From: Lytechinus pictus
Taxonomy: Eukaryota
Reading direction: 5' to 3'
NCBI RefSeq assembly: GCF_037042905.1
Contig: NC_087247.1
Span: 63,059,097-63,123,096 of the forward strand
Length of the DNA: 64,000 nt
Shown here: one piece after another, positions 1 to 64,000 of the stretch
Layout: the number at the start of each line of letters is the position of its first letter
Position numbering within the stretch: position 1 is the first letter of the stretch
Translations under genes and position numbers: made by a program
The notes under the pieces: generated by a model
The model's database searches: none
What the model saw: the letters and a program-made list of their open reading frames with translations, nothing else
What the model was told of the DNA's origin: nothing

Positions 1-960
1 AGTATTCAGTGACAGTGTGGAGAAAACGTACCCTCGCAACAGGTTTTGCATGCAATGGAGCTTGACGTGGGAGAGCTAATCACGTCTCTCGTACACTCAT
101 ACACGTCATCAAATTCGAGTCAATTCAGAGACCGCTGGGAGGCGTATTTTCGGAGAGGCATTTTAGCGCTTTTTAGTTGGCGATATCCACCTTATGTATT
201 ACTTTCGTTATTTTTCAATGACCAAATGATAATCCCCACATCATGACCTTTCCACTGATATATAATAAGGCCATATTCATAATCAATATATTTCTCCTTT
301 AAAGAAATCGATGGGGGTCAGGTGACAAATTGTCTAAAAATTGGTTGATTTGACGTGGATTGACCCACATGATATATTTTCAAAAACGTAAAAAAGGGAC
401 ATTCAAGTCTCTGATCGAGTGCAGCAGATTTAACATTTACACGGTGCCTAATTGGTAAACATTTTCGCTGAATGCGTAGGGGCGAAAACTTCCCGCGCAC
501 CGTATCACTCACAAGTCCTGAACGCTGTGCTGTATGTTTTATCACATATTTGGTTGATTTCATGCTTATAAATTATTTTTTTCTACACAATGCCACATTT
601 CATCAATATTGTTTGTCATTATAACATTGGAAATGTAATTTATTAACGGCCCAAACGATCAACTATATTAAAAAAACTGGGAAATATTGCGAGAGAGTGA
701 TTAATTAGGTGATGTTCATTGTCAAAATTTAGTCATGACTTCGGTTGTACATAAGCCAACGCTGTCACTTGCGCACGGGCTTGCGCACTTGCCGTCGGGC
801 TGGACTTTGGTGGGTGACCGTTGGCACCATTCAACGTGCAGAGTTGGGGAGTTATAGGTAAAAATACTTGGAAATAATCTGCAATATTTTTTTTCTTGTC
901 CCTAAATTACTCATATGAAAATTCCAAGTATTAAAAAAAATTAAGTTGAAATCCAATTTT

Positions 961-1017
961 AGTGGCATGACAACCAGTGGCACTCAAATGGGGGGGGGGG
1001 GAGGCACTTGCCCCCCA
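961..1017. repeat. Gn-loop-Cn hairpin of the same class: agtggcatgacaaccagtggcactcaaatG12aggcacttgC6
   Basis: Same architecture (AGTGGC... followed by a G-run, short spacer, C-run). Confidence 0.4.
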
Positions 1018-3089
1018 AATTTTTTTCATGAAAAAAAAAAATAGGAAAAAGAAATGAAAGAGAGAAGGGAAGGATATCATCAAATTTGATTTTTTAACAA
1101 AAAATGTCGAAACTTTTACTCATCTTGCTCGCTCGCAACTACTTTTTATAAATTTCACCTGATATGCCATCTATAATCCTTGAATTTTTTGCTCGTTACG
1201 GAAACAAATGGAAACAAAAAGAAAGGAAAATGAACGACATATCCCCATTACTATTGCTGTGATTCTCATAAGCGAGAGAAGGGGCCACAGAACTTCATAT
1301 GAGCGACATATTTACATAAAAAATATTGGCTATGAATCTCACAAGGGGGCACGGACCGGAAATGTTCACCCCCCCCCTGCCCTGGATTCGCCGCTGATTC
1401 CATCCTAAAATGACTTAATACTGATGCTCTGAAATCAAGACAATACAGAAGATTGATATTCTGTAATATACATTATGAACGTCTGACAAAAAGATTACCA
1501 ACCGATCAGCTGAACAGTACGCGTATCACTTCGGAGCCGGAGTTGATCAGTTGTCGCAGAGTGTGTGGAACACTCACCTAAAAATCAACAAAAAGGGGCT
1601 AAAATGTAACTTGTAAGTTTAACATTAATCCATTTTAATTTAAAATTATATCAATATGAGATATTTGTTTCGACCTTATGAAAGTCATATCTCATGCATC
1701 CAACTTGTATTAAGGCATACATTTACCAAAGTCCTGGGTTGCAAATCAAAACAGCAATGTCCAACCCGGAATTTCGGTATTGTCGCCTATGAGGTCCATA
1801 CATGTTGTTAATAATGTTTGGAGTGGCTTCATTCATTGGTACTAGGAGTGATCTCCACACCCACCCATGGGAGCATTACTGCCGCCGCGTACAGGAAAAT
1901 TGAAGGCACGGCGCATGCAAAATTGCAACTAACTCCCGCGAGCTTAAGAAGAAATTTAATCAAATCAAGTACTACTACGAAACTTACCGAACAATGTGAA
2001 GTCAATTCCCCCTAGTATGATGAATATCCCTCAAATAGCGTCATTTAAGCGTTGATTTTTCATCTCGTTGACAAAATACGGACATCGCTTGCCTTCCATC
2101 TCCCAAATTTTTCGTCTAATTAGCTAAAGAGGGCGTGCGATTTATTTTCATATCAAAGACACTACAAGGGAAAGACTAGGCACAAAAACTATTTTACACG
2201 TAAATCGATGCAAAGCGTTACGCGAAGTCGGCAAAGTGTCCAATCTTTTTACTGTAAAGACTTTGGTGGAACGTTTATTGACAAACGAACGGTAGCACTG
2301 CGGGCTTTGTTCAAGGTACGTAGAATTTTTTTTTTTTTTTTTTTTGTCATCGCTTTGAATGTTTTTGAAAAAGTATTATCGTCAGCAAAAATATAAAAAG
2401 TATGTTTCTTAAGTTATTGCATTTATTGGTGTCTATATTTTATCAAACAATCATGGGAAATGTGCATATGTGACTCGACACACCGAAATGAGAGACAAGT
2501 CGGAATGTTCCAAATCCAATTTCTTTAGTGATTATTATTGCCCGTTTCTTTACCTTTAATTTGATATATCACTTGACCCTTAAGAGTAAATATTAGTAGA
2601 GATATTAGCCTTAGAATGCAAGAAGAATTGGGCTCTTGAAAATAAAAATCAAGAGAAAAACGCCTTCGAAGTTTGACTTCCGTTTTGACCCTGCTCCATG
2701 AAAAAATCTGTTTTGCCACCACCGAGCTAACCGAAATGCCCTAGTAACCGCTTGCCAAAAAAGGCAAAACGGTTAACCAATGAGGAGGCTGCTTTGAGAA
2801 CAATAGTCAACTTGCAAGTCACGCGCGACTGCAAGACGAAACAACGTTTCATGTCAATCAATTATCTTCTACACATCAGTGGTTAAACCGGGGTTTTATA
2901 ATAATCTTCGTGAAAGAAAAAGAATGCCATGATATAAAAGGTTGGACCTAAAACCACGGAGGAGGGAGTATTCCAATTGTGCCATCGGCTTGTTTGAATT
3001 TCGATGGCGTTTACTCTCACCCGGACTCTTGACATGTAATCTATCAAGCGAGTCATTATGACCTGAACTTGAACCGCATGTTAAAAAAA

Positions 3090-3880
3090 AACAAGTGGAA
3101 TGCCTCTGGCCGTCTCACCTGCATCACGCGATTCAATATAGCAGCAGTGCTGATTTTGAAAACTACTATAACTCGCACAAGATGTTCAGTGATACTTGGT
3201 TACTCGTATTTCCACGTTTTATGAACTAGACCAATACACTTATAGAGATATGATGGCAATTCAACAAATACCCCCAACGTGGCCAAAGTTCTTTGACCTT
3301 ACATGACCTTTGACCTTGATCATGTGACCTGAAACTCGCACAGGATGTTCAGTGATACTTGATTACTCTTATGTCCAAGTTTTATGAACTAGACCAACAC
3401 ACTTTCAAATTTATGGCTGTAATTCAACAAATACCCCAATTTGGCCAAAGTTCATTGACCCTAAATGACCTTTGACCTTGATCATGTGACCTGAAACTTG
3501 CACAGGATGTTCAGTAATACTTGATTACTATTATGTCCAAGTTTCATGAATCAGATCCATAAACTTTCAAAGTTATGATGACATTTCAAAAACTTAACTT
3601 TAGGTTAAGATTTTGATGTTGATTCCCCCAACATGGTCTAAGTTCATTGACCCTAAATGACCTTTGACCTTGGTCATGTGACATGAAACTCAGGCAGGAT
3701 GTTCAGTAATACTTGATTAACCTTATGGCCAAGTTTCATCAACTAGGTCCATATACTTTCTAAGTTATGCTGTCATTTCAAAAACTTAACCTCAGGTTAA
3801 GATTTGGTGTTGACGCCGCCGCCGCCGTCGGAAAAGCGGCGCCTATAGTCTCACTCTGCTATGCAGGTGAGACAAAAAAC
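3090..3880 (+). mobile_element. TIR-bounded element carrying internal ~180-bp tandem units, copy 1 (about 4 units)
   Basis: Left end AACAAGTGGAATGCCTCTGGCCGTCTCACCTGCAT, right end ATGCAGGTGAGACAAAAA. The 13-bp core GTCTCACCTGCAT / ATGCAGGTGAGAC is an inverted repeat. Interior units recur as ...gatgttcagtgatacttgattac...ccataaactttcaaagttatgatgg...tgacctttgaccttggtcatgtgacctgaaactc. Confidence 0.7.
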
Positions 3881-4267
3881 TATCCCTTGTAAAAAATAAT
3901 GGTACGATGGGCCTTCAAAATAATTTGTACCTCACCTTTACTAATGGCTTGTGTGCTCATGTTTTATTAACGCTAATGTTAGATTGAGACAGTGAGAACA
4001 AAAACGCGAATAATTCAATATCGTCTATTACCGATCATTTGGGGGGGGGGGTATAATTTACAGCATTGGAATGATTTGAAATTAGTACAAAATACATAAA
4101 GGTATATTAATGAAAAAAGGCAATAGAAAAACGTTTATAATGATTCTAAAATTGGTGCAGAAAAAACCTTGACATAAACGTCTTAATTCTACAACAAAAA
4201 GAGCGAGGAGATACCCTGAGTAAAGTCCCGTTATAATTATTTCCAACAGAGGTTAGATTAGGGGAGA

Positions 4268-4441
4268 TACGCTTTTTATTTTTTTAAACAAACAAGTGCA
4301 CACCTAGTTACAAATAATGTGTCAAGCATTTCCATTTATCTGAATGAAGGATATAAGAGCAAAGGTGTCGTAGCCGCGGGGATCGATCCCGGACTCTCCA
4401 TGTATAGCCAGGCACCTTAGACCACTCGGCCACGGCACCTC
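4268..4441 (-). mobile_element. tRNA-derived SINE-like element (tRNA-related head with A-box/B-box, body, A-rich tail)
   Basis: Reverse complement of 4367-4441 reads GGAGGTGCCGTGGCCGAGTGGTCTAAGGTGCC...GTCCGGGATCGATCCCCGCGG. The A box is TGGCCGAGTGG, the B box-like is GGGATCGATCC, and spacing is about 40 nt. It does not fold into a clean cloverleaf, so it is not a bona fide tRNA. A-rich stretch at about 4270-4290. Confidence 0.35.
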
Positions 4442-4914
4442 CAACATGAATGCTGATTCGGATCGATATCAAGCACAACCAATATTTTATTCTAACACAG
4501 TAACAGATAAAAAATTAGAACATGCAATTTATGCCTTGTGCAACAGGTCTTTGTAAGATTGAATGATTAAATTTGGAGGAGAGAGAACCCCATAAAACTG
4601 AGAGAAAAACATAATAATAATAAATTCAAAATAAAAAAATAAAACGAAATAAAAGCCCGGTTGTGTTTTATATAGTTCTCTGTATTTTCTTGTCCGTTTT
4701 CTTAATTTTCCAATAGAACTTTTGACTCATTCCATTCTACCTTAATTTCCCGCTGTTGTTTGCTATTTTGTCATCTTTGTTGTTTATTTCCCTTTGTTAC
4801 TAATCACGCTAGCATAGTATTTGGAATGATTTGTTCTTTCTCACATGTTCTTCTTTCCTTCCTTTCCCGCTTTCCTTCCGTTTTCCCTTTGTATGTTTTT
4901 CTTACTTTTTCATA

Positions 4915-5175
4915 GGCGGATCCAGCTTTTGGCGAATGGGGGGGGGGGGGGCGTACTGCCGAGCGGCGCACATAAGCACTTCACCGGCGCCATAAAAGAA
5001 AATTTTGAAAAAGGGGTAAAGTCTGACCCTGTCAAATGCTCTTTTCTTTTCTTTCCTTTATTTTTATTTTTTAAGCGGCGCCTTTTCTTTCTTTTACTTT
5101 TTTTTTTTTTTTTTGAGCGGCGCCAAATATTAAGGGGGGGGTGTGCGCTCCCTCTGCCCCCCCCCTGGATCCGCC
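4915..5175. mobile_element. Short element with 11-bp TIR GGCGGATCCAG/CTGGATCCGCC and subterminal G14 and C9 runs
   Basis: ggcggatccagcttttggcgaatgggggggggggggg...ctctgccccccccctggatccgcc. Related copy at 8914-9126. Confidence 0.5.
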
Positions 5176-6239
5176 ATTGTTTGTTTTTTGAAGACGAATA
5201 ATTGTATGTATACGATGATAACAGTGCGAGAACTGATTAAAAAGCTACAATAATTCGTCTTTAAATGCAGTCTCGACTTTCGACATCGCACTGAACACGC
5301 CATTTCTGAGTTGATCGACACTTCACACGTTTTGAAATAACAAAAGCCCGGACGTTGCGAGTAACAAAACCTAGACTACGGTAGACCCGGCGGTCGCCCG
5401 ACGAGCGCCGGCGCGGTCTGTTTGTACTGTAAAGGTGATTACGGTACGAACCAATTGTTCTTTCGTATTAACAATTGATCATTAGCCTTTGTGTTACGGG
5501 GTCCTGGCCGCCCAAACTACGATGGATTGTGAACTTTAGATAATAATGATAATTTTCCAAAGTTACAAAGCGCTGATCTCCTTTGTTTGAACAGTTCTTG
5601 TGCTTGGCTTTCATTTCGCCATTATTACGTTATCACCAATCTTGACCAACCTTATAACTCAGATTTCGCATCCCGTTTGACGGTTAGTAACTCTTTGATA
5701 AATATAATTAAAAGACAATTATTAAAATCTCTTTGAAGCACGGGCGGGAATGAAAGGGAAGGGGGAGCCTAGGTTTTCATTTCTCTGCCACGGCCCGTTA
5801 ATTGCTTTTAATTTTATATAGATTAAAAATCATAATCACAAGCTCTTTGAAGCACTTTACTTCAGGGGCGCGGTGGAGCGAATTTGAAGGGGGGCACTGG
5901 GAAAAATGGTACCTTCTCGTTAAAAGGGCACTATATCTTTAAAAAAGAAAGACTAATCTATAGTAGTGTGGTGAGCAAAAATTTTTGAATTGGCTGCAGT
6001 ATCGAAGCTTCGAGCGAGCAAAAATGAACATTTTTGTAACGAAAATCAAATTTTGTGTTAGATTTTGACATAAATTATAGGCCTATTCAGAAATAATATC
6101 ATTATCTATCTTTCCTTCTCTTATATTTTCTTTCTTTTTTCTTGGTTGTGCTTTTTTTGGGGGGAGGCAAGAGTCCCCCCATCTGTACGCATCTACCCAC
6201 TCAACTGACTGATGAAACTTAATGCACGTATGATTATTC

Positions 6240-6535
6240 TTTTTTCCTTCAGAAGTATATTGCTTTATTTCTTGTTTCAAAGGGGCACTCGTTAACACCG
6301 TGACTAAACTGATGGTCCTTCCCAGGTGAAAGGGGCACAGAACATGTTGGTAAGGGGCATTTTCTTGGGTAAAAAGGGGCACTGATAAGAGAAAGGGCAC
6401 CGTATAAGAAATCAAAGGGGCCCCTTCTAATGGCATAAAACGGGTCCTTCTCGGGTGTGAAAGGCGCTGCACGTACAAAACACGTTCGTGATGGCATTTG
6501 GGGGTAAAAATTGGCATACGAAAAATGGCACTTGC
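6240..6535 (+). repeat. Periodic motif block: aaaggggcac(t) recurring about 12 times at 20-35-bp intervals
   Basis: caaaggggcactcg...gaaaggggcacagaa...taaggggcatttt...aaaaggggcactgat...aaagggcaccgt...aaaggggcccctt...gaaaggcgctgc... Confidence 0.6.
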
Positions 6536-6539
6536 TAAC

Positions 6540-7056
6540 ACACACAAAAGAGAAGATCAAACTGGGAAAGAACGATAAACCGAAACATAAAGAGGATAAA
6601 ACAAAGATAAGAACAAGAAGAAAAGGGGCATGGAGGAAAAGACGGTGGGTGTGGCAAGGAAGAATAAAGAACGGCTGTGATAAAAAAAATAGAAGATCGA
6701 ATGGGAGAACAAGGAATAATATAGAACAACAAAAAATAAGAGAGAAAAGGAAGAGGAATAAGACGTTGGGATGAGCAAGAGAGAGAAAGGAAAAGGAAAA
6801 GGGGAAGAAATGAGGTCAAAAAATTAGAGCAGATCGACGAGGTAGGAGAAAAAGAAATGGAGGGGGAGAAATAAGATTGTGGGGATGAGCAGGTGAGAGG
6901 AAGAAGGAAAACAGAAATATATTAAAGAGGAACGAAATAAAAAAGAAGAGGAATAAGGCGGTGGGTGAGGGAGGGAGAAAACAAAGAAGGAAAGAAGAAA
7001 GAAAACCGGCAAAAAGAGAGAAGATCGAAGGGTGAGAAGAACGAAAACAGAATTAT
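6540..7056 (+). repeat. Polypurine (A/G >95%) tract with internal ~230-bp periodicity. Similar tracts at 8393-8760, 29421-29530, 31030-31200, 33800-33930 and 38560-38600.
   Basis: Recurring string aaaagagaagatc(g/a)aa(a)ggg(t/a)(g/a)a(g/c)aagaacg(a/g)aaaaca at 6541, 7010 and 8475. The ORFs listed here on both strands (K/R/E-rich or F/L/S-rich) are low-complexity artefacts. Confidence 0.8.
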
Positions 7057-8392
7057 AACAAGTGGAACGCCTCTGGCAGTCTCGCCTGCATTACGCAATC
7101 TAATATAGCAGCAGTGCTAAATTTGAAAACTACTATAAAATAATCATTCACAAAAACATCATTCATATAATGACATAATACCACGTTCATTGACCATAAA
7201 TGACATTTGAACGGAGACTTAAGACTGTCAACTACACCCATGTCCACATTTCATTCACTCTATCCATAAACTTTCAAAGTCATGATGGCACTTCAACAAT
7301 TACCCCAACATGGCCTAAGTTTATTGACCTTAACTGACCTTTGACTTGGTTTTGTGACCTGAAACTCACAGGGGATGTTCAGTGATGCTTGATTACTCTT
7401 ATATCCCAAGTTTTATGAACTAGATCCATAAACTTTCACAGTTAGGATGGTAATTCAACAAATACCCCCAACACGGCCAAAGTTCAATGACCTTTGACCA
7501 TGGTCATGTGACCTGAAACTCGTACAGGATGTTCAGTGATACTTGATTACTCTTTTGTCCAAGTTTTATGAACTAGATCCATAAACTTTCAGAGCTAGGA
7601 TGGTAATTTAACATATACCCCCAACACGGCCAAAGTTCATTGACCTTAAATGACCATTGACCATGGTCATGTGACCTGAAACTCGCACAGGATATTCAGT
7701 GGTACTTGATTAACCTAATGTCTAAGATTCATGAACTAAATCCATAAATTTTCAAAGTTATGATGGTAATTCAACAAATACCCCCAACTTGGCCAAAGTT
7801 CATTGACCCTAAATGACCTTTGACCTTGGTCATGTGACCTGAAAATCAGGCAGGATGTTCACTAATACTTTATTAACCTTATGTCCAAGTTTCATGGACT
7901 AGATCCATAAATTTTCAAAGTTATGATAGTAATTCAACAAATACCCCCAACTTGACCAAAGTTCATTGACCCTAAATGACCTTTGACCTTGGTCACGTGA
8001 CCTGAAACTCGAGCAGGATGTTCACTAATACTTGATTAACCTTATGCCCAAGTTTCATGAACTAGGTCCATATACTTTCTAAGTTATGATGTCATTTCTA
8101 AAACTTAACCTTCGGTTAAGATTTTGAAAATAATTTTCCCAACATGGTCTAAGTTCATTGACCCTAAATGACCTTTGACCTTGGTCATGTGACCTGAAAT
8201 TCAGGCAGGATGTTCAGTAATACTTGATTAACCTTATGTCCAAGTTTCATGAACTAGGTCCATATACTTTCTAAGTTATGATGTCATTTAAAAAACTTAA
8301 CCTTAGGTTAAGATTTGATGTTGACGCCGCCGCCGCCGCCGTCGGAAAAGCGGCGCCTATAGTCTCGCTCTGCTATGCAGGCGGGGCAAAAA
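7057..8392 (+). mobile_element. Same TIR/satellite element family, copy 2 (about 7 internal units; right TIR mutated to ATGCAGGCGGGGC)
   Basis: Shares terminal and internal sequence with copy 1. Inserted inside a polypurine repetitive tract; the flanks on both sides read ...agagaagatcgaaagggnacaagaacgnaaaacaa.... Confidence 0.7.
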
Positions 8393-8913
8393 TAGAAACG
8401 AAAAGGGGGAAAATGTTGAAAAATGTAAAGGGTGAACAAAGGGGAGAGAGAAGAAGGAAAGGAGGAGAAAATAATCGACATAGAAAAAAGAGAAGATCGA
8501 AAGGGAACAAGAACGGAAAACAAAAGAGGAATTAACGAATTAGAATTAAAGAAGTGAAAGGGGTTGAGGAAGAACAAGAGGGAGATTTAGAAAGAAGAGA
8601 CCGAATGGCCTGAATGAGAAGAGCAAATGAAAAGGGGGAGAGGGGAAGAAAGGAAGAAATAAAACACAAGAAAGACGAAAGAAGAACTGAAGGTAAGAGA
8701 ATAACAGAGAGGGAAAGAGAGAATAGATCTGGACAAAGTCGAAGGGGACAACATGACAATGACTTGTAGGTTAATGTTAATTTCAATAGGTGTATTTTAA
8801 ATGACTAATATTTTCAATCAATATCGTAAGACCCGTATACCATTATCAAAAAATAAAAAATGCAGGCCTACTGCATGGTCCTTTCAGGCCATATTTCATT
8901 GGTCAAAGTCAGG

Positions 8914-9126
8914 GGCGGATCCAGGATTTTCCCAAAAAAGGTTTTCAAGCATAAATTAAGGATATTTCGTACCCGCCAAAAAATTGACAAGCAAAAACAA
9001 GAATAGGTCTTCAATTTCAAAAGGGGGGTACATCCCGGGGTATATCTCGGCTTCAATGGCATTTTGACATTACAAATTTTTAATTTTTCTTCTCAAGGGG
9101 GGGACGTGCCCCCCTGGATCCGCGCC
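8914..9126. mobile_element. Second copy of the GGCGGATCCAG-TIR element; right end has the hairpin GGGGGGG-acgt-GCCCCCC
   Basis: ggcggatccagg...ctcaagggggggacgtgcccccctggatccgcgcc. Confidence 0.5.
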
Positions 9127-10399
9127 TTGTCGAAGTTGATAATTATTCTACTGTCTCTAACTTCCTGTTATTTCTGACAGTTATTTCTTTCTCTATCGTT
9201 CATTCAAACATGATAAAAAATTGAAGGCAAAAATAATTGGAAATAATGAAGCCCACCAAGCTTTCATGATAAACTTTTTTTCTTTTGTTAATGATACTGC
9301 AGATCCATTAACCCACATTCGCGAACATACAATACTTTTATGGATTTTAAACCATTTCTTTTGAAAATAAAGTTTTCTATTCGAAACATCCCGATCACTT
9401 GCAAATAATAAAGAGAATCTTCAACATGTCCATTTTATGTTTCATGAAATAAATCTTCGCCAACAAACCGTGTTATGAATTTTGCGTTTACGCATGACTT
9501 TTTGCGCGATTATAGACAAGCTATACGCTCTAAATCAGGTAGGCCTATTAATCTATCGCTAACGCCCCCGCCAGGTACCAACTACCATTATCACAAAAAT
9601 AACCCTTTAGAAGTTGAATCCCGTTTGTAAACTTTTGTCAAGAAGCCCCCTTTTCAATTTCAGAATACGTATTGAAAGCGATGCTTTTGATCTTTCTTTT
9701 GAAGCTCATTGAACCGATCGAGCGGCCGGTCGGACGCCGCCAGCTCATACCTGCCAACCTTTGATAATAAAAAATCAGTATCAATACTACGAGGGCACCG
9801 AGTGGGTGTCCGGCCCGTTTTAACGGTAGGCCTAGGGGCTCTTTGCATTTTCAGCATGTAAGAGTAGCGCATTTCCCTACACTTTTTAAAGCAAATATAC
9901 CCTCATAATCTACCTTTATGTAATTTAATATCATTTGTCAATTAAAAGAAGGTCTTTAAATATCACTTTTGTGACAAAAAACACCCAGTTTCATGCAGGT
10001 GTGATTTGTTTTCATTTAAATCTATGAATATTTCATGTTCACCAGAGCTCTCAAAAACTTTAATTTTGAATATATTTTTGAGAGCCCTCTATTGGTGGAA
10101 AGTGAGATTGATGCAGATCTTCATCTCCACAGATTCTCTTTTTAATTAGAAAAAATTAATTTCAATAATTCAATTGAGTTATGGGCCAAGGCATAGGCCT
10201 ATTTTTATGATGAATTTAGATCTAAGTTGGGCCTAACTTACTGTATGAAAAACTGACGTGCCAAAAAATCAAACATTTATCCAGCCTATATCAAGAGAAA
10301 ATAAGCCAAACATTGACAATCATATTCATGTTATTTCACCGCAAAGGGGTTACTGACTAAGGACAAAACCTAAATTGGATAAGTGCTTGTTGGTATAAG

Positions 10400-11500
10400 A
10401 GAGCAGATTTTCGATTTTCAGCCATGACAAAAATGCGCCCGACCCGCAATGCGCACTTGCGGTGCGCCGGTGAGCTAAGACGGGGAGGCTGAGGCGCAGC
10501 AACACGGCGGGCGCCGGGAGCTTAGGCAAGCGAAGCAAGTAGATTTGGCGTTCGGCTCCGAAGGCTCAACTTGAGATCAAAATTTGATAATCTCTTTTCT
10601 TCCTCAAAAATTTGACAACTATTCAAAAAATAAAGTACAGATCAATGTTAAAATTGCGTTGGGATAGATCTAACTTAGAGTAGCGTCAGTGCGCGGCTGG
10701 CCGGGCGGCGCGGGGGTATGGTGTGCAGCCGTTCGGCAGCAGCTGCAGCATGCAGGCAGCGCAGAAGCTCAGAAATATACCACTGAAATCACCAAACACA
10801 CTAGACATACACTGCACATTCACTAACTCACTCCCTCACTACAAAATCTTCCGGCGACATGGGCAAAACCTCAAATAAAAGGTGAAATTTTCTTACCTAA
10901 ATCACCATATTTCGCGTCAAAAATATCACCACCGGTAATTTTTAACATCGTAGTTAGGAAATAAGGGGTCTAAAAAAGTGTATTTTTCACGGTTTTTCCG
11001 ATGTTCGTGGATTATGAAAACATGTCCTCACTAAAAACTGGCACTTTCGCGAGCCGATGTCAGCCGCCATTTTTTTCCGGAAGTCAACGCTAAGTGCGGT
11101 CGTAGTGTGTACGCTCGTTATTTTCACATGCATTTACAATGGAACTGCGCACTTAGCAGTGTTTGCGCGCCGTTTAACGTCGCTCTCTAGCTCTGTGCAA
11201 AACTAGCGCATTTGCGTAGCCGTGCGCTCCAGTTGTTTATGCGTTAGTCGCATCTTGATATGAGCCGTGCATGCGTTAGTCGCATCATACAGCCGTTTCA
11301 ATAATTTCAACACTATATTGATTAACCCAAAAATCGGAATTTTGGTTTTAAAATTCGGAATTCGGAATGGAAGTATAAAAATCGGTATAATTCCGCCAAA
11401 ATCGGAATGGTTGGCAGGTATGCCAGCTGTACTCTAGTTTAAATGAATAGCCAATCAACAATGGCGTACGTTGCTAGGGGCGGAGCTTAGTATGAAGCGA
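10400..11500. promoter_or_regulatory. CpG-rich, promoter-like block with ETS site CCGGAAGT (11077-11084), CCAAT box AGCCAATCA (11449-11457), GC box GGGGCGGAGC (11477-11486), tandem gcgttagtcgcatc x2 (11241-11285) and atcggaat x5 (11320-11410)
   Basis: High local CpG density at 10430-10760 and 11040-11290, unlike the AT-rich surroundings, plus canonical core-promoter motifs. No downstream coding exon could be assigned. Confidence 0.35.
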
Positions 11501-13049
11501 AATTCGATCAAGTCGAGCGTGCCAAGTATCAGAAAATTTCGAACTGACCGAAAAAAACACTCGCAGAAAACTCTTTTTTTATCACTTTCCCGTCATCAAA
11601 TTCACTCATTTTTTTCACAGAGTAATCATGAAACATGGAAGAATCAGAAAATGAAAAAAAAAAAAATCTTCAAAATTTCGAATTTTTTATTAGTTCGTCG
11701 AATTTCTAGGTATTTTGATTTGCGACTTCTCTCTCATTTCGGTATGGCCGATCACATATAATGTTCAAGAATCTACTTTTAAAAATATAGAGAAGCTGAA
11801 TTAAGATTGTGAATTGTATTAGCGCCACCAACGACCTTCCTTTTATTTCCGTGAAAGAGACATGCGAAGCAACTTTTCAGGCCGAGGTAAGCGATTTTGC
11901 TCTTTTTTATGTGGTTTTTATATAGAAAAATATTTGTAAAGTTGAAAGTAGAACGCTTTTCACCAGAAAAAGCCCTGGTGAGTAGCGGATTGAGTTTCGG
12001 CCAACATTATTTGCGTTATGAAACGATGTGAACCGACAACTCTAAAATCCATTGCGTAAAACTCTCACGCAATCTGCGTGAGTCTCACACAATTCATCCG
12101 ATTCTCACGCTCTCATGCTGATCATAGGAATTCTCACGCTGAACCCCGAAAATAGAGAAGAAAAAAGTTTATTAGCCTATATCGGATATTCAATAACATC
12201 ATAACCCGGCCAGGCAAAAGTTTCAAAGTTTTTAACCACACAAGCGCAAAGCTACACTATCAATGCAAATTGGTTTCGGTTTGCCGCGCAAAGACAAGAT
12301 ATTGAGTTGCTATTGGCTTACTGTATCCGGCGTGTGAGAGCTGGTGCATCAAAATTTTACTATGAAGCGGGGTTTTTGTGCGAGGCACAACGAGCGATCA
12401 AGTGTCACTGCAATGCCCTGCCAAAATTGTAAAAGCTCCCTACCGTGGAACGGAGGACACCCCCCTTCCACACAATCCCCCCCTCGGGCGCTCCGCGCCC
12501 TCGGTCACTTAGCTCCCTGACCCTCCCTCGCAATGTCTCACTCCAAACTCTTCTCAAAAGTTGGCAGCCCTGCGTTGCGTTGGTTGTGCGAGGTTAGTAT
12601 AGTATATTAGCTAGACCCACTCATGGGTTCAATGCATCTCGCGTGCGAAGGATTCATATGCACATGGTGCACGCGAATCTTTCACACCCTTTTTAATAAA
12701 ATAACTATGCCATTACAGATTACCTACAGTTTCTAATTGTGCTATGACACTTACCGAACCATATGGATCGTTTGTTGACTTCTCTTTGCTGTTTTTTAAA
12801 GAAAAAAAAAGCATTTTCTCGTGATCTTCACGTAGATGCCGCAGGATCATCGTGGATGTAAACTTTTGCCTAAAGAGGGCGCGCGATATTATTCACAAGA
12901 CGTTTGTTTACGGTTCTGTGTGTGTTCTGGAGCTTGTACTGCTAGCTGCATTTTAGACGCTCAGCATTATTTTCCTCTTTCTTTTTTTTTTTTTTTGGCT
13001 GTCAAGCGGTATACTCTATTATTGACGAGCTTTAAGACCTTTATCGCCC

Positions 13050-13400
13050 CCCCCCCTGACGAGCTTGAAGACCTTTTTTTTTTTTTTTTTTTTTTTTGCT
13101 TGTCAATTTATTTTCTGGTACGAAAACGTTTATTTTTGATTGAAGACCTTTTTTTTTTTGGTTTTTTGCTTGTCAATTTTTTTTTTCTGGTACGAAAATG
13201 TTTATTTTTGATTGAAGACCTTCTTTTTTTGTTTTTTTGCTTGTCAATTTTTTTTCTGGTACGAAAACGTTTATTTTTTATTGAAGACCTTTTTTTCTTG
13301 TTTTTTTGCTTGTCAATTTCTTTTCTGTTACGAAAACCTTTATTTTTGATTGAAGACCTTTTTTTTTTTTTTTTGCTTGTCAATTTTTTTGGCGGCCGAT
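13050..13400 (+). repeat. T-rich ~62-bp tandem repeat, about 5 units (...gcttgtcaattttttttctggtacgaaaacgtttatttttgattgaagaccttttttttt...), ending in the family terminus gCCCCCCCCCCtgtggaaaatcctaGGTACGCCACTGG at 13404-13437. Duplicate at 16180-16560; related copy at 19100-19515.
   Basis: Visible periodicity. Produces the F/L-rich + strand and K/R-rich - strand artefact ORFs 12836..13429, 13108..13383, 16166..16507 and 16290..16553. Confidence 0.8.
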
Positions 13401-14432
13401 TTTGCCCCCCCCCCTGTGGAAAATCCTAGGTACGCCACTGGTTTTATGCTTTAACAGAAAACATTTTGTTTTCATTGGAAAATCTCTTTAAGTTCAAGTG
13501 CACCCCAGAAAAAATGTTTGAATAAATAGAGAATTATGAAACAAGACTATCGCTGAAAACTTCATCAAAATCGGATGTAAAATAAGAAAGTTATGACATA
13601 TTAAAGTTTTGCTTATTTATCACAAAACAGTTACATGCACAATTCATTGATATCTAAATGAGAGAGTCAATAATGTCACTCACTATTTCACTTTTATTGT
13701 TCGAATTATACAATATTTCAATTCTCACGACTTTGACCAAATAGGACACTCTTTAAGTATATACATGAGATACAACCTGTTGATTTTTGGTACAATTTCC
13801 TTTTATGCGCCGACGACTTGAATCGAGAATGTTTGAGAGGAAAAATTCGCATTTCGATTGTTGTTTGCGTAATTTCCACCGCAGTATGAAGGATGACTAA
13901 GGACGGACCGAGCGAAGTAAACTGGTTGAGATTTGGAGGTAAGCGATAAAAACACTTTTATAAATAATTTAAAATTCCTTTTTAAAATGAACTTAAATCA
14001 TACGATCAAGATTAACAAAGTGGACAAATATTGAAAGGTTTGGCGCAGTTTAGTCCCTCACATTCGTGTGATGAATGAAAACGTCAAAATGCACTATGAA
14101 ATCACATGCGTTGTGCGAGGTTAGTATACTAACCTCGCATGTTGTGTGAGTGAGCTAGACCAAAAGCTTCAGTCTCTGTATTTTGGTTGTTCCGCTGAAC
14201 TGCATCGGCTCCACTCACCCATACATGGTGAATGGGGATGATAGTAAAATGTCAGAAATTGTTGAATAAATCCCCAGAAACGACGGTTATTCCTGTCTAA
14301 GACTAAGTATTACTATTTATTAGCATACGTACATACAAACCTCACAGTCACAAGTCACATTAACCCAGGGAGCTCCGGCCCGCGCAGCGGGCCGGAGCCC
14401 AGGAGCTTACCATGTATTTTACCATACTCACG

Positions 14433-14818
14433 GGACTAGGGTGATTTATGGTCTAAATATTTCTTTAAATGAATTGTGAAAACAGAAATTATGCACTTAC
14501 CACGATTATATGGATGAAGGTCTAACGAGTGGCAGTTTCCTGACATCTGGGCACAGACTGGAACCTCAAAAAACGAAAAGTTCTCTCCTTCTACCCCCGT
14601 CTCGATCGGCCATTTTTGTTATGAATTGTAACAAAATGGCCGATCGAGACTGGGGTAGAAGGAGAGAACTTGTCGTTTTTTTGAGGTTCCAGTTTGTGCC
14701 CAGATGTCAGGAAACTGCCACTCGTTAGACCTTCATCCATATAATCGTGGTAAGTGCATAATTTCTGTTTTCACAATTCATTTGGAGAAATATTTAGACC
14801 ATAAATCACCCTAGTCCC
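14433..14818. repeat. Near-perfect palindrome of ~386 bp (arms ~190 bp, centre ggccatttttgttatgaattgtaacaaaatggcc), flanked by two further short perfect palindromes (14373-14397 ctccggcccgcgcagcgggccggag; 14828-14862 ggacctcgacacgtcttaagacagtgtcgaggtcc)
   Basis: Arm sequences are reverse complements of each other (gggactagggtgatttatggtctaaatatttc...ctaacgagtggcagtttcctgacatctgggcacagactggaacctc...). Duplicate at about 17557-17942. Confidence 0.85.
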
Positions 14819-15305
14819 TTGCCCCGGGGACCTCGACACGTCTTAAGACAGTGTCGAGGTCCTGAATGCTACCATTCATTATCACCGGAGTACAAAACTT
14901 CGCGATGTTTGGCATTAGAAAACCGATGATCATAATGAATTAAAAATCTAATGAGTAATATCAATCTTACCTAAACAAACTGTTCCTAAATCAGCTTACC
15001 TTTGAAATAAGAATAATGAATATAATTCCATGAAATCCTTCAAAAGAGCATCAATTTTCGGACTTTTGTTCCAATCGCGAGATCGCCATGTTTGAAGAAC
15101 GTGAAAAAAAGTTTCTGCGCATGCGCATATGAATATTTATAAGTCTAAGATGACATCACTGTCTTTACAACACAGTTTAATGAATATGCATGTAAAGTCA
15201 AAACTTTCGGCAAGTCGCCTCGATTCAATTAAATCGTTATTTATACCATAGGCATATAATTAAATACCATATTTTCATTTTCATTTTATATATATATATA
15301 TATAT

Positions 15306-18300
15306 ATCGGATATTCAATAACATCATAACCCGGCCAGGCAAAAGTTTCAAAGTTTTTAACCACACAAGCGCAAAGCTACACTATCAATGCAAATTGGTT
15401 TCGGTTTGCCGCGCAAAGACAAGATATTGAGTTGCTATTGGCTTACTGTATCCGGCGTGTGAGAGCTGGTGCATCAAAATTTTACTATGAAGCGGGGTTT
15501 TTGTGCGAGGCACAACGAGCGATCAAGTGTCACTGCAATGCCCTGCCAAAATTGTAAAAGCTCCCTACCGTGGAACGGAGGACACCCCCCTTCCACACAA
15601 TCCCCCCCTCGGGCGCTCCGCGCCCTCGGTCACTTAGCTCCCTGACCCTCCCTCGCAATGTCTCACTCCAAACTCTTCTCAAAAGTTGGCAGCCCTGCGT
15701 TGCGTTGGTTGTGCGAGGTTAGTATAGTATATTAGCTAGACCCACTCATGGGTTCAATGCATCTCGCGTGCGAAGGATTCATATGCACATGGTGCACGCG
15801 AATCTTTCACACCCTTTTTAATAAAATAACTATGCCATTACAGATTACCTACAGTTTCTAATTGTGCTATGACACTTACCGAACCATATGGATCGTTTGT
15901 TGACTTCTCTTTGCTGTTTTTTAAAGAAAAAAAAAGCATTTTCTCGTGATCTTCACGTAGATGCCGCAGGATCATCGTGGATGTAAACTTTTGCCTAAAG
16001 AGGGCGCGCGATATTATTCACAAGACGTTTGTTTACGGTTCTGTGTGTGTTCTGGAGCTTGTACTGCTAGCTGCATTTTAGACGCTCAGCATTATTTTCC
16101 TCTTTCTTTTTTTTTTTTTTTGGCTGTCAAGCGGTATACTCTATTATTGACGAGCTTTAAGACCTTTATCGCCCCCCCCCCTGACGAGCTTGAAGACCTT
16201 TTTTTTTTTTTTTTTTTTTTTTGCTTGTCAATTTATTTTCTGGTACGAAAACGTTTATTTTTGATTGAAGACCTTTTTTTTTTGGTTTTTTGCTTGTCAA
16301 TTTTTTTTTTCTGGTACGAAAATGTTTATTTTTGATTGAAGACCTTCTTTTTTTGTTTTTTTGCTTGTCAATTTTTTTTCTGGTACGAAAACGTTTATTT
16401 TTTATTGAAGACCTTTTTTTCTTGTTTTTTTGCTTGTCAATTTCTTTTCTGTTACGAAAACCTTTATTTTTGATTGAAGACCTTTTTTTTTTTTTTTTGC
16501 TTGTCAATTTTTTTGGCGGCCGATTTTGCCCCCCCCCCTGTGGAAAATCCTAGGTACGCCACTGGTTTTATGCTTTAACAGAAAACATTTTGTTTTCATT
16601 GGAAAATCTCTTTAAGTTCAAGTGCACCCCAGAAAAAATGTTTGAATAAATAGAGAATTATGAAACAAGACTATCGCTGAAAACTTCATCAAAATCGGAT
16701 GTAAAATAAGAAAGTTATGACATATTAAAGTTTTGCTTATTTATCACAAAACAGTTACATGCACAATTCATTGATATCTAAATGAGAGAGTCAATAATGT
16801 CACTCACTATTTCACTTTTATTGTTCGAATTATACAATATTTCAATTCTCACGACTTTGACCAAATAGGACACTCTTTAAGTATATACATGAGATACAAC
16901 CTGTTGATTTTTGGTACAATTTCCTTTTATGCGCCGACGACTTGAATCGAGAATGTTTGAGAGGAAAAATTCGCATTTCGATTGTTGTTTGCGTAATTTC
17001 CACCGCAGTATGAAGGATGACTAAGGACGGACCGAGCGAAGTAAACTGGTTGAGATTTGGAGGTAAGCGATAAAAACACTTTTATAAATAATTTAAAATT
17101 CCTTTTTAAAATGAACTTAAATCATACGATCAAGATTAACAAAGTGGACAAATATTGAAAGGTTTGGCGCAGTTTAGTCCCTCACATTCGTGTGATGAAT
17201 GAAAACGTCAAAATGCACTATGAAATCACATGCGTTGTGCGAGGTTAGTATACTAACCTCGCATGTTGTGTGAGTGAGCTAGACCAAAAGCTTCAGTCTC
17301 TGTATTTTGGTTGTTCCGCTGAACTGCATCGGCTCCACTCACCCATACATGGTGAATGGGGATGATAGTAAAATGTCAGAAATTGTTGAATAAATCCCCA
17401 GAAACGACGGTTATTCCTGTCTAAGACTAAGTATTACTATTTATTAGCATACGTACATACAAACCTCACAGTCACAAGTCACATTAACCCAGGGAGCTCC
17501 GGCCCGCGCAGCGGGCCGGAGCCCAGGAGCTTACCATGTATTTTACCATACTCACGGGACTAGGGTGATTTATGGTCTAAATATTTCTTTAAATGAATTG
17601 TGAAAACAGAAATTATGCACTTACCACGATTATATGGATGAAGGTCTAACGAGTGGCAGTTTCCTGACATCTGGGCACAGACTGGAACCTCAAAAAACGA
17701 AAAGTTCTCTCCTTCTACCCCCGTCTCGATCGGCCATTTTTGTTATGAATTGTAACAAAATGGCCGATCGAGACTGGGGTAGAAGGAGAGAACTTGTCGT
17801 TTTTTTGAGGTTCCAGTTTGTGCCCAGATGTCAGGAAACTGCCACTCGTTAGACCTTCATCCATATAATCGTGGTAAGTGCATAATTTCTGTTTTCACAA
17901 TTCATTTGGAGAAATATTTAGACCATAAATCACCCTAGTCCCTTGCCCCGGGGACCTCGACACGTCTTAAGACAGTGTCGAGGTCCTGAATGCTACCATT
18001 CATTATCACCGGAGTACAAAACTTCGCGATGTTTGGCATTAGAAAACCGATGATCATAATGAATTAAAAATCTAATGAGTAATATCAATCTTACCTAAAC
18101 AAACTGTTCCTAAATCAGCTTACCTTTGAAATAAGAATAATGAATATAATTCCATGAAATCCTTCAAAAGAGCATCAATTTTCGGACTTTTGTTCCAATC
18201 GCGAGATCGCCATGTTTGAAGAACGTGAAAAAAAGTTTCTGCGCATGCGCATATGAATATTTATAAGTCTAAGATGACATCACTGTCTTTACAACACAGT

Positions 18301-18412
18301 TTAATGAATATGCATGTAAAGTCAAAACTTTCGGCAAGTCGCCTCGATTCAATTAAATCGTTATTTATACCATAGGCATATAATTAAATACCATATTTTC
18401 ATTTTCATTTTA
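15306..18412 (+). repeat. 3.1-kb tandem duplication, copy 2; junction with copy 1 is a (TA)10-11 microsatellite at 15287-15307
   Basis: Same as above. Copy 1 ends ...ttcattttcatttta then (ta)n then atcggatattcaataac, which begins copy 2. Confidence 0.9.
17557..17942. repeat. Second copy of the ~386-bp palindrome (within duplication copy 2)
   Basis: Identical to 14433-14818. Confidence 0.85.
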
Positions 18413-21116
18413 AAAAAATCTGTATTTATGAAAAAATAATTTATTTCATAGATATTTTTATTTTGTTGCATTCTGTGTTTCTATAATATATTTTTTTTAA
18501 TTTTGTAATTTGTTATATCTCTCTCCTTTTCATCTTGTTTATGCTTTGTTTATGGGGGGGGGGGTAAAGCATGACTGTGTTCTCTTGGTGTGTGTGTGTG
18601 TTTTTTTATATAACTTCCTGAACAAAATAAAATTTATCAACAGTATGATTGTGTTTTATAATTATATTAAGAGATTTCTAGATCATGTAGAAATTTTTAG
18701 TCTGTATTATGATTATTCCCTTTGTGATTACGAAATATTAAAGAAATATTTACAGATTCTAATTTTACATTAAGAAAAATCAATTTACGATTTTCTTAAA
18801 TACGAATTATGATTTTATAAATTTTATACATCTTTTTCACTTGTTATAACAACGAGGAAGGATTGAATATGATTTTAAAACGAAAGGAAATACTTAAAAA
18901 CAATGTTGCCTCCTTTAAAAAGAAATATCAAGATATTGTAAAGAATAATTATAATAAAAAAAAAAAGAATCTGCCGCTTTGATAATCTCTAATTACCATT
19001 TGTTGTTTAATTCACCTCATGGCAGTAGCATAGGTTTTTTTAGTCACCCGCCTCCCCCCCCCCCCCCCCTCTAAAGAAAATTAATACAAAACGACCTCCA
19101 ATTCTATGTTAAAGACCTTTTTTTTTTTTTTGCTTGTCAAATTCAAATTAAAAACATGGAATTCACTGCTGGATCCAGGGGGAGGCCAAAGCCGGCTCGT
19201 GCTCCCCCCTCCCCTTGAGAAGCAAAATGAAAATTTGTGATGTAAAAAATGGTGTTAAAACCGAACTGTGCCCCCTCCCCTTTGAAAGTGAAGATCTTTT
19301 TTTTTTTCTTGTCATTTTTTTTCGGGGCCGAATTATTCTTTTTTTTTTTTTGTTAACAAAAATTTATTTCTTTTTTTTTTTGGCGAGTCAATTTTTTCAG
19401 GGACGAAATTTTCTTAATTTTTGGTTGAAAAACTTTTCTTCTTTTTTTTGCTCGTCAAAGTTTTCATTGGAAAAAATGTGCCCCCCCCCCCTTGAAAATC
19501 ATGGTTCCGCCACTAATTGAACTCATTTATACGAAGCGCTTACACTGTCAAAAATAATTTTAACAACGTTGTTTATTGTGTGAATTGCGCAGTATATAGT
19601 TCAAACATTTTAAACAAGTGTTTAAAGTCCTAAAAATCATGCTTTGATTATCAAATATTTGAATTTAAACTGCGTTGTTTAAGAATTTAAACACTTGTTT
19701 AAACTGTTTAAACAATTGTGTGATTCATGTCGTAAACAGCGTTTTTTTTTCAATCATTTATAACAGTGTACTTGAATGATTAGAAACTTAAATGACATGC
19801 AAAATATCAAATTAATGGCGCAAAATAGGCGAAAGGAGATTGATGACATATGAACTTCCATCTAGTAATATTGTACTTTCTTTTTTTCACATATATATTG
19901 TACGGCACAATTTTTATAACTGCCCCTTTTAAATGCTCAGGATAAGGCCGTCCGCGGCCCTAAATAAATAAGTAAAGAGCTGAAAAGCGAAAGAAGTAGC
20001 CTTTGTGGGTATGTAATTGACAGCATTGTTTTTATAAAGTTTACCGCCCTTACCTAAGGATCGGGAAAGTTGGTATACAATTTAAAGAAAAATATTACTT
20101 TGACATAGAATCTTAATACTAGTTCCGTTCCCAAATATTATTTTTTAAAACTTGATGCCGCCACGAAACACACTAGCATTAAGCCGAGATGGGAAAACGG
20201 GGTAGTATAGAAAGGTAAATAAAGGAGAAAAACAATATTATCATAATTTCCTCGCAAACTTGCGCGGAAGCAAATATTTAGAGAGAGAAAGAAAATGAGA
20301 AAGAAAATCCCGCAAAGCTATCTTTTTCGCCATTGCTTTCCCCTTCGCTCTCACCGTGTATACTGTCCTGGGGGGGGGCGTTAGGATGGGGAAGGCCACC
20401 CCACCACCTCCTTGCGACGCACTTGTTATAGAAAAAATTGAAAAGGTGCATGATAAAGCCCTAACTTTTATTGGGATGTTATGACAAAATATATCACAAA
20501 ATTGGATTTCTGCATCAATTCTTCAGTGGTACAGTAGTAGAAGTATATAGATAAGCTGATTTAGTGTCACCATTATTATTAATTAATTCTTAAGTAAAAA
20601 CAATTAAGATAAAGAACGAGACGTCTTTAGAAAAAAAAACGCCTCTTGGATGCCAAGAAAACAATCAGACAAGCAAGATTCGCGGCGACTTTATGCGTCC
20701 TATATAATGAGCAATTCAATTCTTTGTGATTATAGGCCTATACTTATCCCGCAGAGATTTATATACTCGATGATTGAATCTTACAGAATGCAAAAAAGAT
20801 GAAAGATAACATAGTAATCTATAAACAAACATATGAATTTTAATCATATTTCATGATTCCATAATCTCCGTTCAAAAATATTACAAATTAATATTGATAT
20901 AGGCATCAATAATGAAAATGGTTGTTGGATGATAATGAGATTTGCATATATTTTCATTTCATTTATTTATTTTAAATTCTCATTAAAACGTACAACATAC
21001 AATTCAAATTGAAAGAAGGATGCATGCACAGTATACAAAATAAACAAAATGTAAAACATAACAAGAGAGAAAGAAAAAAATCAAAATATATGGGATTGTA
21101 TGATGTCTTTAAAGGT

Positions 21117-21582
21117 CAAGTCCACCTCAGAACAATGTTGATTTGAATTAATAGAGAAAAATCAGACAAGCACAATGCTGAAAATTTCATCAAAATCGAA
21201 TGTAAAATAAGAAAGTTATGACATTTCAAAGTTTCGCTTATTTTCAACAAAATAGTTATATGAACGAGCCAGTTACATCCAAATGAGAGAGTCGATGATG
21301 TCACTCACTCACTATTTCTTTTGTTTTTTATTGTTTGAATTATACAATTTTTCAATTTTTCAGAATTTGACGATTAGGACCTCCTTGCCTGAAGCACAAA
21401 ATATTAAAATAATGGAATTCCACGATTCCACTATTTTGTTGAACATAAGCGAAACTTTAAAATGCCATAACTTTTTTATTTTACATCCGATTTTGATGAA
21501 ATTTTCAGTGTTATGCTTGTTGAATTTTTCTCTTTTTATTCAAATCAAGTTTTTGTTGGGGTGGACTTGTCCTTTAAAAAAA
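21117..21582. mobile_element. Foldback MITE: ~170-bp inverted arms, ~120-bp spacer (family motif gaaaatttcatcaaaatcgaatgtaaaataagaaagttatgacatttcaaag)
   Basis: 21117-21290 ggtcaagtccacctcagaacaatg... is the reverse complement of 21415-21582 ...cattgttctgag-like ...ttgttggggtggacttgtcc. ORFs 21116..21304 and 21283..21612 are artefacts. Confidence 0.6.
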
Positions 21583-21724
21583 ATTCACATCACGGAGTCC
21601 TCTAGATTCTAGGCTAAGTCAGCACAGGCCTTTCAGAGGCAGGGTTCCAGAAAATAGGCATCAATATCTTAAAGAGGTGATTTGCTGATCACTCAATAAT
21701 TTTGATCAACGAATAGATTCACTA

Positions 21725-21780
21725 GCGTACCTAATGGGGGGGGGCAGACTGCCCCCCCCCCCCCCCCTGACGAGTCACAA
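21725..21780. repeat. Minimal unit of the family: GCGTACCtaatG9cagactgC17TGACGAGTCACAA. A second copy at 29369-29420 has G5cagactgC7.
   Basis: Two near-identical ~55-bp copies 7.6 kb apart, each a Gn-7nt-Cn hairpin. Confidence 0.6.
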
Positions 21781-23461
21781 CTCATGCAATGCAAGGGACG
21801 TAGGCCTACTCCTTTTTTTTAGAAAAAAATAATTGAAAGAATCAAATTTACTTACGGGCCAAGTTTTATGACGTATAGGTGTAATGGAAACTGTCAGTGT
21901 AAAAAAATCAAGCATTAGTCCCAAAGAAAAAGAGAAACTAAGCCAAACATTGCCATCCTTATTTTGCCACACATGTCTATTGTCTTGTCATGGAGATATA
22001 ACTGAGAACAAGGTTATAATATCATAACCTTGTTCATTGAATGAGTGCATAGCCCCTTCCTTCTCTCTCTTATCTCGCCTATTAGGCCATATCTCTTTGC
22101 CTAGCCTAGGCTTGCCTTAGTATTGTGTTTCACCAACCTGGTGGACTGTACTTTAACGGATGATGATCTACCCAACATCACTCCATCCATTACGCGCATC
22201 GCTATACGTGGGCCTACGGCTACGCAAACAACGTGGGTAGACAAAAAATAACCAGAGTTTGGACTGAAATTGTGAATAAAATAAAAGTGACAAAAATATT
22301 CTGAAACCGTATATATGATTCCCAATATTTAATTAATGGAAAAAACATCCACCGCTAATCAATAGAAACTGGGAAAGATTTGACAGAGGTTTTTATCAAT
22401 GGTAATCAACGGGAATTAGTGTATGGATGAATGGCGATCGAGCGTTAGCCGGTGAAAGAGCGCGGGCGCCCGATCTTGCACTTGCATGCAGTAGCCAACG
22501 CTTAACGGCGATTGCACGAACGTGATATGCAGTAAGGGTACCGCCTGATACACTGAAATCGACATTTCCCGAATTCTTCATACACGTAAAAGCAAAGTAG
22601 GATAAAGGCCACTTGTACTTGGAGAGCCGCCCAATTTCTCTAGATTAAGGTTTCAAAATAACGAAACTTACCTGTTTTTTATTCAAACTGCGAGTAGACC
22701 AGTCCTAGACCTAGGCATATGTCATGATTGAGGCTATGTAACTGTGGTTGTGGAGCTGAGCGAAGGGTCCGTCCCTGGCGCGGCCTGGCCGGCTGGGGAC
22801 TGTTGAATGCGCGCGCACGACGAGATGGTTCCGGGACAGCCCGACCACCGGACAGCCCGACCCTGGACAGCCCGACCCGCTGCCCTGGACAACTCGTCCC
22901 GGTCGAGTTGTCCAGGGTTGGCTCTGAATCGGACAACTCGACCACTTGAATTCTTCTTCAACATTTCATAAAAATAAAATTTCAAACTTTACTACAAAAG
23001 TATTTTCCCGCATAATCCATGTTTCTACAATACATTCTCGACAGAAATTTCAGTGCATTCCGCTGTGGTGACCCCATTCACTAGTAGGATGGGGGATCGG
23101 GTGTCCGGACACTTTATATTTTTGAAGCCTTCTTTTTTGTCTTAAGATTACACTAAAAATATGAATTCAATAGTTGTAATCATCTTATATTTTGTTCTCT
23201 ATAATATTTCATTACAGTTTGTACTAAAAATTGATGACACTTCGCTTGTAATTTTTTCCAAATGACTTTCTAAAATTGATCGTCCGGACACACAACCATC
23301 CGGACACACAACAACTGGGTATACCCCTTCCTAAAATCTGATAAATCCGTGATCAATCCGTGATAGTTTGGAGAGTCTTGAAGTAGATCTATTATCAGTC
23401 CTAATCGTTGAACCAAGGAGCTATGTATAATAGCTCCATGGTTGAACATACTATATACCAA

Positions 23462-23716
23462 TAATATTTACACTCTAAATTACAGGGATTTAAAATTAGT
23501 CCACATGGACTGTAGTTAGGGACCAATCGAATTCCGGATTTAATTGAATCCTTCAGATTCCTTTTTTAAATCCCGAAAGATTTAAATTTAATTTGAATTT
23601 AAATCATTTGAGATTTAAATTTAAGTCTTTAGGATTAAAACAAAATCCAGAAATCGATTGGTCCCTAACTACAATCCATCTAGACTTATTTTAAATCCCT
23701 GTAATTTAGAGTGTAC
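23462..23716. mobile_element. Stowaway-like (Tc1/mariner-type) MITE: ~60-bp TIRs CACTCTAAATTACAGGGATTTAAAAT..., flanked by a TA dinucleotide on both sides (putative TSD)
   Basis: 23464 tta|CACTCTAAATTACAGGG ... CCCTGTAATTTAGAGTG|tac 23716. The internal ~130 bp is itself palindromic. Confidence 0.55.
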
Positions 23717-24594
23717 ATGTATATATATATGCATATAGTATTCCCCAATTCACAGCTAAATCAACATACAGTACAGTGGTGCCAAACATACCTTCATCAG
23801 TTTATATTCCACTTTTCTTCTCTTTTTCAATCTCAAAGTATAATAGATAATGATTTCTTCATTTTGGACTTTGTATGATATAGGCATTTATTGTTTTCTC
23901 ACACTTGTATGGAATCCGGAATGTGCAGCTTATATATCTTTTTTTCTTTCTGGGACGTCTTTGTCTGTTAGTGTTACTGTCGGCTGACTTTAAAGGGGAA
24001 TCCAGCCTTGGCCATAAAATGTTGTGTTGGAAAGGAGAAAAATAAATTAAACAGAATGGCGAAAGTTTGAAAGAAATCGGACAAGCAATAAGAAAATAAT
24101 GGCTGCTTTAAAATTGAGATCACTAAATAGTATGTAGATTTCAAATTGGCAACTGGGTAAGTAAATTATGACAAGGGGCAAGGACAACTTTCCCATAAGC
24201 CATATGTATTTCATTATCAGGGATTTGTGGTTTTCTCCTAAGTACCCATTCCCCTGGGGCAGTAATCTAATTATAATCCAGGTAGTATATTGTTTTATGT
24301 CCTCATGAAAGAAAAATATAATTTGAAATAAAACTTTTGGGGAAAATGACATTTTAGCCGTAATATGTATTGGAGTACATGGAAGAGTAGTCCTTGCCTT
24401 ACATCACTATGACATCCCATATGCGGCCAATTTGAAGTCTCCATGGGTATAGTGATTGCCAATATTTACAACTTTTAAAAATTCATAACTTTCTTGTTGT
24501 TTGTCCAATATTGTTCAAACTTTCACCTATCAACTTGTCTGATTTTTCTTTTTCTTATAAAAACAAGTTTTTATTTGGGTTGGATTCCCTAAAT

Positions 24595-27500
24595 TGGCGT
24601 CGATCCGGCAGGTCATTAATATTCATGAGCTTAGAGATCTTGTTCGACCGATGACGTTGCTCATTAATATTAATATTACGGTAACACATCGCGGGTGCGC
24701 CTCACCACTTACAACTTAACCCTATCAAGTGCAGTTATACTGGCGTAAATCCAGCAAAATCCGGCAGTTTTTATGGAAATAACCAAAATAATGACAATGA
24801 ACCCAAATCAAAGTGTTGGTTTGTCCAACTTGATGGAAAAGACAGCATGGAGCTAGTAAAGCAGAAACCATTCATGGAAAAAGATTCACAACTTGTATTT
24901 TCAATTCCCCATTCATATCAATGTGCATAAAACTGGCGTCGATTCAGCATCTTTGGCGCAAACCCGGCAGTTTTTATGGAATTAACCAAAATAATGACGA
25001 TGAACCCAAATCAAAGTGTTGGTTTGTCCAACTTAATGGAAAAGACAGCATGGCGCTAGTAAAGCAGAAATCATTTATTGAAAAAGATTCACAACTTGTA
25101 TTTTCAATTCCCCATTCATATCAATGTGCATAAAACTGGCGTCGATTCAGCATCTTGGGCGCAAATCCGACAGTTTTTATGGAATTAACCAAAATAATGA
25201 CAATGAACCCAAATCAAAGTGTTGGTTTATCCAACTTGATGGAAAAGACAGCATGGAGCTAGTAAAGCAGAAATCATTTATGGAAAAAGATTCACAACTT
25301 GTATTTTCAATTCCCCATTCATAACAATGTGCATAAAACTGGCGTCGATTCAGCATCTAATTTGGCGCTAATCCGCCGGGCAGTTTTTATGGAATTAACA
25401 AAAATAATGACGATGAACCCAAATCAAAGTGTTGGTTTGTTCAACTTAATGGAAAAGACAGCATGGCGCTAGTAAAGCAGAAATCATTTATGGAAAAAGA
25501 TTCACAACTTGTATTTTCAATTCCCCATTCATATCAATGTGCATAAAACTGGCGTCGATTCAGCATCTTTGGCGCAAACCCGGCAGTTTTTATGGAATTA
25601 ACCAAAATAATGACAATGAACCCAAATCAAAGTGTTGGTTTGTCCAACTTGACAGCATGGAGCTAGTAAAGCAGAAATCATTTATGGAAAAAGATTCACA
25701 ACTTGTATTTTCAATTCCCCCATCATCATCATGTCAATGTCCATAAAACTGGCGTCGATTCAGCATCTTTGGCGCTATTCCGGCAGTTTTTATGGAATTA
25801 ACCAAAATAATGACAATGAACCCAAATCAAAGTGTTGGTTTATCCAACTTGATGGAAAAGACAGCATGGAGCTAGTAAAGCAGAAATCATTTATGGAAAA
25901 AGATTCACAACTTGTATTTTCAATTCCCCATTCATATCAATGTGCATAAAAACTGGCGTCGATTTAACATCTTTGGCGCTAATCCGGCAGTTTTTATGGA
26001 ATTAACCAAAATAATGACAAGGAACCCAAATCAAAGTGTTGGTTTGTCCAACTTGACAGCATGGAGCTAGTAAAGCAGAAATCATTCATGGAAAAAGATT
26101 CACAACTTGTATTTTCAATTCCCCATTCATATCAATGTGCATAAAACTGGCGTCGATTCAGCATCTTGGGCGCAAATCCGGCAGTTTTTATGGAATTAAC
26201 CAAAATAATGACGATGAACCCAAATCAAAGTGTTGGTTTGTCCAACTTAATGGAAAAGACAGCATGGAGCTAGTAAAGCAGAAATCATTTATGGAAAAAG
26301 ATTCACAACTTGTATTTTCAATTCCCCATTCATATCAATGTGCATAAAACTGGCGTCGATTCAGCATCTTGGGCGCAAATCCGGCAGTTTTTATGGAATT
26401 AACCAAAATAATGACAATGAACCCAAATCAAAGTGTTGGTTTATCCAACTTGATTGAAAAGACAGCATGGAGCTAGTAAAGCAGAAATCATTTATGGAAA
26501 AAGATTCACAACTTGTATTTTCAATTCCCCCATCATCATCATGTCAATGTCCATAAAACTGGCGTCGATTCAGCATCTTTGGCGCTAATCCGGCAGTTTT
26601 TATGGAATTAACCAAAATAATGACGATGAACCCAAATCAAAGTGTTGGTTTGTCCAACTTAATGGAAAAGACAGCATGGCGCTAGTAAAGCAGAAATCAT
26701 TTATTGAAAAAGATTCACAACTTGTATTTTCAATTCCCCATTCATATCAATGTGCATAAAACTGGCGTCGATTCAGCATCTTGGGCGCAAATCCGACAGT
26801 TTTTATGGAATTAACCAAAATAATGACAATGAACCCAAATCAAAGTGTTGGTTTATCCAACTTGATGGAAAAGACAGCATGGAGCTAGTAAAGCAGAAAT
26901 CATTTATGGAAAAAGATTCACAACTTGTATTTTCAATTCCCCATTCATAACAATGTGCATAAAACTGGCGTCGATTCAGCATCTAATTTGGCGCTAATCC
27001 GCCGGGCAGTTTTTATGGAATTAACCAAAATAATGACGATGAACCCAAATCAAAGTGTTGGTTTGTCCAACTTAATGGAAAAGACAGCATGGCGCTAGTA
27101 AAGCAGAAATCATTTATGGAAAAAGATTCACAACTTGTATTTTCAATTCCCCCATTCATATCAATGTGCATAAAACTGGCGTCGATTCAGCATCTAGGGC
27201 GCAAATCCGGCAGTTTTTATGGAATTGACCAAAATAATGAAAATGAACCCAAATCAAAGTGTTGGTTTATCCAACTTGATGGAAAAGACAGCATGGAGCT
27301 AGTAAAGCAGAAATCATTTATGGAAAAAGATTCACAACTTGTATTTTCAATTCCCCATTCATATCAATGTGCATAAAACTGGCGTCGATTCAGCATCTTT
27401 GGCGCAAACCCGGCAGTTTTTATGGAATTAACCAAAATAATGACAATGAACCCAAATCAAAGTGTTGGTTTATCCAACTTGACAGCATGGAGCTAGTAAA

Positions 27501-29130
27501 GCAGAAATCATTTATGGAAAAAGATTGACAACTTGTATTTTCAATTCCCCCATTATCATCATGTCAATGTCCATAAAACTGGCGTCGATTCAGCATCTTT
27601 GGCGCTAATCCGGCAGTTTTTATGGAATTAACCAAAATAATGACGATGAACCCAAATCAAAGTGTTGGTTTGTCCAACTTAATGGAAAAGACAGCATGGC
27701 GCTAGTAAAGCAGAAACCATTCATGGAAAAAGATTCACAACTTGTATTTTTAATTCCCCCATCATCATGATCATGTCAATGTGCATAAAACTGGCGTCGA
27801 TTCAGCATCTTTGGCGCTAATCCGGCAGTTTTTATGGAATTAACCAAAATAATGACGATGAACCCAAATCAAAGTGTTGGTTTGTCCAACTTAATGGAAA
27901 AGACAGCATGGCGCTAGTAAAGCAGAAATCATTTATTGAAAAAGATTCACAACTTGTATTTTCAATTCCCCATTCATATCAATGTGCATAAAACTGGCGT
28001 CGATTCAGCATCTTGGGCGCAAATCCGACAGTTTTTATGGAATTAACCAAAATAATGACAATGAACCCAAATCAAAGTGTTGGTTTGTCCAACTTGACAG
28101 CATGGAGCTAGTAAAGCAGAAATCATTTATGGAAAAAGATTGACAACTTGTATTTTCAATTCCCCCACTATCATCATGTCAATGTCCATAAAACTGGCGT
28201 CGATTCAGCATCTTTGGCGCTAACCCGGCAGTTTTTATGGAATTAACCAAAATAATGACGATGAACCCAAATCAAAGTGTTGGTTTGTCCAACTTAATGG
28301 AAAAGACAGCATGGCGCTAGTAAAGCAGAAACCATTTATGGAAAAAGATTCACAACTTGTATTTTCAATTCCCCCATCATCATGATCATGTCAATGTGCA
28401 TAAAACTGGCGTCGATTCAGCATCTAATTTGGCGCAAATCCGGCAGTTTTTATGGAATTAACCAAAATAATGACAATGAACCCAAATCAAAGTGTTGGTT
28501 TATCCAACTTGATGGAAAAGACAGCATGGAGCTAGTAAAGCAGAAATCATTTATGGAAAAAGATTCACAACTTGTATTTTCAATTCCCCATTCATATCAA
28601 TGTGCATAAAAACTGGCGTCAATTTAACATCTTTGGCGCTAATCCGGCAGTTTTTATGGAATTAACCAAAATAATGACAAGGAACCCAAATCAAAGTGTT
28701 GGTTTGTCCAACTTGACAGCATGGAGCTAGTAAAGCAGAAATCATTCATGGAAAAAGATTCACAACTTGTATTTTCAATTCCCCATTCATATCAATGTGC
28801 ATAAAACTGGCGTCGATTCAGCATCTTGGGCGCAAATCCGGCAGTTTTTATGGAATTAACCAAAATAATGACAATGAACCCAAATCAAAGTGTTGGTTTA
28901 TCCAACTTGATTGAAAAGACAGCATGGAGCTAGTAAAGCAGAAATCATTTATGGAAAAAGATTCACAACTTGTATTTTCAATTCCCCCATCATCATGATC
29001 ATGTCAATGTGCATAAAATTGGCATCGATTCAGCATCTTTGGCGCTAATCCGGCAGTTTTTATGGAATTAACCAAAATAATGACAATGAACCCAAATCAA
29101 AGAGTTGGTTTGTCCAACCTGATTGCAAAT
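24595..29130 (+). repeat. Satellite array A: 176-bp unique flank (24595-24770) then about 22 tandem units of ~203-206 bp (consensus ...cataaaactggcgtcgattcagcatctttggcgcaaatccggcagtttttatggaattaaccaaaataatgacaatgaacccaaatcaaagtgttggtttgtccaacttgatggaaaagacagcatggagctagtaaagcagaaatcatttatggaaaaagattcacaacttgtattttcaattccccattcatatcaatgtg)
   Basis: Visible periodicity. Unit variants recur in a higher-order pattern. The 66-95 aa ORFs listed at 24921-28609 are reiterations of the same unit. Confidence 0.9.
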
Positions 29131-29749
29131 TAACAAGGTTAACATTTTTCTTAAAATATCACAACCCATACAAGAAAAAAATAAAATCTAACATTTTCCC
29201 GCAAAATAACAATGAACGTCATTCCAACTTTAAGACGAAGGGGGCATGAAAGCCATGCAGGAGTTGAGGACAGCGAAGAAGTAGAAGAGTGCACTTGCAC
29301 GTCTTACGACAATAGATATTAATTATTTTGGCTATTTTCCAGGGCTGTTACGTACGTTTTCAACACTAGCGTACCTAAGGGGTGAAGGGGGCAGACTGCC
29401 CCCCCTGACGAGTCACAAACAAAAAAAAGGAAGCGAAAAGGTGGAAAGAAAAAAGAAAAGAGGAAAAAGGAAAGAGAGAAAAAAGGGGGAAGGGAAAAAG
29501 AAGAAAGAGTTTAAGAAAAAGGGAAAAACAAAAATTGGACTGCAGACTGTCGGGAAAAATGATAAACTGTCGGGCACTCGAGGCTGTTCCAACTGATTTG
29601 GTTTTTTAGTTCCACCATCTTTGTCGGTAAATGTAAATTAAACTGTACACTTTTATCGGTAAATTGTGATTTTTACGCAATGAGACTTTTATAGCTCTCT
29701 GTACCCATAGAGAGAGGATGGACTGGGCTGACCAGGGACAGGAAAAGAG

Positions 29750-30760
29750 AACAACTTTTAGGTATATTATAACAATAAAAATTTCGCTCCTGCTACGCGC
29801 TGCGCTCGCATCAATTTTTTGGTTGGGTACCTAAGATAAATGTTTAGTTGCAGGTTGAAATATCAAAAATGTTCAGCTCGCACTTCGCGCTCGCGTCAAT
29901 TGATTAGTTGAAAACCAATTTGTTCACGGTTACAAAAAGTGCTTATAATATCCAGTTCTCAAGTTAGGCCGGAATATCAAAAATTTAAGCTCGCGTTTCG
30001 TGCTCACATATAACTATTTAGGTATATCCATCCTGTTCATAGATAAATTAAGTGGTTAGAATGTCCGGTTTTCAGGTCGGAATATAAAACATAAAACATA
30101 TCAAAAATATATAATTAGAAACCAATTTGTTCACGGTTACAAATATTGCTTAGAATATCAAATTCTTAGGTTGGAATATCAAAAAATTGCCGCTCGATCT
30201 CCGCACTCGCATAAAGTTCCATCCTGTCCATAATTAAATGAAGTGCTTAGAATGTAAAGTTTTCAGGTCGAAATATCAAAAGTTTTCAGCTGGCGCTTCG
30301 CGCTCACATGCACAATTAATTGTTTTTAACTACCATCTTGTTCATACTTAAAAAAGGTGCTTAGAACGTTCACTTTTCAGGGGGGAATATCTCAAATTTT
30401 CAGCTCGCCCTTGGCGCTCGCATCAATTAATTATTCAGTTAGAAACCGATTTGTTCATGGTTACTAAAAGTGCTTAGAATATCCAGTTCTTAAGTCGGAA
30501 TATCAAAAGTTTTAGCTGGCGCTTTGTGCCCGCACGACTGTTTAGATACCCATCTTGTAAAATTGCTTAGAATGTCTAGTGTCCAGTTAGGAATATCAAA
30601 ATTTGTAGCTCGTGCTTTGCGCTCGCATAATTTATTAATTTATTAAGGAAGATACTCATCCTATTCATATAGTTAAGTACACAAATGGATTGTTTTTGGT
30701 CTAAATTTTTAGAAAATTTCAGCTCGCGCTTCGCGCTCGCATTTATTATTTTTATATAAT
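29750..30760. repeat. Degenerate ~110-115-bp minisatellite, about 9 units; each unit contains agctcgcgcttcgcgctcgca ... ttgttcacggttac ... gtgcttagaatatc ... aatatcaaaa
   Basis: Repeated anchors spaced about 110-115 bp apart across 29750-30760. Confidence 0.7.
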
Positions 30761-30974
30761 TTTAGTGTAAGTTGTTAGGCACGTGCAAGTGAAAGTGAAG
30801 TGTTTTTGGGGGGTGGGGCTTGTCAATTTTTTTGTAAACAAATTTTCTCCTTGAAAATCCTGGATCTGCCCATGGGTTGGATATAAATGAGTATTGGTCG
30901 TCGGACGTCAGTAATCGGTACTGATATATGTCGGTAAAGGCCTAGCTATACCCCTGTTAACACATTCCTCTAGT

Positions 30975-32186
30975 CAGTGGCGTAACAGGCGGGGGGTAGG
31001 GGGGCAAGTTGCCCCCCCCTGGCGGATTTCACCGGGAAAATAAAATAAAAACGGGAAGAAAAAAAAAGGAGGGAGAAAGAAAGGGAAAGGGGAAGGAAAG
31101 GAAAAAAGGAAAGGGGGAAAGGGAAAGGTAAAGGGAACAGTGAAAAGAAACAAAGAATTTTTTTTTTTTAAAGGAAAAAGAAGGAAAGCGGGAAAATATA
31201 CGAAAGAACATCTGAGAAAGAACAAATCATTCCGAAATACGCCTATGTAATGCAGTAGCACGGTGGGAAATAAATTAAAAGATGTCAAAATGGCAAACAA
31301 TAGCGGGAAATGAATATAATGGAAAAATCTATCACATAATTAGAATTTAATTTCAATGGGCAATTTTTTTCCAGCTCGCTTTGCACACTGGCGACTTTTT
31401 ATATATTTTTCCCACATTGCTATGTTTTGCCCCTCAAAATATTTGGTTCAAAACGCAACTGGGTTAAATAAATGTGTTGTGTAAAAGCTATATGTATATG
31501 CCCGCGATTTCAAAAGAGCGGCAATCTGCGAGGTTTAAATGGCTTTGATATCAAGAAGTTCCGGGGGCTCCGCCCCGGACCCCAACCGCACAGCACTGCG
31601 TATGGAAGGGTTGGGCCATGGCCCTAAAAAGTTCTACAGACAAGAAAAAAAAAGAGGAAAGAAAAGCAAAGGAAAAGTGTAGGATATGATTTAAATTACT
31701 GAACATATAATGTCAAAAAATAGCTCAAAGTTCGATTCTCATGAATAGATGACTTTTTCTCGCTCGCTTCGCTCGCTCGTTACTTATACAAAGCAGCTTT
31801 TTAGCACATGTGCTATACTGTGCCCCTCACATTTTTTTTTGTTCCTCTTCACGCTACTGCCGCAAAAGAATCCTGTTCACAGTGGCGTACAGACCACAAA
31901 AAAAGGAATCTAAAGAGAAAAGAGTAAAATATATTATTATCTGGATATCATGTCAAAATCTATCACAAAATTGGATTTTGGTATTAAAAAGGGCAAAATT
32001 TTTGCTCGCTCGCTTCGCTCGCTCGCAGCTTTTTTTAAAGATAAATTTTCCACGATACACAATATCTGGCCTTCTCAAAATAGTCGCCTCATTACACCAT
32101 TACGCCTGTTCATACCATGATATGACCGGGAATTTTTTGGCTCTTGTCCCCCCCCCCCCCTGGCCACCGACCCCTGTTACGCCGCT
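30975..32186. mobile_element. Element of the G-run/C-run hairpin family: left terminus CAGTGGCGTAACAGGCGGGGGGTAGGGGGGCAAGTTGCCCCCCCCTGG, right terminus CCCCCCCCCCCCCCTGG...CCTGTTACGCCGCTG
   Basis: Termini are reverse complements (CAGTGGCGTAACAGG / CCTGTTACGCC(A/G)CTG). The interior holds a polypurine tract at 31030-31200 and duplicated ttgctcgctcgcttcgctcgctcg blocks. A further right-end-like terminus lies at 33553-33608 (cccccctgacgaaatatgctaGGTACGCCACTGG). Confidence 0.45.
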
Positions 32187-32559
32187 GCCTCTAGTTATTA
32201 CAGTACCCCCTTCCTATCCTGTGTACCCGATCCCTTCGCCCGCCTATCTATATTTTCCAATTTCAATTCCCTCAACCTTCTGACATTCCTGCTAGTGAGT
32301 GAGTGATCTAGTGATGTATCATGTTACTGTCGCATATATTTTCACGTTCATATTTATTTTTTTATGAGTGAATGTATGGAAATAAAACAAATGCAAATCA
32401 ATACATGAACACAACTGAGTTCAATGTCAAATACCTCTTTTATAACGTCTCCAAATGAGCAGAATTGGGAACATAATGTAAAAACCTTCAAAAGAGGAAT
32501 TAAAGAAGTATTTTAAAGGGGAATGAAATCTTTGGAACAAGTTGGCTTTTGTGGAAACA

Positions 32560-33050
32560 GAAAATTCAAAGAATAAGATCAAAGCAAGTTTGAGAAAAAT
32601 CAGACAAATAATGAGAAAGTTATGAGCATTTGAATATTGTGATCACTAATGCTATGGAGATCCTCCTATTGGCAATGCGACCAATATTTGTGATGTCACA
32701 TGTGAACAACTTTCCCTTTGATGGACTATAAAATACCCTGAAAATGTCTATTTTTGCTCTTTGTTAGTGTGATACATACTCTTTATCCAAAATGCATTCT
32801 TTGAAAATCTGTATTACATGCCCTCATATAGAAAGAATACATGATGTACTGATAGATGTGATAAAAGAGGCATTTTAAGTGAAATATATAGAAAAGTAAT
32901 GGGAAAGTTGTTCACATGTGACATCACACATCTTTGTCGCATTGCCAATGGGAGGATCTACATTACAATAATGATCTAAACTTCAAATACTCATAACTTT
33001 CTTATTATTAATTCAAATTTTTCTCAAACTTTCGTTTATTTGTTTCTTTG
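32560..33050. mobile_element. Related foldback element (arms at 32575-32720 and 32870-33030)
   Basis: gagaaaaatcagacaaataatgagaaagttatgagcatttgaa...cctattggcaatgcgaccaatatttgtgatgtcacatgtgaacaactttccc is matched by gggaaagttgttcacatgtgacatcacacatctttgtcgcattgccaatgggagg. Confidence 0.55.
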
Positions 33051-34444
33051 ATTTTTCTGTTTTTGCATAAGCTATATGTTTCAAGGGTTTCATTTTCCTT
33101 TTATAAACATGATTAGAAATTTATCGATCACGATCCAATACATTTCATTTCTGGAATGATATAAAAAAAAGAAATAATTTCGACAATAAAGTGCAATCGC
33201 CCGATAGGAAATATCAGTAGTAGCAAGATCCCAACTGTTTTATTGGGCACCCCCTGGGTAACCTTTCCCATCTTCAGTGCCACTTCCAGACCTACACATC
33301 CAAACGTGTATGGGGGTGGGCTGCAAAATGCAGGGCAACAGGGACTGCGAGGTGCCCAAATATCCTCGTGTATTGGTAATTCTATGACCGAATGTATAAT
33401 TTCTGCAAGTTTCATATCATGTAAAAAGGCTAAATAATTATTGGAAAAAAAAATGTTCGCTCGCTCGAAAATTAAAAACTGTGAAGTTGATATTTGGGCA
33501 ATGATTATCAGCCCCCCTTGAAAAATTATGCCTATACGTCCATGCCTACTACCCCCCCCCTTTGCTCATTCTTGCCCCCCTGACGAAATATGCTAGGTAC
33601 GCCACTGGTTTTCAAGCTTTGCTTTTGCAATTACGACCCTTGCAACCATCCTATTTATTGTGTAACAGAAAATACCACTTAATTTTTTTTTCATTTATGT
33701 ATGATATATTTGATGATTTATGTACAAAAGGTATTGTTCACTATCTTGATGTCGAAATTCAGATATGTATTTTCTTGTCCAGAATTTTGTTATGAAAAAT
33801 GTTGCAAAAACCAATAAATGAAATGAAAAGAAAGCTTGACTAGAAGGGAAAAAAGAAATACAATGAAAGAGGAAGAAAGATAATAAGAAGTAATAAGAGG
33901 AAGGAGAGAGAAATAAAGAGGAAAAGAAAACATGTGGAAATTTTGTTAATTTGAAGCTAACACTGCAGTGCTAAGCGTGAACAAAATTACTTGGTCCAAA
34001 ACACATCACATACACTCACAATACCATATCACATATTCATCCACCACTACAGGATGCATATCACTGAGACACTTTGGGGTGGGGGTGGAGCAAAACACAA
34101 TTTGAGTTTGTCAACAATTAAAAACACAGAACTAACACAATGAAAACATATATTGTATTTACACACCTGAAACAGTGATTCAACATCATGTTTCATTTAT
34201 TCATTTAATTCTTCATCATCTTGAGAGTTTAACATAATTTATCTAATAATCACTTGCATCTTCATGAAACACAAGATAATATTTTAGCTCAGTTTTCACA
34301 CTTATTTCTCCCTTCTGTAATAAATTTAAGGTACCGGTATTCCAAAAAAGTTTGTAAAATGTAAGTACATTCGGTTACATATCTATTAGGGCAGAATATA
34401 TGTTTAGCTTTATTACTCTAATATGAGGGAATCTACCTTACATA

Positions 34445-35241
34445 ACAAGTGATAGCACCTCTGGCAGTCTCACCTACATTACACAATTCAATATAGTACC
34501 AGTGCTGACTTTGAAAACTATGAAATAATTATTTACAAAAAACACCATTCATATAATGATATAATACTATGCTCATTGACCCTAAATGACATTTGACCTT
34601 AATCATGTAACCTAAAACTTGTCAGTGATACTAGATTACCCCTATGTCTACAATTCATAAACTATATCCATAAACTTTGAAAGTTGTGACAGCAATTTAA
34701 TAATTACCACCAACTTTGACATTGGTCATGTGACCTTAAACTCGCACGGGATGTTCAGTGATACTTGATTATTTACTCATATATCCAAGTTTTATGAACA
34801 AGACCAATAAACTTTCAAAGTTATGATGGTAATTCAACATATACCCCCAACTTTGCCAAAGTTCATTGACCTTAAATGACCTTGATCATGTGACCTTAAA
34901 CTCGCACGGGATGTTCAGTGATACTTTACTCATATATCTAAGTTTCATGAATCAGATCCATAAACTTTCAAAGTTATGATGGTAATTCAACAGATACCCC
35001 CAACTTGGCCAAAGTTAATTGACCCTAAATGACCTTTGACCTTGGTCATGTGACTTGAAACTCAGGCAGGATGTTCAGTAATACTTGATAAACCTTATGT
35101 CCAAGTGTCATGAACTAGGTCCACATACATTCTAAGTAATGATGTCATTGTAAAAACTTAACCTTTGGTTAAGATTTGGTGTTGACGCCGTCGGAAAAGC
35201 GGCGCCCATAGTCTCACTCTGCTATGCAGGTGAGACAAAAA
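34445..35241 (+). mobile_element. Same TIR/satellite element family, copy 3 (diverged, about 4 units)
   Basis: Left AACAAGTGATAGCACCTCTGGCAGTCTCACCTACAT, right ATGCAGGTGAGACAAAAAC. Confidence 0.7.
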
Positions 35242-35369
35242 CAATTTAGAACTCAATGATACTGATGAAACTATTACATTATCTAATTTTTGTTTATGAA
35301 ATAACTGCTGTTTAGTAAAAATATTTTTTCAGAGATCCGATTTGAACCTTGTAATTTGATTTTTTTTCT

Positions 35370-36395
35370 TTATCCCAGTAGAAACTGGAATTACGCCAGT
35401 TTAATGCACATCGATAATGAAAGGGGAATTGAAAATAAGAGTTGTGAATCTTTTTCCATTAATGATTTCTGCTTTACTAGCTCCATGCTGTCTTTCAATC
35501 AAGTTGGACGAACCAACACTTTTATTTGGGTTCATTGTCATTATTTTGGTTAATTCCATAAAAACTGCCGGGTTTGCGCCCGAGATGCTGAATCGACGCC
35601 AGTTTTATGTACATCGATATGAATGGGGAATTGAAAATACAAGTTGTGACTCTTTTTCCATTACTGATTTCTGCTTTATTAGCTCCATGCTGTCTTTTCA
35701 ATCAAGTTGGACAAACCAACACTTTGATTTGGTTTATTGTCATTATTTTGGTTAATTCCATAAAAACTGCCGGATTAGCGCCAAAGATGCTGAATCGACG
35801 CCAGTTTTATGCACATTGACATGATCATGATGATGGCCGGGGGAATTGAAAATACAAGTTGTGAATCTTTTTCCATGAATGGTTTCTGCTTTACTAGTTC
35901 CATGCTGTCTTTTCCATCAAGTTGGACAAACCAACACTTTGATTTGGGTTCATTGTCATTATTTTGGTTAATTCTATAAAAACTGCCGGATTAGCGCCAA
36001 AGATGCTGAATCGACGCCAGTTTTATGCACATTGACATGATCATGATGATGGGGGAATTGAAAATACAAGTTGTGAATCTTTTTCCATGAATGGTTTCTG
36101 CTTTACTAGCTCCATGCTGTCTTTTCCATCAAGTTGGACAAACCAACACTTTAATTTGGGTTCATTGTCATTATTTTGGTTATTTCCATAAAAAACTGCC
36201 GGATTTTGCTGGATTTACGCCAGTATAACTGCACTTGATAGGTTGTAAGTGGTAAGTGGTAAGTGGTGAGGCGCACCCGCGATTCCCAATGTGTTACCGT
36301 AATATTAATATTAATGAGCAACGTCATCGGTTGAACGAGATCTCCAAGCTCATGAATATTAATGACCTGCCGGATCGACGCCAATATAGTCTCAA
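35370..36395 (-). repeat. Satellite array B: about 5 units of the same ~205-bp satellite in inverse orientation, plus the same flank inverted (36190-36395)
   Basis: 35540-35580 cattgtcattattttggttaattccataaaaactgccgg is the reverse complement of the array A unit. 36350-36395 gctcatgaatattaatgacctgccggatcgacgccaat is the reverse complement of 24595-24640. Confidence 0.9.
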
Positions 36396-36639
36396 CCCAT
36401 AACGTTTCTCACACCGTTTCTCCCATTCTTCAAAGTGATTTTCACCACGATTCCTGGGTCTATCAAGCAACATGGTAAATTGAATCATATTTGAGTAATA
36501 CTGGAACAGTTTTGTTATTCGATTTGGTATTTTTATTTTGTGTAATGTAACAAAATCTCTTCCAAAAGGGGGCGTTGACTTCGTAGATGAATAGGCAGTC
36601 CCATGCATACTAATATATGTTGGTGTAGTATGTAAGTTC

Positions 36640-36900
36640 TAATCCACTCACACTTATTGCGAGGTAACCCAGACTCGAGAGCTCCCGCCCGCGCAGCGGG
36701 CGGGAGCCCAGAAGCTTACTGTGTATTTGACCATATTCACCGGACTAGGGTGATTTATGGTCTAAATATTTCTCCAAATGAATTGTGAAAACAGAAAGTA
36801 TACCACGATTATATGGATGAAGGTCTAACGAGTGGTAGACAGGAATAACCGTCGTTTCTGGGGATTTATTCAACAATTTCTGACATTTTACTGTAATCCC
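36640..36900. repeat. Partial (single-arm) copy of the palindrome element
   Basis: gagagctcccgcccgcgcagcgggcgggagc...ccggactagggtgatttatggtctaaatatttctccaaatgaattgtgaaaacagaaagtataccacgattatatggatgaaggtctaacgagtgg, then the reverse complement of 14240-14300. Confidence 0.7.
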
Positions 36901-37305
36901 CATTAACCGACGGTAGGGTATACGTGTGGGCTCGCATGTTTTCTCATTCCCACCCTTTTGTCAATTCACAGTCCAAAGTTTGATGTAATTTTACACATCG
37001 AATTTACAATCTAAGGATGTATAGCCATCAAACTTTTAAACCATGATATTTAGTGAAGACAATATTTTAAACGATATAGATTAAAAGGCATGAAAAATTA
37101 TACTTTACCGATGTTTAATTGGGTTGAACACGATCAAAATAGTCAATATGGCAGCCAAACTGTGAAATATTTACAAACGAACGGAGAGGGCGTCAACAAT
37201 CACGAATGTGATATCGATATTGCTTTCGATATTATACGATCTGCTCCTTATGCGAGCGAAACCGCTACGATCACAAGTAGCAGACGACAATCAAACGATC
37301 ACTTT

Positions 37306-37501
37306 AGTTCAAGCAGCATAAACGAAAGGCCTGCATGATGGATGCTGTAGCCAAGGGGATATTCGGGGAACACTTCACTCTCAAGCCTGACCAGCGGGAA
37401 GCGCTACAGTGTTTGGAGGACGGGAGAGACCTGTGGGTCCAGCTCCCCACTGGACATGGAAAGTCGGCGATTTTCACCGTCTTTCCGATATGGAAATCAA
37501 A
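37306..37501 (+). CDS. Isolated exon-like fragment encoding RecQ-family helicase motif 0/I: ...GIFGEHFTLKPDQREALQCLEDGRDLWVQLPTGHGKSAIF...
   Basis: Bounded by acceptor-like tttag| and donor-like AAAG|GTTATT. Peptide resembles the RecQ N-terminal helicase signature F..FRPGQ.EAI...L.GRD..V.MPTGGGKSLCYQ. No further helicase exons were recognised nearby. It may be a pseudogene or TE-carried fragment. Confidence 0.4.
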
Positions 37502-39066
37502 GGTTATTAATTTTTTAATAGGCCTACTTTATTATAAAATATTGGGAAAATGATAACTACCGTAGTATTAACTTTGACATTCAAAATGCAGCTTTCATCG
37601 TTTAGACCCAGATCTAGGTTTGTGGATCACTTAAATTCAAGCAGTATAAACATATGGCCTATTTATACTACATAATCGTTTCAATTGAATATCAAATGGC
37701 ACTAAAACACTTATATGATGCTATATCTGCATACTAGTCTAACACTGAACATAAAATGAGTGAAAAAATGATTTTAACAGAAAATATTTTTATAGGTTAG
37801 AAGTTCCCATAGACCACTACTCCAACTGACCAGACATACAGTCCCAGTTAAATCAAATACACAATTTATTACGTTTATTTACACCTTATTCTTTCTATTC
37901 TTCTTTCATTTTACACTATTTATTTTGTGTTGGGCTATTCTGATGACTGGCCACATTGAATGCATTTGTTTATTTCAATGTTTTTAAATCTTTTCTATGT
38001 GAACACTGACTGAAATTAAGTATAACGTCGATTATTGCAATCCACACAGTCAAGTCCTGGATCTTCTCGTATAGGCCTATACGTTCAAATCTCTGTACAG
38101 AGTTGCTATGATTGTCGTCTCAGGGGGATATGAGTCAATTTTGAAAAGACATTTCCAACATCTTTATACCTATCATATTTAGATGTCTGATTAAGAAACC
38201 TTCAAACACCCCCCCCCCCAAAAAAAAAAAGGGGGAACAAACTCTAAGAAATGATGTTAAAATTCTGCAATAGCTATCTATTCAAAGTGTTATTTGAGGG
38301 CTCCAATTATAGGCTTTATCATCGAACCATTCAAATTTGAAGGAAAGGGGAGTGTCTCCTTTGCGTCGCTATTATCACCACAATAGAGGCTATACTGCTT
38401 GTTTAAGACGACTCGTAATATTAGATCCATATTGACCTTTATACTCTCATGTAGGACCTTTAGGTCTAACTATTCTAAAAACGCAAAACTTTAAAGACAA
38501 TCAGACCAATTAATGCTACACAGAGTGAACGCCAATTCAGATCCACCCAATCGGCTGGCAAGAAAAAAAAGGAGAGAAAGAGAAAGGAAGAAAGAAAGTG
38601 GGGTTAAAGAAGAATTATTGTCGACCTATGTTATAATGATAATAATAATGGATGTGTAATGCGCCAAATCCACTCGGCAGGGTGCCCGAGGCGCAGTGAA
38701 AGAAAGAAAAACACAGAGAGAAAAATACAAAGTATGTTATAATATATGAAATTATATTACGTGTATTTTTATTTCAGAACTATTTATGAAACATAATTTG
38801 CTTAAATGTTAGTCCTATACTGGTGCTTGCGTTGTCTGTTTGATGAGATAAATAATCCTGTTTAAGGAGATTAAATGGTTCTAAATCATCCCGTTTCCAA
38901 GTCCATAAATATACACCAAATATATTTCCTTGTATTCGGATTTTTCAAAATTATTGTATGTAGTGACATTGATTTTTTTTAATGACTACTACATTTGCCG
39001 CATTTAAGGTCTAAATATAAAACATTTCCAGTCCGTGCTTACGTTGACATTAGTGCATTGGCCATA

Positions 39067-39498
39067 CAGTGGCGTACCGTGTGTCACGGCATGGGGGGAC
39101 CAGCAAAAAAAAATGAGTATAATAATAGAGGCATTTTAAGGGCAGTGCCATTAAACGGATATGTATATTACTGATAAAAAATAATGCGAGCGCCAAGCGC
39201 GAGCTGAAAATCTTTGATATTCAGACCTAAAAAGGGACACAAGCATTTTTTTGTAATTATGATACGTGCCCGTCTCGCTAAACAATGCAAAACTGCTGAA
39301 ATGTTTGTATTTATTGACCCCAAACAGGGACATTTTAAGGACAATAGGCCTATTTTAGGAATCCATATCCATGTACATATCTCAAAAGCTACGTTTCTCT
39401 TCCCTTCTCCCTCTTTTTCTCCTTTTCCCGTTTTTTAAATATTTTTGCCAGCCGAGGGGGGGGGGGGTGCCCCCATGTCCCCCGTAGTCACTCCACTG
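39067..39498. mobile_element. Element of the same family: CAGTGGCGTACCgtgtgtcacggcatGGGGGG ... GGGGGGGGGGGGtGCCCCCatgtCCCCCgtagtcactCCACTG
   Basis: Same terminal motif class; degenerate right end. Confidence 0.35.
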
Positions 39499-39938
39499 AT
39501 TGGTGAGATATGTCTACTCTTCATGACACGAGCGTAAATCCAGAGGGGGGTGGGGGTATGCATCCCCTCCCCCCACACTTTTCAACACAGAAAAAAAATA
39601 TTCTTTAATTATCAAATGGTCAATAACTTTTAGTATGTGGATTTATCTTTAAATGCAGTCAAGGTGCTTAAATTGGCCAAGTTTTTCCATTTTAAAGATG
39701 AAAAATTTCTCACTCGGCCGCTCTGCCCCGCGCTTAATCTAATTTGGCCTTGACAATCACTACGTTTAGCTTATTGCAGAGGTTAATTTATATCCACTGC
39801 GTAATGGGAATATGTTTATAATAATTCAATTTTTTAATATAAGATTCCAATGACTTTTAAATATGATGATAACTATGGACCTTAAACGAATCAAACATCC
39901 TTTAAATATACACTTTCGTGAATATGGGGGAGGGGCTG

Positions 39939-40325
39939 TCATAACTTGGAATCTCTGTGGAAGCGCAGGAATTTTTCACCAAAATATAGGCTCAGTCTTC
40001 TTCGTTTCTTCCGAAGAAATGGCGAAGCATAGCTGGTCACTTTCACTTTCCTCCCCAGGTTAACATTGATTCTACTAATTTTCTTTAATTTGGATTTATT
40101 TTCAATTACATTTGAATTGCTTTCAGATAATTTTGAAATTATTCTGCAACATCTGTCGCAAATGAATTTTTTTGATTTTTGATCTGGTGTCACTTTAATT
40201 CCCAATGATTCGACAGCGTCAGCAGTGGTGTAATCACGGTGATCCAATTTTGCATTCAAAGATCTTCTTTTATTAGGATGATTATTCAAATTACGGTCAC
40301 AATTACAACACCAGTAGTCAGCCAT
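39939..40325 (-). CDS. Hypothetical 128-aa ORF with CxC...(about 45 aa)...ICDRCC spacing reminiscent of a C4 zinc-binding (ZAD-like) module
   Basis: MADYWCCNCDRNL...KKFICDRCCRIISKLSE; followed by a K/R-rich basic stretch. No splice or homology support beyond the cysteine spacing. Confidence 0.2.
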   Translation of the reverse strand: MADYWCCNCDRNLNNHPNKRRSLNAKLDHRDYTTADAVESLGIKVTPDQKSKKFICDRCCRIISKLSESNSNVIENKSKLKKISRINVNLGRKVKVTSYASPFLRKKRRRLSLYFGEKFLRFHRDSKL

Positions 40326-40744
40326 AATTACTAAAATGAATTAATGAATCAAATAAAATTACCACCAGCAATCAGCACACCTAACGTTATACATGGCAAT
40401 ATACGAATAAAATAATACGATACGATACACTACACGAAGATAAACGATACTAGTTATAATCGCGATAAATCGAGACATGAAAAAGTTAATAACGATAATG
40501 ACGTCATTCAAGATGGCAACTTGCAAGAAAAACCGTCAGGTCAGGTGAAAATGTCTTAGATGACAGATTTCTCAATCATCCAGAGGATTTTTTTCAATAA
40601 CTCCGGCCCAAGGTATGCAATTAGCTTAAGTTATCTATATTACACTGATAATGGAAACCATGAAAATGTCAATTTTGCCTAAAAAAAGTTTTAAATCGCG
40701 ATCTATAAAACGCTAGTTCACTATACGTTGGCTGTAGGTAGGGG

Positions 40745-41195
40745 CCCCCTCCGCTTCAGTCTATGTATGGTGAGTGAGCCAACGCAGTTCAGCGGAACAA
40801 CCAAAATACAGAGACTGAAGCTTTTGGTCTAAACGAGTGGCAGTTTCCTGACATCTGGGCACAGACTGGAACCTCAAAAAAACGAAAAGTTCTCTCCTTC
40901 TACCCCCGTTTCGATCGGCCATTTTTGTTAAAAATCGTAACAAAATGGCCGATTGAGACTGGGGTAGAGGAGAGAACTTTTCTATTTTTTGAGGTTCCAG
41001 TCTGTGCCCAGATGTCAGGAAACTGCCACTCGTTAGACCTTCATCCATATAATCGTGGTAATTGTATACTTTCTGTTTTCACAATTCATTTGGAGAAATA
41101 TTTAGACCATAAATCACCCTAGTCCGGTGAATATGGTCAAATACACGGTAAGCTTCTGGGCTCCCGCCCGCTGCACGGGCGGGAGCTCTCTGGGT
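40745..41195. repeat. Third copy of the palindrome element, inverted relative to the 14.4-kb copy; left arm truncated, right outer palindrome gggctcccgcccgctgcacgggcgggagctc at 41159-41189
   Basis: 40826-41040 matches the ctaacgagtggcagtttcctgacatctgggcacagactggaacctc...ccatttttgtt...aacaaaatggcc... core. 40745-40830 is the reverse complement of 14150-14230. Confidence 0.75.
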
Positions 41196-41439
41196 TAATT
41201 GCGAGGTTGTATGCCATACTCACCCAAGCCAAGGGTTCATTACATGCCGCCGCGCACAGAAAAATCAAGCCATAGAAGTTGTGTGTTGTGGACACCAGGG
41301 GCCTGTTGCATGAAAGGGTCTTTCGTAGAACCATTCTACGTAAGAACGAGATATCGCTCAACTGTTTCACAAAGCCGATTTGGGCGATACGAAGAACGGC
41401 CAACGGTCCTCTTGGAAAGACACCTCCAGACCACTCACA

Positions 41440-42200
41440 CGTATTGCGAGGTTAGTATTAGTATATTAACCTCGCACCACGAACCGCGTTTGGCAGTGGA
41501 TTTCTAACTAGTGGGTCGCGCATGCTGGGATCTCACTTCTTGGGTCCACAACACACAACTTCTATTGCTTGAATTTTCTGTGCGCGGCGGCATGTAATGA
41601 ACCCTTGGGTGCCTCCAGACCACCCATGGGTTCATATCGTCTCGCGTGCGAAGGAATATCAGTCATATGCACGCGACACACACAACACATCCAAAATATA
41701 CTGGGCTTTTGCCCACATAAAATATCACGCATAATCTGGTATTTCACATTCTGCTATGACACTTACCGAATCATTTAGATCCTTCCGTGACTTCTCCTTG
41801 AAGTTTCTTTTTAAAAATATGTATATTTTCTTGATCTTTAGTGAAGATTTCACGGAGATAATAATTGGTCAGCGTGGATATCACTTTTCGCCTGAAGAGG
41901 GCGCGCGATTTATATTCATATCAAAGACACGACAAGGGAACGACTAGGCACCTACACTATTTTACACGCAAATCGACGCAAGGCATTACGCGAAGTCCGT
42001 GAAGTGTCCAATCTTTTCATTGTATAGACTTTGGTATAGTGCCGTATTATTGACGTTCGTTAAAGCTTGTACTGCTGGTTTTGTTCCAGGCATGTGTACT
42101 TTTTAAATTTTTTTTTATTAGTCATCGTTCTAAATTAATTGCAAAAAAGTGTTATCGTCGCCAATAGTAATCTTGAATTATGTTTTTGAAGGTATTTTAT
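41440..42200 (+). repeat. Mosaic interspersed repeat module copy; related copies at 12540-12960 (and its duplicate 15665-16085) and 2090-2400
   Basis: Shared blocks: gcgaggttagta...tactaacctcgc palindrome; gacccactcatgggttcaatgcatctcgcgtgcgaagga; gctatgacacttaccgaa; aagagggcgcgcgat; cgtaaatcga(t/c)gcaa(a/g)gc(g/a)ttacgcgaagtc...gtgtccaatctttt. Confidence 0.7.
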
Positions 42201-44752
42201 TTATTGGTGCCCATAATTAGTAAATTAATCATAAGAATTGCGCATTCAAAGAATTTAGACACAGTTATAAAATTACCGAGGAGTTGAATCAAGGTTGTGA
42301 AATTTATTAGCGCCACCACCGGGCTTCCTTGTATTTCCGTAGAAGAGACAAACGAAGTCACTTGCTAGGCCGAGGTAAGCGAAATTTGCTCTTTTTGTAA
42401 TGAAATTACTTCATAATCATATGTATAATTTTTTTATGTATTGCTACTTACCGGAAAGAGCCCCGGTGCGTAGCGAGAAGGAGTTTCGGCAAATATTACT
42501 TCAGCAATGAAGCGATGTTTGCCGACTACTTCGAAATCCAGGGTCAAACACGGTCCCTTGTACGAGGTTAGTATATATACTAACCTCGTATTAGTGTGAG
42601 TGCCTCCAGACATGTCCTACGTAGGCATGATCTTCTTTGCACACCGCCCGCCACCGTCGGCATTGAGAGAAAATGCGTTTACGGCAAGCCACACTGACAT
42701 ATCACCTTTAAACATTTTTTGGGGTTGCACACTGATGCATTTTATCTGGGATGGTGCCAAGTTATTTTTTATATGGGGGCTAGTTGTCATCAATTTCAGG
42801 TCGTCTTTTTGCACGGCAAGACGACCAAAAACAGATGTCATTTTAACTTCTCCGGGCATTATGTCCGGGGGTAATGTAGGCCCAAATAATTTTTTTAACA
42901 TGTTTTCTTTTATTCTCCGTCCTAGCTATCCCCATACCATTTCCATTACTTTTTTTTAAATATCGAAATGGGCGGCACCATCTCTCTGACCCCTCATGCT
43001 TTCTCATTATAGATAATCAAACAACATGAAAACAAATTTCTTTAAAAGAAATTATTATTAATTTTAATCAATGAAAATTAATTGTCGGATTTGGGCTAAC
43101 TTGAGATGTGAAACAGTGAAACAAAACAAAAAATTTGCAGTAACAAAATAGCTAATTGAATTTAAGATACAGATTATGGCTTACGAAACCATCACAATTA
43201 TTACAAAAGCTAGTTCATGAAAAAAAATTATGGAAAGTCCATACGAAGAGGCGTATTTTAAATCGTAGGATAGGCCCCTTTCGGCCCCTATGTATTGTTA
43301 AAGCAATAATGTAGTCTCTACTCCTCAACTTTGAAATGTTGAACATATATATTTTTTATATTCTTAAACCTTATATTCTTATAAGTGATCAACTTTAAAG
43401 ATGACCAACGTTTATGATCATTGTAATATTTAGCATTATTTCTGTAAAAAGTATTTTTTCCATTGTGGATTGCACACCTTTTTCTATGTTTTAATTGTTA
43501 TTGCAAAGCACTACTTTATCCACTTGGACATGCATGTTTGCAGCAATTTTCATATTTTCCTTGTCTTCGGTTACTCATGATGCAACTGAGTTATGGTTAT
43601 ACTCACATTTGTATTTCTTGCGTTATATCTGACAAATAAAATAAATAAGTTAGATTTTTCACAGGCAGCCTCTCATATTTTCCTTTTTAGTCTCATACAA
43701 TCAGACACTGTTGATTTTGTTTATTCCATTCAAACCCTATTATTACCTCAACAGATAACATATTAACGCATAATTTGCAAAATCATCATTATGTATATGT
43801 ATTCTATAAAAAATCAGTATATTGAACTAATAAAATGTCGAAATTACTTAGTTAAATCAATTTTTATGTCGGACAAGGGTCTCTTTCGTTGAAATATCAA
43901 TGAAAGGTGTCTCTAAAAGGACACCGTGTTCTAAATAAGGGAAATAATGAAAATTTTGATTTTAAACAGTTATGTTTGTGAATCTTGAGAGTTATTTCTC
44001 TTTTTACCTCATAAAGTACGCTCCATACATGTACATCAATTCTTCAATCAGTAATAAATAAAACATTATTTGATTCCCTTTTATTGAAATATATGATTTT
44101 ATGAAAAGTCATCATTCCGAAATAAAAGGTTCAGGTGACGATGAAGACTAAATATTTTTCCGATACTATCGATATCAAACGATGTCGCGGACTTGAAAGA
44201 CAAAATTGCATTCGTGAAACGGAAAGCGCTGATTTGTCGCCAATCCTCCTATCTCGGAAGAATGGTCCTAGGACGTTTCTACGTATCGCTCATCTCGTCA
44301 TGCAACAGGCCCCAGAACTTCAGAATTCTGATCCCAGCACGCGCGACCCACTAGTTAGAAATCCACTGCCAAACGCGGTTCATGGTGCGAGGTTAGTAAT
44401 AGTAATACTAACCTCGCAATACGTGTGAGTGTGCCATACTAACCTCGCACTACGAACGTGTTTAAGCAATAGATTTTAGAGTTGTTGGTTAACATCGCAT
44501 CATAACGCGAATAATGTTAGCCGAAACTCATACCGCTACTCACCAGGGCCTTTTCTGGTGAAAAGCGTGAAGCGTTCCATTTTCAATTTCTTAAATATTT
44601 TTTATATAAAAAGCACATAAAAAAGAGCAAAATCGCAATACCTCGGCCTGGAAAGTGGCTTTGGATGTCTCTTTCCCTTTCCTGCCATTTTGCCCTTGCC
44701 ATTTCAATGTCTTTTAATTTCCCTTTCTCATGCCAATGTATTATTAGCACTT

Positions 44753-45006
44753 AGTGGCGTAACGAGCTAACATTTTTGAAGGGCTAGATATTGCGGCATA
44801 TCGGGCCAAATTTATCACAAATTTGCCAGGGAGCAAAGCAACCGAGCAAAAAATATCAAATTTTGTAATAGATTTTGACATAAAATATCATATTTCGCTC
44901 TTCTATCTTTCGTTTTCTTTCTTTTCCTTTATTCTTTTTTATTGGTGGTGATTTTTTGGGGGCAAGTTTCCCAATCCCCCCCCCCCCCCCCCGTCTGCAG
45001 CCACTC
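44753..45006. mobile_element. Element of the same family: AGTGGCGTAACgagc ... tttttGGGGGcaagtttCCCaatC18gtctgcagCCACTC. The interior matches 5980-6190 and 4810-4850.
   Basis: Shared internal string aaattttgt(a/g)t(t)agattttgacataaa(a/t)tat... and gaatgatttgttctttctcacatg. Confidence 0.4.
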
Positions 45007-45089
45007 ATTCCGAATGATTTGTTCTTTCTCACATGTCTTCTAACTTTCCTTCTTTTTCCCACCTTCCTTATGTATTCCCTTTTTATGTT

Positions 45090-45870
45090 CTAAAATTCCC
45101 TTTTCTTTTCACTTTTCCCTCCCTCCCTCCCTCCCTCCCTGAAATGATCTGAAATATCAGAAATAAGTATTCCTGAACGTATAGAGCAAGTGTCGTTAGT
45201 TATAATGTTGTCTATTACAGAAACAGAATGCGGAGTGACACGAGTTGGATATTTTATAAGAGGAATCATAGAGTGAGGCATGAGTAAATCAACAAAATCA
45301 GTTACACTCTGTACTTAACCAACATTCAGTAAATTAATGTTAAAGTCACCAATTATATATAAAACATTTTTTCCTCTATTTACAATTCAAACAAATTTAT
45401 GAGAAATGAAAAAAAATGATCTGTTTGGTAACCGGGAGGCCTATAAATAACACCAAGCAATACAGAATATTTATGATTACAAATTTCAATAAAAATACTT
45501 TCGGTGAAATCATTATTTACATCAAGATCACATCGACGTTTAAAACTAATGTCGGATCGAATAAAAATACCAACACCTCCACCACGTCTAGTCTTCCTGC
45601 TATTATTAATGAATTCATAATTATCAAGATTATACATAGGTAGAGTTGACTGATCATTAATCCATGTTTCTGATATACCAATTACAGACGGTTGGATTGA
45701 AAGAGAACTAATAAATAAAGACAAATTATCAAAGTTACGACATAAGCTTCTACAGTTGACATGAATGCAAGATAACTTGCTAGCAACTGTTTCAGAAAAG
45801 TAAGTATTTGACAAAAAATTATTGAATTCAGAAGGAGTGTAATAAGCTTCTGCATGTAGAGGACCGTGGT
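45090..45870 (-). pseudogene. Truncated, frameshifted non-LTR retrotransposon (LINE, CR1/L2/jockey-like) ORF2 apurinic-endonuclease domain
   Basis: Minus-strand ORF 45380..46063 contains LSCIHVNCRSL...IGISETW...RKTRRGGGVGIFIRSD...LLGVIYRPP. The second frame 45090..45281 continues with IDNIITNDT...SGILISDISDHF. These are the hallmark EN motifs (GGGVAIY, RPP, SDH). The frameshift and lack of a downstream RT indicate a dead copy. Confidence 0.7.
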
Positions 45871-46396
45871 CACTTACAAAATCAGCTGGAGTTACATATT
45901 CTTGCAGATTATCTACATCAATTTCATTTAGATAATTCAAAACACGATTTTGGCGAGCCATTTCATGAAAAACAAACAAATACAAAAAAGAAGCTGGAAA
46001 ATATAAACAACAATCACCAAGGAGCAAAATGTTAAAAAAAAAAAAAATTACAGGAGTAATCAAAACTTAAATACAACATTTACATGTATTTACAATAAAA
46101 AGAATATATGCAGGGTATATGTGGTTATCCAATATACAAAGGGTTTGGCAACAGACAATAAGATGCAACAATCGGAACACTAGGAGAAGATTGTTCAATA
46201 CGATATACATTAAGCTGAATTGGTGTAATTGGTGTAATGACATACTTATTCACAGTAATGAAACAGTGAGAAATAAAATGAAAGGAGGAAAGCCAAAGCA
46301 GCAAGAAAGAAGGAGGAGAAAAATAACATTTCCATTCAATAAAATACATTTTTCCCTACAGGCATTTCACAGTATACTGGCTGGTATACATAAACA

Positions 46397-46401
46397 ATGA
46401 G
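46397..46401 (+). CDS. COMMD4: COMMD4 orthologue, tentative exon 1 coding part (ATG+AG followed by donor GTATGT). Joining to acceptor cagAG at 47520/47521 would give M-R-F-R-F-C-G-D, matching the human N-terminus MRFRFCGD.
   Basis: ATGAG|GTATGT at 46397-46407. An in-frame stop TAA at 47514-47516 sits immediately upstream of exon 2, so the initiator must lie in an upstream exon. This is the only nearby ATG-donor that reconstructs the conserved MRFRF start; other candidates were not excluded. Confidence 0.3.
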
Positions 46402-47519
46402 GTATGTAAACGAGAGTATACAAATAACATGTAATACCGGTACATAAACATCTATTAGCATGTATTTATTTAATAACATTCTGAAGTGGTACTCCAGAAT
46501 ACATGTACATATTGTATACAAAAGTAATATTAACGGTAATAACATAAGAATTTAGAAGGAAAGCCAAGGGAGCAATAAACTAAGAGAAAGGAAAAGAAGA
46601 GGAGGTACATGCACATGGTATAACTATAGAATGAGCAATACAATTTCCATTCAAGGCAATGTAACAAATATAGCCTAGATTCATATTATGCTGAAATATT
46701 ACGTGAGCATATCAGAAAATCCATGTGAATAATAGGTCTACATTAAGAGTATACACACAATTATAGAAGTGCATGTAAAGTGTAAACATTGAGAATCAAG
46801 GAATAAGCCATGTCATCACAAGAAAGAAGACGAGCCAGTCGAGAGAAAATTCAGGAAGGAAAGAAGAGAGTCCATGCATGTACATGGCATAACTATAGAA
46901 TGAACATTTAGGGGTTTTTTTTTCTCATTTTGGGTGTTTTCTTTGTCACGGATGCTTTCCACTCTCCGGGCAATCCAATAGACTACGGTACTTAACATGT
47001 AAATAATGTTAGACTTTTGTGCTTGTGCGTCGATTGTAGCACATTCACTCAAAATATAACTGACCAAATTTGTTAATATGTTCAATTTTCACTCATTAAT
47101 CTGCCAGACCAAATGAATATTTAGATATAGGGCCAGGCTCTAGCCAAGTTTGTTTTTTGTCAAAATTTGAAAAAATGCCAAAGCCACCCCACCCCCCCTT
47201 AATGATGAGTACTCTTTCAAGTACTCACCATTGGGGCAAAGGAAATCACAGAAATTTACACAAAATACACATTTACCTGACATTTTTCATTTGTGATTTC
47301 GTGGCATCTAACTCTCAGTCAAACTCTTCGAACTCGGATCATAAAAATGGCACAGTATGTAAATTATGATTAAGACAAGAAATTTTATTCGCCATACATG
47401 TAGTTGGGAAGAAACTTAAAAAGAGAAAATTTTCAAATTTGGTTATTGATTGAGCTTTTTGTTTTGTTTTTGTTCAACTATCTAATTATGTCTCTTTCAT
47501 TACCATGGCATGATAACAG

Positions 47520-47591
47520 AGATTCAGATTTTGTGGAGATTTGGACTGCCCCGATTGGGTGCTTGCAGAGATCAGCATTCTGAGTAAAATA
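47520..47591 (+). CDS. COMMD4: COMMD4 exon 2: [24 protein letters not shown]. The acceptor may be the AG at 47518-19 or the one at 47520-21 (NAGNAG).
   Basis: Direct translation. Very close to human COMMD4 N-terminus (M)[23 protein letters not shown], recalled from memory. Pyrimidine-poor acceptor ...ataacag; donor GTGAGT at 47592. Confidence 0.85.
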
Positions 47592-48467
47592 GTGAGTTTT
47601 GCTTGAAAATAGTTATTCTTTTTGTGTTATTATGGTTCTGGCCTATCAGCAATAGGCTACTTTGTTAATGATTAATGGCTTAATCCTTGAAGATGTTAAT
47701 TACTTTTGTTATTATTTTCATAATTGCTATTCTTAGTAATGATAATCATAATGATATTAATACCAATGATGATGATGATGATAATGGTAATAATAATATT
47801 CAATTAAGGTAAGGATAATGTTGTGTCGCAGTGAATGTTGATGATGACATAATTTCTTTTGCTGTTATAATCATATTTATCAACAATGCCTGTAGCATTG
47901 ACTTGCCATAAAAATGTAATTTACTGGTAGATCAATTAAGTGCAGTGTCAAGGAATTATTTACTAACTTGTATGACCCTTGTAAGGTACCTCAGGTCATT
48001 TGATAATGACATTGTATTATAAATGATAGAGATAGTAATACTACTAGCATGCTTGAATGAGTACAACTATGACTTCTAATGGTGATTGTTATAAAGAGCA
48101 ATATTGTAATGAATTAGTAGTACACATATTAGGAGTATGAATAATGGCAGTATATGTAGTTGCAGTAGAAGAGATGAGAGGATGAAGAAGAAAGGTGGAA
48201 GTAGGAGGATAAAAAGGATTTGGACTATGAGATGGAGAGTGAGAAGGAAAATGAAAAGAATGAATAGCATTCAGTTGAAATTCTTGATTGACTGATCTAC
48301 TATCCCTTTCATTTGATCAAGCCTATTGAAATAACTGCTAAGAAAATATCAATTCAAAATTTTCTATGTATTTACCTATTGGTAAAGTTTGAAATTGTGT
48401 CATTTTCTATTGTAAAATATTCAAGCTGTTTAATGAATCTTGTGATAATTTTTAATTTTTACTACAG

Positions 48468-48533
48468 ACGTCTGTTAAAATGAAGCTTCTATGCATCCAA
48501 GTTATCAAAGATCTTCTTGGAGATAGTATTGAT
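48468..48533 (+). CDS. COMMD4: COMMD4 exon 3: TSVKMKLLCIQVIKDLLGDSID
   Basis: Acceptor ctacag|, donor |GTGAGT at 48534. Matches human [22 protein letters not shown]; phase-0 junctions are consistent with exons 2 and 4. Confidence 0.8.
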
Positions 48534-49258
48534 GTGAGTAATTTTCATGTTATAAAATGACATTCATGTATGTATTTTGATATTGTAATTTGCGTTCCAT
48601 TGATAATTTGGTCCCAGAGAACACTTTGACATATATTGTGATCATCAGCATGGTTGGAGCAGTAAGATTAAGGTACCTTGTCAAAGGTCTGCGTGGCATC
48701 TTTTTTAGCAGGAATTCAGCTTTAATGCATCTTTTCATTGTTGCTTCCCTGTATTCCCAATTGTTTTGTCTAGGATGAAGTGTGAGAATTTGTAATCAAA
48801 CGCCCATTGGGGAATTCATGCATGAGAGACATGGCTCTGACTTTTTAACAAGTTACCTTATTTTGAAACGCCTGATTTTTTTTTTCATGACTTTTTGTAG
48901 TGCAACTGACCAATTCTTATGTTGTCATGGTGTTCAAAGTATAATCTTTCCCAAAGAATTAATTTAAAGCTTTGGTTGTCAAGTTAAATTCCCATTAGAA
49001 ACTTGGCAGAAAGACTCGTTCTTATAAAATTGACAAAACTAAGTAATAGAATGGACACATAAAAGTGTAATGTGACTGACCTTGGAATTCCCCTATAAAT
49101 TTTCAAATTCCTCTTGAAAGTATCCAAGTACAAACATATTTTTCATTGTTGACTATTTATGTAATCAAAACATTGCTTATGATTTTCTCATGTTTTAGTT
49201 TTAAACAAAAATATTGATAATGCTTGCCCATTTAATTGCATTGAAATTGTTATTGCAG

Positions 49259-49298
49259 TTTGAAAAAGTTTACAAGTTAACAGCAGACGCAAAGTATG
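49259..49298 (+). CDS. COMMD4: COMMD4 exon 4: FEKVYKLTADAKY plus first nucleotide of the next codon
   Basis: Acceptor ttattgcag|, donor |GTAAGT at 49299. Matches human YEKILKLTADAKFE. Ends in phase 1 (g), completed by aa at 54749 to give E. Confidence 0.75.
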
Positions 49299-52200
49299 GT
49301 AAGTACTGAAAGAAAAAATCATTTAGAATGTAGCACGATTTAAATGTACATATTTTAAAAATATTTCAAAGTTCAAATTCAGTATGTTTCATTATTTCAA
49401 TTATAGCCATCAATAAGAAATCCTGAACAAAATAACAATATACCAAGTGGAAATGATGTCATAATCTCATAGTGTCCTCTGTCAGAGGATATAGGAAATA
49501 TGCATAAATAGAGTTGTCACAGATGCGCCAGCTGCACATCACCAACGCATGTCGAATGGACCCAACCTACCCCAAATTACCATCAAAGAAATTTGTCATT
49601 TGTGACAATGAACAACAAATCACTGACACCTTCGCCAGAATCAACAGGATTTTGGAGACTGGTTTTTGTCTCACCTGCATAGCAGAGTGAGACTATAGGC
49701 GCCGCTTTTCCGACGGCGGCGGCGTCAACACCAAATCTCAACCGAAGTTTTTGAATGACAGCATAACTTAGAAAGTATATGGACCTAGTTCATGAAACTT
49801 GGCCATAAGGTTAATCAAGTATTACTGAACATCCTGCCTGAGTTTCATGTCACATGACTGAGGTCAAAGGTTATTTAGGGTCAATGAACTTAGACCATGT
49901 TGGGGGAATCAACATCAAAATCTTAACCTAAGGTTAAGTTTTTGAAATGTCATCATAACTTAGAAAATATATGGACCTAGTTCATGAAACTTGAACATAA
50001 GATTAATCAAGTATCACTGAACATCCTGCATGAGTTTCACGTCACATGATCAAGGTCAAAGGTCATTTAGGGTCAATGAACTTTGGCAGAATGGGGGTAT
50101 CTGTTGAATTACCATCATAACTTTGAAAGTTTATGGATCTGACTCATGAAACTTGGACATAAGAGTAATCAAGTATCACTGAACATCCTGTTTGGAGTTT
50201 TAGGTCACATGTTCAAGGTCAAAGGTCATGTAAGATCAATGAACTTTGGCCATGTTGGGGGTATTTGTTGAATTACCATCATATCTCTGTGTATTGGTCT
50301 AGTTCATAAAACGTGGACATAAGAGTAACCAAGTATCACTGAACATCTTGTGCGAGTTATTAGTCCAGTCAATCTAGCCAGAATAGGGGGGTAACCCACA
50401 ACTAATTGCAACACAAGATATTCCACTGAAATGCTTTCCAGGAAGGTCCCCTAAACAACATACTAAAAGTCCCAAGAAATCCAAGCAGTGGAAATTTATG
50501 AAATTTGCATATTATGCAAATTAGCCATGAAAAATTAGAAAAAGAAGGGAAATAATCCAAAGATTACAAATTAAATGTCCAAAACAATTTAATTTGAATG
50601 GAAATTCATGATAAATAACTGAATTCAATGTTTTTAATCAAAAGTGCAAAAATTTCTACCTCATTTGCATATTATGCAAATATGCATCCTTATATGAAAA
50701 AAATGTCAAGATATTGTGAATTTTCTCATATAGACTGCTTGAAAAAATTTCATTAATGTTGACATTAATATGCCAATCATATCACTAAGCATGAGAATTC
50801 ATCCCAATGCCTGAAAATTAATTTGCATATTATGCAAATTAGCCATAAAAAATAGAAAATGAGGAAATTAATCCAAAGATTACAAATTAAATGTCAACAG
50901 CAAGTAATTAAAACTTCATGATGAATAAAAAAGTTCAATGTCTTTATTTAAAAAGTTAGCAAATGTGCCTCATTTGCATATTATGCAAATAAGTATCCTT
51001 ATATGGAAAATGTAAAGAAATTTTGATTTTTTATCACATTGACTGCAGTGAAAACATTTCAGTTTTTCAAATTAATATGCTGCTATCACTAAGCATTCAA
51101 ATCTATCCTAATATGATTTATATTCAAGGAAAAATACTGGAAATATGTTCTTCGCTTCCTAAGCGTTAGTCTGACAAGATGATGGGATTGGCAAGAACAA
51201 AGCACAGTATTTGATTGGTGTGAAGTTTGTTAGAGTTGACAACCATTTCTTATGTGGATGGGAACGACTTAGACTTTCTTCAAATTTCACCGCATAAACA
51301 TGATAAAGTGAGGCCAGGAAAAGCAAACTTATGGCAGGTAAGATCTGATGAGTAGTCTCATTAAGAAGTGCAGCAGAGATTCCGTCTGGCCTAGTAGCTT
51401 CATGCAGGTTGTTTTCTTTAACATTTTCTTCAGTAGTCTGGCTACACCTGCTTGACTAAACAATATGTTATCTGGCCATATCTGGGTCAGGACTGGGTCC
51501 CAGGACTTCAGCGTCATCATCATCATGATCAGTGGTGAATACTAAGACTAAAAATATTTGCCTTCCTTTAATAATGATATTCCAATGTAGTCATAGGTAT
51601 TGATATTAAGGGCTTCCAACATGCTAATTGTTACAGCCTGGATCATTGTCAATCCGGTCAACAAATTATAGGCTTGTCTATAAACCCTCTTATGGTCCTC
51701 TTTAGTGCATTGTAGCAATTCTAAGCTTTACCTTACTGATGCTTTTGGAGCATTAAAATGTGCAAGCCTTCCTAGCCTTTCTCTGAAACTCTTGACATCT
51801 TCCGACACAACTTATGTTCATTGTCTCATTGAGGCAACTTGTGTCGGAAGAAGACATGGTTAACGGTGTGTTCCTGTTAAAGTCCTCTTGATTGGCATTC
51901 AGTCTCCTACGTCGACTTGTCGGATTTCAGTACAGAGAGTTGTATGATTGTCCAAAGTACATCTGCATGACACTATTAAAGTCAGCATTCCTCCAGAAGA
52001 ACATCCTTAGTTGTACCATAAAATGTTTATTCCTCTGGACAACCTCACAGTATACCCATGAGTAGCACATTGTGGCAAATAAATCCTGGAAGTGGTACAC
52101 ACTGTCTAATCAATGTTGGATGGTATTTGATGGTGATGTTAAGGGTGTTCCATTATGTTGTGTCCTCTTGTTGGAAAGGCAATAATCTGGCTTAGTCCTC

Positions 52201-52573
52201 CATCTGGTTTGTTCATTGTCTCACTGAGGAATTTCTGTTTACCATAAATATCAGGAAATTAATATTATTATTTGCATACGACTTACTTAGAAACTATAGC
52301 TTTAATATTTGGAGATGGTTGCCATAGGAGATTTATCAAAGAGGAAAGAACAGAAAATGGATGCTTCATCATGAAGCAGCAATATCAGCAAGAACGTCTA
52401 ATCACGATTCCTGTATCTGAGAAAGATGCCTATAATGCACTTTAAGCCTTCATCATGAATTTATGAATGGCTTTCATGTCGCTCGTATAGGCAAATGCCC
52501 ATTGTTACTCTTATTAAGCATGCCCAGAGATCTTGTGATCCAAGCAAGTACTCTTATTCACCACCAAGACAAG

Positions 52574-52607
52574 TGATGATGATGGTGATGATGATGATGA
52601 TGATGGG
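52574..52607. repeat. (GAT)n microsatellite. Other microsatellites: (CCCT)6 at 45117-45140, (TA)n at 15287-15307 and 60850-60872, (GT)7 at 18587-18602, (AAT)n at 58389-58406
   Basis: Direct reading. Confidence 0.95.
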
Positions 52608-52717
52608 TTCTTGTAAAGCGCCGGTATCCGCCTCAGCTGGGCGCTCATGGCGCTTGCTCAAAAATAGGAAATATCTCACAAATTTCAATGTCTTCAAACA
52701 GTGATTAGGATCATCAT

Positions 52718-53068
52718 TCAGTTCAAGTACTGTCCTAGTAATGCTACAATTGAGTTATTCTTGTCTTGGGATAATGTTGGAGTGGGGAACAGAAAGGCCT
52801 TCAGGTAAGACTCAAAAGTTGATTGGGTCTCTGCTCTCCTGATAAATTGGGGAAGGCTATTCCACAGCTTTGGTCCAGAGATGTAGAAGGCTCTGTCACC
52901 CCAGGTTGTTTGAGATTCCCTCAGCAATGCTTGAGCTGCTGATCTGAGACTGCGTGTTGGTCTATGCTGAGATAAGAGCTCTGAGATGTAGGGTGGAGAT
53001 TTATCGTTAAGCGCTTTGAATACAAGGACCCCAAGTTTATAAGCTAATTGGTGTGCTACAAGGACCAA
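52718..53068 (-). other. TE-derived ORF inside the nested element; carries a retroposon-tail peptide motif (...GDRAFYISGPKLWNSLPQFIRRAETQSTFESYLKAFLF...)
   Basis: Resembles the recurrent deuterostome retroposon-derived C-terminal peptide type (AF...AP.LWN.LP....R.A.T...FKS.LKT.LF) seen at the ends of many TE-derived predicted proteins. Recognised from memory; family not assignable. Confidence 0.35.
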
Positions 53069-54748
53069 ATATTCATATTAGAGGAAAGTATCACTTTTGT
53101 GTTTCCTTGAATATTTATAACATGTCGGATGCTTATTTGCATAATATGTAAATTACACTTCAGATATTAAGCTGATTATTAATGTATTAGCCATTCTTAG
53201 TGCTCACATCATATTGATCTAGATTGAAATGTTTTCATAACTGTTTTTGTGAGAAAAATCAAAATTTCTAGATTTTTTCCATATAAAGATGCTCATAATA
53301 TGCAAATGAGGTAGAGTTATTCACGATTTTTTATTTAAAATAAATAAATTTGTAAAACTTATAATGGGCTTCAGTTCAATTCGTATTGATTTCTGCACTT
53401 GATTTCCAATATTTGGATTATTTTCCTTATTTGTAATTTATTATGGCTAATTTGCATAATATGCAAATTTTGTGATTTTCCATATGCTTGTATATTTAAG
53501 GACTTTTAATATGGTGTTTGGGAAACCTTCCTGTAAGGTATTGCCATATTCCAATTTCAATAGATAATCTACTTGCAATTTTTGAGGGATGTATCACCAG
53601 TGTGTTTTCTTGAATATTTATAACATGTTAGATACTTTTATTTGCATAATATGCAAATTACACTATAGACACTAAGCTAAATACATTTAGCTGAATACAA
53701 ATGTATTCAAAGTCCTTAGTGATTGCAGCATGTAAATTCCAACATTAATGAAATTTTCAAGCAGATAATGAGGGAAAAATCACAATACCTTGACATTTTT
53801 CAATATAAGGATGCTTATTTGCATATTATGCAAATGAGGTAGATTTTTTTTGCACTTTTGACAAAAAACATTGAATACAGTTATTTATCATGAATTTTCG
53901 CTCAAATTGAATTGTTTTGGACACTTGATTTGTAATCTCTGGGCTATTTTCCTTATTTTTCTAACTTTTTATGGCTAATTTGCATAATATGCAAATTTCA
54001 TAAATTTCCACCACTTGGATTTCTTGGGACTTTTAGTACGTTGTTTAGGGGACCTTCCTTGAAATCATTGCAGTGGAATATCTCGTGTTGCAATTAGTGG
54101 TGGGTCAAACCCTATATTGACTGGACTACATGTATATAGTAGTTTTCAAAGTCAGCACTGCTGCTATATTGAATCGCGTGATGCAGGTGAGACCGCCAGA
54201 GGCATTCCACTTGTTTGAGATTTTAAAGCACCAGATGTGCAGCACAAACAAATTTTTCCATACTGCATGTATTTTCATTTAGTGGCATCATCAATAGTTG
54301 CCTATTTGGGATGGCCATTGTTGCTTAATTATTCAAATTGGCTGCAAGACCAGCAGAATTTGTGCTTTCCAAATTGAATTATTTGAAAGGGCTAAATTAG
54401 GTTTTATACAATTATAGAATTGCTAATTGGCCCCTTACATAATAGGGACGAACAAGGAGGATGTCTAGCATTCACCTACACTTGCTTTAGCAATAAACTA
54501 GAGGTAAATATTTCTAGGTTGCCATGTGCATTTTTTTTTTTTTTTATTATAAAAAAATTGACTCCTTTGAATGCAATATATTGTTCTGTGAGAATTCACA
54601 TATTTAAAAGAATTGAACATTTAAAAGATTTTTATTTCTGGGTCACTTTTGATTCCGAGAAAGATTAAATATACTGTACCTTGGACATGAAATGGATTAA
54701 AGATTAGGGTTTCGTTAATGGTTTCTTTCACATCTTTCATTACTACAG

Positions 54749-54868
54749 AATCAAGTGATGTGAAAGCCAGTATTGCTGCTCTATCATTCATCTTGTCAAG
54801 TGCTGCTAAATACAATGTTGATGGAGAATCCCTCTCAAATGAATTACAACAGTTAGGCTTACCAAAAG
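54749..54868 (+). CDS. COMMD4: COMMD4 exon 5: (E)[39 protein letters not shown]
   Basis: Acceptor tactacag|, donor |GTATAA at 54869. Near-identical to human [40 protein letters not shown]. Overlaps the supplied ORF 54718..54936. Confidence 0.9.
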
Positions 54869-56856
54869 GTATAAATTTTCACTTGTATCAATTTAACATC
54901 ACTGATTCAAATGAACAAAATGAATCATACCAATAAGGTAATAAGAGGGGCAAATAAGTTGTGTATAACTTTATACCTACCTCCAAGGTAAAACTCAAAA
55001 CTAAGATTTTAGATTTTCATCATTACTCAAACCTATTGTAATGAGATATTAGTTTGTTCTAAATTGCTTTTAGTGCCAAATATTATTATTGGAAATAAAT
55101 AAAATTTATTGACTGAATCAAAATATATTTTTTTTATTTGATATGGTTTTAAGGACGTTCCACAGTTAAGTGAAATCCATGTCATTTCTCTAAACTTTGC
55201 ACATAGATACTTAAGCACCTGAATATTCCAAATATGGATCCATGTGCTTGATTCTTTGCTATAGAGCTCCAGAGTTCACCCAAATTGCGCATTCAACAGA
55301 ATTTGGCATTTTTAGACCCGACAATATCACTAAAATGAGTTTGAACCTCATTACTCAGTCAAAATCCATGAAAATTTCATCACATTTCGCAATATAGTTA
55401 ATAATTGTGTCCTAACGATGGAGAATCTGTCTATATTGCTATTTGTTTGCTCTTTTGTCTAACAGCACTGCCAGTTCTGAAAAAAATGTATGAAAGATAA
55501 CAAAAACCCAATCTAAAAAAATGGGAATTTCAATAACAAACTTGAGAAGTACGATAAATGCTGCACTTTATTTAAAATCTATGTCCTTTTCACCAATTTT
55601 TGCAAAGTTGTAGAGGAAAGTATATCTAAGAGGTGCAAAAATTAGAAAATAGGGGTTCATGTGCTTTTTTTTCAAACTATCATCACTTTTTTTTTTAGCA
55701 AGTGTGCTATTAAAATTAAAACACCAAAACGCGCCAAATGCTTTGTATCTTTGTGAGAAAACATTCCAAACCACTCAATCATTTATTCAAACTCGGGTCA
55801 AATTCGTCATACTTTGCAACACTGCAGACTAAAGTATTTGGAAGTTGTAGAGGTATTTAAGAAAATGGTCTATGTAATAATTCCAGTTTATTACCTTCAT
55901 AAAATAACACATCGGATCTGCAGTTAGAGTGCAGGTAATGAGGAAAATCAGAAGATCATTGTGATGTCAGCATGCAGAGTGTAAATTATGCGCAGTGTAA
56001 ATCATGATGCGCACAAACATAACTGTGGGATGTCCTTAATTGAGGAGATAAAACCTGTAATACATGATTTGGTAATTTAATAAAGCCTAATGGACTAGGA
56101 GAAAACTAGGATCAGTTGAGAAAAGGATGTAAAGAACTGTACACACACCAACATACATGTAGCTATTGATATTGAGCTTTTGCTGAACTTGGAAAAGAGA
56201 ACAAGATTATAGATATTTGAACAATAGACTATCATATAGACCAAGCACAACTTTCATTCAAATGCATAAAATAAATCAATTGATAAAAAAAGTATTATTT
56301 TACTCTGCTTTTGGTAATATACTTTCATATGTCATTTTGAATTACCAGTATTCATTGTAAGTTCTTGTGTGAGCTGCCAAATAGATTACGGTACTTCATC
56401 AAGTACTTGTTTGTACTTTTGTTGGGCATAACTGATTATATGTAGACTGTCTATTCTGTCTACTTTTGAAACATACTGTCAAGCAGATAAAGATGTTTTC
56501 TTTGTAAAGATTTATTGGTGTTTCTAAAGATGCAAGTACTTGGAAATAAAAATAGACATTTTTAACTTCTGAAGGTTGATTCAGATTTATTACCACAAAC
56601 TGAGTTAAATGAATTTTGCTGGTTTATAATTCCAAAGATTATTTTTGACTACTAAGAAACTATACAAAATTGAGGTACCCCATCATTTACCTCCCACTGA
56701 AAGAAATAATAGCAAAAAACATGCAACTTTTTAACCAGTTGTCTTGCAAGATTCATGCGCATGTTACACGACTTGCCTGTACTTCACACCATATAGTGCT
56801 CATCTTTGCACTAATGTGAATGTCAGTGAGTTGATTTCTCTTTTGATTACATGCAG

Positions 56857-56937
56857 AACATTCAGCGGCTCTGAGTAGGTCATATGGAGATAAAAGAGAG
56901 AAGATGCAAGAGACTTTTAGATCAAGAAGCTTGAGAT
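56857..56937 (+). CDS. COMMD4: COMMD4 exon 6: (E)HSAALSRSYGDKREKMQETFRSRSLR
   Basis: Acceptor acatgcag|, donor |GTAAGT at 56938. Corresponds to human [27 protein letters not shown]; more diverged, but the phase (1 in, 1 out) fits the neighbouring exons exactly. Confidence 0.7.
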
Positions 56938-57457
56938 GTAAGTTGAGTATTTGTATAGTGTAGGAAGCTGAAGCTAAAATAATTTGGAAGAAAAATTCAA
57001 ATTTACCCTTGAACAATGCAGTTGAATATTTTTTGATAAATTCAATGGGGGTATTTACAATAAATATAGGGAGGGGTAACTGAAATAACAGGTCATGAGT
57101 ACAGATATTTGTAAGGAAACTTAAGGATATGTGTAGGTAAGAAAGTGGATCTTTGGATCCATATTTTATGTTTCTTGGGTTGAAACCTCATGAATGTATT
57201 TTGAGCTCAGAAATTATAAAATGAAAGCAAAGCAGATTTAAAGAAATAGAGAACCAAGATTGTTTCTCAAACTTAATTCATGATATCACCTTTTGAAAAT
57301 AAATAATGTAATATTTGATTTAAGTGACTTTTCAGATTTTAAAGTATTGTTTATTCAAATTGCCATACAATCTTTAGAGCTCACTGCTCTTGTAAGATTG
57401 TGGCAGGTTTAGTACGTATGAACTATGTATGCCTATTTGTCTTTCTTTCTCTTTCAG

Positions 57458-57634
57458 TATCCAAGTTTGATTCCGTAGACTGGAGAGTAGATTATATCCT
57501 CGGTTCAAGTGAGATTGAGACAATCAACGAGCCTAATCTACAACTCAGACTTAATCTAAGAGATACAGATACAAATTCTATCAATGCCACTTCTTTCTCC
57601 ATTTCTTCTGAAAAATTTAGAACCCTACTAAGTG
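57458..57634 (+). CDS. COMMD4: COMMD4 exon 7 (COMM domain core): (L)SKFDSVDWRVDYILGSSEIETINEPNLQLRLNLRDTDTNSINATSFSISSEKFRTLLS
   Basis: Polypyrimidine acceptor ttctctttcag|, donor |GTGAGT at 57635. Matches human [29 protein letters not shown]...MSLSADKFQVLLAEL. Overlaps the supplied ORF 57400..57699. Confidence 0.9.
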
Positions 57635-58103
57635 GTGAGTTTTATTTGCAGTTGGTTGTGTTCAGTGTGATACTTGATATCAGTGTTCAAGGTGTATAAA
57701 GTTATGTTTAAAAAGGTTCAGACAATCTCAAGCCTAATGGAAAATGAATTTTTCTGAAGTCTTTCGTACTTTCACCTGTAACTGTATTTATGAAGAGTGT
57801 CATCTACCAAAAGTTGAATCTTTACTTTATTCTTACAATGCTTAAAGAACCATTAACTATATAAGTTTTTTATTACCTCACTATTTATTAAGATCAGAAT
57901 GAATTTCACTCACATCTCTGGCATTGAAATATGTTTGTTCATGTTTTCAACATGTCAATGTAATTATTTTAGTGCAATATGTATCATTCAGCTTAATTAT
58001 ATTCTTTTTGTAACGAATTATTCCTGCTTCGTAGTGTCTTTTTCTTTATTGAATATCTTAATTTTTTCTCTGCTCAATGTTTTTTTTTCTTTATTGAATT
58101 GCA

Positions 58104-58144
58104 GAACTTCAGCAAACTTTAAAACTCATGGATGGCTTATCATA
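58104..58144 (+). CDS. COMMD4: COMMD4 terminal exon: (E)LQQTLKLMDGLS then stop TAG at 58142-58144
   Basis: Acceptor ttgaattgcag|. Matches the human C-terminus AELKQAQTLMSSLG-stop. Total spliced CDS is 600 nt = 199 aa, as in human. Confidence 0.75.
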
Positions 58145-59989
58145 GCTGAGATGATGTTACTCACCAGCTACACTCTATTTTATTATAAAGCATTATAAAT
58201 TACTAGATGACAGTGGAATCAAATCAAATGATTGGTTGTGCTCATGTGTGACCAGGTAATTGTTTTGCCTAGCAAGTACATTTACCTATGACTGGTGGTG
58301 AGCGGTCAGAAGGAAAGTCTAATCACGGTTATTGTTTTGAGATGAGGATGGTTTGTCAAACAACAACGATCCTTATCAGTATCCTGTAAAACATATAATA
58401 ATAATAATAATAATGTGACTTATAAAGCGCCAAATCCACTCTGTAGAGTGATCAAGGCGCATAAAGAACAAAGAGTTACATTAAAAAGTTTTTAGAAGAG
58501 GTATATATGTCACCTTGTTGGGCATTTGTATAATACTCACCCTTTGTTTCCTTTGAAATAGTCCTGATATATTAGAATTGTTGTAGAACTGTTTCATTAG
58601 TAGACCGTGCATTACTTGTATAATTTTTACATTTATTTTTAGTGATATCCAGGTATATAATATGCATAAGAGAAATCAGATGTTAATGTGTATAAGCTGC
58701 CTAATTCCAGTGTATGTTTTGCATCAAAGTGCTATAGATCTTCATACTCATGTAATTGGTAAAAGGAAGCAAGAGGGAACAAAGGTGATATTTCCTCATT
58801 TTTAATGATGCTGATAAAATATAATGAATTACCTTAACATATCTATAAGTAGGATGATTGATCATTCATATGATTGGCCTAGGAGTCAACAATTTTTGGT
58901 AAGATACATCAGTTACTCTTGGGTGCATAGGTCACTTTCTCTCCTTTGCTGTAGTAAGAATGGAAATAGTAAAGGGTATTTGTATAGCCCGCATTTCCAC
59001 CTTGTTAGGTGCTCAAAGCACTCCTTTATTATCCCAGCTAAGCTAGTCTATCAATGAGATACATGTAGTCTGTTGAGTATTATGAAAGAGTTCTTTGCTA
59101 GGCATATCTTTCTCCTAATAGACCAGTTCGTAGTTACTTCATGGACAATTTTGGTCACATGACCTTTCATTTCTTTCATTATGATAGGCAGATTTCAAAG
59201 CAAGATATTACGTAAGCATGCCTTACATCGCAGGATGAAGAAATTGAATAGACCAGGTGACTAGAATAGCACACCAATGAACACTTTATAAAGGTATTTG
59301 TTGCATTCCTACTTTGAATGCATATCATAGCATGTTGCACAATGTACTTGGCAAACTGTAAATACCAGTCGTTGTTGTTGTTTTTGGATGTAAATGAAAA
59401 ACACAATTCAAAAGAATATATGAATAATCAAGACATCAAAGTTGGTGCTTATCTCATTAGATTTGAAACCACCATGTCATTTTAGTACAAATGACCTTTC
59501 TCTGATCATGCGCAGAATCTTTTGATCATGCGCAGAAAGGAACTACGAATTGGCTTATTTCTAGTTTGCTATTGCCATCCCCAGTTATTTGCTAGCCCAA
59601 ATATACAAAACTGTAGACATGTCCCACCATTTACCCCTCTATTACAATATCCACTTTCAGTATTTCAGTTTTCCTCATGATAGCCATTGTGTTTTAGATA
59701 AGATGGTGAATAACATTGTAAGCATTGGTATGTAAGAAGTATTCAATACAAGATTTTATAGGAAACTGGTGTAATTTTTGTAGTATGGGTGTTATAATCT
59801 CACTGTTGAGTTTTTGATCCATTGAATTTTATGAATTTGATTATCATGGAGACCATACATTAGGCTTTGATGAAAATCAATCATGAACCATTTTTATGCC
59901 CCCGCAGACGAAGTCTGGAGGGGGCATTAAGTGTTGCCCCTGTCCGTCCGTCTATCCTTCTGTCCATCGTTCCGTCCGTCCCCCCACTT

Positions 59990-60775
59990 GGTTTCCGCGT
60001 AATAACTCGAAAAATATTTAATGGATTTTAAAAATTGTTGGTGTGTAGGTAGATGACACCAAAATACAGGCTAAGTTCGAATTCAGAGTCCGCAGGTCAA
60101 AGGACACAGCTCATTAAATATGCGAGTTGGTTTCCGAATGATAACTTATGAAATATTCAACAGATTAAAAAAAATTTGGTGTGTAGGTAGATGACACCAA
60201 AATACAGGCTAAGTTCAAATCAGGAGTCCACAGGTCAAAGGTCACAGCTCATTAAATATGTAAGTTGGTTTCCGCATGATAATTTATGAAATATTCAACA
60301 GATTAAAACAAATTTTGGTGTGTAGGTAGATGACACCAAAATACAGGCTTAGTTCGAATTCGGAGTCCGCAGGTCATAGGTCACAGCTCATTAAATATGC
60401 AAGTTGGTTTCCGCATGATAATTTATGAAATATTCAACAGATTAAAAAAAAAATTGGTGTGTTGGTAGATGACACCAAAATACAGGCTTAGTTCGAATTC
60501 AGAGTTCAAAGGTCACAGCTCATTAAATATGTGAGTTGGTTTCCGCATGATAACTTATGAAATATTCTACAGATTTTAAAAATTGTTGGTGTGTAGTAGA
60601 TGACACCAAAATACAGGCTAAGTTCGAATTCGGAGTCCACAGGTCAAAGGTCACAGCTCATTAAATATGCAAGTTGGTTTCTGCATGATAACTTATGAAA
60701 TATTCTACGGATTAAAAAAATTGTTGGTGTGGAGGTAGATGACACCAAAATACAGTCAGGTCACATAAAATGACC
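59990..60775 (+). repeat. Tandem array, ~138-bp unit, about 5.5 copies. Unit: ggtgtgtaggtagatgacaccaaaatacaggctaagttcgaattcagagtccgcaggtcaaaggtcacagctcattaaatatgcgagttggtttccgcatgataacttatgaaatattcaacagattaaaaaaaattt
   Basis: Period about 138 bp (unit starts at 60041, 60179, 60317, 60456, 60587, 60726). Left flank hairpin atgcccccgcagacgaagtctggagggggcat (59900-59931); right flank hairpin cagtcaggtcacataaaatgacctgactg (60756-60784), then (AT)n. Each unit carries AGGTCAAAGGTCA. Confidence 0.8.
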
Positions 60776-62149
60776 TGACTGTCATATCTTCTGTCAGAGA
60801 TTATTATGGAAAGGGTGAGTCTTTAGGTCATAGGTCTAAATTTGTTCATTATATATATATATATATATATATGCATATTGGTTTCTGCACGATATTAAGT
60901 TCAATCATATTGAATGAATTTCTGATCGCTTTAAACGGGGCATCTGTGTCCTTTGGACACGTCAAATAAAAAAATAAAAAAATATTTTTTTTGGGGGGGG
61001 TTCTGATAGAAATTAGCAAATTTTCCCAATGTTATACAGGGCAAATGAACTAGTCACCAGTACATTTTTTTTATAGCTGTCATACTTAGTTTTCTATCCA
61101 GTTGTATACAACCATTTCTTACGGTATCTACACATTTAATTAAGGTGATAACAAGTTCTGTTCCATCTGTCTTCTGCTTCTAAATTCTCTAGTGAGATGA
61201 AATACTGCAGTTTTGTTACAATTAAGTTTAATTTTTTGACGTAGATAGCTGGGTTTAGGAAACAATATTATGGTATGTCGTTATAATTCTTACATAATTT
61301 TTACCTAGAACCGATAAAAACAACATTTATCATGTGATGAATCTATATCTACAATGTATATGAATGCTTCGAAATCTGCAGTACAGACTTAATACCATCT
61401 TAATACCAATGAGAGCAAAAGTACAGTTTAATTTCTTTTGACTCACAGCCAAAGAACAAATTTCTCTGCCCCACAGTAATGTATATGACATAGTGCAAAT
61501 ACGCAGGTCAGTATGTTATCTTTGCATATTGCACTCATTTCATCAATACACTGAAACTAATTGGAAACCATAAGTAGATGTTGGCAGTTTGAGACTACAT
61601 TTACTCAGTTACATACCAATTTTCTTCAAATTGGTTATGGACTTATGCCAGAATCGTCACTATGATTATTCTTCATGAATTTTACAAATACTATACACTC
61701 ACAAAATATCTACTTCTATAAATTTACATTGCTGCACTTTGGATATTACTTCAAAATTGAAAGTGTTCAGTTTGCAGACAATGGCTTGCCGAGTTCAAAT
61801 TCATTTTGAAATAGATATTGACATTACAGTAGGCTTTAGGCATATTGATATTTAAACTAGTGTTGACATATTGCAGAATAGTGAGAATGGTATCTCATAC
61901 TCTGTTATTTCCAAAGAGTAAAAAGTATCGTTATTTGCTTTTATAATGGCATATTATTGTATTAATACTGTAAGATCTTTACAAAGGATCTGTATAACAT
62001 TTGAAATATTGTATATGTACCTCTATTTGTATGGAATAAAACATAAAACATAGATTAGATTATAATTCTTATCACTTTAGAGAGAATAATTGCTTGATTA
62101 CATTAAATATAAGCCAATGTTGGCTGTATTTCTGAGTTAGAAGAATGGT

Positions 62150-62700
62150 CTGGGCTGAAAAAAAATAAAGTAATATTCACAGAGTAAAATGCTGAAAATG
62201 TCATCAAAATCGGATAACAAATAAAGTTATTGAAATTTAAAGTTTATAAATATTTTGTGAAAACAGTTATATGCACATCGTAATGAATATTCATTAGGCA
62301 GGCTGATGATGTCACACCCCACTTTCTTTTTTCTTATATTATTACATGACATTATAAATGTTTAATTTTTTCATACATGTGTAAATGATGTGTCTCCATT
62401 ATGATGAAATAAGTTGCGGCAATAAATAACTAATGCACTTAATCAGTTATCAATCCAATTGTTTTTGTTCTTGGTAGATAAATTTTGAATAAACCTAATT
62501 TCATATAATAAAATACAAAAGAACAAGTGGGGATATGACATCATCAGCCCACCTAATGAATATTCATAAAGGCATGCCTAGAACTGTTTCACCGGATTAA
62601 TGCAAATCTTTAAAATTCAATAACTTTATTTGTTATCCGAATTTGATCAAATTTTCAGCATTTGCTTTGTGAATTTTACTCTATTTATTGAGATATAAAT
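62150..62700. mobile_element. Second foldback MITE of the same family (arms at 62150-62330 and 62520-62700)
   Basis: gctgaaaatgtcatcaaaatcggataacaaataaagttattgaaatttaaag and its reverse complement ctttaaaattcaataactttatttgttatccgaatttgatcaaattttcagc. ggctgatgatgtcacacc is matched by ggggatatgacatcatcagcc. Confidence 0.55.
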
Positions 62701-64000
62701 ATTTCCAACCTGGACCATCCCTTTAAAGTGAAAGTGAAGGAGAATGTTTTGAGCAAGTCCTGTCAATCAAGTGTGGGGTTGGGGTTGGCCTAAGAAGAGA
62801 TCGAGGGGCTGACATTGAATTATAGAAAATCAAATTACATTCATTGAGCTAAAATCCACTATTCTGTATTTTTGTCAATGTGAAATATGTGAGAAATTAT
62901 CCATGGGGAAACGCACAAATCTGAGGAGTATGACCTCAAGTTTGGCAAGATCTGTGTGGAAGATGTGATAAACTCTTGGAAGGGATGGCGGATCGATCGA
63001 ACGGTGGAAAAGTTGTCGGTAAAGGAATAGTCATTTTCCTGAAAACATTTCAATGCAAGCAATAACAAAAAATGCAAATCAAAACAAACGTGAAAATTAA
63101 ACAGAAACACACAGTTACCCCACAGGCTGTTGTTTCGACCAGCGCCAAAAGCATGCAATTGAACCATGACATGTAGGCATATTATATACTACTACTAGTA
63201 ACTCCATTACCCCATGGACCTATATGTTCACGATTACCCCAAACCCGACTGAACTGTATCATAGCGCCATACAAAGTAATATCTGGAAAAGTTGATAAAA
63301 ACACCACATGAAATCCAAGTAAGGTATGTCAAGGTTGTTTTCTGCGTGCATTGTTAAATCGATATGATTAAGCCAATATGCTGGTAGGCCTATAAAGATA
63401 TTGCAATTCTGCGTGACGTGTTTTGTGCTTCAATGACTTTCGATATCTCTATAGCCATCAGGACGGGATATTCCTACTTCCGGCCAAATTAATTGCCCAC
63501 ATTGTCAAACAACAGTTTGAGTCCCTTTTTTATGCATTCGAATAAAATCAAGAAATTATTTGACAGGTGGCAAAAATTCTATGCATTTATATCACTTTCG
63601 TGTGGTGAGGGAATGGTGAAAATAATTTAAAACAAAAACATATTAACATGTACACACCCACACACCATGGACAGTCCGCGGTTCAAGGGTGTCCTCGATT
63701 TTAATGTGGTGTTTCAGATTAGGGTCCACGATTGTAGGTATTAAGCTCACGCTAATACAATTTACATACGAATTGCATCAGTGCAAACGCATTTATGATG
63801 TTGATCAGAATCAATATAGCACGTAGAAGTCGAAGGAAAATACTCTCGTGCAAAAACAACACCCCCAACCCCCCCCCCAAAAAAAAAAAAAAAATCACAC
63901 AGAACAAATATTTTAACATTAAATTCAAGTTAGTCTACAACGTGACTGGAACTCTTTGCATGAAAATAATGAGCTCCAAATATATGGGCAGAAATATAAG

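What the first reader, a model, noticed from the sequence alone, without database searches (positions are those of the whole stretch)
3090..8392. MITE-like family whose interior is a variable-length satellite (4 copies, 0.8-1.3 kb before nesting)
All four copies share the termini AACAAGTGGAAYGCCTCTGGCNGTCTCACCTGCAT ... ATGCAGGTGAGACAAAAA, with a 13-bp perfect inverted core. Between them lie 4 to 7 tandem ~180-bp units. The family is a vehicle for spreading a satellite, as with the pearl/satellite-MITE elements described in bivalves. Copy 2 sits inside a repetitive polypurine tract; copy 4 sits inside a gene intron.
Basis: seen in the sequence. Interest (0 to 1): 0.55.

Follow-up and report, generated by a model that had tools for sequence, protein, structure and literature searches.

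The report
Rolling-circle transposon carrying a mini-satellite
The four repeats are real copies of a small non-coding mobile element that carries a short satellite-like array, but its anatomy is that of an already described type (pearl/DTC84/HINE, non-autonomous Helentrons) and not a cut-and-paste MITE, so it is an ordinary new member of a known kind.

Summary
The window has four copies with the stated termini: 3090-3878, 7057-8392, 34444-35241, and 49663-54215, the last split by a 3.8-kb nested transposon. Every monomer in the window lies inside one of these copies. No terminus occurs on its own.

Arrays hold about 3.6-6.6 units of two ordered types: 192 bp next to a (GCC)n microsatellite, then 163 bp. 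Copies 1 and 4 are 94% identical and collinear, so the array moves as part of the element.

Read on the opposite strand, the anatomy matches published HINEs (non-autonomous Helentrons):
- a T-run;
- a 13-bp subterminal inverted repeat folded into a hairpin with an adjacent inverted repeat;
- a microsatellite, then the tandem repeats;
- a second subterminal repeat followed by a short palindrome;
- no target-site duplication, with T-rich insertion sites.

The expected partner is therefore a Rep/helicase Helentron, not a transposase with matching TIRs.

Three further copies, with 1 to 6.6 units, lie in marine metagenome contigs. The host is an unidentified marine animal. A second, unrelated HINE lies at 59891-60967. 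This is a new member of a known kind, and interest is low.

The parts
3090..3878 (-). Copy 1 (789 bp). It has about 3.6 units.
   Evidence: Both termini match exactly. Sequence read. It is 94.4% identical and collinear with copy 4.
3090..3170 (-). Copy 1 right flank (3' module). It ends in CACTTGTT. It holds the short palindrome GCCAGAGGC (3102-3110) and the 3' subTIR ATGCAGGTGAGAC (3112-3124).
   Evidence: Alignment of the four RFs. The fold gives no thermodynamic support for the 3-bp stem (z about 0).
3170..3808 (-). Copy 1 central array. In + strand order: a partial 163-bp unit (93 nt), one 163-bp unit, then two 192-bp units. The 192-bp units carry an extra CTTAACC-NNN-GGTTAAG hairpin segment.
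   Evidence: TRF periods 162 and 192. Blastn segmentation. Monomer alignment.
3815..3826 (-). Microsatellite, (GCC)4 on the + strand and (CGG)n in HINE polarity. Length is 5 repeats in c2 (8326-8340), 1 in c3 and 3 in c4.
   Evidence: LF alignment.
3848..3878 (-). Copy 1 left flank core. It holds the T5 run (3874-3878) and the 5' subTIR GTCTCACCTGCAT (3861-3873). The adjacent IR (3848-3859) pairs with the subTIR as the hairpin GTCTCACCTGC-ATA-GCAGaGTGAGAC.
   Evidence: DNA fold -20 kcal/mol, z = -4.0, with 0 of 200 shuffles as stable. The same hairpin forms in c3 (z -4.6) and c4 (z -4.9). It is decayed in c2.
7057..8392 (-). Copy 2 (1336 bp): RF 7057-7137, degenerate spacer 7138-7249, array 7250-8320, then (GCC)5 and LF. 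The array is about 6.3 units (a partial unit, four short units, two long units). Termini are eroded (GTCTCGCC, GGCGGGGC). It sits in a polypurine tract, which is pyrimidine-rich in HINE polarity.
   Evidence: Flank purine content 0.83 and 0.74.
34444..35241 (-). Copy 3 (798 bp). The RF is diverged and a spacer is present. It has about 3.7 units, only one of them 192 bp, and a (GCC)1 microsatellite.
49663..50360 (+). Copy 4, left part: LF, (CGG)3, two 192-bp units, one 163-bp unit and a partial unit. It lies in intron 2 of COMMD4 on the same strand as the gene.
   Evidence: Exon mapping.
54135..54215 (+). Copy 4, right flank. A nested insertion separates it from the rest of the copy.
50361..54134 (.). 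Nested 3774-bp long-TIR or foldback-type transposon that interrupts copy 4 exactly at the RF/array junction. It is not part of the family.
   Evidence: Inverted arms 50387-50745 and 53754-54112, about 90% complementary. Removing it restores collinearity with copy 1.

Best explanation
The family is a non-autonomous Helentron (HINE) of the pearl/DTC84 type.

1. a T5 run;
2. the 13-bp 5' subTIR GTCTCACCTGCAT, paired with an adjacent inverted repeat into a hairpin;
3. a GC-rich segment ending in a variable (CGG)1-5 microsatellite;
4. one or two 192-bp units;
5. 0 to about 4.6 units of 163 bp;
6. an optional spacer;
7. the 3' subTIR ATGCAGGTGAGAC;
8. the short palindrome GCCAGAGGC;
9. the terminal sequence CACTTGTT.

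Inferred mechanism. The element encodes nothing. A Rep/helicase(-endonuclease) protein from an autonomous Helentron elsewhere in the genome would mobilise it in trans by rolling-circle (peel-and-paste) transposition. That protein would recognise the subterminal repeats and hairpins. Insertion would go into T-rich sites, probably between two Ts, without duplicating the target.

Shown. The tandem array is internal cargo and is copied with the element.

Inferred. Unit number then changes by unequal exchange or replication slippage, mostly among the 163-bp units. The 163-bp unit is a 192-bp unit without its roughly 30-bp hairpin segment.
For: - Sharp boundaries. Four complete copies lie in unrelated flanks and in both orientations.
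- No orphans. No monomer or terminus occurs outside the copies.
- The array travels with the element. c1 and c4 are 94.4% identical and collinear across termini and array. Monomers at the same position in different copies are 88-95% identical, against 83% for neighbours in one array.
- Further copies. Three more lie in marine metagenome contigs with the same modules: L002 (at least 4.7 units plus LF), L003 (6.6 units plus RF) and L004:654-1020 (complete, with a single 192-bp unit).
- No TSD of 2-10 bp. Only T-runs sit at the ends. c1 is in a T-run and c2 is in a pyrimidine tract in this polarity.
- The 5' subTIR-IR hairpin is significant, with z of -4 to -4.9 in three of four copies.
- Every module has a counterpart in the published definitions: HINE/DINE-1 (PMC4067079), Cg_HINE (PMC7492417) and DTC84/pearl (PMC3879986). 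The DTC84/pearl match covers the ordered repeat variants, the truncated first repeat, the constant junction with the microsatellite and the two spacer types.
- A second, unrelated element in the same window has the same layout with a clearer 6-bp 3' stem-loop and a (GTCY)n microsatellite. Helentron-type elements have therefore been active in this genome.
Against: - No autonomous Helentron or Rep/helicase ORF is in the window. The longest ORF is 227 aa and belongs to a LINE endonuclease.
- No empty site was available, so insertion between T and T without duplication is consistent with the data but unproven. The same junctions could be read as a 1-2-nt A/AA duplication, as the older pearl and DTC84 papers did.
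- The 3' palindrome is only a 3-bp stem with a 3-nt loop. It has no thermodynamic signal (z 0.1-1.1).
- The 3' subTIR is 21 nt from the end, against 38-60 nt in the mite HINEs.
- The microsatellite is trinucleotide, not the usual tetranucleotide GTCY/ACGG.
- No sequence-level comparison with Repbase or the pearl elements was possible.
Confidence: 0.8

Rival explanations
1. It is a true MITE. That would be a deletion derivative of a cut-and-paste (DDE transposase) DNA transposon that inserts with an AA (or A) target-site duplication, as pearl and DTC84 were first interpreted.
For: A 13-bp inverted repeat lies near both ends. A or AA is present at both junctions in all copies. The size is small and there is no coding capacity. 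The DTC84 paper proposed an AA TSD (PMC3879986).
Against: The inverted repeats are asymmetric and subterminal. The A/T residues are part of fixed T-runs of the element: T5 at one end in 6 of 6 readable copies (TTCTT in L002), and GTT at the other. No longer duplication exists. The hairpin, microsatellite and 3' palindrome layout is the HINE signature. The literature has re-assigned this whole group to Helentrons (PMC4067079; PMC7492417).
Confidence: 0.12
2. Only the termini plus a single unit are mobile, and each array then grew independently in place after insertion. The variable length would say nothing about the transport of a satellite.
For: A complete copy with one unit exists (L004:654-1020). 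Unit number differs among copies.
Against: c1 and c4 share the same 3.6-unit array, unit by unit, at 94% identity. Units at the same position in different copies are more alike than neighbours in one array. The order of 192-bp then 163-bp units is the same in all seven copies. Arrays were therefore already present when the element moved. Local gain or loss adds to this and does not replace it.
Confidence: 0.05
3. The copies are dispersed fragments of an ordinary satellite, or segmental duplications, and not a mobile element.
For: The tandem monomers have the typical satellite length of 163 bp.
Against: Identical non-repetitive modules bound every array, and similarity ends to the base in unrelated flanks at seven sites and in both orientations. 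No flanking similarity exists between the sites.
Confidence: 0.02

Closest known systems
pearl family (Crassostrea virginica, Anadara, sea urchin) and DTC84 (Donax trunculus): 'tandem repeat-containing MITE-like elements'
   Same:
- Ordered repeat variants with fixed positions.
- A constant junction with the microsatellite.
- Two spacer types.
Source: PMC3879986.
   Different: The microsatellite is (GCC)n, not ACGG-type. The repeat variants differ by a 30-bp hairpin segment. No sequence similarity could be tested. The host is not shown to be a bivalve.
Cg_HINE elements of Crassostrea gigas (non-autonomous Helentrons carrying satDNA-like repeats)
   Same: - LF holds a 5' subTIR, a complementary IR and a microsatellite.
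- The central arrays average 2.3-5 units per cluster (138-181 bp monomers).
- RF holds a 3' subTIR followed by a palindrome.
- There is no TSD, and insertion sites are T-rich or TT.
- Insertions are found in introns and in other repeats.
- Some elements carry two consecutive related repeat types.
Source: PMC7492417.
   Different: Here the variable spacer lies between the array and RF. In Cg_HINE it lies between the microsatellite and the array. The monomer 11-12-mers tested are absent from the C. gigas satellitome supplement, apart from one unrelated hit. The 3' palindrome here is very short.
DINE-1 / HINE of Drosophila, mites and mosquitoes (Thomas et al. 2014)
   Same: 13-bp subTIRs, an IR whose 5' half lies inside the 5' subTIR, a microsatellite, central repeats, a 3' stem-loop, T-runs at the ends and a TT preference (PMC4067079).
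   Different: There is no conserved DINE-1 core block. The 3' subTIR is closer to the end, at 21 nt. The partner is not identified.
Canonical Helitrons
   Same: No TSD, hairpin-dependent ends, and rolling-circle logic inferred for both.
   Different: Canonical Helitrons have 5'-TC and CTRR-3' ends, a single 16-20-nt 3' hairpin, no inverted repeats, and insert between A and T (PMC4067079). None of these features is seen here.

Membership tests
HINE (non-autonomous Helentron) | 12-15-bp subterminal inverted repeats, with the 5' one a few nt from the end after a short T-run | tested here: met
   T5 followed by GTCTCACCTGCAT, and ATGCAGGTGAGAC 21 nt from the other end. The pair is perfect in c1 and c4 and has 1-2 mismatches in c3, c2 and L004.
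HINE (non-autonomous Helentron) | An inverted repeat next to the 5' subTIR that forms a hairpin (DINE-1 / Cg_HINE type) | tested here: met
   GTCTCACCTGC-ATA-GCAGaGTGAGAC. The DNA fold gives z of -4.0, -4.6 and -4.9 in c1, c3 and c4. The hairpin is decayed in c2.
HINE (non-autonomous Helentron) | A short palindrome or stem-loop downstream of the 3' subTIR | tested here: inconclusive
   GCCAGAGGC (3-bp stem, 3-nt loop) lies 1 nt after the subTIR in 5 of 6 readable copies; c3 has GCCAGAGGT. It is not more stable than shuffles (z 0.1-1.1).
HINE (non-autonomous Helentron) | A microsatellite after the 5' module, followed by central tandem repeats in a fixed orientation | tested here: met
   (CGG)1-5 followed by arrays in the same orientation in all seven copies.
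HINE (non-autonomous Helentron) | No target-site duplication; insertion in T-rich sites or between T and T | tested here: inconclusive
   No 2-10-bp TSD was found. The ends are T-runs, c1 lies in a T-run and c2 in a pyrimidine tract. No empty site was found in the window, so the TT site is not demonstrated.
HINE (non-autonomous Helentron) | An autonomous Helentron partner (Rep/helicase with or without AP endonuclease) sharing the termini | not testable with these tools
   No such ORF is in the 64-kb window. No eukaryotic genome collection was available. Scans of metagenome, viral and prokaryote collections gave 0 hits.
MITE (cut-and-paste class II derivative) | Terminal inverted repeats at the very ends, flanked by a fixed-length TSD | tested here: not met
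   The IRs start 5 nt and 21 nt inside the ends. There is no TSD beyond a shared A/T.
pearl / DTC84-type tandem-repeat-containing elements | Modular structure of L flank, core repeats (about 160 bp, up to about 6), microsatellite and R flank. The IR is subterminal in L and near-terminal in R, with AA at the ends. | tested here: met
   compared with PMC3879986.
pearl / DTC84-type tandem-repeat-containing elements | Sequence similarity of the core repeats to bivalve satellites (Cg170/HindIII, BIV160) | not testable with these tools
   The consensus sequences are not held as text. The k-mer look-ups in supplements of PMC7492417 (subTIR motifs) and of PMC8268682, PMC12818792 and PMC5139131 (monomer motifs) were negative.
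Classical satellite DNA | Long homogeneous arrays (hundreds of units), typically heterochromatic | tested here: not met
   In this window the arrays have at most 6.6 units and always lie inside an element. Whether long arrays exist elsewhere in the genome cannot be tested.

The most novel reading that the evidence does not exclude
The central repeats may not be neutral cargo. Each unit carries a dense cluster of nuclear-receptor-type half-sites: AGGTCAcaTGACCaAGGTCAaAGGTCAtttaGGGTCA, which reads as DR1 plus DR4 plus an inverted pair. This cluster is the most conserved block of the monomer. The exact DR1 13-mer AGGTCAAAGGTCA is also the only sequence shared with the repeats of the unrelated second HINE family in the window, and it has the same polarity relative to the transposon ends. 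If the box is maintained, for Rep or host-factor binding or as a hormone-response element, these Helentrons would be spreading arrays of receptor binding sites into introns. Helitron-borne HSF-1 sites in Caenorhabditis do something similar (PMC6927752). The single-unit copy and the 192-bp unit that includes a flank-proximal hairpin would also bear on whether such satellites arise from the element's own sequence.
Probability: 0.08. Interest if true: 0.5.

Novelty: new member of a known kind. Interest (0 to 1): 0.2.

Why it matters
The family adds one more case, from an unidentified marine animal, of rolling-circle Helentron derivatives carrying short satellite-like arrays into euchromatin and introns. 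This is the process proposed to seed satellite DNAs in oysters, clams and Drosophila. The family shows clearly that the array is inherited unit by unit through transposition, and it includes a one-unit copy. A genome-wide census in this host could therefore help with the open question of whether such repeats are captured or arise from the element itself. Nothing here changes the current picture. For annotation, the practical point is that these copies should be labelled Helitron/Helentron non-autonomous and not MITE or satellite.

Tried and rejected
- Empty-site search. Chimeric flanks of all four copies matched only themselves in the window. The flanks of copy 2 are merely diverged polypurine repeats of each other.
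- TSD search with sliding boundaries found only A-runs.
- Literature search for the subTIR and for monomer k-mers gave no relevant paper. Supplements of the Cg_HINE, C. gigas satellitome, Limnoperna and BMC Genomics 2016 papers gave no match, apart from one unrelated DR1-like string. Supplementary Table S2 of PMC7492417, which holds the subTIR sequences, is illegible in the held copy.
- Public-collection scans for the LF and monomer motifs gave 0 hits in JGI metagenomes, IMG/VR and prokaryote genomes.
- Host identification failed.
  - The COMMD4 exon has only one close relative: 85% amino-acid identity by BLASTP and 92% by phmmer, on a Logan contig from SRR16156417. That run is not mentioned in any held paper.
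  - The other COMMD4 relatives looked up are 50%-cluster representatives from birds, turtles and a monitor lizard (Varanus) and are uninformative.
  - Rfam and tRNA scans of the window were empty.
- SINE reading rejected. The A-run is fixed at 5 nt, no TSD is present, and ARAGORN finds no tRNA-like structure anywhere in the window; pol III boxes were not searched for.
- The CACCTGCAT match at 9993 is a chance hit with no neighbouring family sequence.
- Homology between the family-1 and family-2 monomers is limited to the shared 13-mer.
- L004 could not be loaded into the script environment, so its overall similarity to the window was not measured.
Full report
**1. Observation**

- The 35-nt 5' motif matches at 3090, 7057 and 54215(-) with at most 1 mismatch.
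- The 23-nt 3' motif matches at 3856, 8370, 35219 and 49685(-).
- An adjacent 23-mer matches at the same four places.
- The fourth 5' end is diverged and starts at 34444.

The copies are c1 3090-3878 (789 bp), c2 7057-8392 (1336 bp), c3 34444-35241 (798 bp) and c4 49663-54215 on the minus strand (4553 bp). c4 holds a nested 3774-bp insertion at 50361-54134 and is 776 bp without it.

TRF finds arrays of period 162-163 and 192 inside the copies. Blastn with one monomer finds units only inside the four copies. Blastn with the flanks finds exactly four left and four right modules, always paired. A ninth-position match of CACCTGCAT at 9993 is a chance hit.

Two side claims also hold. The flanks of copy 2 are 83% and 74% purine. 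Copy 4 lies between exon 2 (48468-48533) and exon 3 (54694-54867) of a plus-strand COMMD4 gene.

Three corrections are needed. Units are 163 bp and 192 bp, not about 180 bp. Arrays hold about 3.6 to 6.6 units. The given coordinates cover only copies 1 and 2 and the unrelated 3.2 kb between them.

**2. Anatomy**

Alignment of the ends of all copies shows sharp boundaries in unrelated flanks.
- T5;
- GTCTCACCTGCAT;
- AGCAGAGTGAGAC;
- TATAGGCGCCGCTTTTCCGA;
- (CGG)1-5;
- one or two 192-bp units;
- 163-bp units, the last one truncated;
- in c2 and c3, a 60-110-bp degenerate spacer;
- TATAGTAGTTTTCAAAGTCAGCACTGCTGCTATATTGAATCGCGTG;
- ATGCAGGTGAGAC;
- one variable base (N);
- GCCAGAGGC;
- ATTCCACTTGTT.

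The first 13-mer and its neighbour form an 11-bp hairpin. It is far more stable than shuffles in c1, c3 and c4 (z -4.0 to -4.9) and is eroded in c2. The short palindrome after the 3' repeat is conserved but has no thermodynamic signal.

The 192-bp unit equals the 163-bp unit plus about 30 bp that contain the hairpin CTTAACC-NNN-GGTTAAG. This long type always lies next to the microsatellite.

No 2-10-bp target-site duplication exists.

The element has no ORF longer than 64 aa lying wholly within a copy.

**3. The array moves with the element**

c1 and c4 are 46 kb apart, in opposite orientations and in unrelated flanks. They are 94.4% identical over their whole length, unit for unit.

In the monomer identity matrix, units at corresponding positions of different copies are 88-95% identical. 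For example, the microsatellite-proximal unit of c1 is 95% identical to that of c4 and 92% identical to that of c2. Adjacent units within c1 are only 83% identical.

The array is therefore inherited through transposition. Differences in length lie mainly in the number of 163-bp units.

**4. Copies outside the window**

Short ORFs that run through the two end modules were used as protein queries. They returned three ENA metagenome contigs.
- L002 (Tara Oceans, PRJEB4352) has at least 4.7 units, two of them 192 bp, followed by (GCC)4 and the left module.
- L003 (Tara) starts in the microsatellite. It has two long units and 4.6 short units, the right module and then unrelated flank.
- L004:654-1020 is a complete copy with both modules, the spacer and a single 192-bp unit.

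Seven copies therefore show 1 to 6.6 units with the same module order.

Two subfamilies are visible. In c1, c4 and L003 the truncated unit abuts the right module. In c2, c3 and L004 a spacer intervenes.

**5. What it is**

The layout matches the published definitions point by point.
- Thomas et al. 2014 (PMC4067079) describe HINEs and DINE-1, the non-autonomous Helentrons. Their features are 12-15-bp subTIRs, a 5' subTIR a few bases from the end, an IR whose 5' half lies within that subTIR, a microsatellite, central repeats, a 3' stem-loop, T-runs of variable length at the ends, a TT preference and no TSD.
- Vojvoda Zeljko et al. 2020 (PMC7492417) describe 11 Cg_HINE elements of the Pacific oyster with these modules around satellite-like arrays. 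The 13 repeat clusters average 2.3-5 units per array, with monomers of 138-181 bp. The paper states that Pearl, once called a MITE, has been re-categorised as a non-autonomous Helentron.
- Satovic and Plohl 2013 (PMC3879986) describe DTC84. It shares further details with this family: ordered repeat variants in fixed positions, a truncated first repeat, a constant junction with the microsatellite, two kinds of spacer, and AA at both ends.

The family is therefore best read as a HINE of the pearl/DTC84 type. The mechanism is inferred and not shown here. It would be mobilisation in trans by a Helentron Rep/helicase(-endonuclease) through rolling-circle transposition into T-rich sites.

Support from context: the same window holds a second, unrelated element with the same layout at 59891-60967.
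- T5 followed by an ATGCCCCC...GGGGGCAT hairpin (z -3.1).
- A (GTCY)n microsatellite.
- A 139-bp array of 5.6 units.
- CGGGGCAT followed by a 6-bp stem-loop, GTGTCC-TTT-GGACAC.

**6. Rivals**

A cut-and-paste MITE with an A/AA duplication cannot be excluded formally, because no empty site was found. It fits the asymmetric subterminal repeats and the hairpin and microsatellite layout poorly.

Independent in-place growth of each array is contradicted. Dispersed satellite fragments or segmental duplications are contradicted by the base-sharp boundaries.

**7. Limits**

- The host is unknown. The COMMD4 exon has one close relative only, on a Logan contig from SRR16156417 (87% nucleotide identity), and the element family occurs in Tara Oceans metagenomes. 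Together these point to a marine animal that is not among annotated genomes. A bivalve origin is not shown.
- No autonomous partner could be sought.
- No comparison with Repbase, pearl or BIV160 sequences was possible. k-mer look-ups in the available supplements were negative.
- Scans of JGI metagenomes, IMG/VR and prokaryote genomes gave nothing.

**8. Verdict**

This is a new member of a well-described kind, and interest is low.

One point is worth a further look. The conserved cluster of AGGTCA-type half-sites in every unit includes an exact DR1 13-mer. That 13-mer occurs 11 times in the window, always inside HINE repeats, and is shared in the same polarity by the two unrelated families. 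This may be chance or common descent of a box. Helitron-borne transcription-factor sites have a precedent (PMC6927752).

Noticed in passing
window 59891-60967 (+): A second, unrelated HINE-like element. It has T5 followed by an ATGCCCCCGC...GGGGGCAT hairpin (z -3.1). A (GTCY)n microsatellite follows at about 59940-59985, then a 139-bp array of 5.6 units (59988-60755) and a (TA)n run. The 3' end has CGGGGCAT, the 6-bp stem-loop GTGTCC-TTT-GGACAC (60946-60960) and the terminal GTCAAAT.
   Followed up: partly
window, all family-1 monomers (e.g. 3304-3316, 7814-7826, 50053-50065), and 60232-60244 and 60641-60653: The exact DR1-type motif AGGTCAAAGGTCA occurs 11 times, with 0 expected, and only inside HINE repeats of two unrelated families, in the same polarity. 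In family 1 it sits in a cluster of five AGGTCA-like half-sites, which is the most conserved block of the unit (about 94% column identity, against 80-90% for most of the remaining blocks).
   Followed up: partly
window 24589-29129 and 35390-36390: A 203-bp satellite occurs as 21 units (24757-29118) and as 3.7 units on the opposite strand (35393-36205). Both arrays share a flank of about 185 bp that contains a variable (CCACTTA)n microsatellite, and both end abruptly on the other side. This is probably another repeat-carrying dispersed element. The short array lies 150 bp from HINE copy 3.
   Followed up: partly
window 50361-54134: A 3.8-kb long-TIR or foldback-like transposon is nested in copy 4. 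Its arms are about 360 bp, contain repeated ATTTGCATAATATGCAAAT palindromes and are about 90% complementary. It carries a LINE 3' ORF fragment (52718-53068) and a (TGA)n run.
   Followed up: partly
window 47517-57639 (+): A COMMD4 gene. Exons lie at about 47517-47597, 48468-48533, 54694-54867, 56847-56936 and 57448-57639 (COMM domain, Pfam E 1.5e-14). The closest relative of the COMM-domain exon is 85% identical by BLASTP (92% by phmmer), on a Logan contig from SRR16156417, so the host species is absent from annotated protein sets.
   Followed up: partly
window 12836-13429 and 15961-16514: A duplicated segment about 3.1 kb apart. Each copy ends in a 69-bp T-rich tandem repeat of 4.5 units (13080-13390 and 16205-16514).
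   Followed up: no
window 45380-46063 (-): A 227-aa ORF with a weak endonuclease/exonuclease/phosphatase domain match (E 1.3e-4). It is probably a LINE APE fragment.
   Followed up: no
L004:240-300 and 1150-1205; window 4040-4052 and 60985-61000: T(n)G(n) or G(n) homopolymer junctions such as TTTTTTGGGGGGGG recur in the window and in the metagenome contig L004. They may be termini of another repeat family or a sequencing or assembly feature.
   Followed up: no

Follow-up and report, generated by a model that had tools for sequence, protein, structure and literature searches.

Is a long palindrome with GC-rich mini-palindromes at its outer ends, recurring within one region, the precursor of a hairpin RNA or a foldback transposon? 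A sequence-only reading had put forward both candidates for the palindrome at 14.4 kb in a 64,000-nucleotide stretch of Lytechinus pictus DNA (the window, meaning the whole stretch analysed).

The window is eukaryotic and rich in repeats, with a GC content of ~36% and several satellite arrays, whose periods are 203, 163, 139 and ~100 bp. The 203-bp satellite occupies 24710-29139 with ~21 units and a higher-order alternation of ~403-413 bp, and a short inverted block of it lies at 35422-36194. A ~163-bp (or 192-bp) repeat forms four short dispersed arrays (3139-3925, 7187-8436, 34573-35297 and 49748-50245), the last of them inverted and 91% complementary to 3340-3783; their appearance suggests that a mobile element carries such tandem repeats as its core. 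A 227-aa ORF on the minus strand (45380-46063) matches the Pfam domain Exo_endo_phos just below threshold (E 1.3e-4, 22.3 bits versus a cut-off of 24.5). It has clear homologues, the closest being 62% identical and from a marine metagenome scaffold and the others 35-46% identical, and since these carry Exo_endo_phos/RVT domains, the ORF is a fragment of a LINE-type retrotransposon. Scanning the window revealed no tRNA gene and 0 Rfam matches at gathering score, and a known Rfam RNA family was rejected as an identity for the palindrome.

The palindrome at 14.4 kb and its tandem duplicate

The long palindrome at 14432-14818 is real. Folded as plus-strand RNA it reaches -407 kcal/mol, versus -137 +/- 6 kcal/mol for shuffled sequences (z = -45). 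Its arms had been described as essentially 100% complementary around a 6-nt centre; compared base by base, they prove to be ~96% complementary, with five mismatches (three of them G:T) and three single-base indels, and the loop between them is 7 nt long. We refer to this copy as A, to its left terminal region as L, and to the mini-palindrome beyond its right arm as R (Table 1).

Mini-palindromes had been reported at both outer ends of copy A. Both exist and both are perfect: the left one, within L, has a DNA folding energy of -19.4 kcal/mol (z = -5.3), and the right one, at 14828-14862, has a perfect 12-bp stem. The left one is part of the element, as the split copy described below makes clear. 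R has no counterpart in that copy or elsewhere in the window, and its membership in the family is doubtful, because it is confined to A and its duplicate while the split copy carries L at the corresponding end. We therefore treat R as flanking or replacement sequence rather than as a demonstrated family member. A search of the window revealed no right-hand L near copy A, which looks like a truncated element that has lost its right terminus. Copy A is without a target duplication, a result that fits truncation and proves nothing.

The related sequence at 17.6 kb, which we call copy B, is present as claimed, and it belongs to a 3,111-bp unit found twice in tandem (12178-15288 and 15303-18412), the two units being joined by (TA)7 at 15289-15302 and differing only in the length of one T-run (11 versus 10, at 13159/16284). 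Since the identity of B with A stems from this duplication, B adds no independent evidence. If it is not an artefact of assembly, the duplication is very recent. Each unit also contains 4.5 units of a 69-bp T-rich tandem repeat (13080-13390 and 16205-16514), which creates spurious ORFs of 197 and 124 aa.

ORFs within the palindromes had been dismissed as artefacts, and we agree: they are mirror images, with the same peptide (MDEGLTSGSFLTSGH...) on the plus and minus strands, and a protein search with the 72-aa ORF at 14510-14728, the sole palindrome ORF queried, found no homologue. The palindromic element is thus shown to be without coding capacity.

Table 1. Features of the palindromic copies, of the sequences nested in them and of the surrounding repeats, in window coordinates
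Feature	Position	Strand	Remarks
Further T sequences	12583-12601, 14113-14140, 42558-42588, 44436-44450
U, intact 144-bp copy (TAGAC...GTCTA)	14156-14299	+	61 bp upstream of copy A; reference for joining the split pieces
Copy A, left terminal region L	14361-14431		terminus TAACCCAG and mini-hairpin; common to both ends of CD
Copy A, GC-rich mini-hairpin	14372-14398		perfect 12-bp stem, GCTCCGGCCCGC gca GCGGGCCGGAGC
Copy A, left arm	14432-14621		190 nt
Copy A, central loop TGAATTG	14622-14628		7 nt
Copy A, right arm	14629-14818		190 nt; truncated here, expected right-hand L missing
CCCCGGGG, then mini-palindrome R (GGACCTCGACAC...GTGTCGAGGTCC)	14819-14862		seen in A and its duplicate B only
Copy B	17485-17942		identical duplicate of A within the 3.1-kb tandem duplication; palindrome copy given as 17553-17945
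CD, left target-site duplication ATTGCGAGG	36656-36664	+	rebuilt empty site matches the T family
CD, left L and outer 94 nt of left arm	36665-36835		the 'half copy' of the sequence-only reading
Target duplication of U AACGAGTGG, first copy	36827-36835		last 9 nt of the left piece of CD
U, 3' half	36836-36908	-	matches 14227-14299 in reverse, 96%
Unrelated DNA splitting U	36909-40762		3,854 bp, exactly between U positions 14226 and 14227
U, 5' half	40763-40831	-	matches 14156-14226 in reverse, 94%
Target duplication of U AACGAGTGG, second copy	40832-40840	+
CD, rest of left arm, loop, whole right arm and right-hand L	40841-41197		ends CTGGGTTA
CD, loop AAAATCG	40931-40937		7 nt
CD, right mini-hairpin	41160-41186
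CD, right target-site duplication ATTGCGAGG	41198-41206	+

A second copy split by nested insertions

Related sequence is likewise present at 36.7 and 40.8 kb, where it had been counted as a half copy and a further, inverted copy with one arm truncated. Next to the break of each piece lies half of a 144-bp sequence, U, both halves being in the same inverted orientation relative to the intact U upstream of copy A. When 36836-36908 is joined to 40763-40831, the result is the reverse complement of U with an exact junction. Since the flanking halves of U rejoin without a base lost or gained, the two pieces are one element, which we call CD. The total of three full copies and one half copy thus reduces to two independent copies, A and CD, which lie 22 kb apart in the 64-kb window.

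We rebuilt CD by removing U, one copy of U's duplication and the 3,854-bp segment that splits U. The rejoined element (36665-36835 plus 40841-41197) is a 528-bp palindrome running from TAACCCAG to CTGGGTTA, with arms of ~260 nt, 248 paired positions, nine mismatches and four indel events. A GC-rich mini-hairpin lies near both of its ends, so the left mini-palindrome of copy A is the subterminal part of each arm. A search of the window for the terminus pattern TAACCCAGRGAGCTCCSGCCCG turned up the known copies only.

U itself had inserted in the left arm of CD with a perfect 9-bp duplication, AACGAGTGG, as long as the one made by the palindromic element, and the uninterrupted arms provide the empty site for this insertion. 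The 3,854-bp segment has neither a target duplication nor terminal inverted repeats or long terminal repeats; a palindrome, GGGGCCCC, lies ~15-22 nt from its right end, and searches with its 128-aa Cys-rich ORF (39939-40325, minus strand) yielded neither a Pfam match nor a homologue.

CD also preserves its own insertion site. Its exact termini are abutted by a perfect 9-bp direct repeat, ATTGCGAGG, and removing the element together with one copy of the repeat leaves ccactcacacTtattgcgaggtt, 23 of whose 24 bases agree with two other sequences in the window. These are the outer ends of inverted repeats of ~110 bp (41432-41540 and 44322-44431) that bound a ~3-kb unit, and they belong to a hairpin-forming repeat family (CACTCACACGTATTGCGAGGTTAGTA...TACTAACCTCGCAATACGTGTGAGTG), called T here. 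This paralogous empty site fixes both the termini of CD and the 9-bp duplication; it shows that the element inserted by way of a staggered cut, with 9 bp of target duplicated. The evidence for the target duplication comes from this single insertion, CD being the only copy with both ends. The exact termini, the perfect duplication and the paralogous empty site bear out the suggestion that the sequence is mobile or copied and support its candidacy as a foldback transposon. The order of nesting is then the palindromic element in T, U in the palindromic element, and the 3.85-kb segment in U. A second foldback, directly to the right of CD, has 70-nt arms (41229-41298 and 41539-41608) that are 94% complementary and 240 nt apart; a T hairpin occupies its centre.

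Past ~20 nt, A and CD have unrelated flanks; what the flanks have in common is a T-like motif of ~15 nt, displaced by 12 nt in A. The elements, compared arm to arm, are 93.5-97.8% identical. Unrelated flanks around near-identical elements favour separate insertions over one duplicated segment. Dispersal may in part have been passive, inside another repeat, since T-like sequence surrounds or adjoins both copies.

Divergence of the arms and rival explanations

Are the arms kept complementary, or are they drifting apart? We aligned four arms, both arms of A and both of CD, and found 167 columns to be invariant. Arm identity within a copy (96.3% in A, 96.1% in CD) is not above that between copies, and most variable columns differ in a single arm in a way that breaks pairing: there are roughly a dozen such singleton events versus one to three paired changes in the arm. 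Two differences between left and right arms, one C/A substitution and one T-run indel near the centre, are common to both copies, which implies that the progenitor palindrome was already imperfect. Other differences are copy-specific and agree on both arms; the arm proper has one to three such sites and L has ~8, and the mini-hairpin shows a flip from G:C to C:G between copies with pairing kept perfect. These sites hint, in a small sample, that the ends may have undergone concerted change or may be under structural constraint. Later damage is evident in both copies: A is truncated and has been duplicated in tandem with 3.1 kb of DNA, and CD is split by ~4 kb of nested insertions. The sequence-only reading had held that imperfect arms in other copies would imply decay rather than maintenance. 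Both independent copies have imperfect arms and, because most differences lie in a single arm and break pairing, A and CD are overall decaying relics, not maintained structures.

This pattern bears on the possibility that the locus is a hairpin-RNA gene, endo-siRNA or miRNA-like, whose transcript is diced along the ~190-bp stem and whose pairing is under selection. The plus strand does fold into an almost unbroken stem, and the three G:T mismatches among the five of copy A would pair as G:U on that strand; at two sites, arm column 59 and the flipped base pair of the mini-hairpin, both partners have changed. Palindromic MITEs, moreover, are known sources of miRNAs and siRNAs (PMC1784062, PMC3086885), and the element resembles animal hpRNA endo-siRNA loci in that its long inverted repeat encloses a short loop and could form double-stranded RNA. 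It differs from those loci in that it is dispersed in the window, has a target duplication and has decaying arms, one copy being broken by insertions. Against selection on pairing stand the predominance of single-arm differences that break it, the lack of strand bias among the mismatches of CD, and the ~4 kb of insertions that split that copy. A strand bias of G:U wobbles was tried as a sign of RNA-level selection and rejected, the counts (3 versus 0 in A, 3 versus 2 in CD) being few and inconsistent. As for resemblance to known RNAs, the Rfam matches all fall far below threshold, involve single-sequence miRNA models and are found on both strands; they reflect the generic hairpin only. We regard a hairpin-RNA gene as decidedly improbable.

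The other explanations do away with mobility or with the palindrome itself. The element might be a one-off local inverted duplication, later spread by segmental duplication or as a passenger in a T-bounded repeat; tandem segmental duplication is demonstrably how copy B came about, and A and CD both lie in or beside T-like sequence. Such a history sits poorly with the exact palindromic termini of CD and the perfect 9-bp duplication at a site whose paralogues have no interruption, or with flanks that are alike only in the displaced ~15-nt motif around elements 94-98% identical, and we consider it very improbable. That the palindrome is an artefact of sequencing or assembly, for instance of a chimeric foldback read, is scarcely credible: the 3.1-kb duplication, with its single T-run length difference and its (TA)7 joint, could be an assembly error, but the arms carry mismatches and indels, two of them common to independent copies, and artefactual foldbacks would be perfect and unique.

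Classification and target sites

The palindromic element is most probably a non-autonomous, MITE-like DNA transposon of the foldback or long-inverted-repeat kind, ~0.53 kb long. It consists of two inverted arms of ~260 nt and a 7-nt loop, and nothing else. Each arm is made up of the terminus TAACCCAG, a 27-nt GC-rich mini-hairpin that begins 3 nt further in (positions 12-38), and 190 nt of AT-richer sequence. We infer that a transposase encoded elsewhere mobilises the element by cut-and-paste, its probable recognition site being the termini or the subterminal GC hairpin. If read-through transcripts gave rise to hairpin or small RNA, that RNA would be a by-product. Hairpin or small-RNA output is possible, at best in that role, and would be superfluous for explaining the sequence.

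We found no transposase gene or autonomous partner of the element in the window. Exact-pattern scans gave 0 matches among metagenome contigs, using motifs conserved in all arms, and 0 among viral contigs, using the mini-hairpin; sequence strings from the element and the neighbouring satellites had no match in full-text literature.

Elements of the foldback and palindromic MITE-like kind are well known. Drosophila FB elements have a 9-bp target duplication and arms made of tandem subrepeats, and Galileo, of the P superfamily, has duplications of 7-8 bp. Like these two, the palindromic element is nearly all long inverted arms, is non-coding as their short copies are, and has a short target duplication. 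Unlike those of FB, its arms are unique sequence: Tandem Repeats Finder detected no tandem repeats in 14361-14862, and the FB family proper was rejected for lack of tandem subrepeats in the arms. From Galileo it differs in duplicating 9 bp, the likeness being one of architecture that implies no sequence relationship. Palindromic MITEs offer a further parallel. Human Made1, the source of mir-548, is 80 bp long and has TA duplications of the Tc1/mariner type. The present element shares with Made1 and with miRNA/siRNA loci derived from plant MITEs that it is small, non-coding, a near-complete palindrome and a hairpin RNA if transcribed; it differs from Made1 in its 528-bp length, its 9-bp duplication and its subterminal GC hairpins.

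Other classes fitted less well. The piggyBac elements have TTAA target duplications and CCC...GGG termini. TTAA|CCC does occur where A begins on its left and where CD ends on its right, but GTAA stands at the left-hand end of CD and the empty site shows 9 bp duplicated, and this class was rejected. Helitron/HUH elements, which leave no target duplication and have asymmetric ends (5' TC, 3' hairpin and CTRR), were rejected despite the subterminal hairpins, given the 9-bp duplication and the symmetric, palindromic ends. A SINE was rejected too, there being no tRNA-like part, no poly-A tail and a palindromic body.

At the level of superfamily, the 9-bp duplication fits two assignments equally, Mutator-like elements or some P-superfamily elements. 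Mutator-like elements have 8-10-bp target duplications and long inverted repeats (PMC5225508), and P-superfamily MITEs such as BuT5 have target duplications of 8-9 bp (PMC3698922). With MULEs, the palindromic element shares long terminal inverted repeats, and its 9 bp lies within their 8-10-bp range, which is not MULE-specific; unlike theirs, its transposase was not found in the window.

The position of CD raises a further point. CD sits exactly 21 nt inside a hairpin-forming T end, at the 9-mer ATTGCGAGG, and two cases in a T-rich region suggest the hypothesis that the element may have a target preference. A palindromic target motif is preferred by Galileo (PMC4168063). The element might even target hairpins, through structure-dependent recognition or hairpin-templated correction during transposition, as the position of CD in the T end, that of A beside a T-like motif, and the apparent concerted change of arms and mini-hairpin would suggest; we think this rather unlikely.

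The gain is chiefly one for annotation: spurious ORFs drop out and the number of copies is put right. The nested insertions also serve as a worked case of how paralogous empty sites can fix exact termini and a 9-bp target duplication. If it is true that the element inserts at one set point within the hairpin ends of a second repeat, and that its arms change in concert, the family would be useful for the study of structure-directed targeting and of how palindromes are maintained; on present evidence it is an ordinary family of relic transposons.

Follow-up and report, generated by a model that had tools for sequence, protein, structure and literature searches.

G- and C-homopolymer runs in a 64-kb stretch of the Lytechinus pictus genome are very probably parts of the two non-equivalent ends of non-autonomous hAT transposons of the Tip100 group

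The stretch of DNA analysed here (the window) comprises 64,000 nucleotides of the Lytechinus pictus genome (RefSeq assembly GCF_037042905.1, contig NC_087247.1, positions 63,059,097 to 63,123,096 of the forward strand). It holds 21 runs of G or C of at least 9 nt, where first-order Markov shuffles contain 0.12 on average, which bears out the estimate of at least 20 runs, with fewer than one expected by chance, in a preliminary description made from the letters alone. Hairpins of the form G5+-loop-C5+ are comparably over-represented (11 versus 0.09 expected), as are termini that fit CAGTGGCG[TG]A with at most two mismatches and have a G-run no more than 70 nt away (13 versus 0.82 expected); a 3.1-kb tandem duplication means that two runs and two termini enter these counts twice. 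The units of this duplication, 12178-15305 and 15303-18429, are 99.8% identical. The terminal motif lies within 80 nt of nine of the 11 hairpins; the other two, at 6159-6180 and 39545-39574, lack a recognised terminus, and so do five of the long runs (4041, 18554, 20370, 38209 and 63869). Most of the runs had been thought to pair as G-run, loop and C-run, but a complementary partner is found near only eight of the 21 long runs; the lone runs are the mark of a second type of end.

The feature described at 21725-21780 is present, and occupies 21720..21780 on the plus strand as a solo end of the first type: the terminal inverted repeat (TIR) CACTAGCGTACCTAAT is followed by G9-CAGACTG-C16, with an 11-bp stem, and then by TGACGAGTCACAA. 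It shares 78% identity with the end at 29364 over 61 nt, the homology ceasing at 21780, and no downstream partner with a matching target-site duplication (TSD) was found within 8 kb. As single-stranded DNA its hairpin (21736-21767) folds at -17.3 kcal/mol (z = -3.4). The six other ends that were folded reach -8 to -15 kcal/mol with z-scores between 0 and -1.5, and on these scores the extreme stability once attributed to the hairpins in general is retained for 21736-21767 and rejected for all the rest. Subfamilies differ in the central sequence of the palindrome (CAGACTG, CAAGTTG, CGGCCG, GTTCAAAC), each version being roughly symmetric. Searches of the whole window with Rfam at gathering thresholds and with ARAGORN gave no matches, and therefore offer no explanation in terms of a tRNA, a SINE or a known RNA.

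Each element starts with a TIR of about 16 bp, CAG(T/G)GGCG(T/G)A(C/T)C(T/C)AGG, and the runs stand in a constant relation to it. At end A the G-run begins at nt 14-16 and is followed by a short, often symmetric centre and a C-run, giving a near-palindrome that is able to fold; in copies with a coding region this end lies 5' of the transposase gene. At end B a lone G-run starts at nt 24-28, behind a spacer of some 10 nt that is frequently ATTTT-rich, and this end lies on the 3' side of the gene. The flanking motifs are thus consistently placed relative to the runs, a point on which the preliminary description had proposed to be judged, and the string CCCCTGG that it noted beside them is a flank in appearance but consists mostly of TIR, namely of its inner part (CCAGG), where this adjoins a run. 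The two offsets, 14-16 with a C-run partner and 24-28 with none, recur in the window, in metagenomic MITEs, in a metagenomic copy with a decayed transposase (L021), in Tip100 and in an Ipomoea nil copy; an exception is L125, a coding copy whose 3' end conforms (offset 27) and whose 5' hairpin begins at nt 24. Most of the pairs resolved in the window join one end A to one end B, and partner ends always share a common TIR sub-variant. The repeats are short, as in hAT elements, with the starts CAGTGGCGTACCTAGG, CAGGGGCGGATCCAGG and TAGTGGCGGAACC and about 11-16 bp conserved between partners. The TIRs of hAT elements reportedly follow a 5'-YARNG rule (Rubin et al., in 2001), with which the CAGTG start in the window agrees; the sub-variant CACTAGCG (21720, 29364) deviates from it at position 3. 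The size range given for hAT TIRs is 10-25 bp (PMC3942097).

The clearest pairs are two elements on the plus strand, one inside the other. A 4,244-bp non-autonomous element at 29364..33607 runs from an end A, CACTAGCGTACCTAAGGGGTGAAGGGGGCAGACTGCCCCCCCTGACGAG, to an end B at 33607 (reverse complement CAGTGGCGTACCTAGCATATTTCGTCAGGGGGGCA), has the TSD GTTTTCAA matching at 8/8 positions (null P = 2.3e-4), and its ORFs of at least 70 aa encode no transposase domain. Nested in it is a 1,213-bp non-autonomous element at 30975..32187, with an end A at 30975 (CAGTGGCGTAACAGGCGGGGGGTAGGGGGGCAAGTTGCCCCCCCC), an end B at 32187 (reverse complement CAGCGGCGTAACAGGGGTCGGTGGCCAG13) and the TSD CCTCTAGT, again 8/8. 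Of the two opposite ends formerly proposed for 30975, the nearer has thus been confirmed at 32187; the farther one, at 33596, belongs instead with 29364.

Smaller elements make up most of the remainder. The GGCGGATCCAG...CTGGATCCGCC pairs, rightly regarded as related variants, are MITEs on the minus strand at 4911..5179 and 8910..9128. The latter, a 219-bp element of the GGCGGATCCAGG sub-variant, has an end B at 8910 (CAGGGGCGGATCCAGGATTTTCC), an end A at 9128 (reverse complement AAGGCGCGGATCCAGGGGGGCACGTCCCCCCCTTGAGAAG) and a TSD of GTCAAAGT/GTCGAAGT (7/8). The former, 269 bp long, has a decayed TSD, TACTTTTT/TTTGTTTT (5/8); its end B, CATAGGCGGATCCAGCTTTTGGCGAATG14CG at 4911, resembles the 3' end of L125 (...GGGCAATG8CGG), and its end A at 5179 reads CAATGGCGGATCCAG9...C8 in reverse complement. 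A 352-bp MITE on the plus strand at 19164..19515 belongs to the family of 8910-9128 in inverted orientation, with internal similarity to 8934-9103. Its end A at 19164 reads CACTGCTGGATCCAGGGGGAGG...CTCCCCCCTCCCCTTGAGAAG and its end B at 19515, in reverse complement, TAGTGGCGGAACCATGATTTTCAAG11CA; aligned by hand, its TSD is ATGGAATT/ATTGAACT (6/8). Directly upstream, at 19054..19163 on the plus strand, lies a fragment of another copy of the family that lacks a TIR and consists of C16, then ...AAAGACC-T14-GCTTGTCAA, an internal minisatellite unit, as judged against 13047-13140. At 13047..13440 (plus strand) a 5'-truncated element combines a remnant of end A (C10 and TGACGAG), 4.5 copies of an internal 69-bp minisatellite (13080-13390) and, at 13440, an intact end B (reverse complement CAGTGGCGTACCTAGGATTTTCCACAG10CA), with no upstream TIR of matching TSD; its second copy, on the same strand at 16172..16564, falls within the 3.1-kb tandem duplication.

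Three further assignments are graded lower. A probable 432-bp element at 39067..39498 (minus strand) has complementary A and B ends, with CAGTGGCGTACCGTGTGTCACGGCATGGGGGG as end B at 39067 and CAGTGGAGTGACTACGGGGGACATGGGGGCAC12 as the reverse complement of end A at 39498; its TSD matches at 1/8 positions in register, and by eye at 6/8 (ATTGGCCA versus ATTGGTGA) with the left flank shifted by 2 nt. A probable old 422-bp element at 975..1396 (plus strand) begins with CAGTGGCACTCAAATG12AGGCACTTGC6 and ends, in reverse complement, with CAGCGGCGAATCCAGGGCAG9, an end of ambiguous type, its flanks ATGACAAC/ATTCCATC agreeing at 5/8 by hand. Last, a tentative, degenerate 255-bp element at 44752..45006 (minus strand) has TAGTGGCGTAACGAG at 44752 and GAGTGGCTGCAGACG17ATTGGGAAACTTGCCCCC, in reverse complement, at 45006; it is the weakest assignment because its TSD is not convincing. 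Weak or unrecognisable TSDs characterise all three of these pairs (39067/39498, 975/1396 and 44752/45006), and TSD-guided searches found convincing partner ends for none of 13440, 21720, 975, 39067 and 44752. With about ten elements in 45 kb, and no ORFs in those of 219, 269, 352 and 432 bp, the smaller copies have the properties of MITEs, and non-autonomous derivative is a better label for the 1.2-kb and 4.2-kb copies.

Eight base pairs is accordingly the TSD length in the window (8/8 twice, 7/8 once and 6/8 once, with a null P of 2.3e-4 for 8/8), as is typical of hAT elements, and copies elsewhere agree. The terminus with a G-run is present at no fewer than 120 metagenome loci, and among them 38 pairs of termini have a TSD of at least 7/8 (26 perfect and 12 at 7/8), which leaves 35 distinct MITE-sized elements (150-800 bp) after removal of duplicates; a search of viral contigs with the terminus pattern gave no match. 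The symmetrised profile of the 26 TSDs (position 2: T20/C19/A10/G3, mirrored at position 7) is Ac-like at best, nYnnnnRn. Among hAT elements the Ac group prefers nTnnnnAn and the Buster group nnnTAnnn. It is with these two preferences that the profile was compared, that of the Tip group not having been characterised (PMC3942097). The metagenomic MITEs of 416-430 bp and their larger relatives L021 and L123, which probably come from insect host DNA, have the TIR seen in the window, and the MITEs likewise have 8-bp TSDs and two end types, A, in which TTCAAA separates G-run and C-run, and B, with CCTAGGAATTTTGTTC and a G-run. They differ in the sequence that follows the hairpin (GAAATTCCGAAGG versus TGACGAG or TTGAGAAG in the window) and in their interior, which is unrelated; BLASTN matches the fetched loci only in the LINE region of the window. 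The LINE ORF of this region has no identical protein on record; among its homologues are Holothuria sequences at 38-47% identity.

Autonomous hAT copies encode a transposase that combines an RNase-H-like catalytic core with the C-terminal hAT dimerisation domain. Transposases lie between or beside such ends in other eukaryotic contigs, outside the genome of the window. L125 is a 3,363-bp element with a perfect 8-bp TSD, CAGTCCAG, in which termini of the CAGTGGCGGA type (CAGTGGCGGATCTACC...G8CGGCCGC8 and CAGTGGCGGATACAGG...G8) flank an intact 908-aa hAT transposase (P0217) that scores 60.9 bits to DUF4371 and 31.8 bits to Dimer_Tnp_hAT in Pfam and matches the C-terminus of Tip100 in BLASTP (E = 1e-10). 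This answers the search for a potentially autonomous copy that the preliminary description had suggested, albeit in another genome. In L021 (171-4126) a frameshifted transposase of the Tip type lies between an end B and an end A; it was detected with a local profile of Tip100 homologues (E = 5e-9) and retains Dimer_Tnp_hAT (22.2 bits, cut-off 21.4) and a fragment of DUF4371. In L123 an end A stands upstream of an intact 784-aa transposase. The association of the TIR family with hAT transposases, intact in L125 and decayed in L021, is therefore drawn entirely from outside the window, and their placement in the Tip group rests on the profile, the BLASTP match and a DUF4371/ZMYM1-like architecture; named relatives are annotated as 'zinc finger MYM-type protein 1-like'. 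More distant relatives (L124 and L126-L128, 26-35% identity) have no clean TIR/TSD pair.

Within the window, a Pfam scan of ORFs, a regular expression for the hAT SER.FS motif and a local search with the Tip profile found no transposase remnant. The Pfam scan covered stop-to-stop ORFs of at least 70 aa in approximately 1-47,000 and returned only sub-threshold matches to a DEAD helicase and a LINE endonuclease, and the region of about 47-64 kb, which has no termini, was covered by the Tip profile. The SER.FS expression, applied in six frames to the window and 122 loci, recovered no relics; it missed L021 because the motif of this copy is decayed, whereas the profile found it. The assignment of the window copies consequently rests on the similarity of their ends and on the length of the TSD.

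That similarity extends to a plant element. Tip100 of Ipomoea purpurea is an experimentally autonomous hAT element with the TIR CAGGGGCGGAG and an 8-bp TSD (PMC12511174), and this TIR agrees with CAGGGGCGGAT of the window at 10 of 11 positions. Reverse-complemented, the 3' end of Tip100 (CAGGGGCGGAGCCAGGATTAACCATGCGGGGGCC), the end used for the comparison, aligns without gaps over about 32 nt with window ends, its G-run starting at about nt 27. The 8910 end is identical to it at 18 of 20 positions, the 13440 end at 15 of 20 and the 19515 end at 23 of 32 (over 20 nt the three give 18/20, 15/20 and 15/20), while no position in shuffled windows reaches 15/20. In an ungapped alignment of 12 sequences A2, G5-G8, A10 and G31-G32 are invariant, and the position of the G-run is thus conserved from the plant element to the animal ones; of a Tip100-like locus in a GenBank assembly of Ipomoea nil the 3' end alone was recovered. 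The 8-bp TSD is likewise shared with Tip100 and with Tip-group members such as BuT2, hAT-4_BM, RP-hAT1, AeTip100-2 and hAT-12_HM, and the transposases found between such ends elsewhere are of the Tip type (DUF4371 with the hAT dimerisation domain) and homologous to that of Tip100. Unlike Tip100, the window copies are non-coding and reside in an animal rather than a plant, their main TIR variant is CAGTGGCGTA as opposed to CAGGGGCGGA, and their G-runs measure 6-14 nt as opposed to 5 (GGGGG). Members of the Tip group occur widely in animals, one of them being BuT2 with the TIR CAGTGCTGCCAA (PMC3942097).

The ends have precedents among insect MITEs too. BmMITE-13 to -16 of the silkworm, with the TIRs CAAGGGCGGATCCAG, CAGTGGCGGATTA, CAGTGGCGTACCTA and CAGTGGCGGATTT and 8-bp TSDs, were described as 'Pegasus-like' in a paper that names neither a superfamily nor a master element (Han et al., 2010; PMC2997013). 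In exactly this form CAGTGGCGTACCTA, CAAGGGCGGATCCAG and CAGTGGCGGATT- had already been published as TIRs, each with an 8-bp TSD (PMC2997013): BmMITE-15 shares its CAGTGGCGTACCTA with the 13440 and 33607 ends, where it makes up the first 14 nt, and CAAGGGCGGATCCAG of BmMITE-13 closely resembles the 5179, 8910 and 9128 ends. The host is different, and the likeness is one of TIR, TSD (8 bp without a fixed sequence), size (263-431 bp) and high predicted fold stability, internal sequences and G/C runs of the silkworm families not being given in that paper; we found no paper that directly links Bombyx hAT-4_BM to them. The impression of an unrecognised family without a superfamily is therefore superseded by these published TIRs and by the alignment with Tip100.

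The same silkworm families leave room for another superfamily, as the label 'Pegasus-like' names none, and P elements and their MITEs also make 8-bp TSDs (PMC1562414). The MITEs of the Anopheles gambiae P elements further resemble the window copies in being non-coding and in carrying the ends of a master element, but their TIRs measure 27-31 bp compared with about 11-16 bp here, and their transposase is of the P type with a THAP domain (Quesneville et al., 2006; PMC1562414). The transposases that lie between our termini (L021, L125) or downstream of one of them (L123) all have the hAT dimerisation domain and DUF4371, and the ends align with those of an experimentally autonomous hAT. Membership in the P superfamily, for which the associated transposases are of the wrong kind and the TIRs too short, was rejected; it is exceedingly improbable, and in effect already refuted.

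Doubts about the runs themselves are of two kinds. Long homopolymers are error-prone on several sequencing platforms, their length varies among copies, and the nearly identical tandem duplication could be an assembly error, all of which would fit hairpins created by sequencing, polishing or assembly. Yet the same G-run offsets occur in JGI metagenomes, ENA contigs, the GenBank assembly of Ipomoea nil and the published Tip100, and the positions of the runs are fixed relative to a specific TIR rather than random; an artefact could have altered the length of a run, not brought it into existence, and we consider this reading very improbable. Alternatively, the palindromes could be independent elements (protein-binding sites, cruciforms, replication-pause sites or foldback repeats) that happen to lie near a TIR. 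Their centres do change between subfamilies while the rough symmetry is kept, and two hairpins lack a terminus, as noted above. Against this stand the proximity of the others to a terminus, the fixed offset of 14-16 nt at most A-type ends and the fact that the hairpin moves with the element, inside its TSDs, from which it follows that it is a component of the transposon end, where it may have a role within the element. An independent origin thus has almost no likelihood left.

We therefore return to transposon ends, as which the motifs had been suspected from their short TIRs and G:C-rich subterminal hairpins. The pairing of TIRs, the 8-bp TSDs, the nested insertion, the asymmetry of the ends and their linkage elsewhere to decayed and intact Tip-group transposases argue that they very probably belong to MITEs and larger deletion derivatives in the Tip100 ('Tip') group of hAT elements, as the two non-equivalent ends of these non-autonomous transposons. 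The feature is real but represents no new kind of element, the family having already been described in insects and plants. By analogy with what is established for hAT elements, the copies would be mobilised in trans in their host: a hAT transposase, supplied by an autonomous copy at another genomic site, would bind the TIR together with the subterminal region and excise the element by cut-and-paste, and reinsertion at a staggered 8-bp cut, followed by repair, would generate the 8-bp TSD. The long homopolymers may well be slippage-driven expansions of a short ancestral run such as the GGGGG of Tip100. For annotation, about ten elements, which together take up over 8 kb in the first 45 kb, should be masked as non-autonomous transposons of the hAT/Tip100 group, in place of being treated as unexplained hairpins or artefacts, and long G/C homopolymers are then to be expected at every occurrence of this family.

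We further infer that the G-run and the palindrome lie in a putative cis-acting region of transposase recognition. It is possible, though on the whole doubtful, that the 3' G-run (nt 24-28) and the 5' palindrome are required cis elements of Tip-group transposons as opposed to slippage-prone filler; they might then serve the transposase as its subterminal binding site, or as a cruciform that extrudes and lets it distinguish the 5' from the 3' end. The start of the G-run and the presence of a C-run partner suffice to tell the ends of the Tip group apart, and a position held in common with plant Tip100 makes the run a candidate cis-acting signal of a simple and testable kind. Tip100, for which ends of 100 bp suffice for transposition (PMC12511174), is now in use as a transgenesis vector.

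Runs of G or C are greatly over-represented here: 21 of at least 9 nt occur in the window, against 0.12 in Markov shuffles, along with 11 G5+-loop-C5+ hairpins where 0.09 would be expected. A terminal motif is found no more than 80 nt from nine of these hairpins, and a terminus equally near to 13 of the 21 long runs; 13 termini of the form CAGTGGCG[TG]A (at most 2 mismatches, G-run within 70 nt) are present where 0.82 are expected. As these counts are far above those of the shuffles, the enrichment of runs claimed in the preliminary description and their association with termini are real. Its claim that most runs pair as G-run, loop and C-run is overstated: a complementary partner run accompanies just 8 of the 21 long ones. 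The supposed extreme stability of the hairpins holds for 21736-21767 alone (ssDNA -17.3 kcal/mol, z = -3.4), within the site 21725-21780, which reads CACTAGCGTACCTAAT-G9-CAGACTG-C16-TGACGAGTCACAA; six other folded ends, at -8 to -15 kcal/mol, are unremarkable against dinucleotide shuffles.

Termini facing opposite ways pair up in the window, with partners carrying the same TIR sub-variant and the 8 nt outside the ends being duplicated; these 8-bp TSDs have a null probability of 2.3e-4 for an 8/8 match. They are perfect in the elements 29364/33607 (GTTTTCAA, 8/8) and 30975/32187 (CCTCTAGT, 8/8), the latter being nested within the former, which implies at least two insertion events. The match is 7/8 in 8910/9128 (GTCAAAGT/GTCGAAGT), 5/8 in 4911/5179 and 6/8 for the flanks of 19164/19515, an inverted relative of 8910-9128, while the TSDs of the pairs 39067/39498, 975/1396 and 44752/45006 have decayed. 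There are also a solo end (21720) and a truncated element (13047-13440, plus its duplicate copy). No transposase domain was detected in ORFs of at least 70 aa across the element-carrying region of the window; hence, all window copies are non-autonomous. A 69-bp minisatellite occurs inside the elements of one subfamily (13080-13390 and 16205-16514, 19297-19464, 8934-9022), its unit being ...GAAGACC-Tn-GCTTGTCAA-Tn-CTGGTACGAAAACGTTTATTTTTGATT; in every unit GGTACG echoes the TIR core GGTACGCC, possibly as a reiterated transposase-binding motif. A direct tandem duplication of 3,125 bp (12178-15305/15303-18429; 99.8% identity, copies differing at a T11/T10 run) holds one truncated hAT element per copy (ends 13440, 16564) and may stem from misassembly or from a segmental duplication in the recent past.

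Across all data (window, metagenome MITEs, the loci L021 and L125 from outside the window, Tip100 and Ipomoea nil), the first G-run starts at one of two positions, and the motifs are placed consistently relative to the runs. At end A the G-run begins at nt 14-16 and has a C-run partner, the 5' end of L125 being a variant with the hairpin from nt 24. At end B it begins at nt 24-28 without an adjacent C-run: at 24-27 in the window, at 26 in L021 and as the mode in the metagenome MITEs, at 27 in L125 and, in plants, at 27 in Tip100 and 28 in the Ipomoea nil copy. When 12 B ends, ranging from plant elements to window copies, are aligned without gaps, A2, G5-G8, A10 and G31-G32 are invariant. Of the resolved window pairs, most join an A end to a B end, with 975/1396 ambiguous; the B-side ends 8910 and 44752 are without a G-run. 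End A lies 5' of the transposase gene in L021, L123 (another locus outside the window) and L125, and end B lies 3' of it in L021, L125 and Tip100. Accordingly, the hairpins of the preliminary description belong to end A, and most of the lone runs to end B. Three long runs (13047, 16172, 19054) fall in truncated end-A remnants. In the subfamily of 21720, 29364 and 13047, the C-run is followed by CCTGACGAG.

The family had been presented as unrecognized; in fact, both its TIR family and its superfamily are known. The 'Pegasus-like' silkworm MITE families BmMITE-13 (CAAGGGCGGATCCAG), -14 (CAGTGGCGGATTA), -15 (CAGTGGCGTACCTA) and -16 (CAGTGGCGGATTT) are each flanked by TSDs of 8 bp (Han et al., 2010; PMC2997013), and the BmMITE-15 TIR is the exact start of window ends 13440 and 33607. 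Tip100 of Ipomoea purpurea is a hAT transposon, autonomous by experiment, with the TIR CAGGGGCGGAG and 8-bp TSDs, whose 100-bp ends are enough for transposition (PMC12511174); the hAT Tip group is widespread among animals (PMC3942097). A partial transposase sequence and the 3' end of Tip100 come from the supplementary data of PMC12511174; in reverse complement, that end reads CAGGGGCGGAGCCAGGATTAACCATGCGGGGGCC. Over its first 20 nt, window end 8910 agrees with it at 18/20 positions, and ends 13440 and 19515 match it at 15/20 and 23/32, with no position reaching 15/20 in shuffled windows.

A profile of Tip100 homologues, run against six-frame translations of the window and all fetched loci, matched only L021, in three collinear frame-shifted pieces (best E-value 5e-9). 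These are enclosed in a 3,956-bp interval from end B (CAGTGGCGTACCTAGGAACTTTGTTCG12) to end A (CAGTGCAGTACCGAGGGG...TTTGAAACCCCTCGAAATTCC), and Pfam finds a hAT dimerisation domain above the curated threshold plus a DUF4371 fragment. With the stitched L021 protein as query, we recovered two intact relatives. P0181 (784 aa, 82% identical) lies downstream of a hairpin-bearing end A on L123. P0217 (908 aa) scores 60.9 bits for DUF4371 and 31.8 bits for Dimer_Tnp_hAT, and matches the C-terminus of Tip100 at E = 1e-10. On the 480-kb eukaryotic contig L125, it is flanked by CAGTGGCGGATCTACCATAGCGTT-G8-CGGCCG-C8 and CAGTGGCGGATACAGGAGTAGGGCAAT-G8 in a 3,363-bp element with the perfect TSD CAGTCCAG. 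This element corresponds to the full-length, apparently autonomous copy for which the preliminary description suggested a search, and its transposase is of the hAT rather than the P type. The contigs with Tip-group hAT genes carry further DNA-transposon genes close by (L125 10368-11174, L127 1-192), of the Harbinger-type DDE_Tnp_4/Plant_tran and piggyBac-type DDE_Tnp_1_7 classes.

The terminus plus G-run pattern recurs in at least 120 metagenome contigs, and viral contigs gave no match. By their names, we take the contigs to come mostly from termite-gut metagenome projects, in which case the copies would be host insect DNA. In the metagenome loci among the matches listed, the G+C content has a median of 42%, and retrotransposon-like ORFs occur; the TSD reaches 7/8 or better in 38 of their terminus pairs (26 perfect), which comprise, after duplicate removal, 35 distinct MITE-sized elements (150-800 bp, mostly 410-434 bp). 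These repeat the window architecture, with CAGTGGCGTACCGAGG-G-run-TTTG-G-run-TTCAAA-C-run-GAAATTCCGAAGG at one end and CAGTGGCGTACCTAGGAATTTTGTTC-G-run-TTCAACAAATTC at the opposite one, and their runs differ in length among copies (G5-13, C6-14).

An origin of the elements in the P superfamily is excluded by the domains found in their associated transposases, and the reading of the hairpins as independent palindromic elements is likewise excluded, because they adjoin the TIR and lie inside the TSDs. Homopolymer artefacts of sequencing or assembly may affect the exact run lengths, but they do not account for runs at the same offsets across independent assemblies and a cloned, published element. 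The window holds a real and dense set of ordinary non-autonomous hAT transposons of the Tip100 group, in which only these copies and subfamilies may be undescribed.

TIRs, 8-bp TSDs, a nested insertion, end asymmetry and ends associated with Tip-group hAT transposase genes are seen directly. By analogy with known hAT elements, a trans-acting transposase would bind the TIR and subterminal region, and the element would be excised by cut-and-paste and reinserted at an 8-bp staggered cut. We regard the G-run and the 5'-end palindrome as putative parts of the cis-acting terminal region, because they lie, at a conserved position, inside the 100 bp sufficient for Tip100. The run is G5 in Tip100, G6 in Ipomoea nil and up to G17 in the window, and the long homopolymers seem to have expanded by slippage from an ancestral run that was short. 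The conservation of the G-run position across kingdoms, together with the palindromic 5' end, retains a mild interest.

Five of the 21 long runs are not related to the hAT family. G11 at 4041-4051, G11 at 18554-18564, which is flanked by short inverted repeats (ATGCTTT...AAAGCAT), and G9 at 20370-20378 are without a recognizable terminus. C11A11G5 (38209-38235) and C10A16 (63869-63894) differ in kind from the hAT-end runs, since their long C-runs are fused to A-runs with no hAT terminus nearby.

The window is eukaryotic in make-up (G+C 36%, many poly-A/T tracts and satellites), with only two ORFs of at least 160 aa. Three fragments of other genes or mobile elements are present. A LINE-type endonuclease ORF (45142-46063, minus strand) has named relatives only in Holothuria leucospilota (38-47% identity), and its DNA is 70% identical to a marine metagenome scaffold. 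The others are the C-terminal tail of a retrotransposon RT (GDRAFYISGPKLWNSLP; 52850-52900, minus strand) and a RecQ/DEAD-like helicase fragment (37380-37466, plus strand). A 203-bp satellite (24757-29118; 21.4 copies, 91% identity) stops about 250 bp short of element 29364-33607 on its left side and reappears inverted about 1.8 kb past its right end (35423-36205; 3.7 copies), and a 139-bp satellite lies at 59988-60755 (5.6 copies, 88% identity). Four arrays of an approximately 160-bp repeat (3170-3878, 7240-8392, 34567-35241, 49663-50360) each adjoin a copy of one approximately 80-bp sequence (3089-3170, 7057-7138, 34458-34520, 54135-54216), which suggests internal tandem arrays of another repeat or TE family. 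Finally, a foldback-like repeat occurs at 14429-14821, 17553-17945, 40826-41199 and 36677-36838; 14359-14821 aligns with its own reverse complement, and the other window copies are 92-95% identical.

Follow-up and report, generated by a model that had tools for sequence, protein, structure and literature searches.

The question raised by this locus is how a satellite came to lie in two inverted arrays with matching outer ends: within one large foldback transposon, as part of two copies of a smaller mobile module, through local copying of an array edge, or as a product of faulty assembly. The window (the whole 64-kb stretch of DNA that was analysed) is the Lytechinus pictus COMMD4-like locus, and the inverted pair sits ~12 kb upstream of the COMMD4-like gene. 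What recurs there is a module of ~1 to 4.5 kb in which a head of ~165-180 bp is followed by a 203-bp array, with constant polarity; two such modules lie in opposite orientation, separated by ~6.3 kb, with their heads outward, their arrays reading inward and their arms unequal. The reading that we rank first, and that was absent from the initial annotation, is that a non-autonomous element carrying tandem repeats is present here twice, and that the array of one copy (array A) was later expanded by unequal exchange; we hold it tentatively, as an account with somewhat less than an even chance of being right. The features concerned, in window coordinates, are as follows.

23995..24589, no strand assigned: old MITE-like element beside head A, with termini GGGGAATCC...GGATTCCC and TAAA on its flanks
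24594..24756, + strand: head A (flank module), 163 nt
24590-24617: monomer-junction-like start of head A
24613-24630 and 24659-24676: palindromic motif pair TCATTAATATTCATGAGC / GCTCATTAATATTAAT of head A, with a 15-bp stem and a 28-nt loop
24701-24756: diverged copy of the monomer 3' third, in head A
24703-24721: CCACTTA-like microsatellite piece of head A, about 2 units
24757..29129, + strand: array A, 21 full 203-bp monomers and an 83-nt partial one (BLAST)
29130..35242, no strand assigned: central DNA unrelated to the module, including purine-rich microsatellites
29839-30637: degenerate ~114-bp tandem repeat in the centre
32515-33101: self-complementary MITE-like element in the centre
34442-35242: copy of a HINE-like, tandem-repeat-bearing family in the centre
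35243..35392, - strand: tail of copy B
35393..36206, - strand: array B, 3.9 monomers (BLAST, 36206-35393)
36207..36384, - strand: head B, 178 nt, laid out as head A
36241-36268: CCACTTA-type run of head B, 3 units

Arrays were detected with TRF, and monomers were mapped by BLAST with one monomer as query. TRF places array A at 24757-29118 (203 bp, 21.4 copies, 91% matches) and array B at 35423-36205. The inverted satellite arrays of the initial annotation are present, with a period of 203 rather than 205 bp, and its ~22 (+) and ~5 (-) units become 21.4 and 3.9, the latter plus a degenerate fifth; its arms of 4.5 kb (A) and 1.0 kb (B) hold with the heads counted in, and the central 6.2 kb that it assigned to other repeats measures 6.26 kb (29130-35392). 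Array A terminates in mid-monomer and contains identical monomer pairs (A03=A11, A07=A20, A10=A16) that bespeak recent unequal exchange; these pairs are merely scattered, with no regular higher-order period in the array. All long open frames of the satellite lie on the + strand. An unrelated 3.1-kb tandem duplication of 99.8% identity is found nearby.

Both modules have a sharp outer end. Homology begins with TTGGCG at 24594 and 36384, the outer flanks are unrelated, and the exact 19-mer terminus TTGGCGTCGATCCGGCAGG occurs in the window only at 24594 (+) and 36384 (-), with 0 occurrences expected by chance; with the MITE conceptually removed, homology extending into the outer flanks was not significant (216/500 shuffles reach the score). 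The segment at 24595-24770 had been described as recurring, reverse-complemented, at 36190-36395; a reverse-complement match does exist, at 36383-36193 (BLAST, 191 columns, E=1e-71), with an identity of 89.5%, and the claim of identical outer termini is incorrect: over 163 aligned bases the heads show 5 substitutions (~3%), and there are also indels of 7 and 8 nt, head B having an extra 7-nt insertion (TGGGAAT) and one more CCACTTA-type unit than head A.

A misjoin, or a long read that is itself chimeric and palindromic, is one conceivable source of the inverted pair. Assemblers are well known to have difficulty with inverted repeats and satellite arrays, and the unrelated 3.1-kb duplication (99.8%) is close by. 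Chimeric palindromic reads, however, yield near-perfect arms and no spacer, whereas here the arms differ in substitutions, indels and monomer composition, 6.3 kb of unique spacer separates them, and the window contains 0 N runs. Taken together, the diverged arms, the spacer and the lack of N runs show that neither a perfect-palindrome read nor an assembly artefact underlies the structure, and we consider an artefactual origin of any such kind very improbable.

The composition of the head points back to the satellite. Its right ~55 nt align to monomer positions 129-203 with a score of 67 (shuffle maximum 34), whereas the similarity of its first ~27 nt to the monomer junction is borderline (score 29; shuffle mean 16.8, maximum 32). 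Judged from its sequence, the head is composed of satellite-monomer fragments placed around an anonymous hairpin-bearing insert. Immediately 5' of both heads stands TA(A/T)A (TAAA for A, TATA for B), a possible target preference.

The junction between head and array is likewise conserved. The first monomers, A01 and B1, are each other's nearest neighbours and jointly carry the private variants GGAAATAACC and GAAACCATTCATGG, a combination present in no other monomer, from which it follows that head and array are one inherited module. Since the head occurs twice, and with it the junction to the first monomer, a simple inversion of the satellite, one of the origins suggested in the initial annotation, is excluded; the hairpin-type rearrangement that it named alongside survives in the form of an inverted duplication. 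Under this model, template switching or break repair near a hairpin-prone array would have copied the array edge, consisting of the head and a few monomers, in inverted orientation a few kb away with no transposition, and the arrays would then have turned over independently. Such an event would accommodate two inverted copies near each other with none elsewhere in the window, the lack of a target-site duplication of any kind, and inner ends that are unrelated or weakly related. Hairpins are possible both in the head and at the monomer junctions, each of which is bracketed by the inverted repeat CATAAAACTGGCG...CGGCAGTTTTTATG (fold z=-2.3).

Several observations are less easily explained by local copying. 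The closest relatives of B2-B4 are not A02-A04, although recent turnover of array A could have wiped out positional orthology past the first monomer. The outer homology ends at a monomer-junction-like motif, and copy A ends within 4 nt of the end of the old MITE, neither of which is expected of a random breakpoint. Moreover, copy B seems to continue through a degenerate last monomer of its own with no arbitrary stop: the tail at 35392-35335 is a degenerate fifth monomer entered via the shortened junction ACTGGCGTAATTCCAG, the remainder of the tail being anonymous AT-rich DNA that is unique within the window. Within array B, B3 and B4 carry many private changes. The tails of A and B are at best weakly alike (permissive scoring, 12/500 shuffles reach the score), which tells against two copies of one element and not against local copying; the 15-mer CAAATTA(A)CAAGGTT at both array ends (59/500 under strict scoring, not significant; 12/500 under permissive scoring, marginal) is no more than a hint. 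We regard local inverted duplication as a live rival to which only limited probability can be given.

The initial annotation described the whole as a ~11.8-kb foldback-like structure. Its inverted geometry is far beyond chance; as a single mobile unit the block is unsupported. A foldback transposon of the Tetris, FB or TU type would comprise long terminal inverted repeats (head plus 203-bp array) and a non-coding middle of ~6 kb, the whole being mobilised by a transposase encoded elsewhere. The arms are indeed inverted repeats in which a flanking domain lies on the outside and tandem repeats follow inward, as in FB and Tetris elements, and the proximity and heads-out orientation of the two modules are explained at no extra cost. 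A close comparison is Tetris of Drosophila virilis, a foldback transposon known from several two-armed copies with 8-10-bp target-site duplications, the TIR-220 repeats of which turned into a satellite (PMC4079207). As in Tetris, the flanking domain is outermost and has a short stretch in common with the monomer, the ~200-220-bp tandem repeats inside it vary in number from arm to arm and can expand in satellite-like fashion, and the middle is variable and non-coding. Foldback elements of sea urchins are also on record (Liebermann et al. 1983, cited in PMC4079207).

Set against this resemblance, the 11.8-kb block is not flanked by any direct repeat of at least 5 nt (one mismatch allowed at 7 nt or more), in contrast to the duplications of Tetris, and none was seen by eye after conceptual removal of the MITE abutting head A; nor was a target-site duplication found around either module copy. 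The two-armed arrangement is known from one locus, homology between the inner ends of the arms is unconvincing, and there is no sequence relationship to Tetris, the host here being an echinoderm. No coding capacity was detectable in the centre (ten open stretches, picked from those of at least 60 aa, had no Pfam hit), and Pfam returned nothing relevant for the ORFs of the window.

The age of the centre also speaks against the foldback model. The HINE-like family has four copies in the 64 kb, with tandem repeats of 153-192 bp and clear hallmarks of its class (subTIR GTCTCACCTGCAT / ATGCAGGTGAGAC, a terminal hairpin and (GCC)n); its central copy is 77-86% identical to its relatives, compared with ~97% between the heads, so that the central repeats are much older than the module pair. 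The families in the centre also occur outside the block: the MITE-like element at 23995-24589, which stops 4 nt short of head A and lies outside the repeat module, has arms that match each other, as well as 32515-33101, 21155-21562 and 13509-13605, at ~68-73%. Nothing in the search for target-site duplications, the coding capacity of the centre or the age of its repeats shows the 11.8-kb block to be one mobile unit. We therefore judge a single foldback transposon unlikely, and a genuine, possibly still mobile, Tetris-like echinoderm foldback element whose repeats are now seeding the 203-bp satellite quite improbable. If it were a true foldback, the locus would give the Drosophila case a counterpart among deuterostomes and would let the sea-urchin 'TU' foldback elements of the 1980s be viewed at the level of modern sequence; it could also be a source of hairpin-driven rearrangements near genes. 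The TU elements of Strongylocentrotus purpuratus, attributed to Liebermann et al. in 1983, are said to have long inverted terminal repeats containing tandem repeats around a heterogeneous middle, with very short repeat units, reportedly of around 15 bp compared with 203 bp here. Compared by description only, the present locus is like them in its sea-urchin host and in the tandem repeats of its long inverted termini.

To return to two copies of a mobile module, this reading would treat each module as a non-autonomous, tandem-repeat-carrying element comparable to the HINEs of the Helitron superfamily or to tandem-repeat MITEs, mobilised in trans and inserting without target-site duplication. Two insertions in opposite orientation would have come to surround ~6.3 kb of older resident DNA, after which array A would have grown to 21 monomers by unequal exchange and array B would have remained short and decayed. 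In its favour are the sharp outer boundary of homology in both copies, a boundary at which, with only two copies, an element terminus looks the same as a duplication breakpoint; the inherited head/array junction; the inverted repeats and short microsatellite-like run ahead of the array, which follow the order of the HINE left flank; and the presence of inverted repeats at the monomer junctions and of a bona fide HINE-like family in the same 64 kb. The partial derivation of the head from monomer pieces, the TA(A/T)A before both heads, the absence of a duplication flanking the block, and central repeats much older than the divergence of the heads are also consistent with it. What the sequence shows directly is the module structure, the sharp outer end common to both copies, the preserved head/array junction, the lack of a duplication around the block and the turnover inside array A; transposition as the origin of the copies, and the kind of enzyme behind it, we infer.

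HINEs are non-autonomous Helentrons, exemplified by Cg_HINE of the Pacific oyster, DINE-1 of Drosophila and 'Tsp' of sea urchin (PMC7492417, PMC4067079), and both Helentron proteins and DINE-1-like 'Tsp' elements are on record from sea urchins. In both copies of the module, as in HINEs, an inverted-repeat pair and a microsatellite-like run occupy the left flank, upstream of a satellite-like array of fixed polarity and variable length, and no target-site duplication is present. The details depart from HINEs in several respects: the near-palindromic motif TCATTAATATTCATGA of the head is 19 nt in from the end, with its partner GCTCATTAATATTAAT at a distance of 28 nt, as against 2-4 nt and 1-22 nt, respectively, in HINEs; the 5' flanks read TAAA and TATA instead of TT or T-rich sites; and an array of 21 monomers is long. 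Neither tail contains a 3' partner of the terminal or palindromic motif of the head, and the 3' subTIR and palindrome that define HINEs (in a conserved right flank of ~60 bp) were accordingly not found, the head motifs occurring nowhere else in the window; head B has no inverted match of at least 8 nt to its own tail, and head A has only AT-rich matches at chance level.

Tandem-repeat-containing MITEs provide a second comparison, as represented by DTC84 of Donax trunculus and pearl of oysters (PMC3879986), and array flanks in which monomer fragments alternate with anonymous sequence have been described for Helitron-superfamily elements (PMC5139131). Features in common with these systems are position-specific monomer variants beside the flank, palindromic monomer junctions, a microsatellite bordering the array on one side, and a flank of monomer pieces interleaved with unrelated sequence. 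DTC84 differs in having at most 5 repeats, short inverted repeats on either flank and a putative AA duplication, features that could not be demonstrated here. Canonical Helitrons, which insert between A and T and have a 5' TC, a 3' CTRR and a hairpin ~11 nt short of the 3' end, were rejected on the grounds that the unit starts with TTGGCG and, in reverse orientation, ends in ...CGCCAA or ...TTTAG/TATAG, with T following only one copy. A SINE-derived or retrozyme-like origin (tRNA, 5S or 7SL head, hammerhead ribozyme) was also rejected: no tRNA was found, and Rfam gave no match at gathering thresholds for the window and none at E<=1 for the head and monomers.

Against two independent copies stands also their distribution. 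BLAST finds only two module copies in the 64-kb window, 6-12 kb apart and inverted, and such proximity with none elsewhere matches a linked origin; independent insertion fits only with a very abundant family or local hopping, and heads-outward is one of four possible orientations. Nor was a copy found in the outside collections searched (metagenome, viral contigs, protein ORFs). A 20-mer of the head recovered 7 metagenome loci, representing 3 distinct sequences, that match over 20-38 nt only, lack the satellite and have 40-45% GC, and these were rejected as chance-level matches; a monomer 21-mer had no match among viral contigs, and the longest satellite ORF returned no candidate from the protein collection. 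An exact-match look-up of one window ORF and the L. pictus COMMD4-like protein gave no record. Full-text searches with 12 oligomers drawn from the satellite, from the head and from the repeat family nearby retrieved no paper, and searches of the literature on sea-urchin satellites and foldback elements turned up general papers only and no echinoderm satellitome study.

All three main readings are of known kinds, and the locus, whose pattern is the familiar one of transposon and satellite, illustrates known processes and reveals no new one. On the two-copy reading, it would be a clear case, sequenced throughout, of a transposon turning into a satellite in a deuterostome, in which a flank of monomer fragments, a position-specific first monomer and hairpins at the monomer junctions can be seen together, and in which one copy, after expansion to 21 units, sits beside a short, decaying sister. 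Such large inverted repeats can give rise to rearrangements nearby, and the COMMD4-like gene lies ~12 kb away.

The 11.8-kb block is a real and well-defined structure, in which the repeated unit is a module consisting of a head (the short flank preceding each array) and an array of 203-bp satellite monomers. Its parts are as follows:

24594-24756 (+), head A
24757-29129 (+), array A: 21 full monomers and one 83-nt partial
29130-35392, centre, ~6.26 kb between the inner array ends
36206-35393 (-), array B: 3.9 monomers
36384-36207 (-), head B

The initial annotation of inverted satellite arrays with inverted outer heads is correct in outline, as established by Tandem Repeats Finder, by BLAST and by the first 19 bases of the head, TTGGCGTCGATCCGGCAGG, whose only two exact occurrences lie at 24594 (+) and 36384 (-), against a chance expectation of none. 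Tandem Repeats Finder reported the 203-bp period at 24757-29118 (21.4 copies, 91% matches) and, inverted, at 35423-36205, while BLAST with one monomer against the window gave the unit counts listed and no further monomers outside the two arrays across the 64 kb. The original count of ~22 units stands for array A, which stops mid-monomer at ~29129; the ~5 units of array B become 3.9, of which B3 and B4 are decayed, followed through a shortened junction by a degenerate fifth monomer at 35392-35335 (score 41 vs a shuffle maximum of 34). The heads had wrongly been described as identical. BLAST matches 24595-24770 to the reverse complement of 36383-36193 at 89.5% over 191 columns (E=1e-71), and the two heads are ~97% alike, with 5 substitutions across 163 aligned bases plus one indel of 7 nt and one of 8 nt.

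The head is related to the satellite itself. Its closing ~55 nt correspond to monomer positions 129-203 (score 67, shuffle maximum 34), and its first ~27 nt resemble a monomer-to-monomer junction with a short deletion, a borderline similarity (score 29; shuffle mean 16.8, maximum 32). Between these monomer-like pieces lie ~85-105 nt of anonymous sequence carrying, in both copies, a near-palindromic motif pair (24613-24630 / 24659-24676) with a 15-bp stem and a 28-nt loop; all three head A/B substitutions within this hairpin part fall in the loop. A CCACTTA-type microsatellite-like run has ~2 units in head A and 3 in head B. A metagenome scan with the head motif returned only chance-level matches of 20-38 nt. 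Among these, an exact 20-23-mer, (A)GGTCATTAATATTCATGAGC(TT), is common to the head and to unrelated contigs (L003/L005/L006, i.e. Ga0056114_1002055, Ga0209680_1015565 and Ga0056130_1020813, and L002), and in one contig group the match extends to 32/38 nt of the head terminus; given the collection size these matches probably arose by chance, although the motif is near-palindromic.

The first monomers after each head, A01 and B1, are reciprocal nearest neighbours and have in common variants combined in no other monomer, so the head/array junction was inherited whole. Because head and junction each occur twice, a plain inversion of a single satellite locus, one form of the satellite-rearrangement origin first proposed, is ruled out. 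A palindromic read or collapse in the assembly is highly improbable, since the arms have diverged and have 6.26 kb of unique sequence between them; the window also contains no N. Past the first monomer the arrays do not correspond position by position, and their tails (the sequence past each array) are at best weakly alike, the strict score being reached by 59/500 shuffles and the permissive score by 12/500. Array A shows recent turnover and contains three identical-monomer pairs at differing lags. An inverted repeat brackets every monomer junction (fold z=-2.3). The 203-bp family seems to be undescribed. Oligomers of the satellite, the head and the neighbouring repeat family had no match in paper searches, nor did the satellite ORF in a protein collection or the satellite in a viral-contig scan.

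The centre was rightly annotated as a mixture of other repeats, and comprises:

purine-rich microsatellites
29839-30637, degenerate ~114-bp tandem repeat
32515-33101, self-complementary MITE-like element, ~590 bp
34442-35242, copy of a HINE-like family carrying tandem repeats (HINE, non-autonomous Helentron)

Ten of its open stretches, selected among those of at least 60 aa, had no Pfam match. Against its three relatives in the rest of the window, the HINE-like copy reaches only 77-86% identity; on account of this value, compared with ~97% for the heads, and of its repeat types, the centre has the look of common resident DNA, older and no different in kind from that around the block. The MITE-like family is old, has termini GGGGAATCC...GGATTCCCC adjoining TTTAAA-type sites and also reaches the block's edge:

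23995-24589, ending 4 nt before head A
32515-33101, in the centre
21155-21562
13509-13605 / 16633-16729

No direct repeat of at least 5 nt flanks the block; with the element at 23995-24589 conceptually removed there was still no duplication, and the outer flanks showed no significant additional homology. Positions 23448-23741 form a separate self-complementary stretch of ~300 bp. Beginning ~300 nt outside head B is a dispersed repeat of young age (89-96% identity between copies: 36677-36908, 41023-41199, 14227-14535 / 14715-14817; duplicate at 17351-17941).

These observations bear on the other origin first proposed, a very large foldback transposon. The arm architecture matches point for point that of Tetris, a foldback transposon of Drosophila virilis, down to a flank with a short stretch in common with the monomer (PMC4079207), and foldback elements are known from sea urchin; Tetris, however, has 8-10-bp target-site duplications (PMC4079207), which are missing here, and the middle consists of old DNA of resident type. 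We regard a Tetris-like foldback as rather unlikely, and an echinoderm transposon of this type seeding a satellite as less likely still. Local inverted duplication of an array edge, itself unlikely but slightly less so, would account for the proximity, the inversion and the absence of any duplication, but does not predict that the homology should stop at a junction-like motif right next to the end of a different element.

The candidate explanations are all of known kinds. The one we tentatively rank first is that the block holds two copies of a tandem-repeat-carrying non-autonomous element, which would have inserted twice without target-site duplication, array A later being lengthened by unequal exchange. 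The ranking rests on module layout and on Helentron-type sequences in sea urchin. In the module, a flank in which monomer fragments alternate with anonymous sequence is followed by an inverted-repeat pair, then by a microsatellite-like run and finally by an array whose polarity is fixed, whose junctions carry palindromes and whose first monomer is position-specific; this is the layout described for Cg_HINE (PMC7492417) and other Helentron derivatives (PMC4067079), DTC84 and pearl MITEs (PMC3879986) and Helitron-type array flanks (PMC5139131). From sea urchin, both Helentron proteins and DINE-1-like 'Tsp' elements have been reported (PMC4067079), and the window holds four copies of the HINE/DINE-1-like family:

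3103-3878, one orientation
7055-8392, same orientation
34442-35242, same orientation
49662-50358, opposite orientation

This neighbouring family carries the full HINE signature, with subterminal inverted repeats (subTIRs) GTCTCACCTGCAT / ATGCAGGTGAGAC, a terminal hairpin GTCTCAC...GTGAGAC, a (GCC)n microsatellite, 153-192-bp internal repeats and A-rich ends, and is probably a sea-urchin 'Tsp'-type element. At 54140-54202 an end fragment of the family occurs on its own. HINE membership of the module is not established, because a 3' subTIR or palindrome to match that of the head is missing from both tails; with only two copies, an element terminus and a breakpoint are inseparable, and the closeness of the copies favours a linked origin.

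The window is eukaryotic DNA. Elsewhere in it lie an exon encoding a COMM domain and the remnant of a non-LTR endonuclease, and tRNA and Rfam searches of it gave no match. The exon corresponds to 'COMM domain-containing protein 4-like [Lytechinus pictus]', six segments of which were placed by tblastn, identical to the protein save at segment ends, where alignments overrun splice sites; the sequence is thus almost certainly that of the painted sea urchin. The block lies ~12 kb upstream of this gene. The features concerned are:

48480-58142 (+), COMMD4-like gene
59988-60755, 139-bp satellite-like array downstream of it, 5.6 copies, 88% matches
45380-46063 (-), ORF with an endonuclease/exonuclease/phosphatase domain, non-LTR retrotransposon remnant (weak Pfam match, E=1.3e-4)
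52718-53068 (-), non-LTR retrotransposon remnant, on visual inspection resembling the C-terminal end of an ORF2 of CR1/L2 type
12178-15305 and 15303-18429, 3.1-kb direct tandem duplication, 99.8% identity

The 3.1-kb duplication, with a T-rich 69-bp tandem repeat inside both of its copies (13080-13390, 16205-16514), is either very recent or an assembly duplication.
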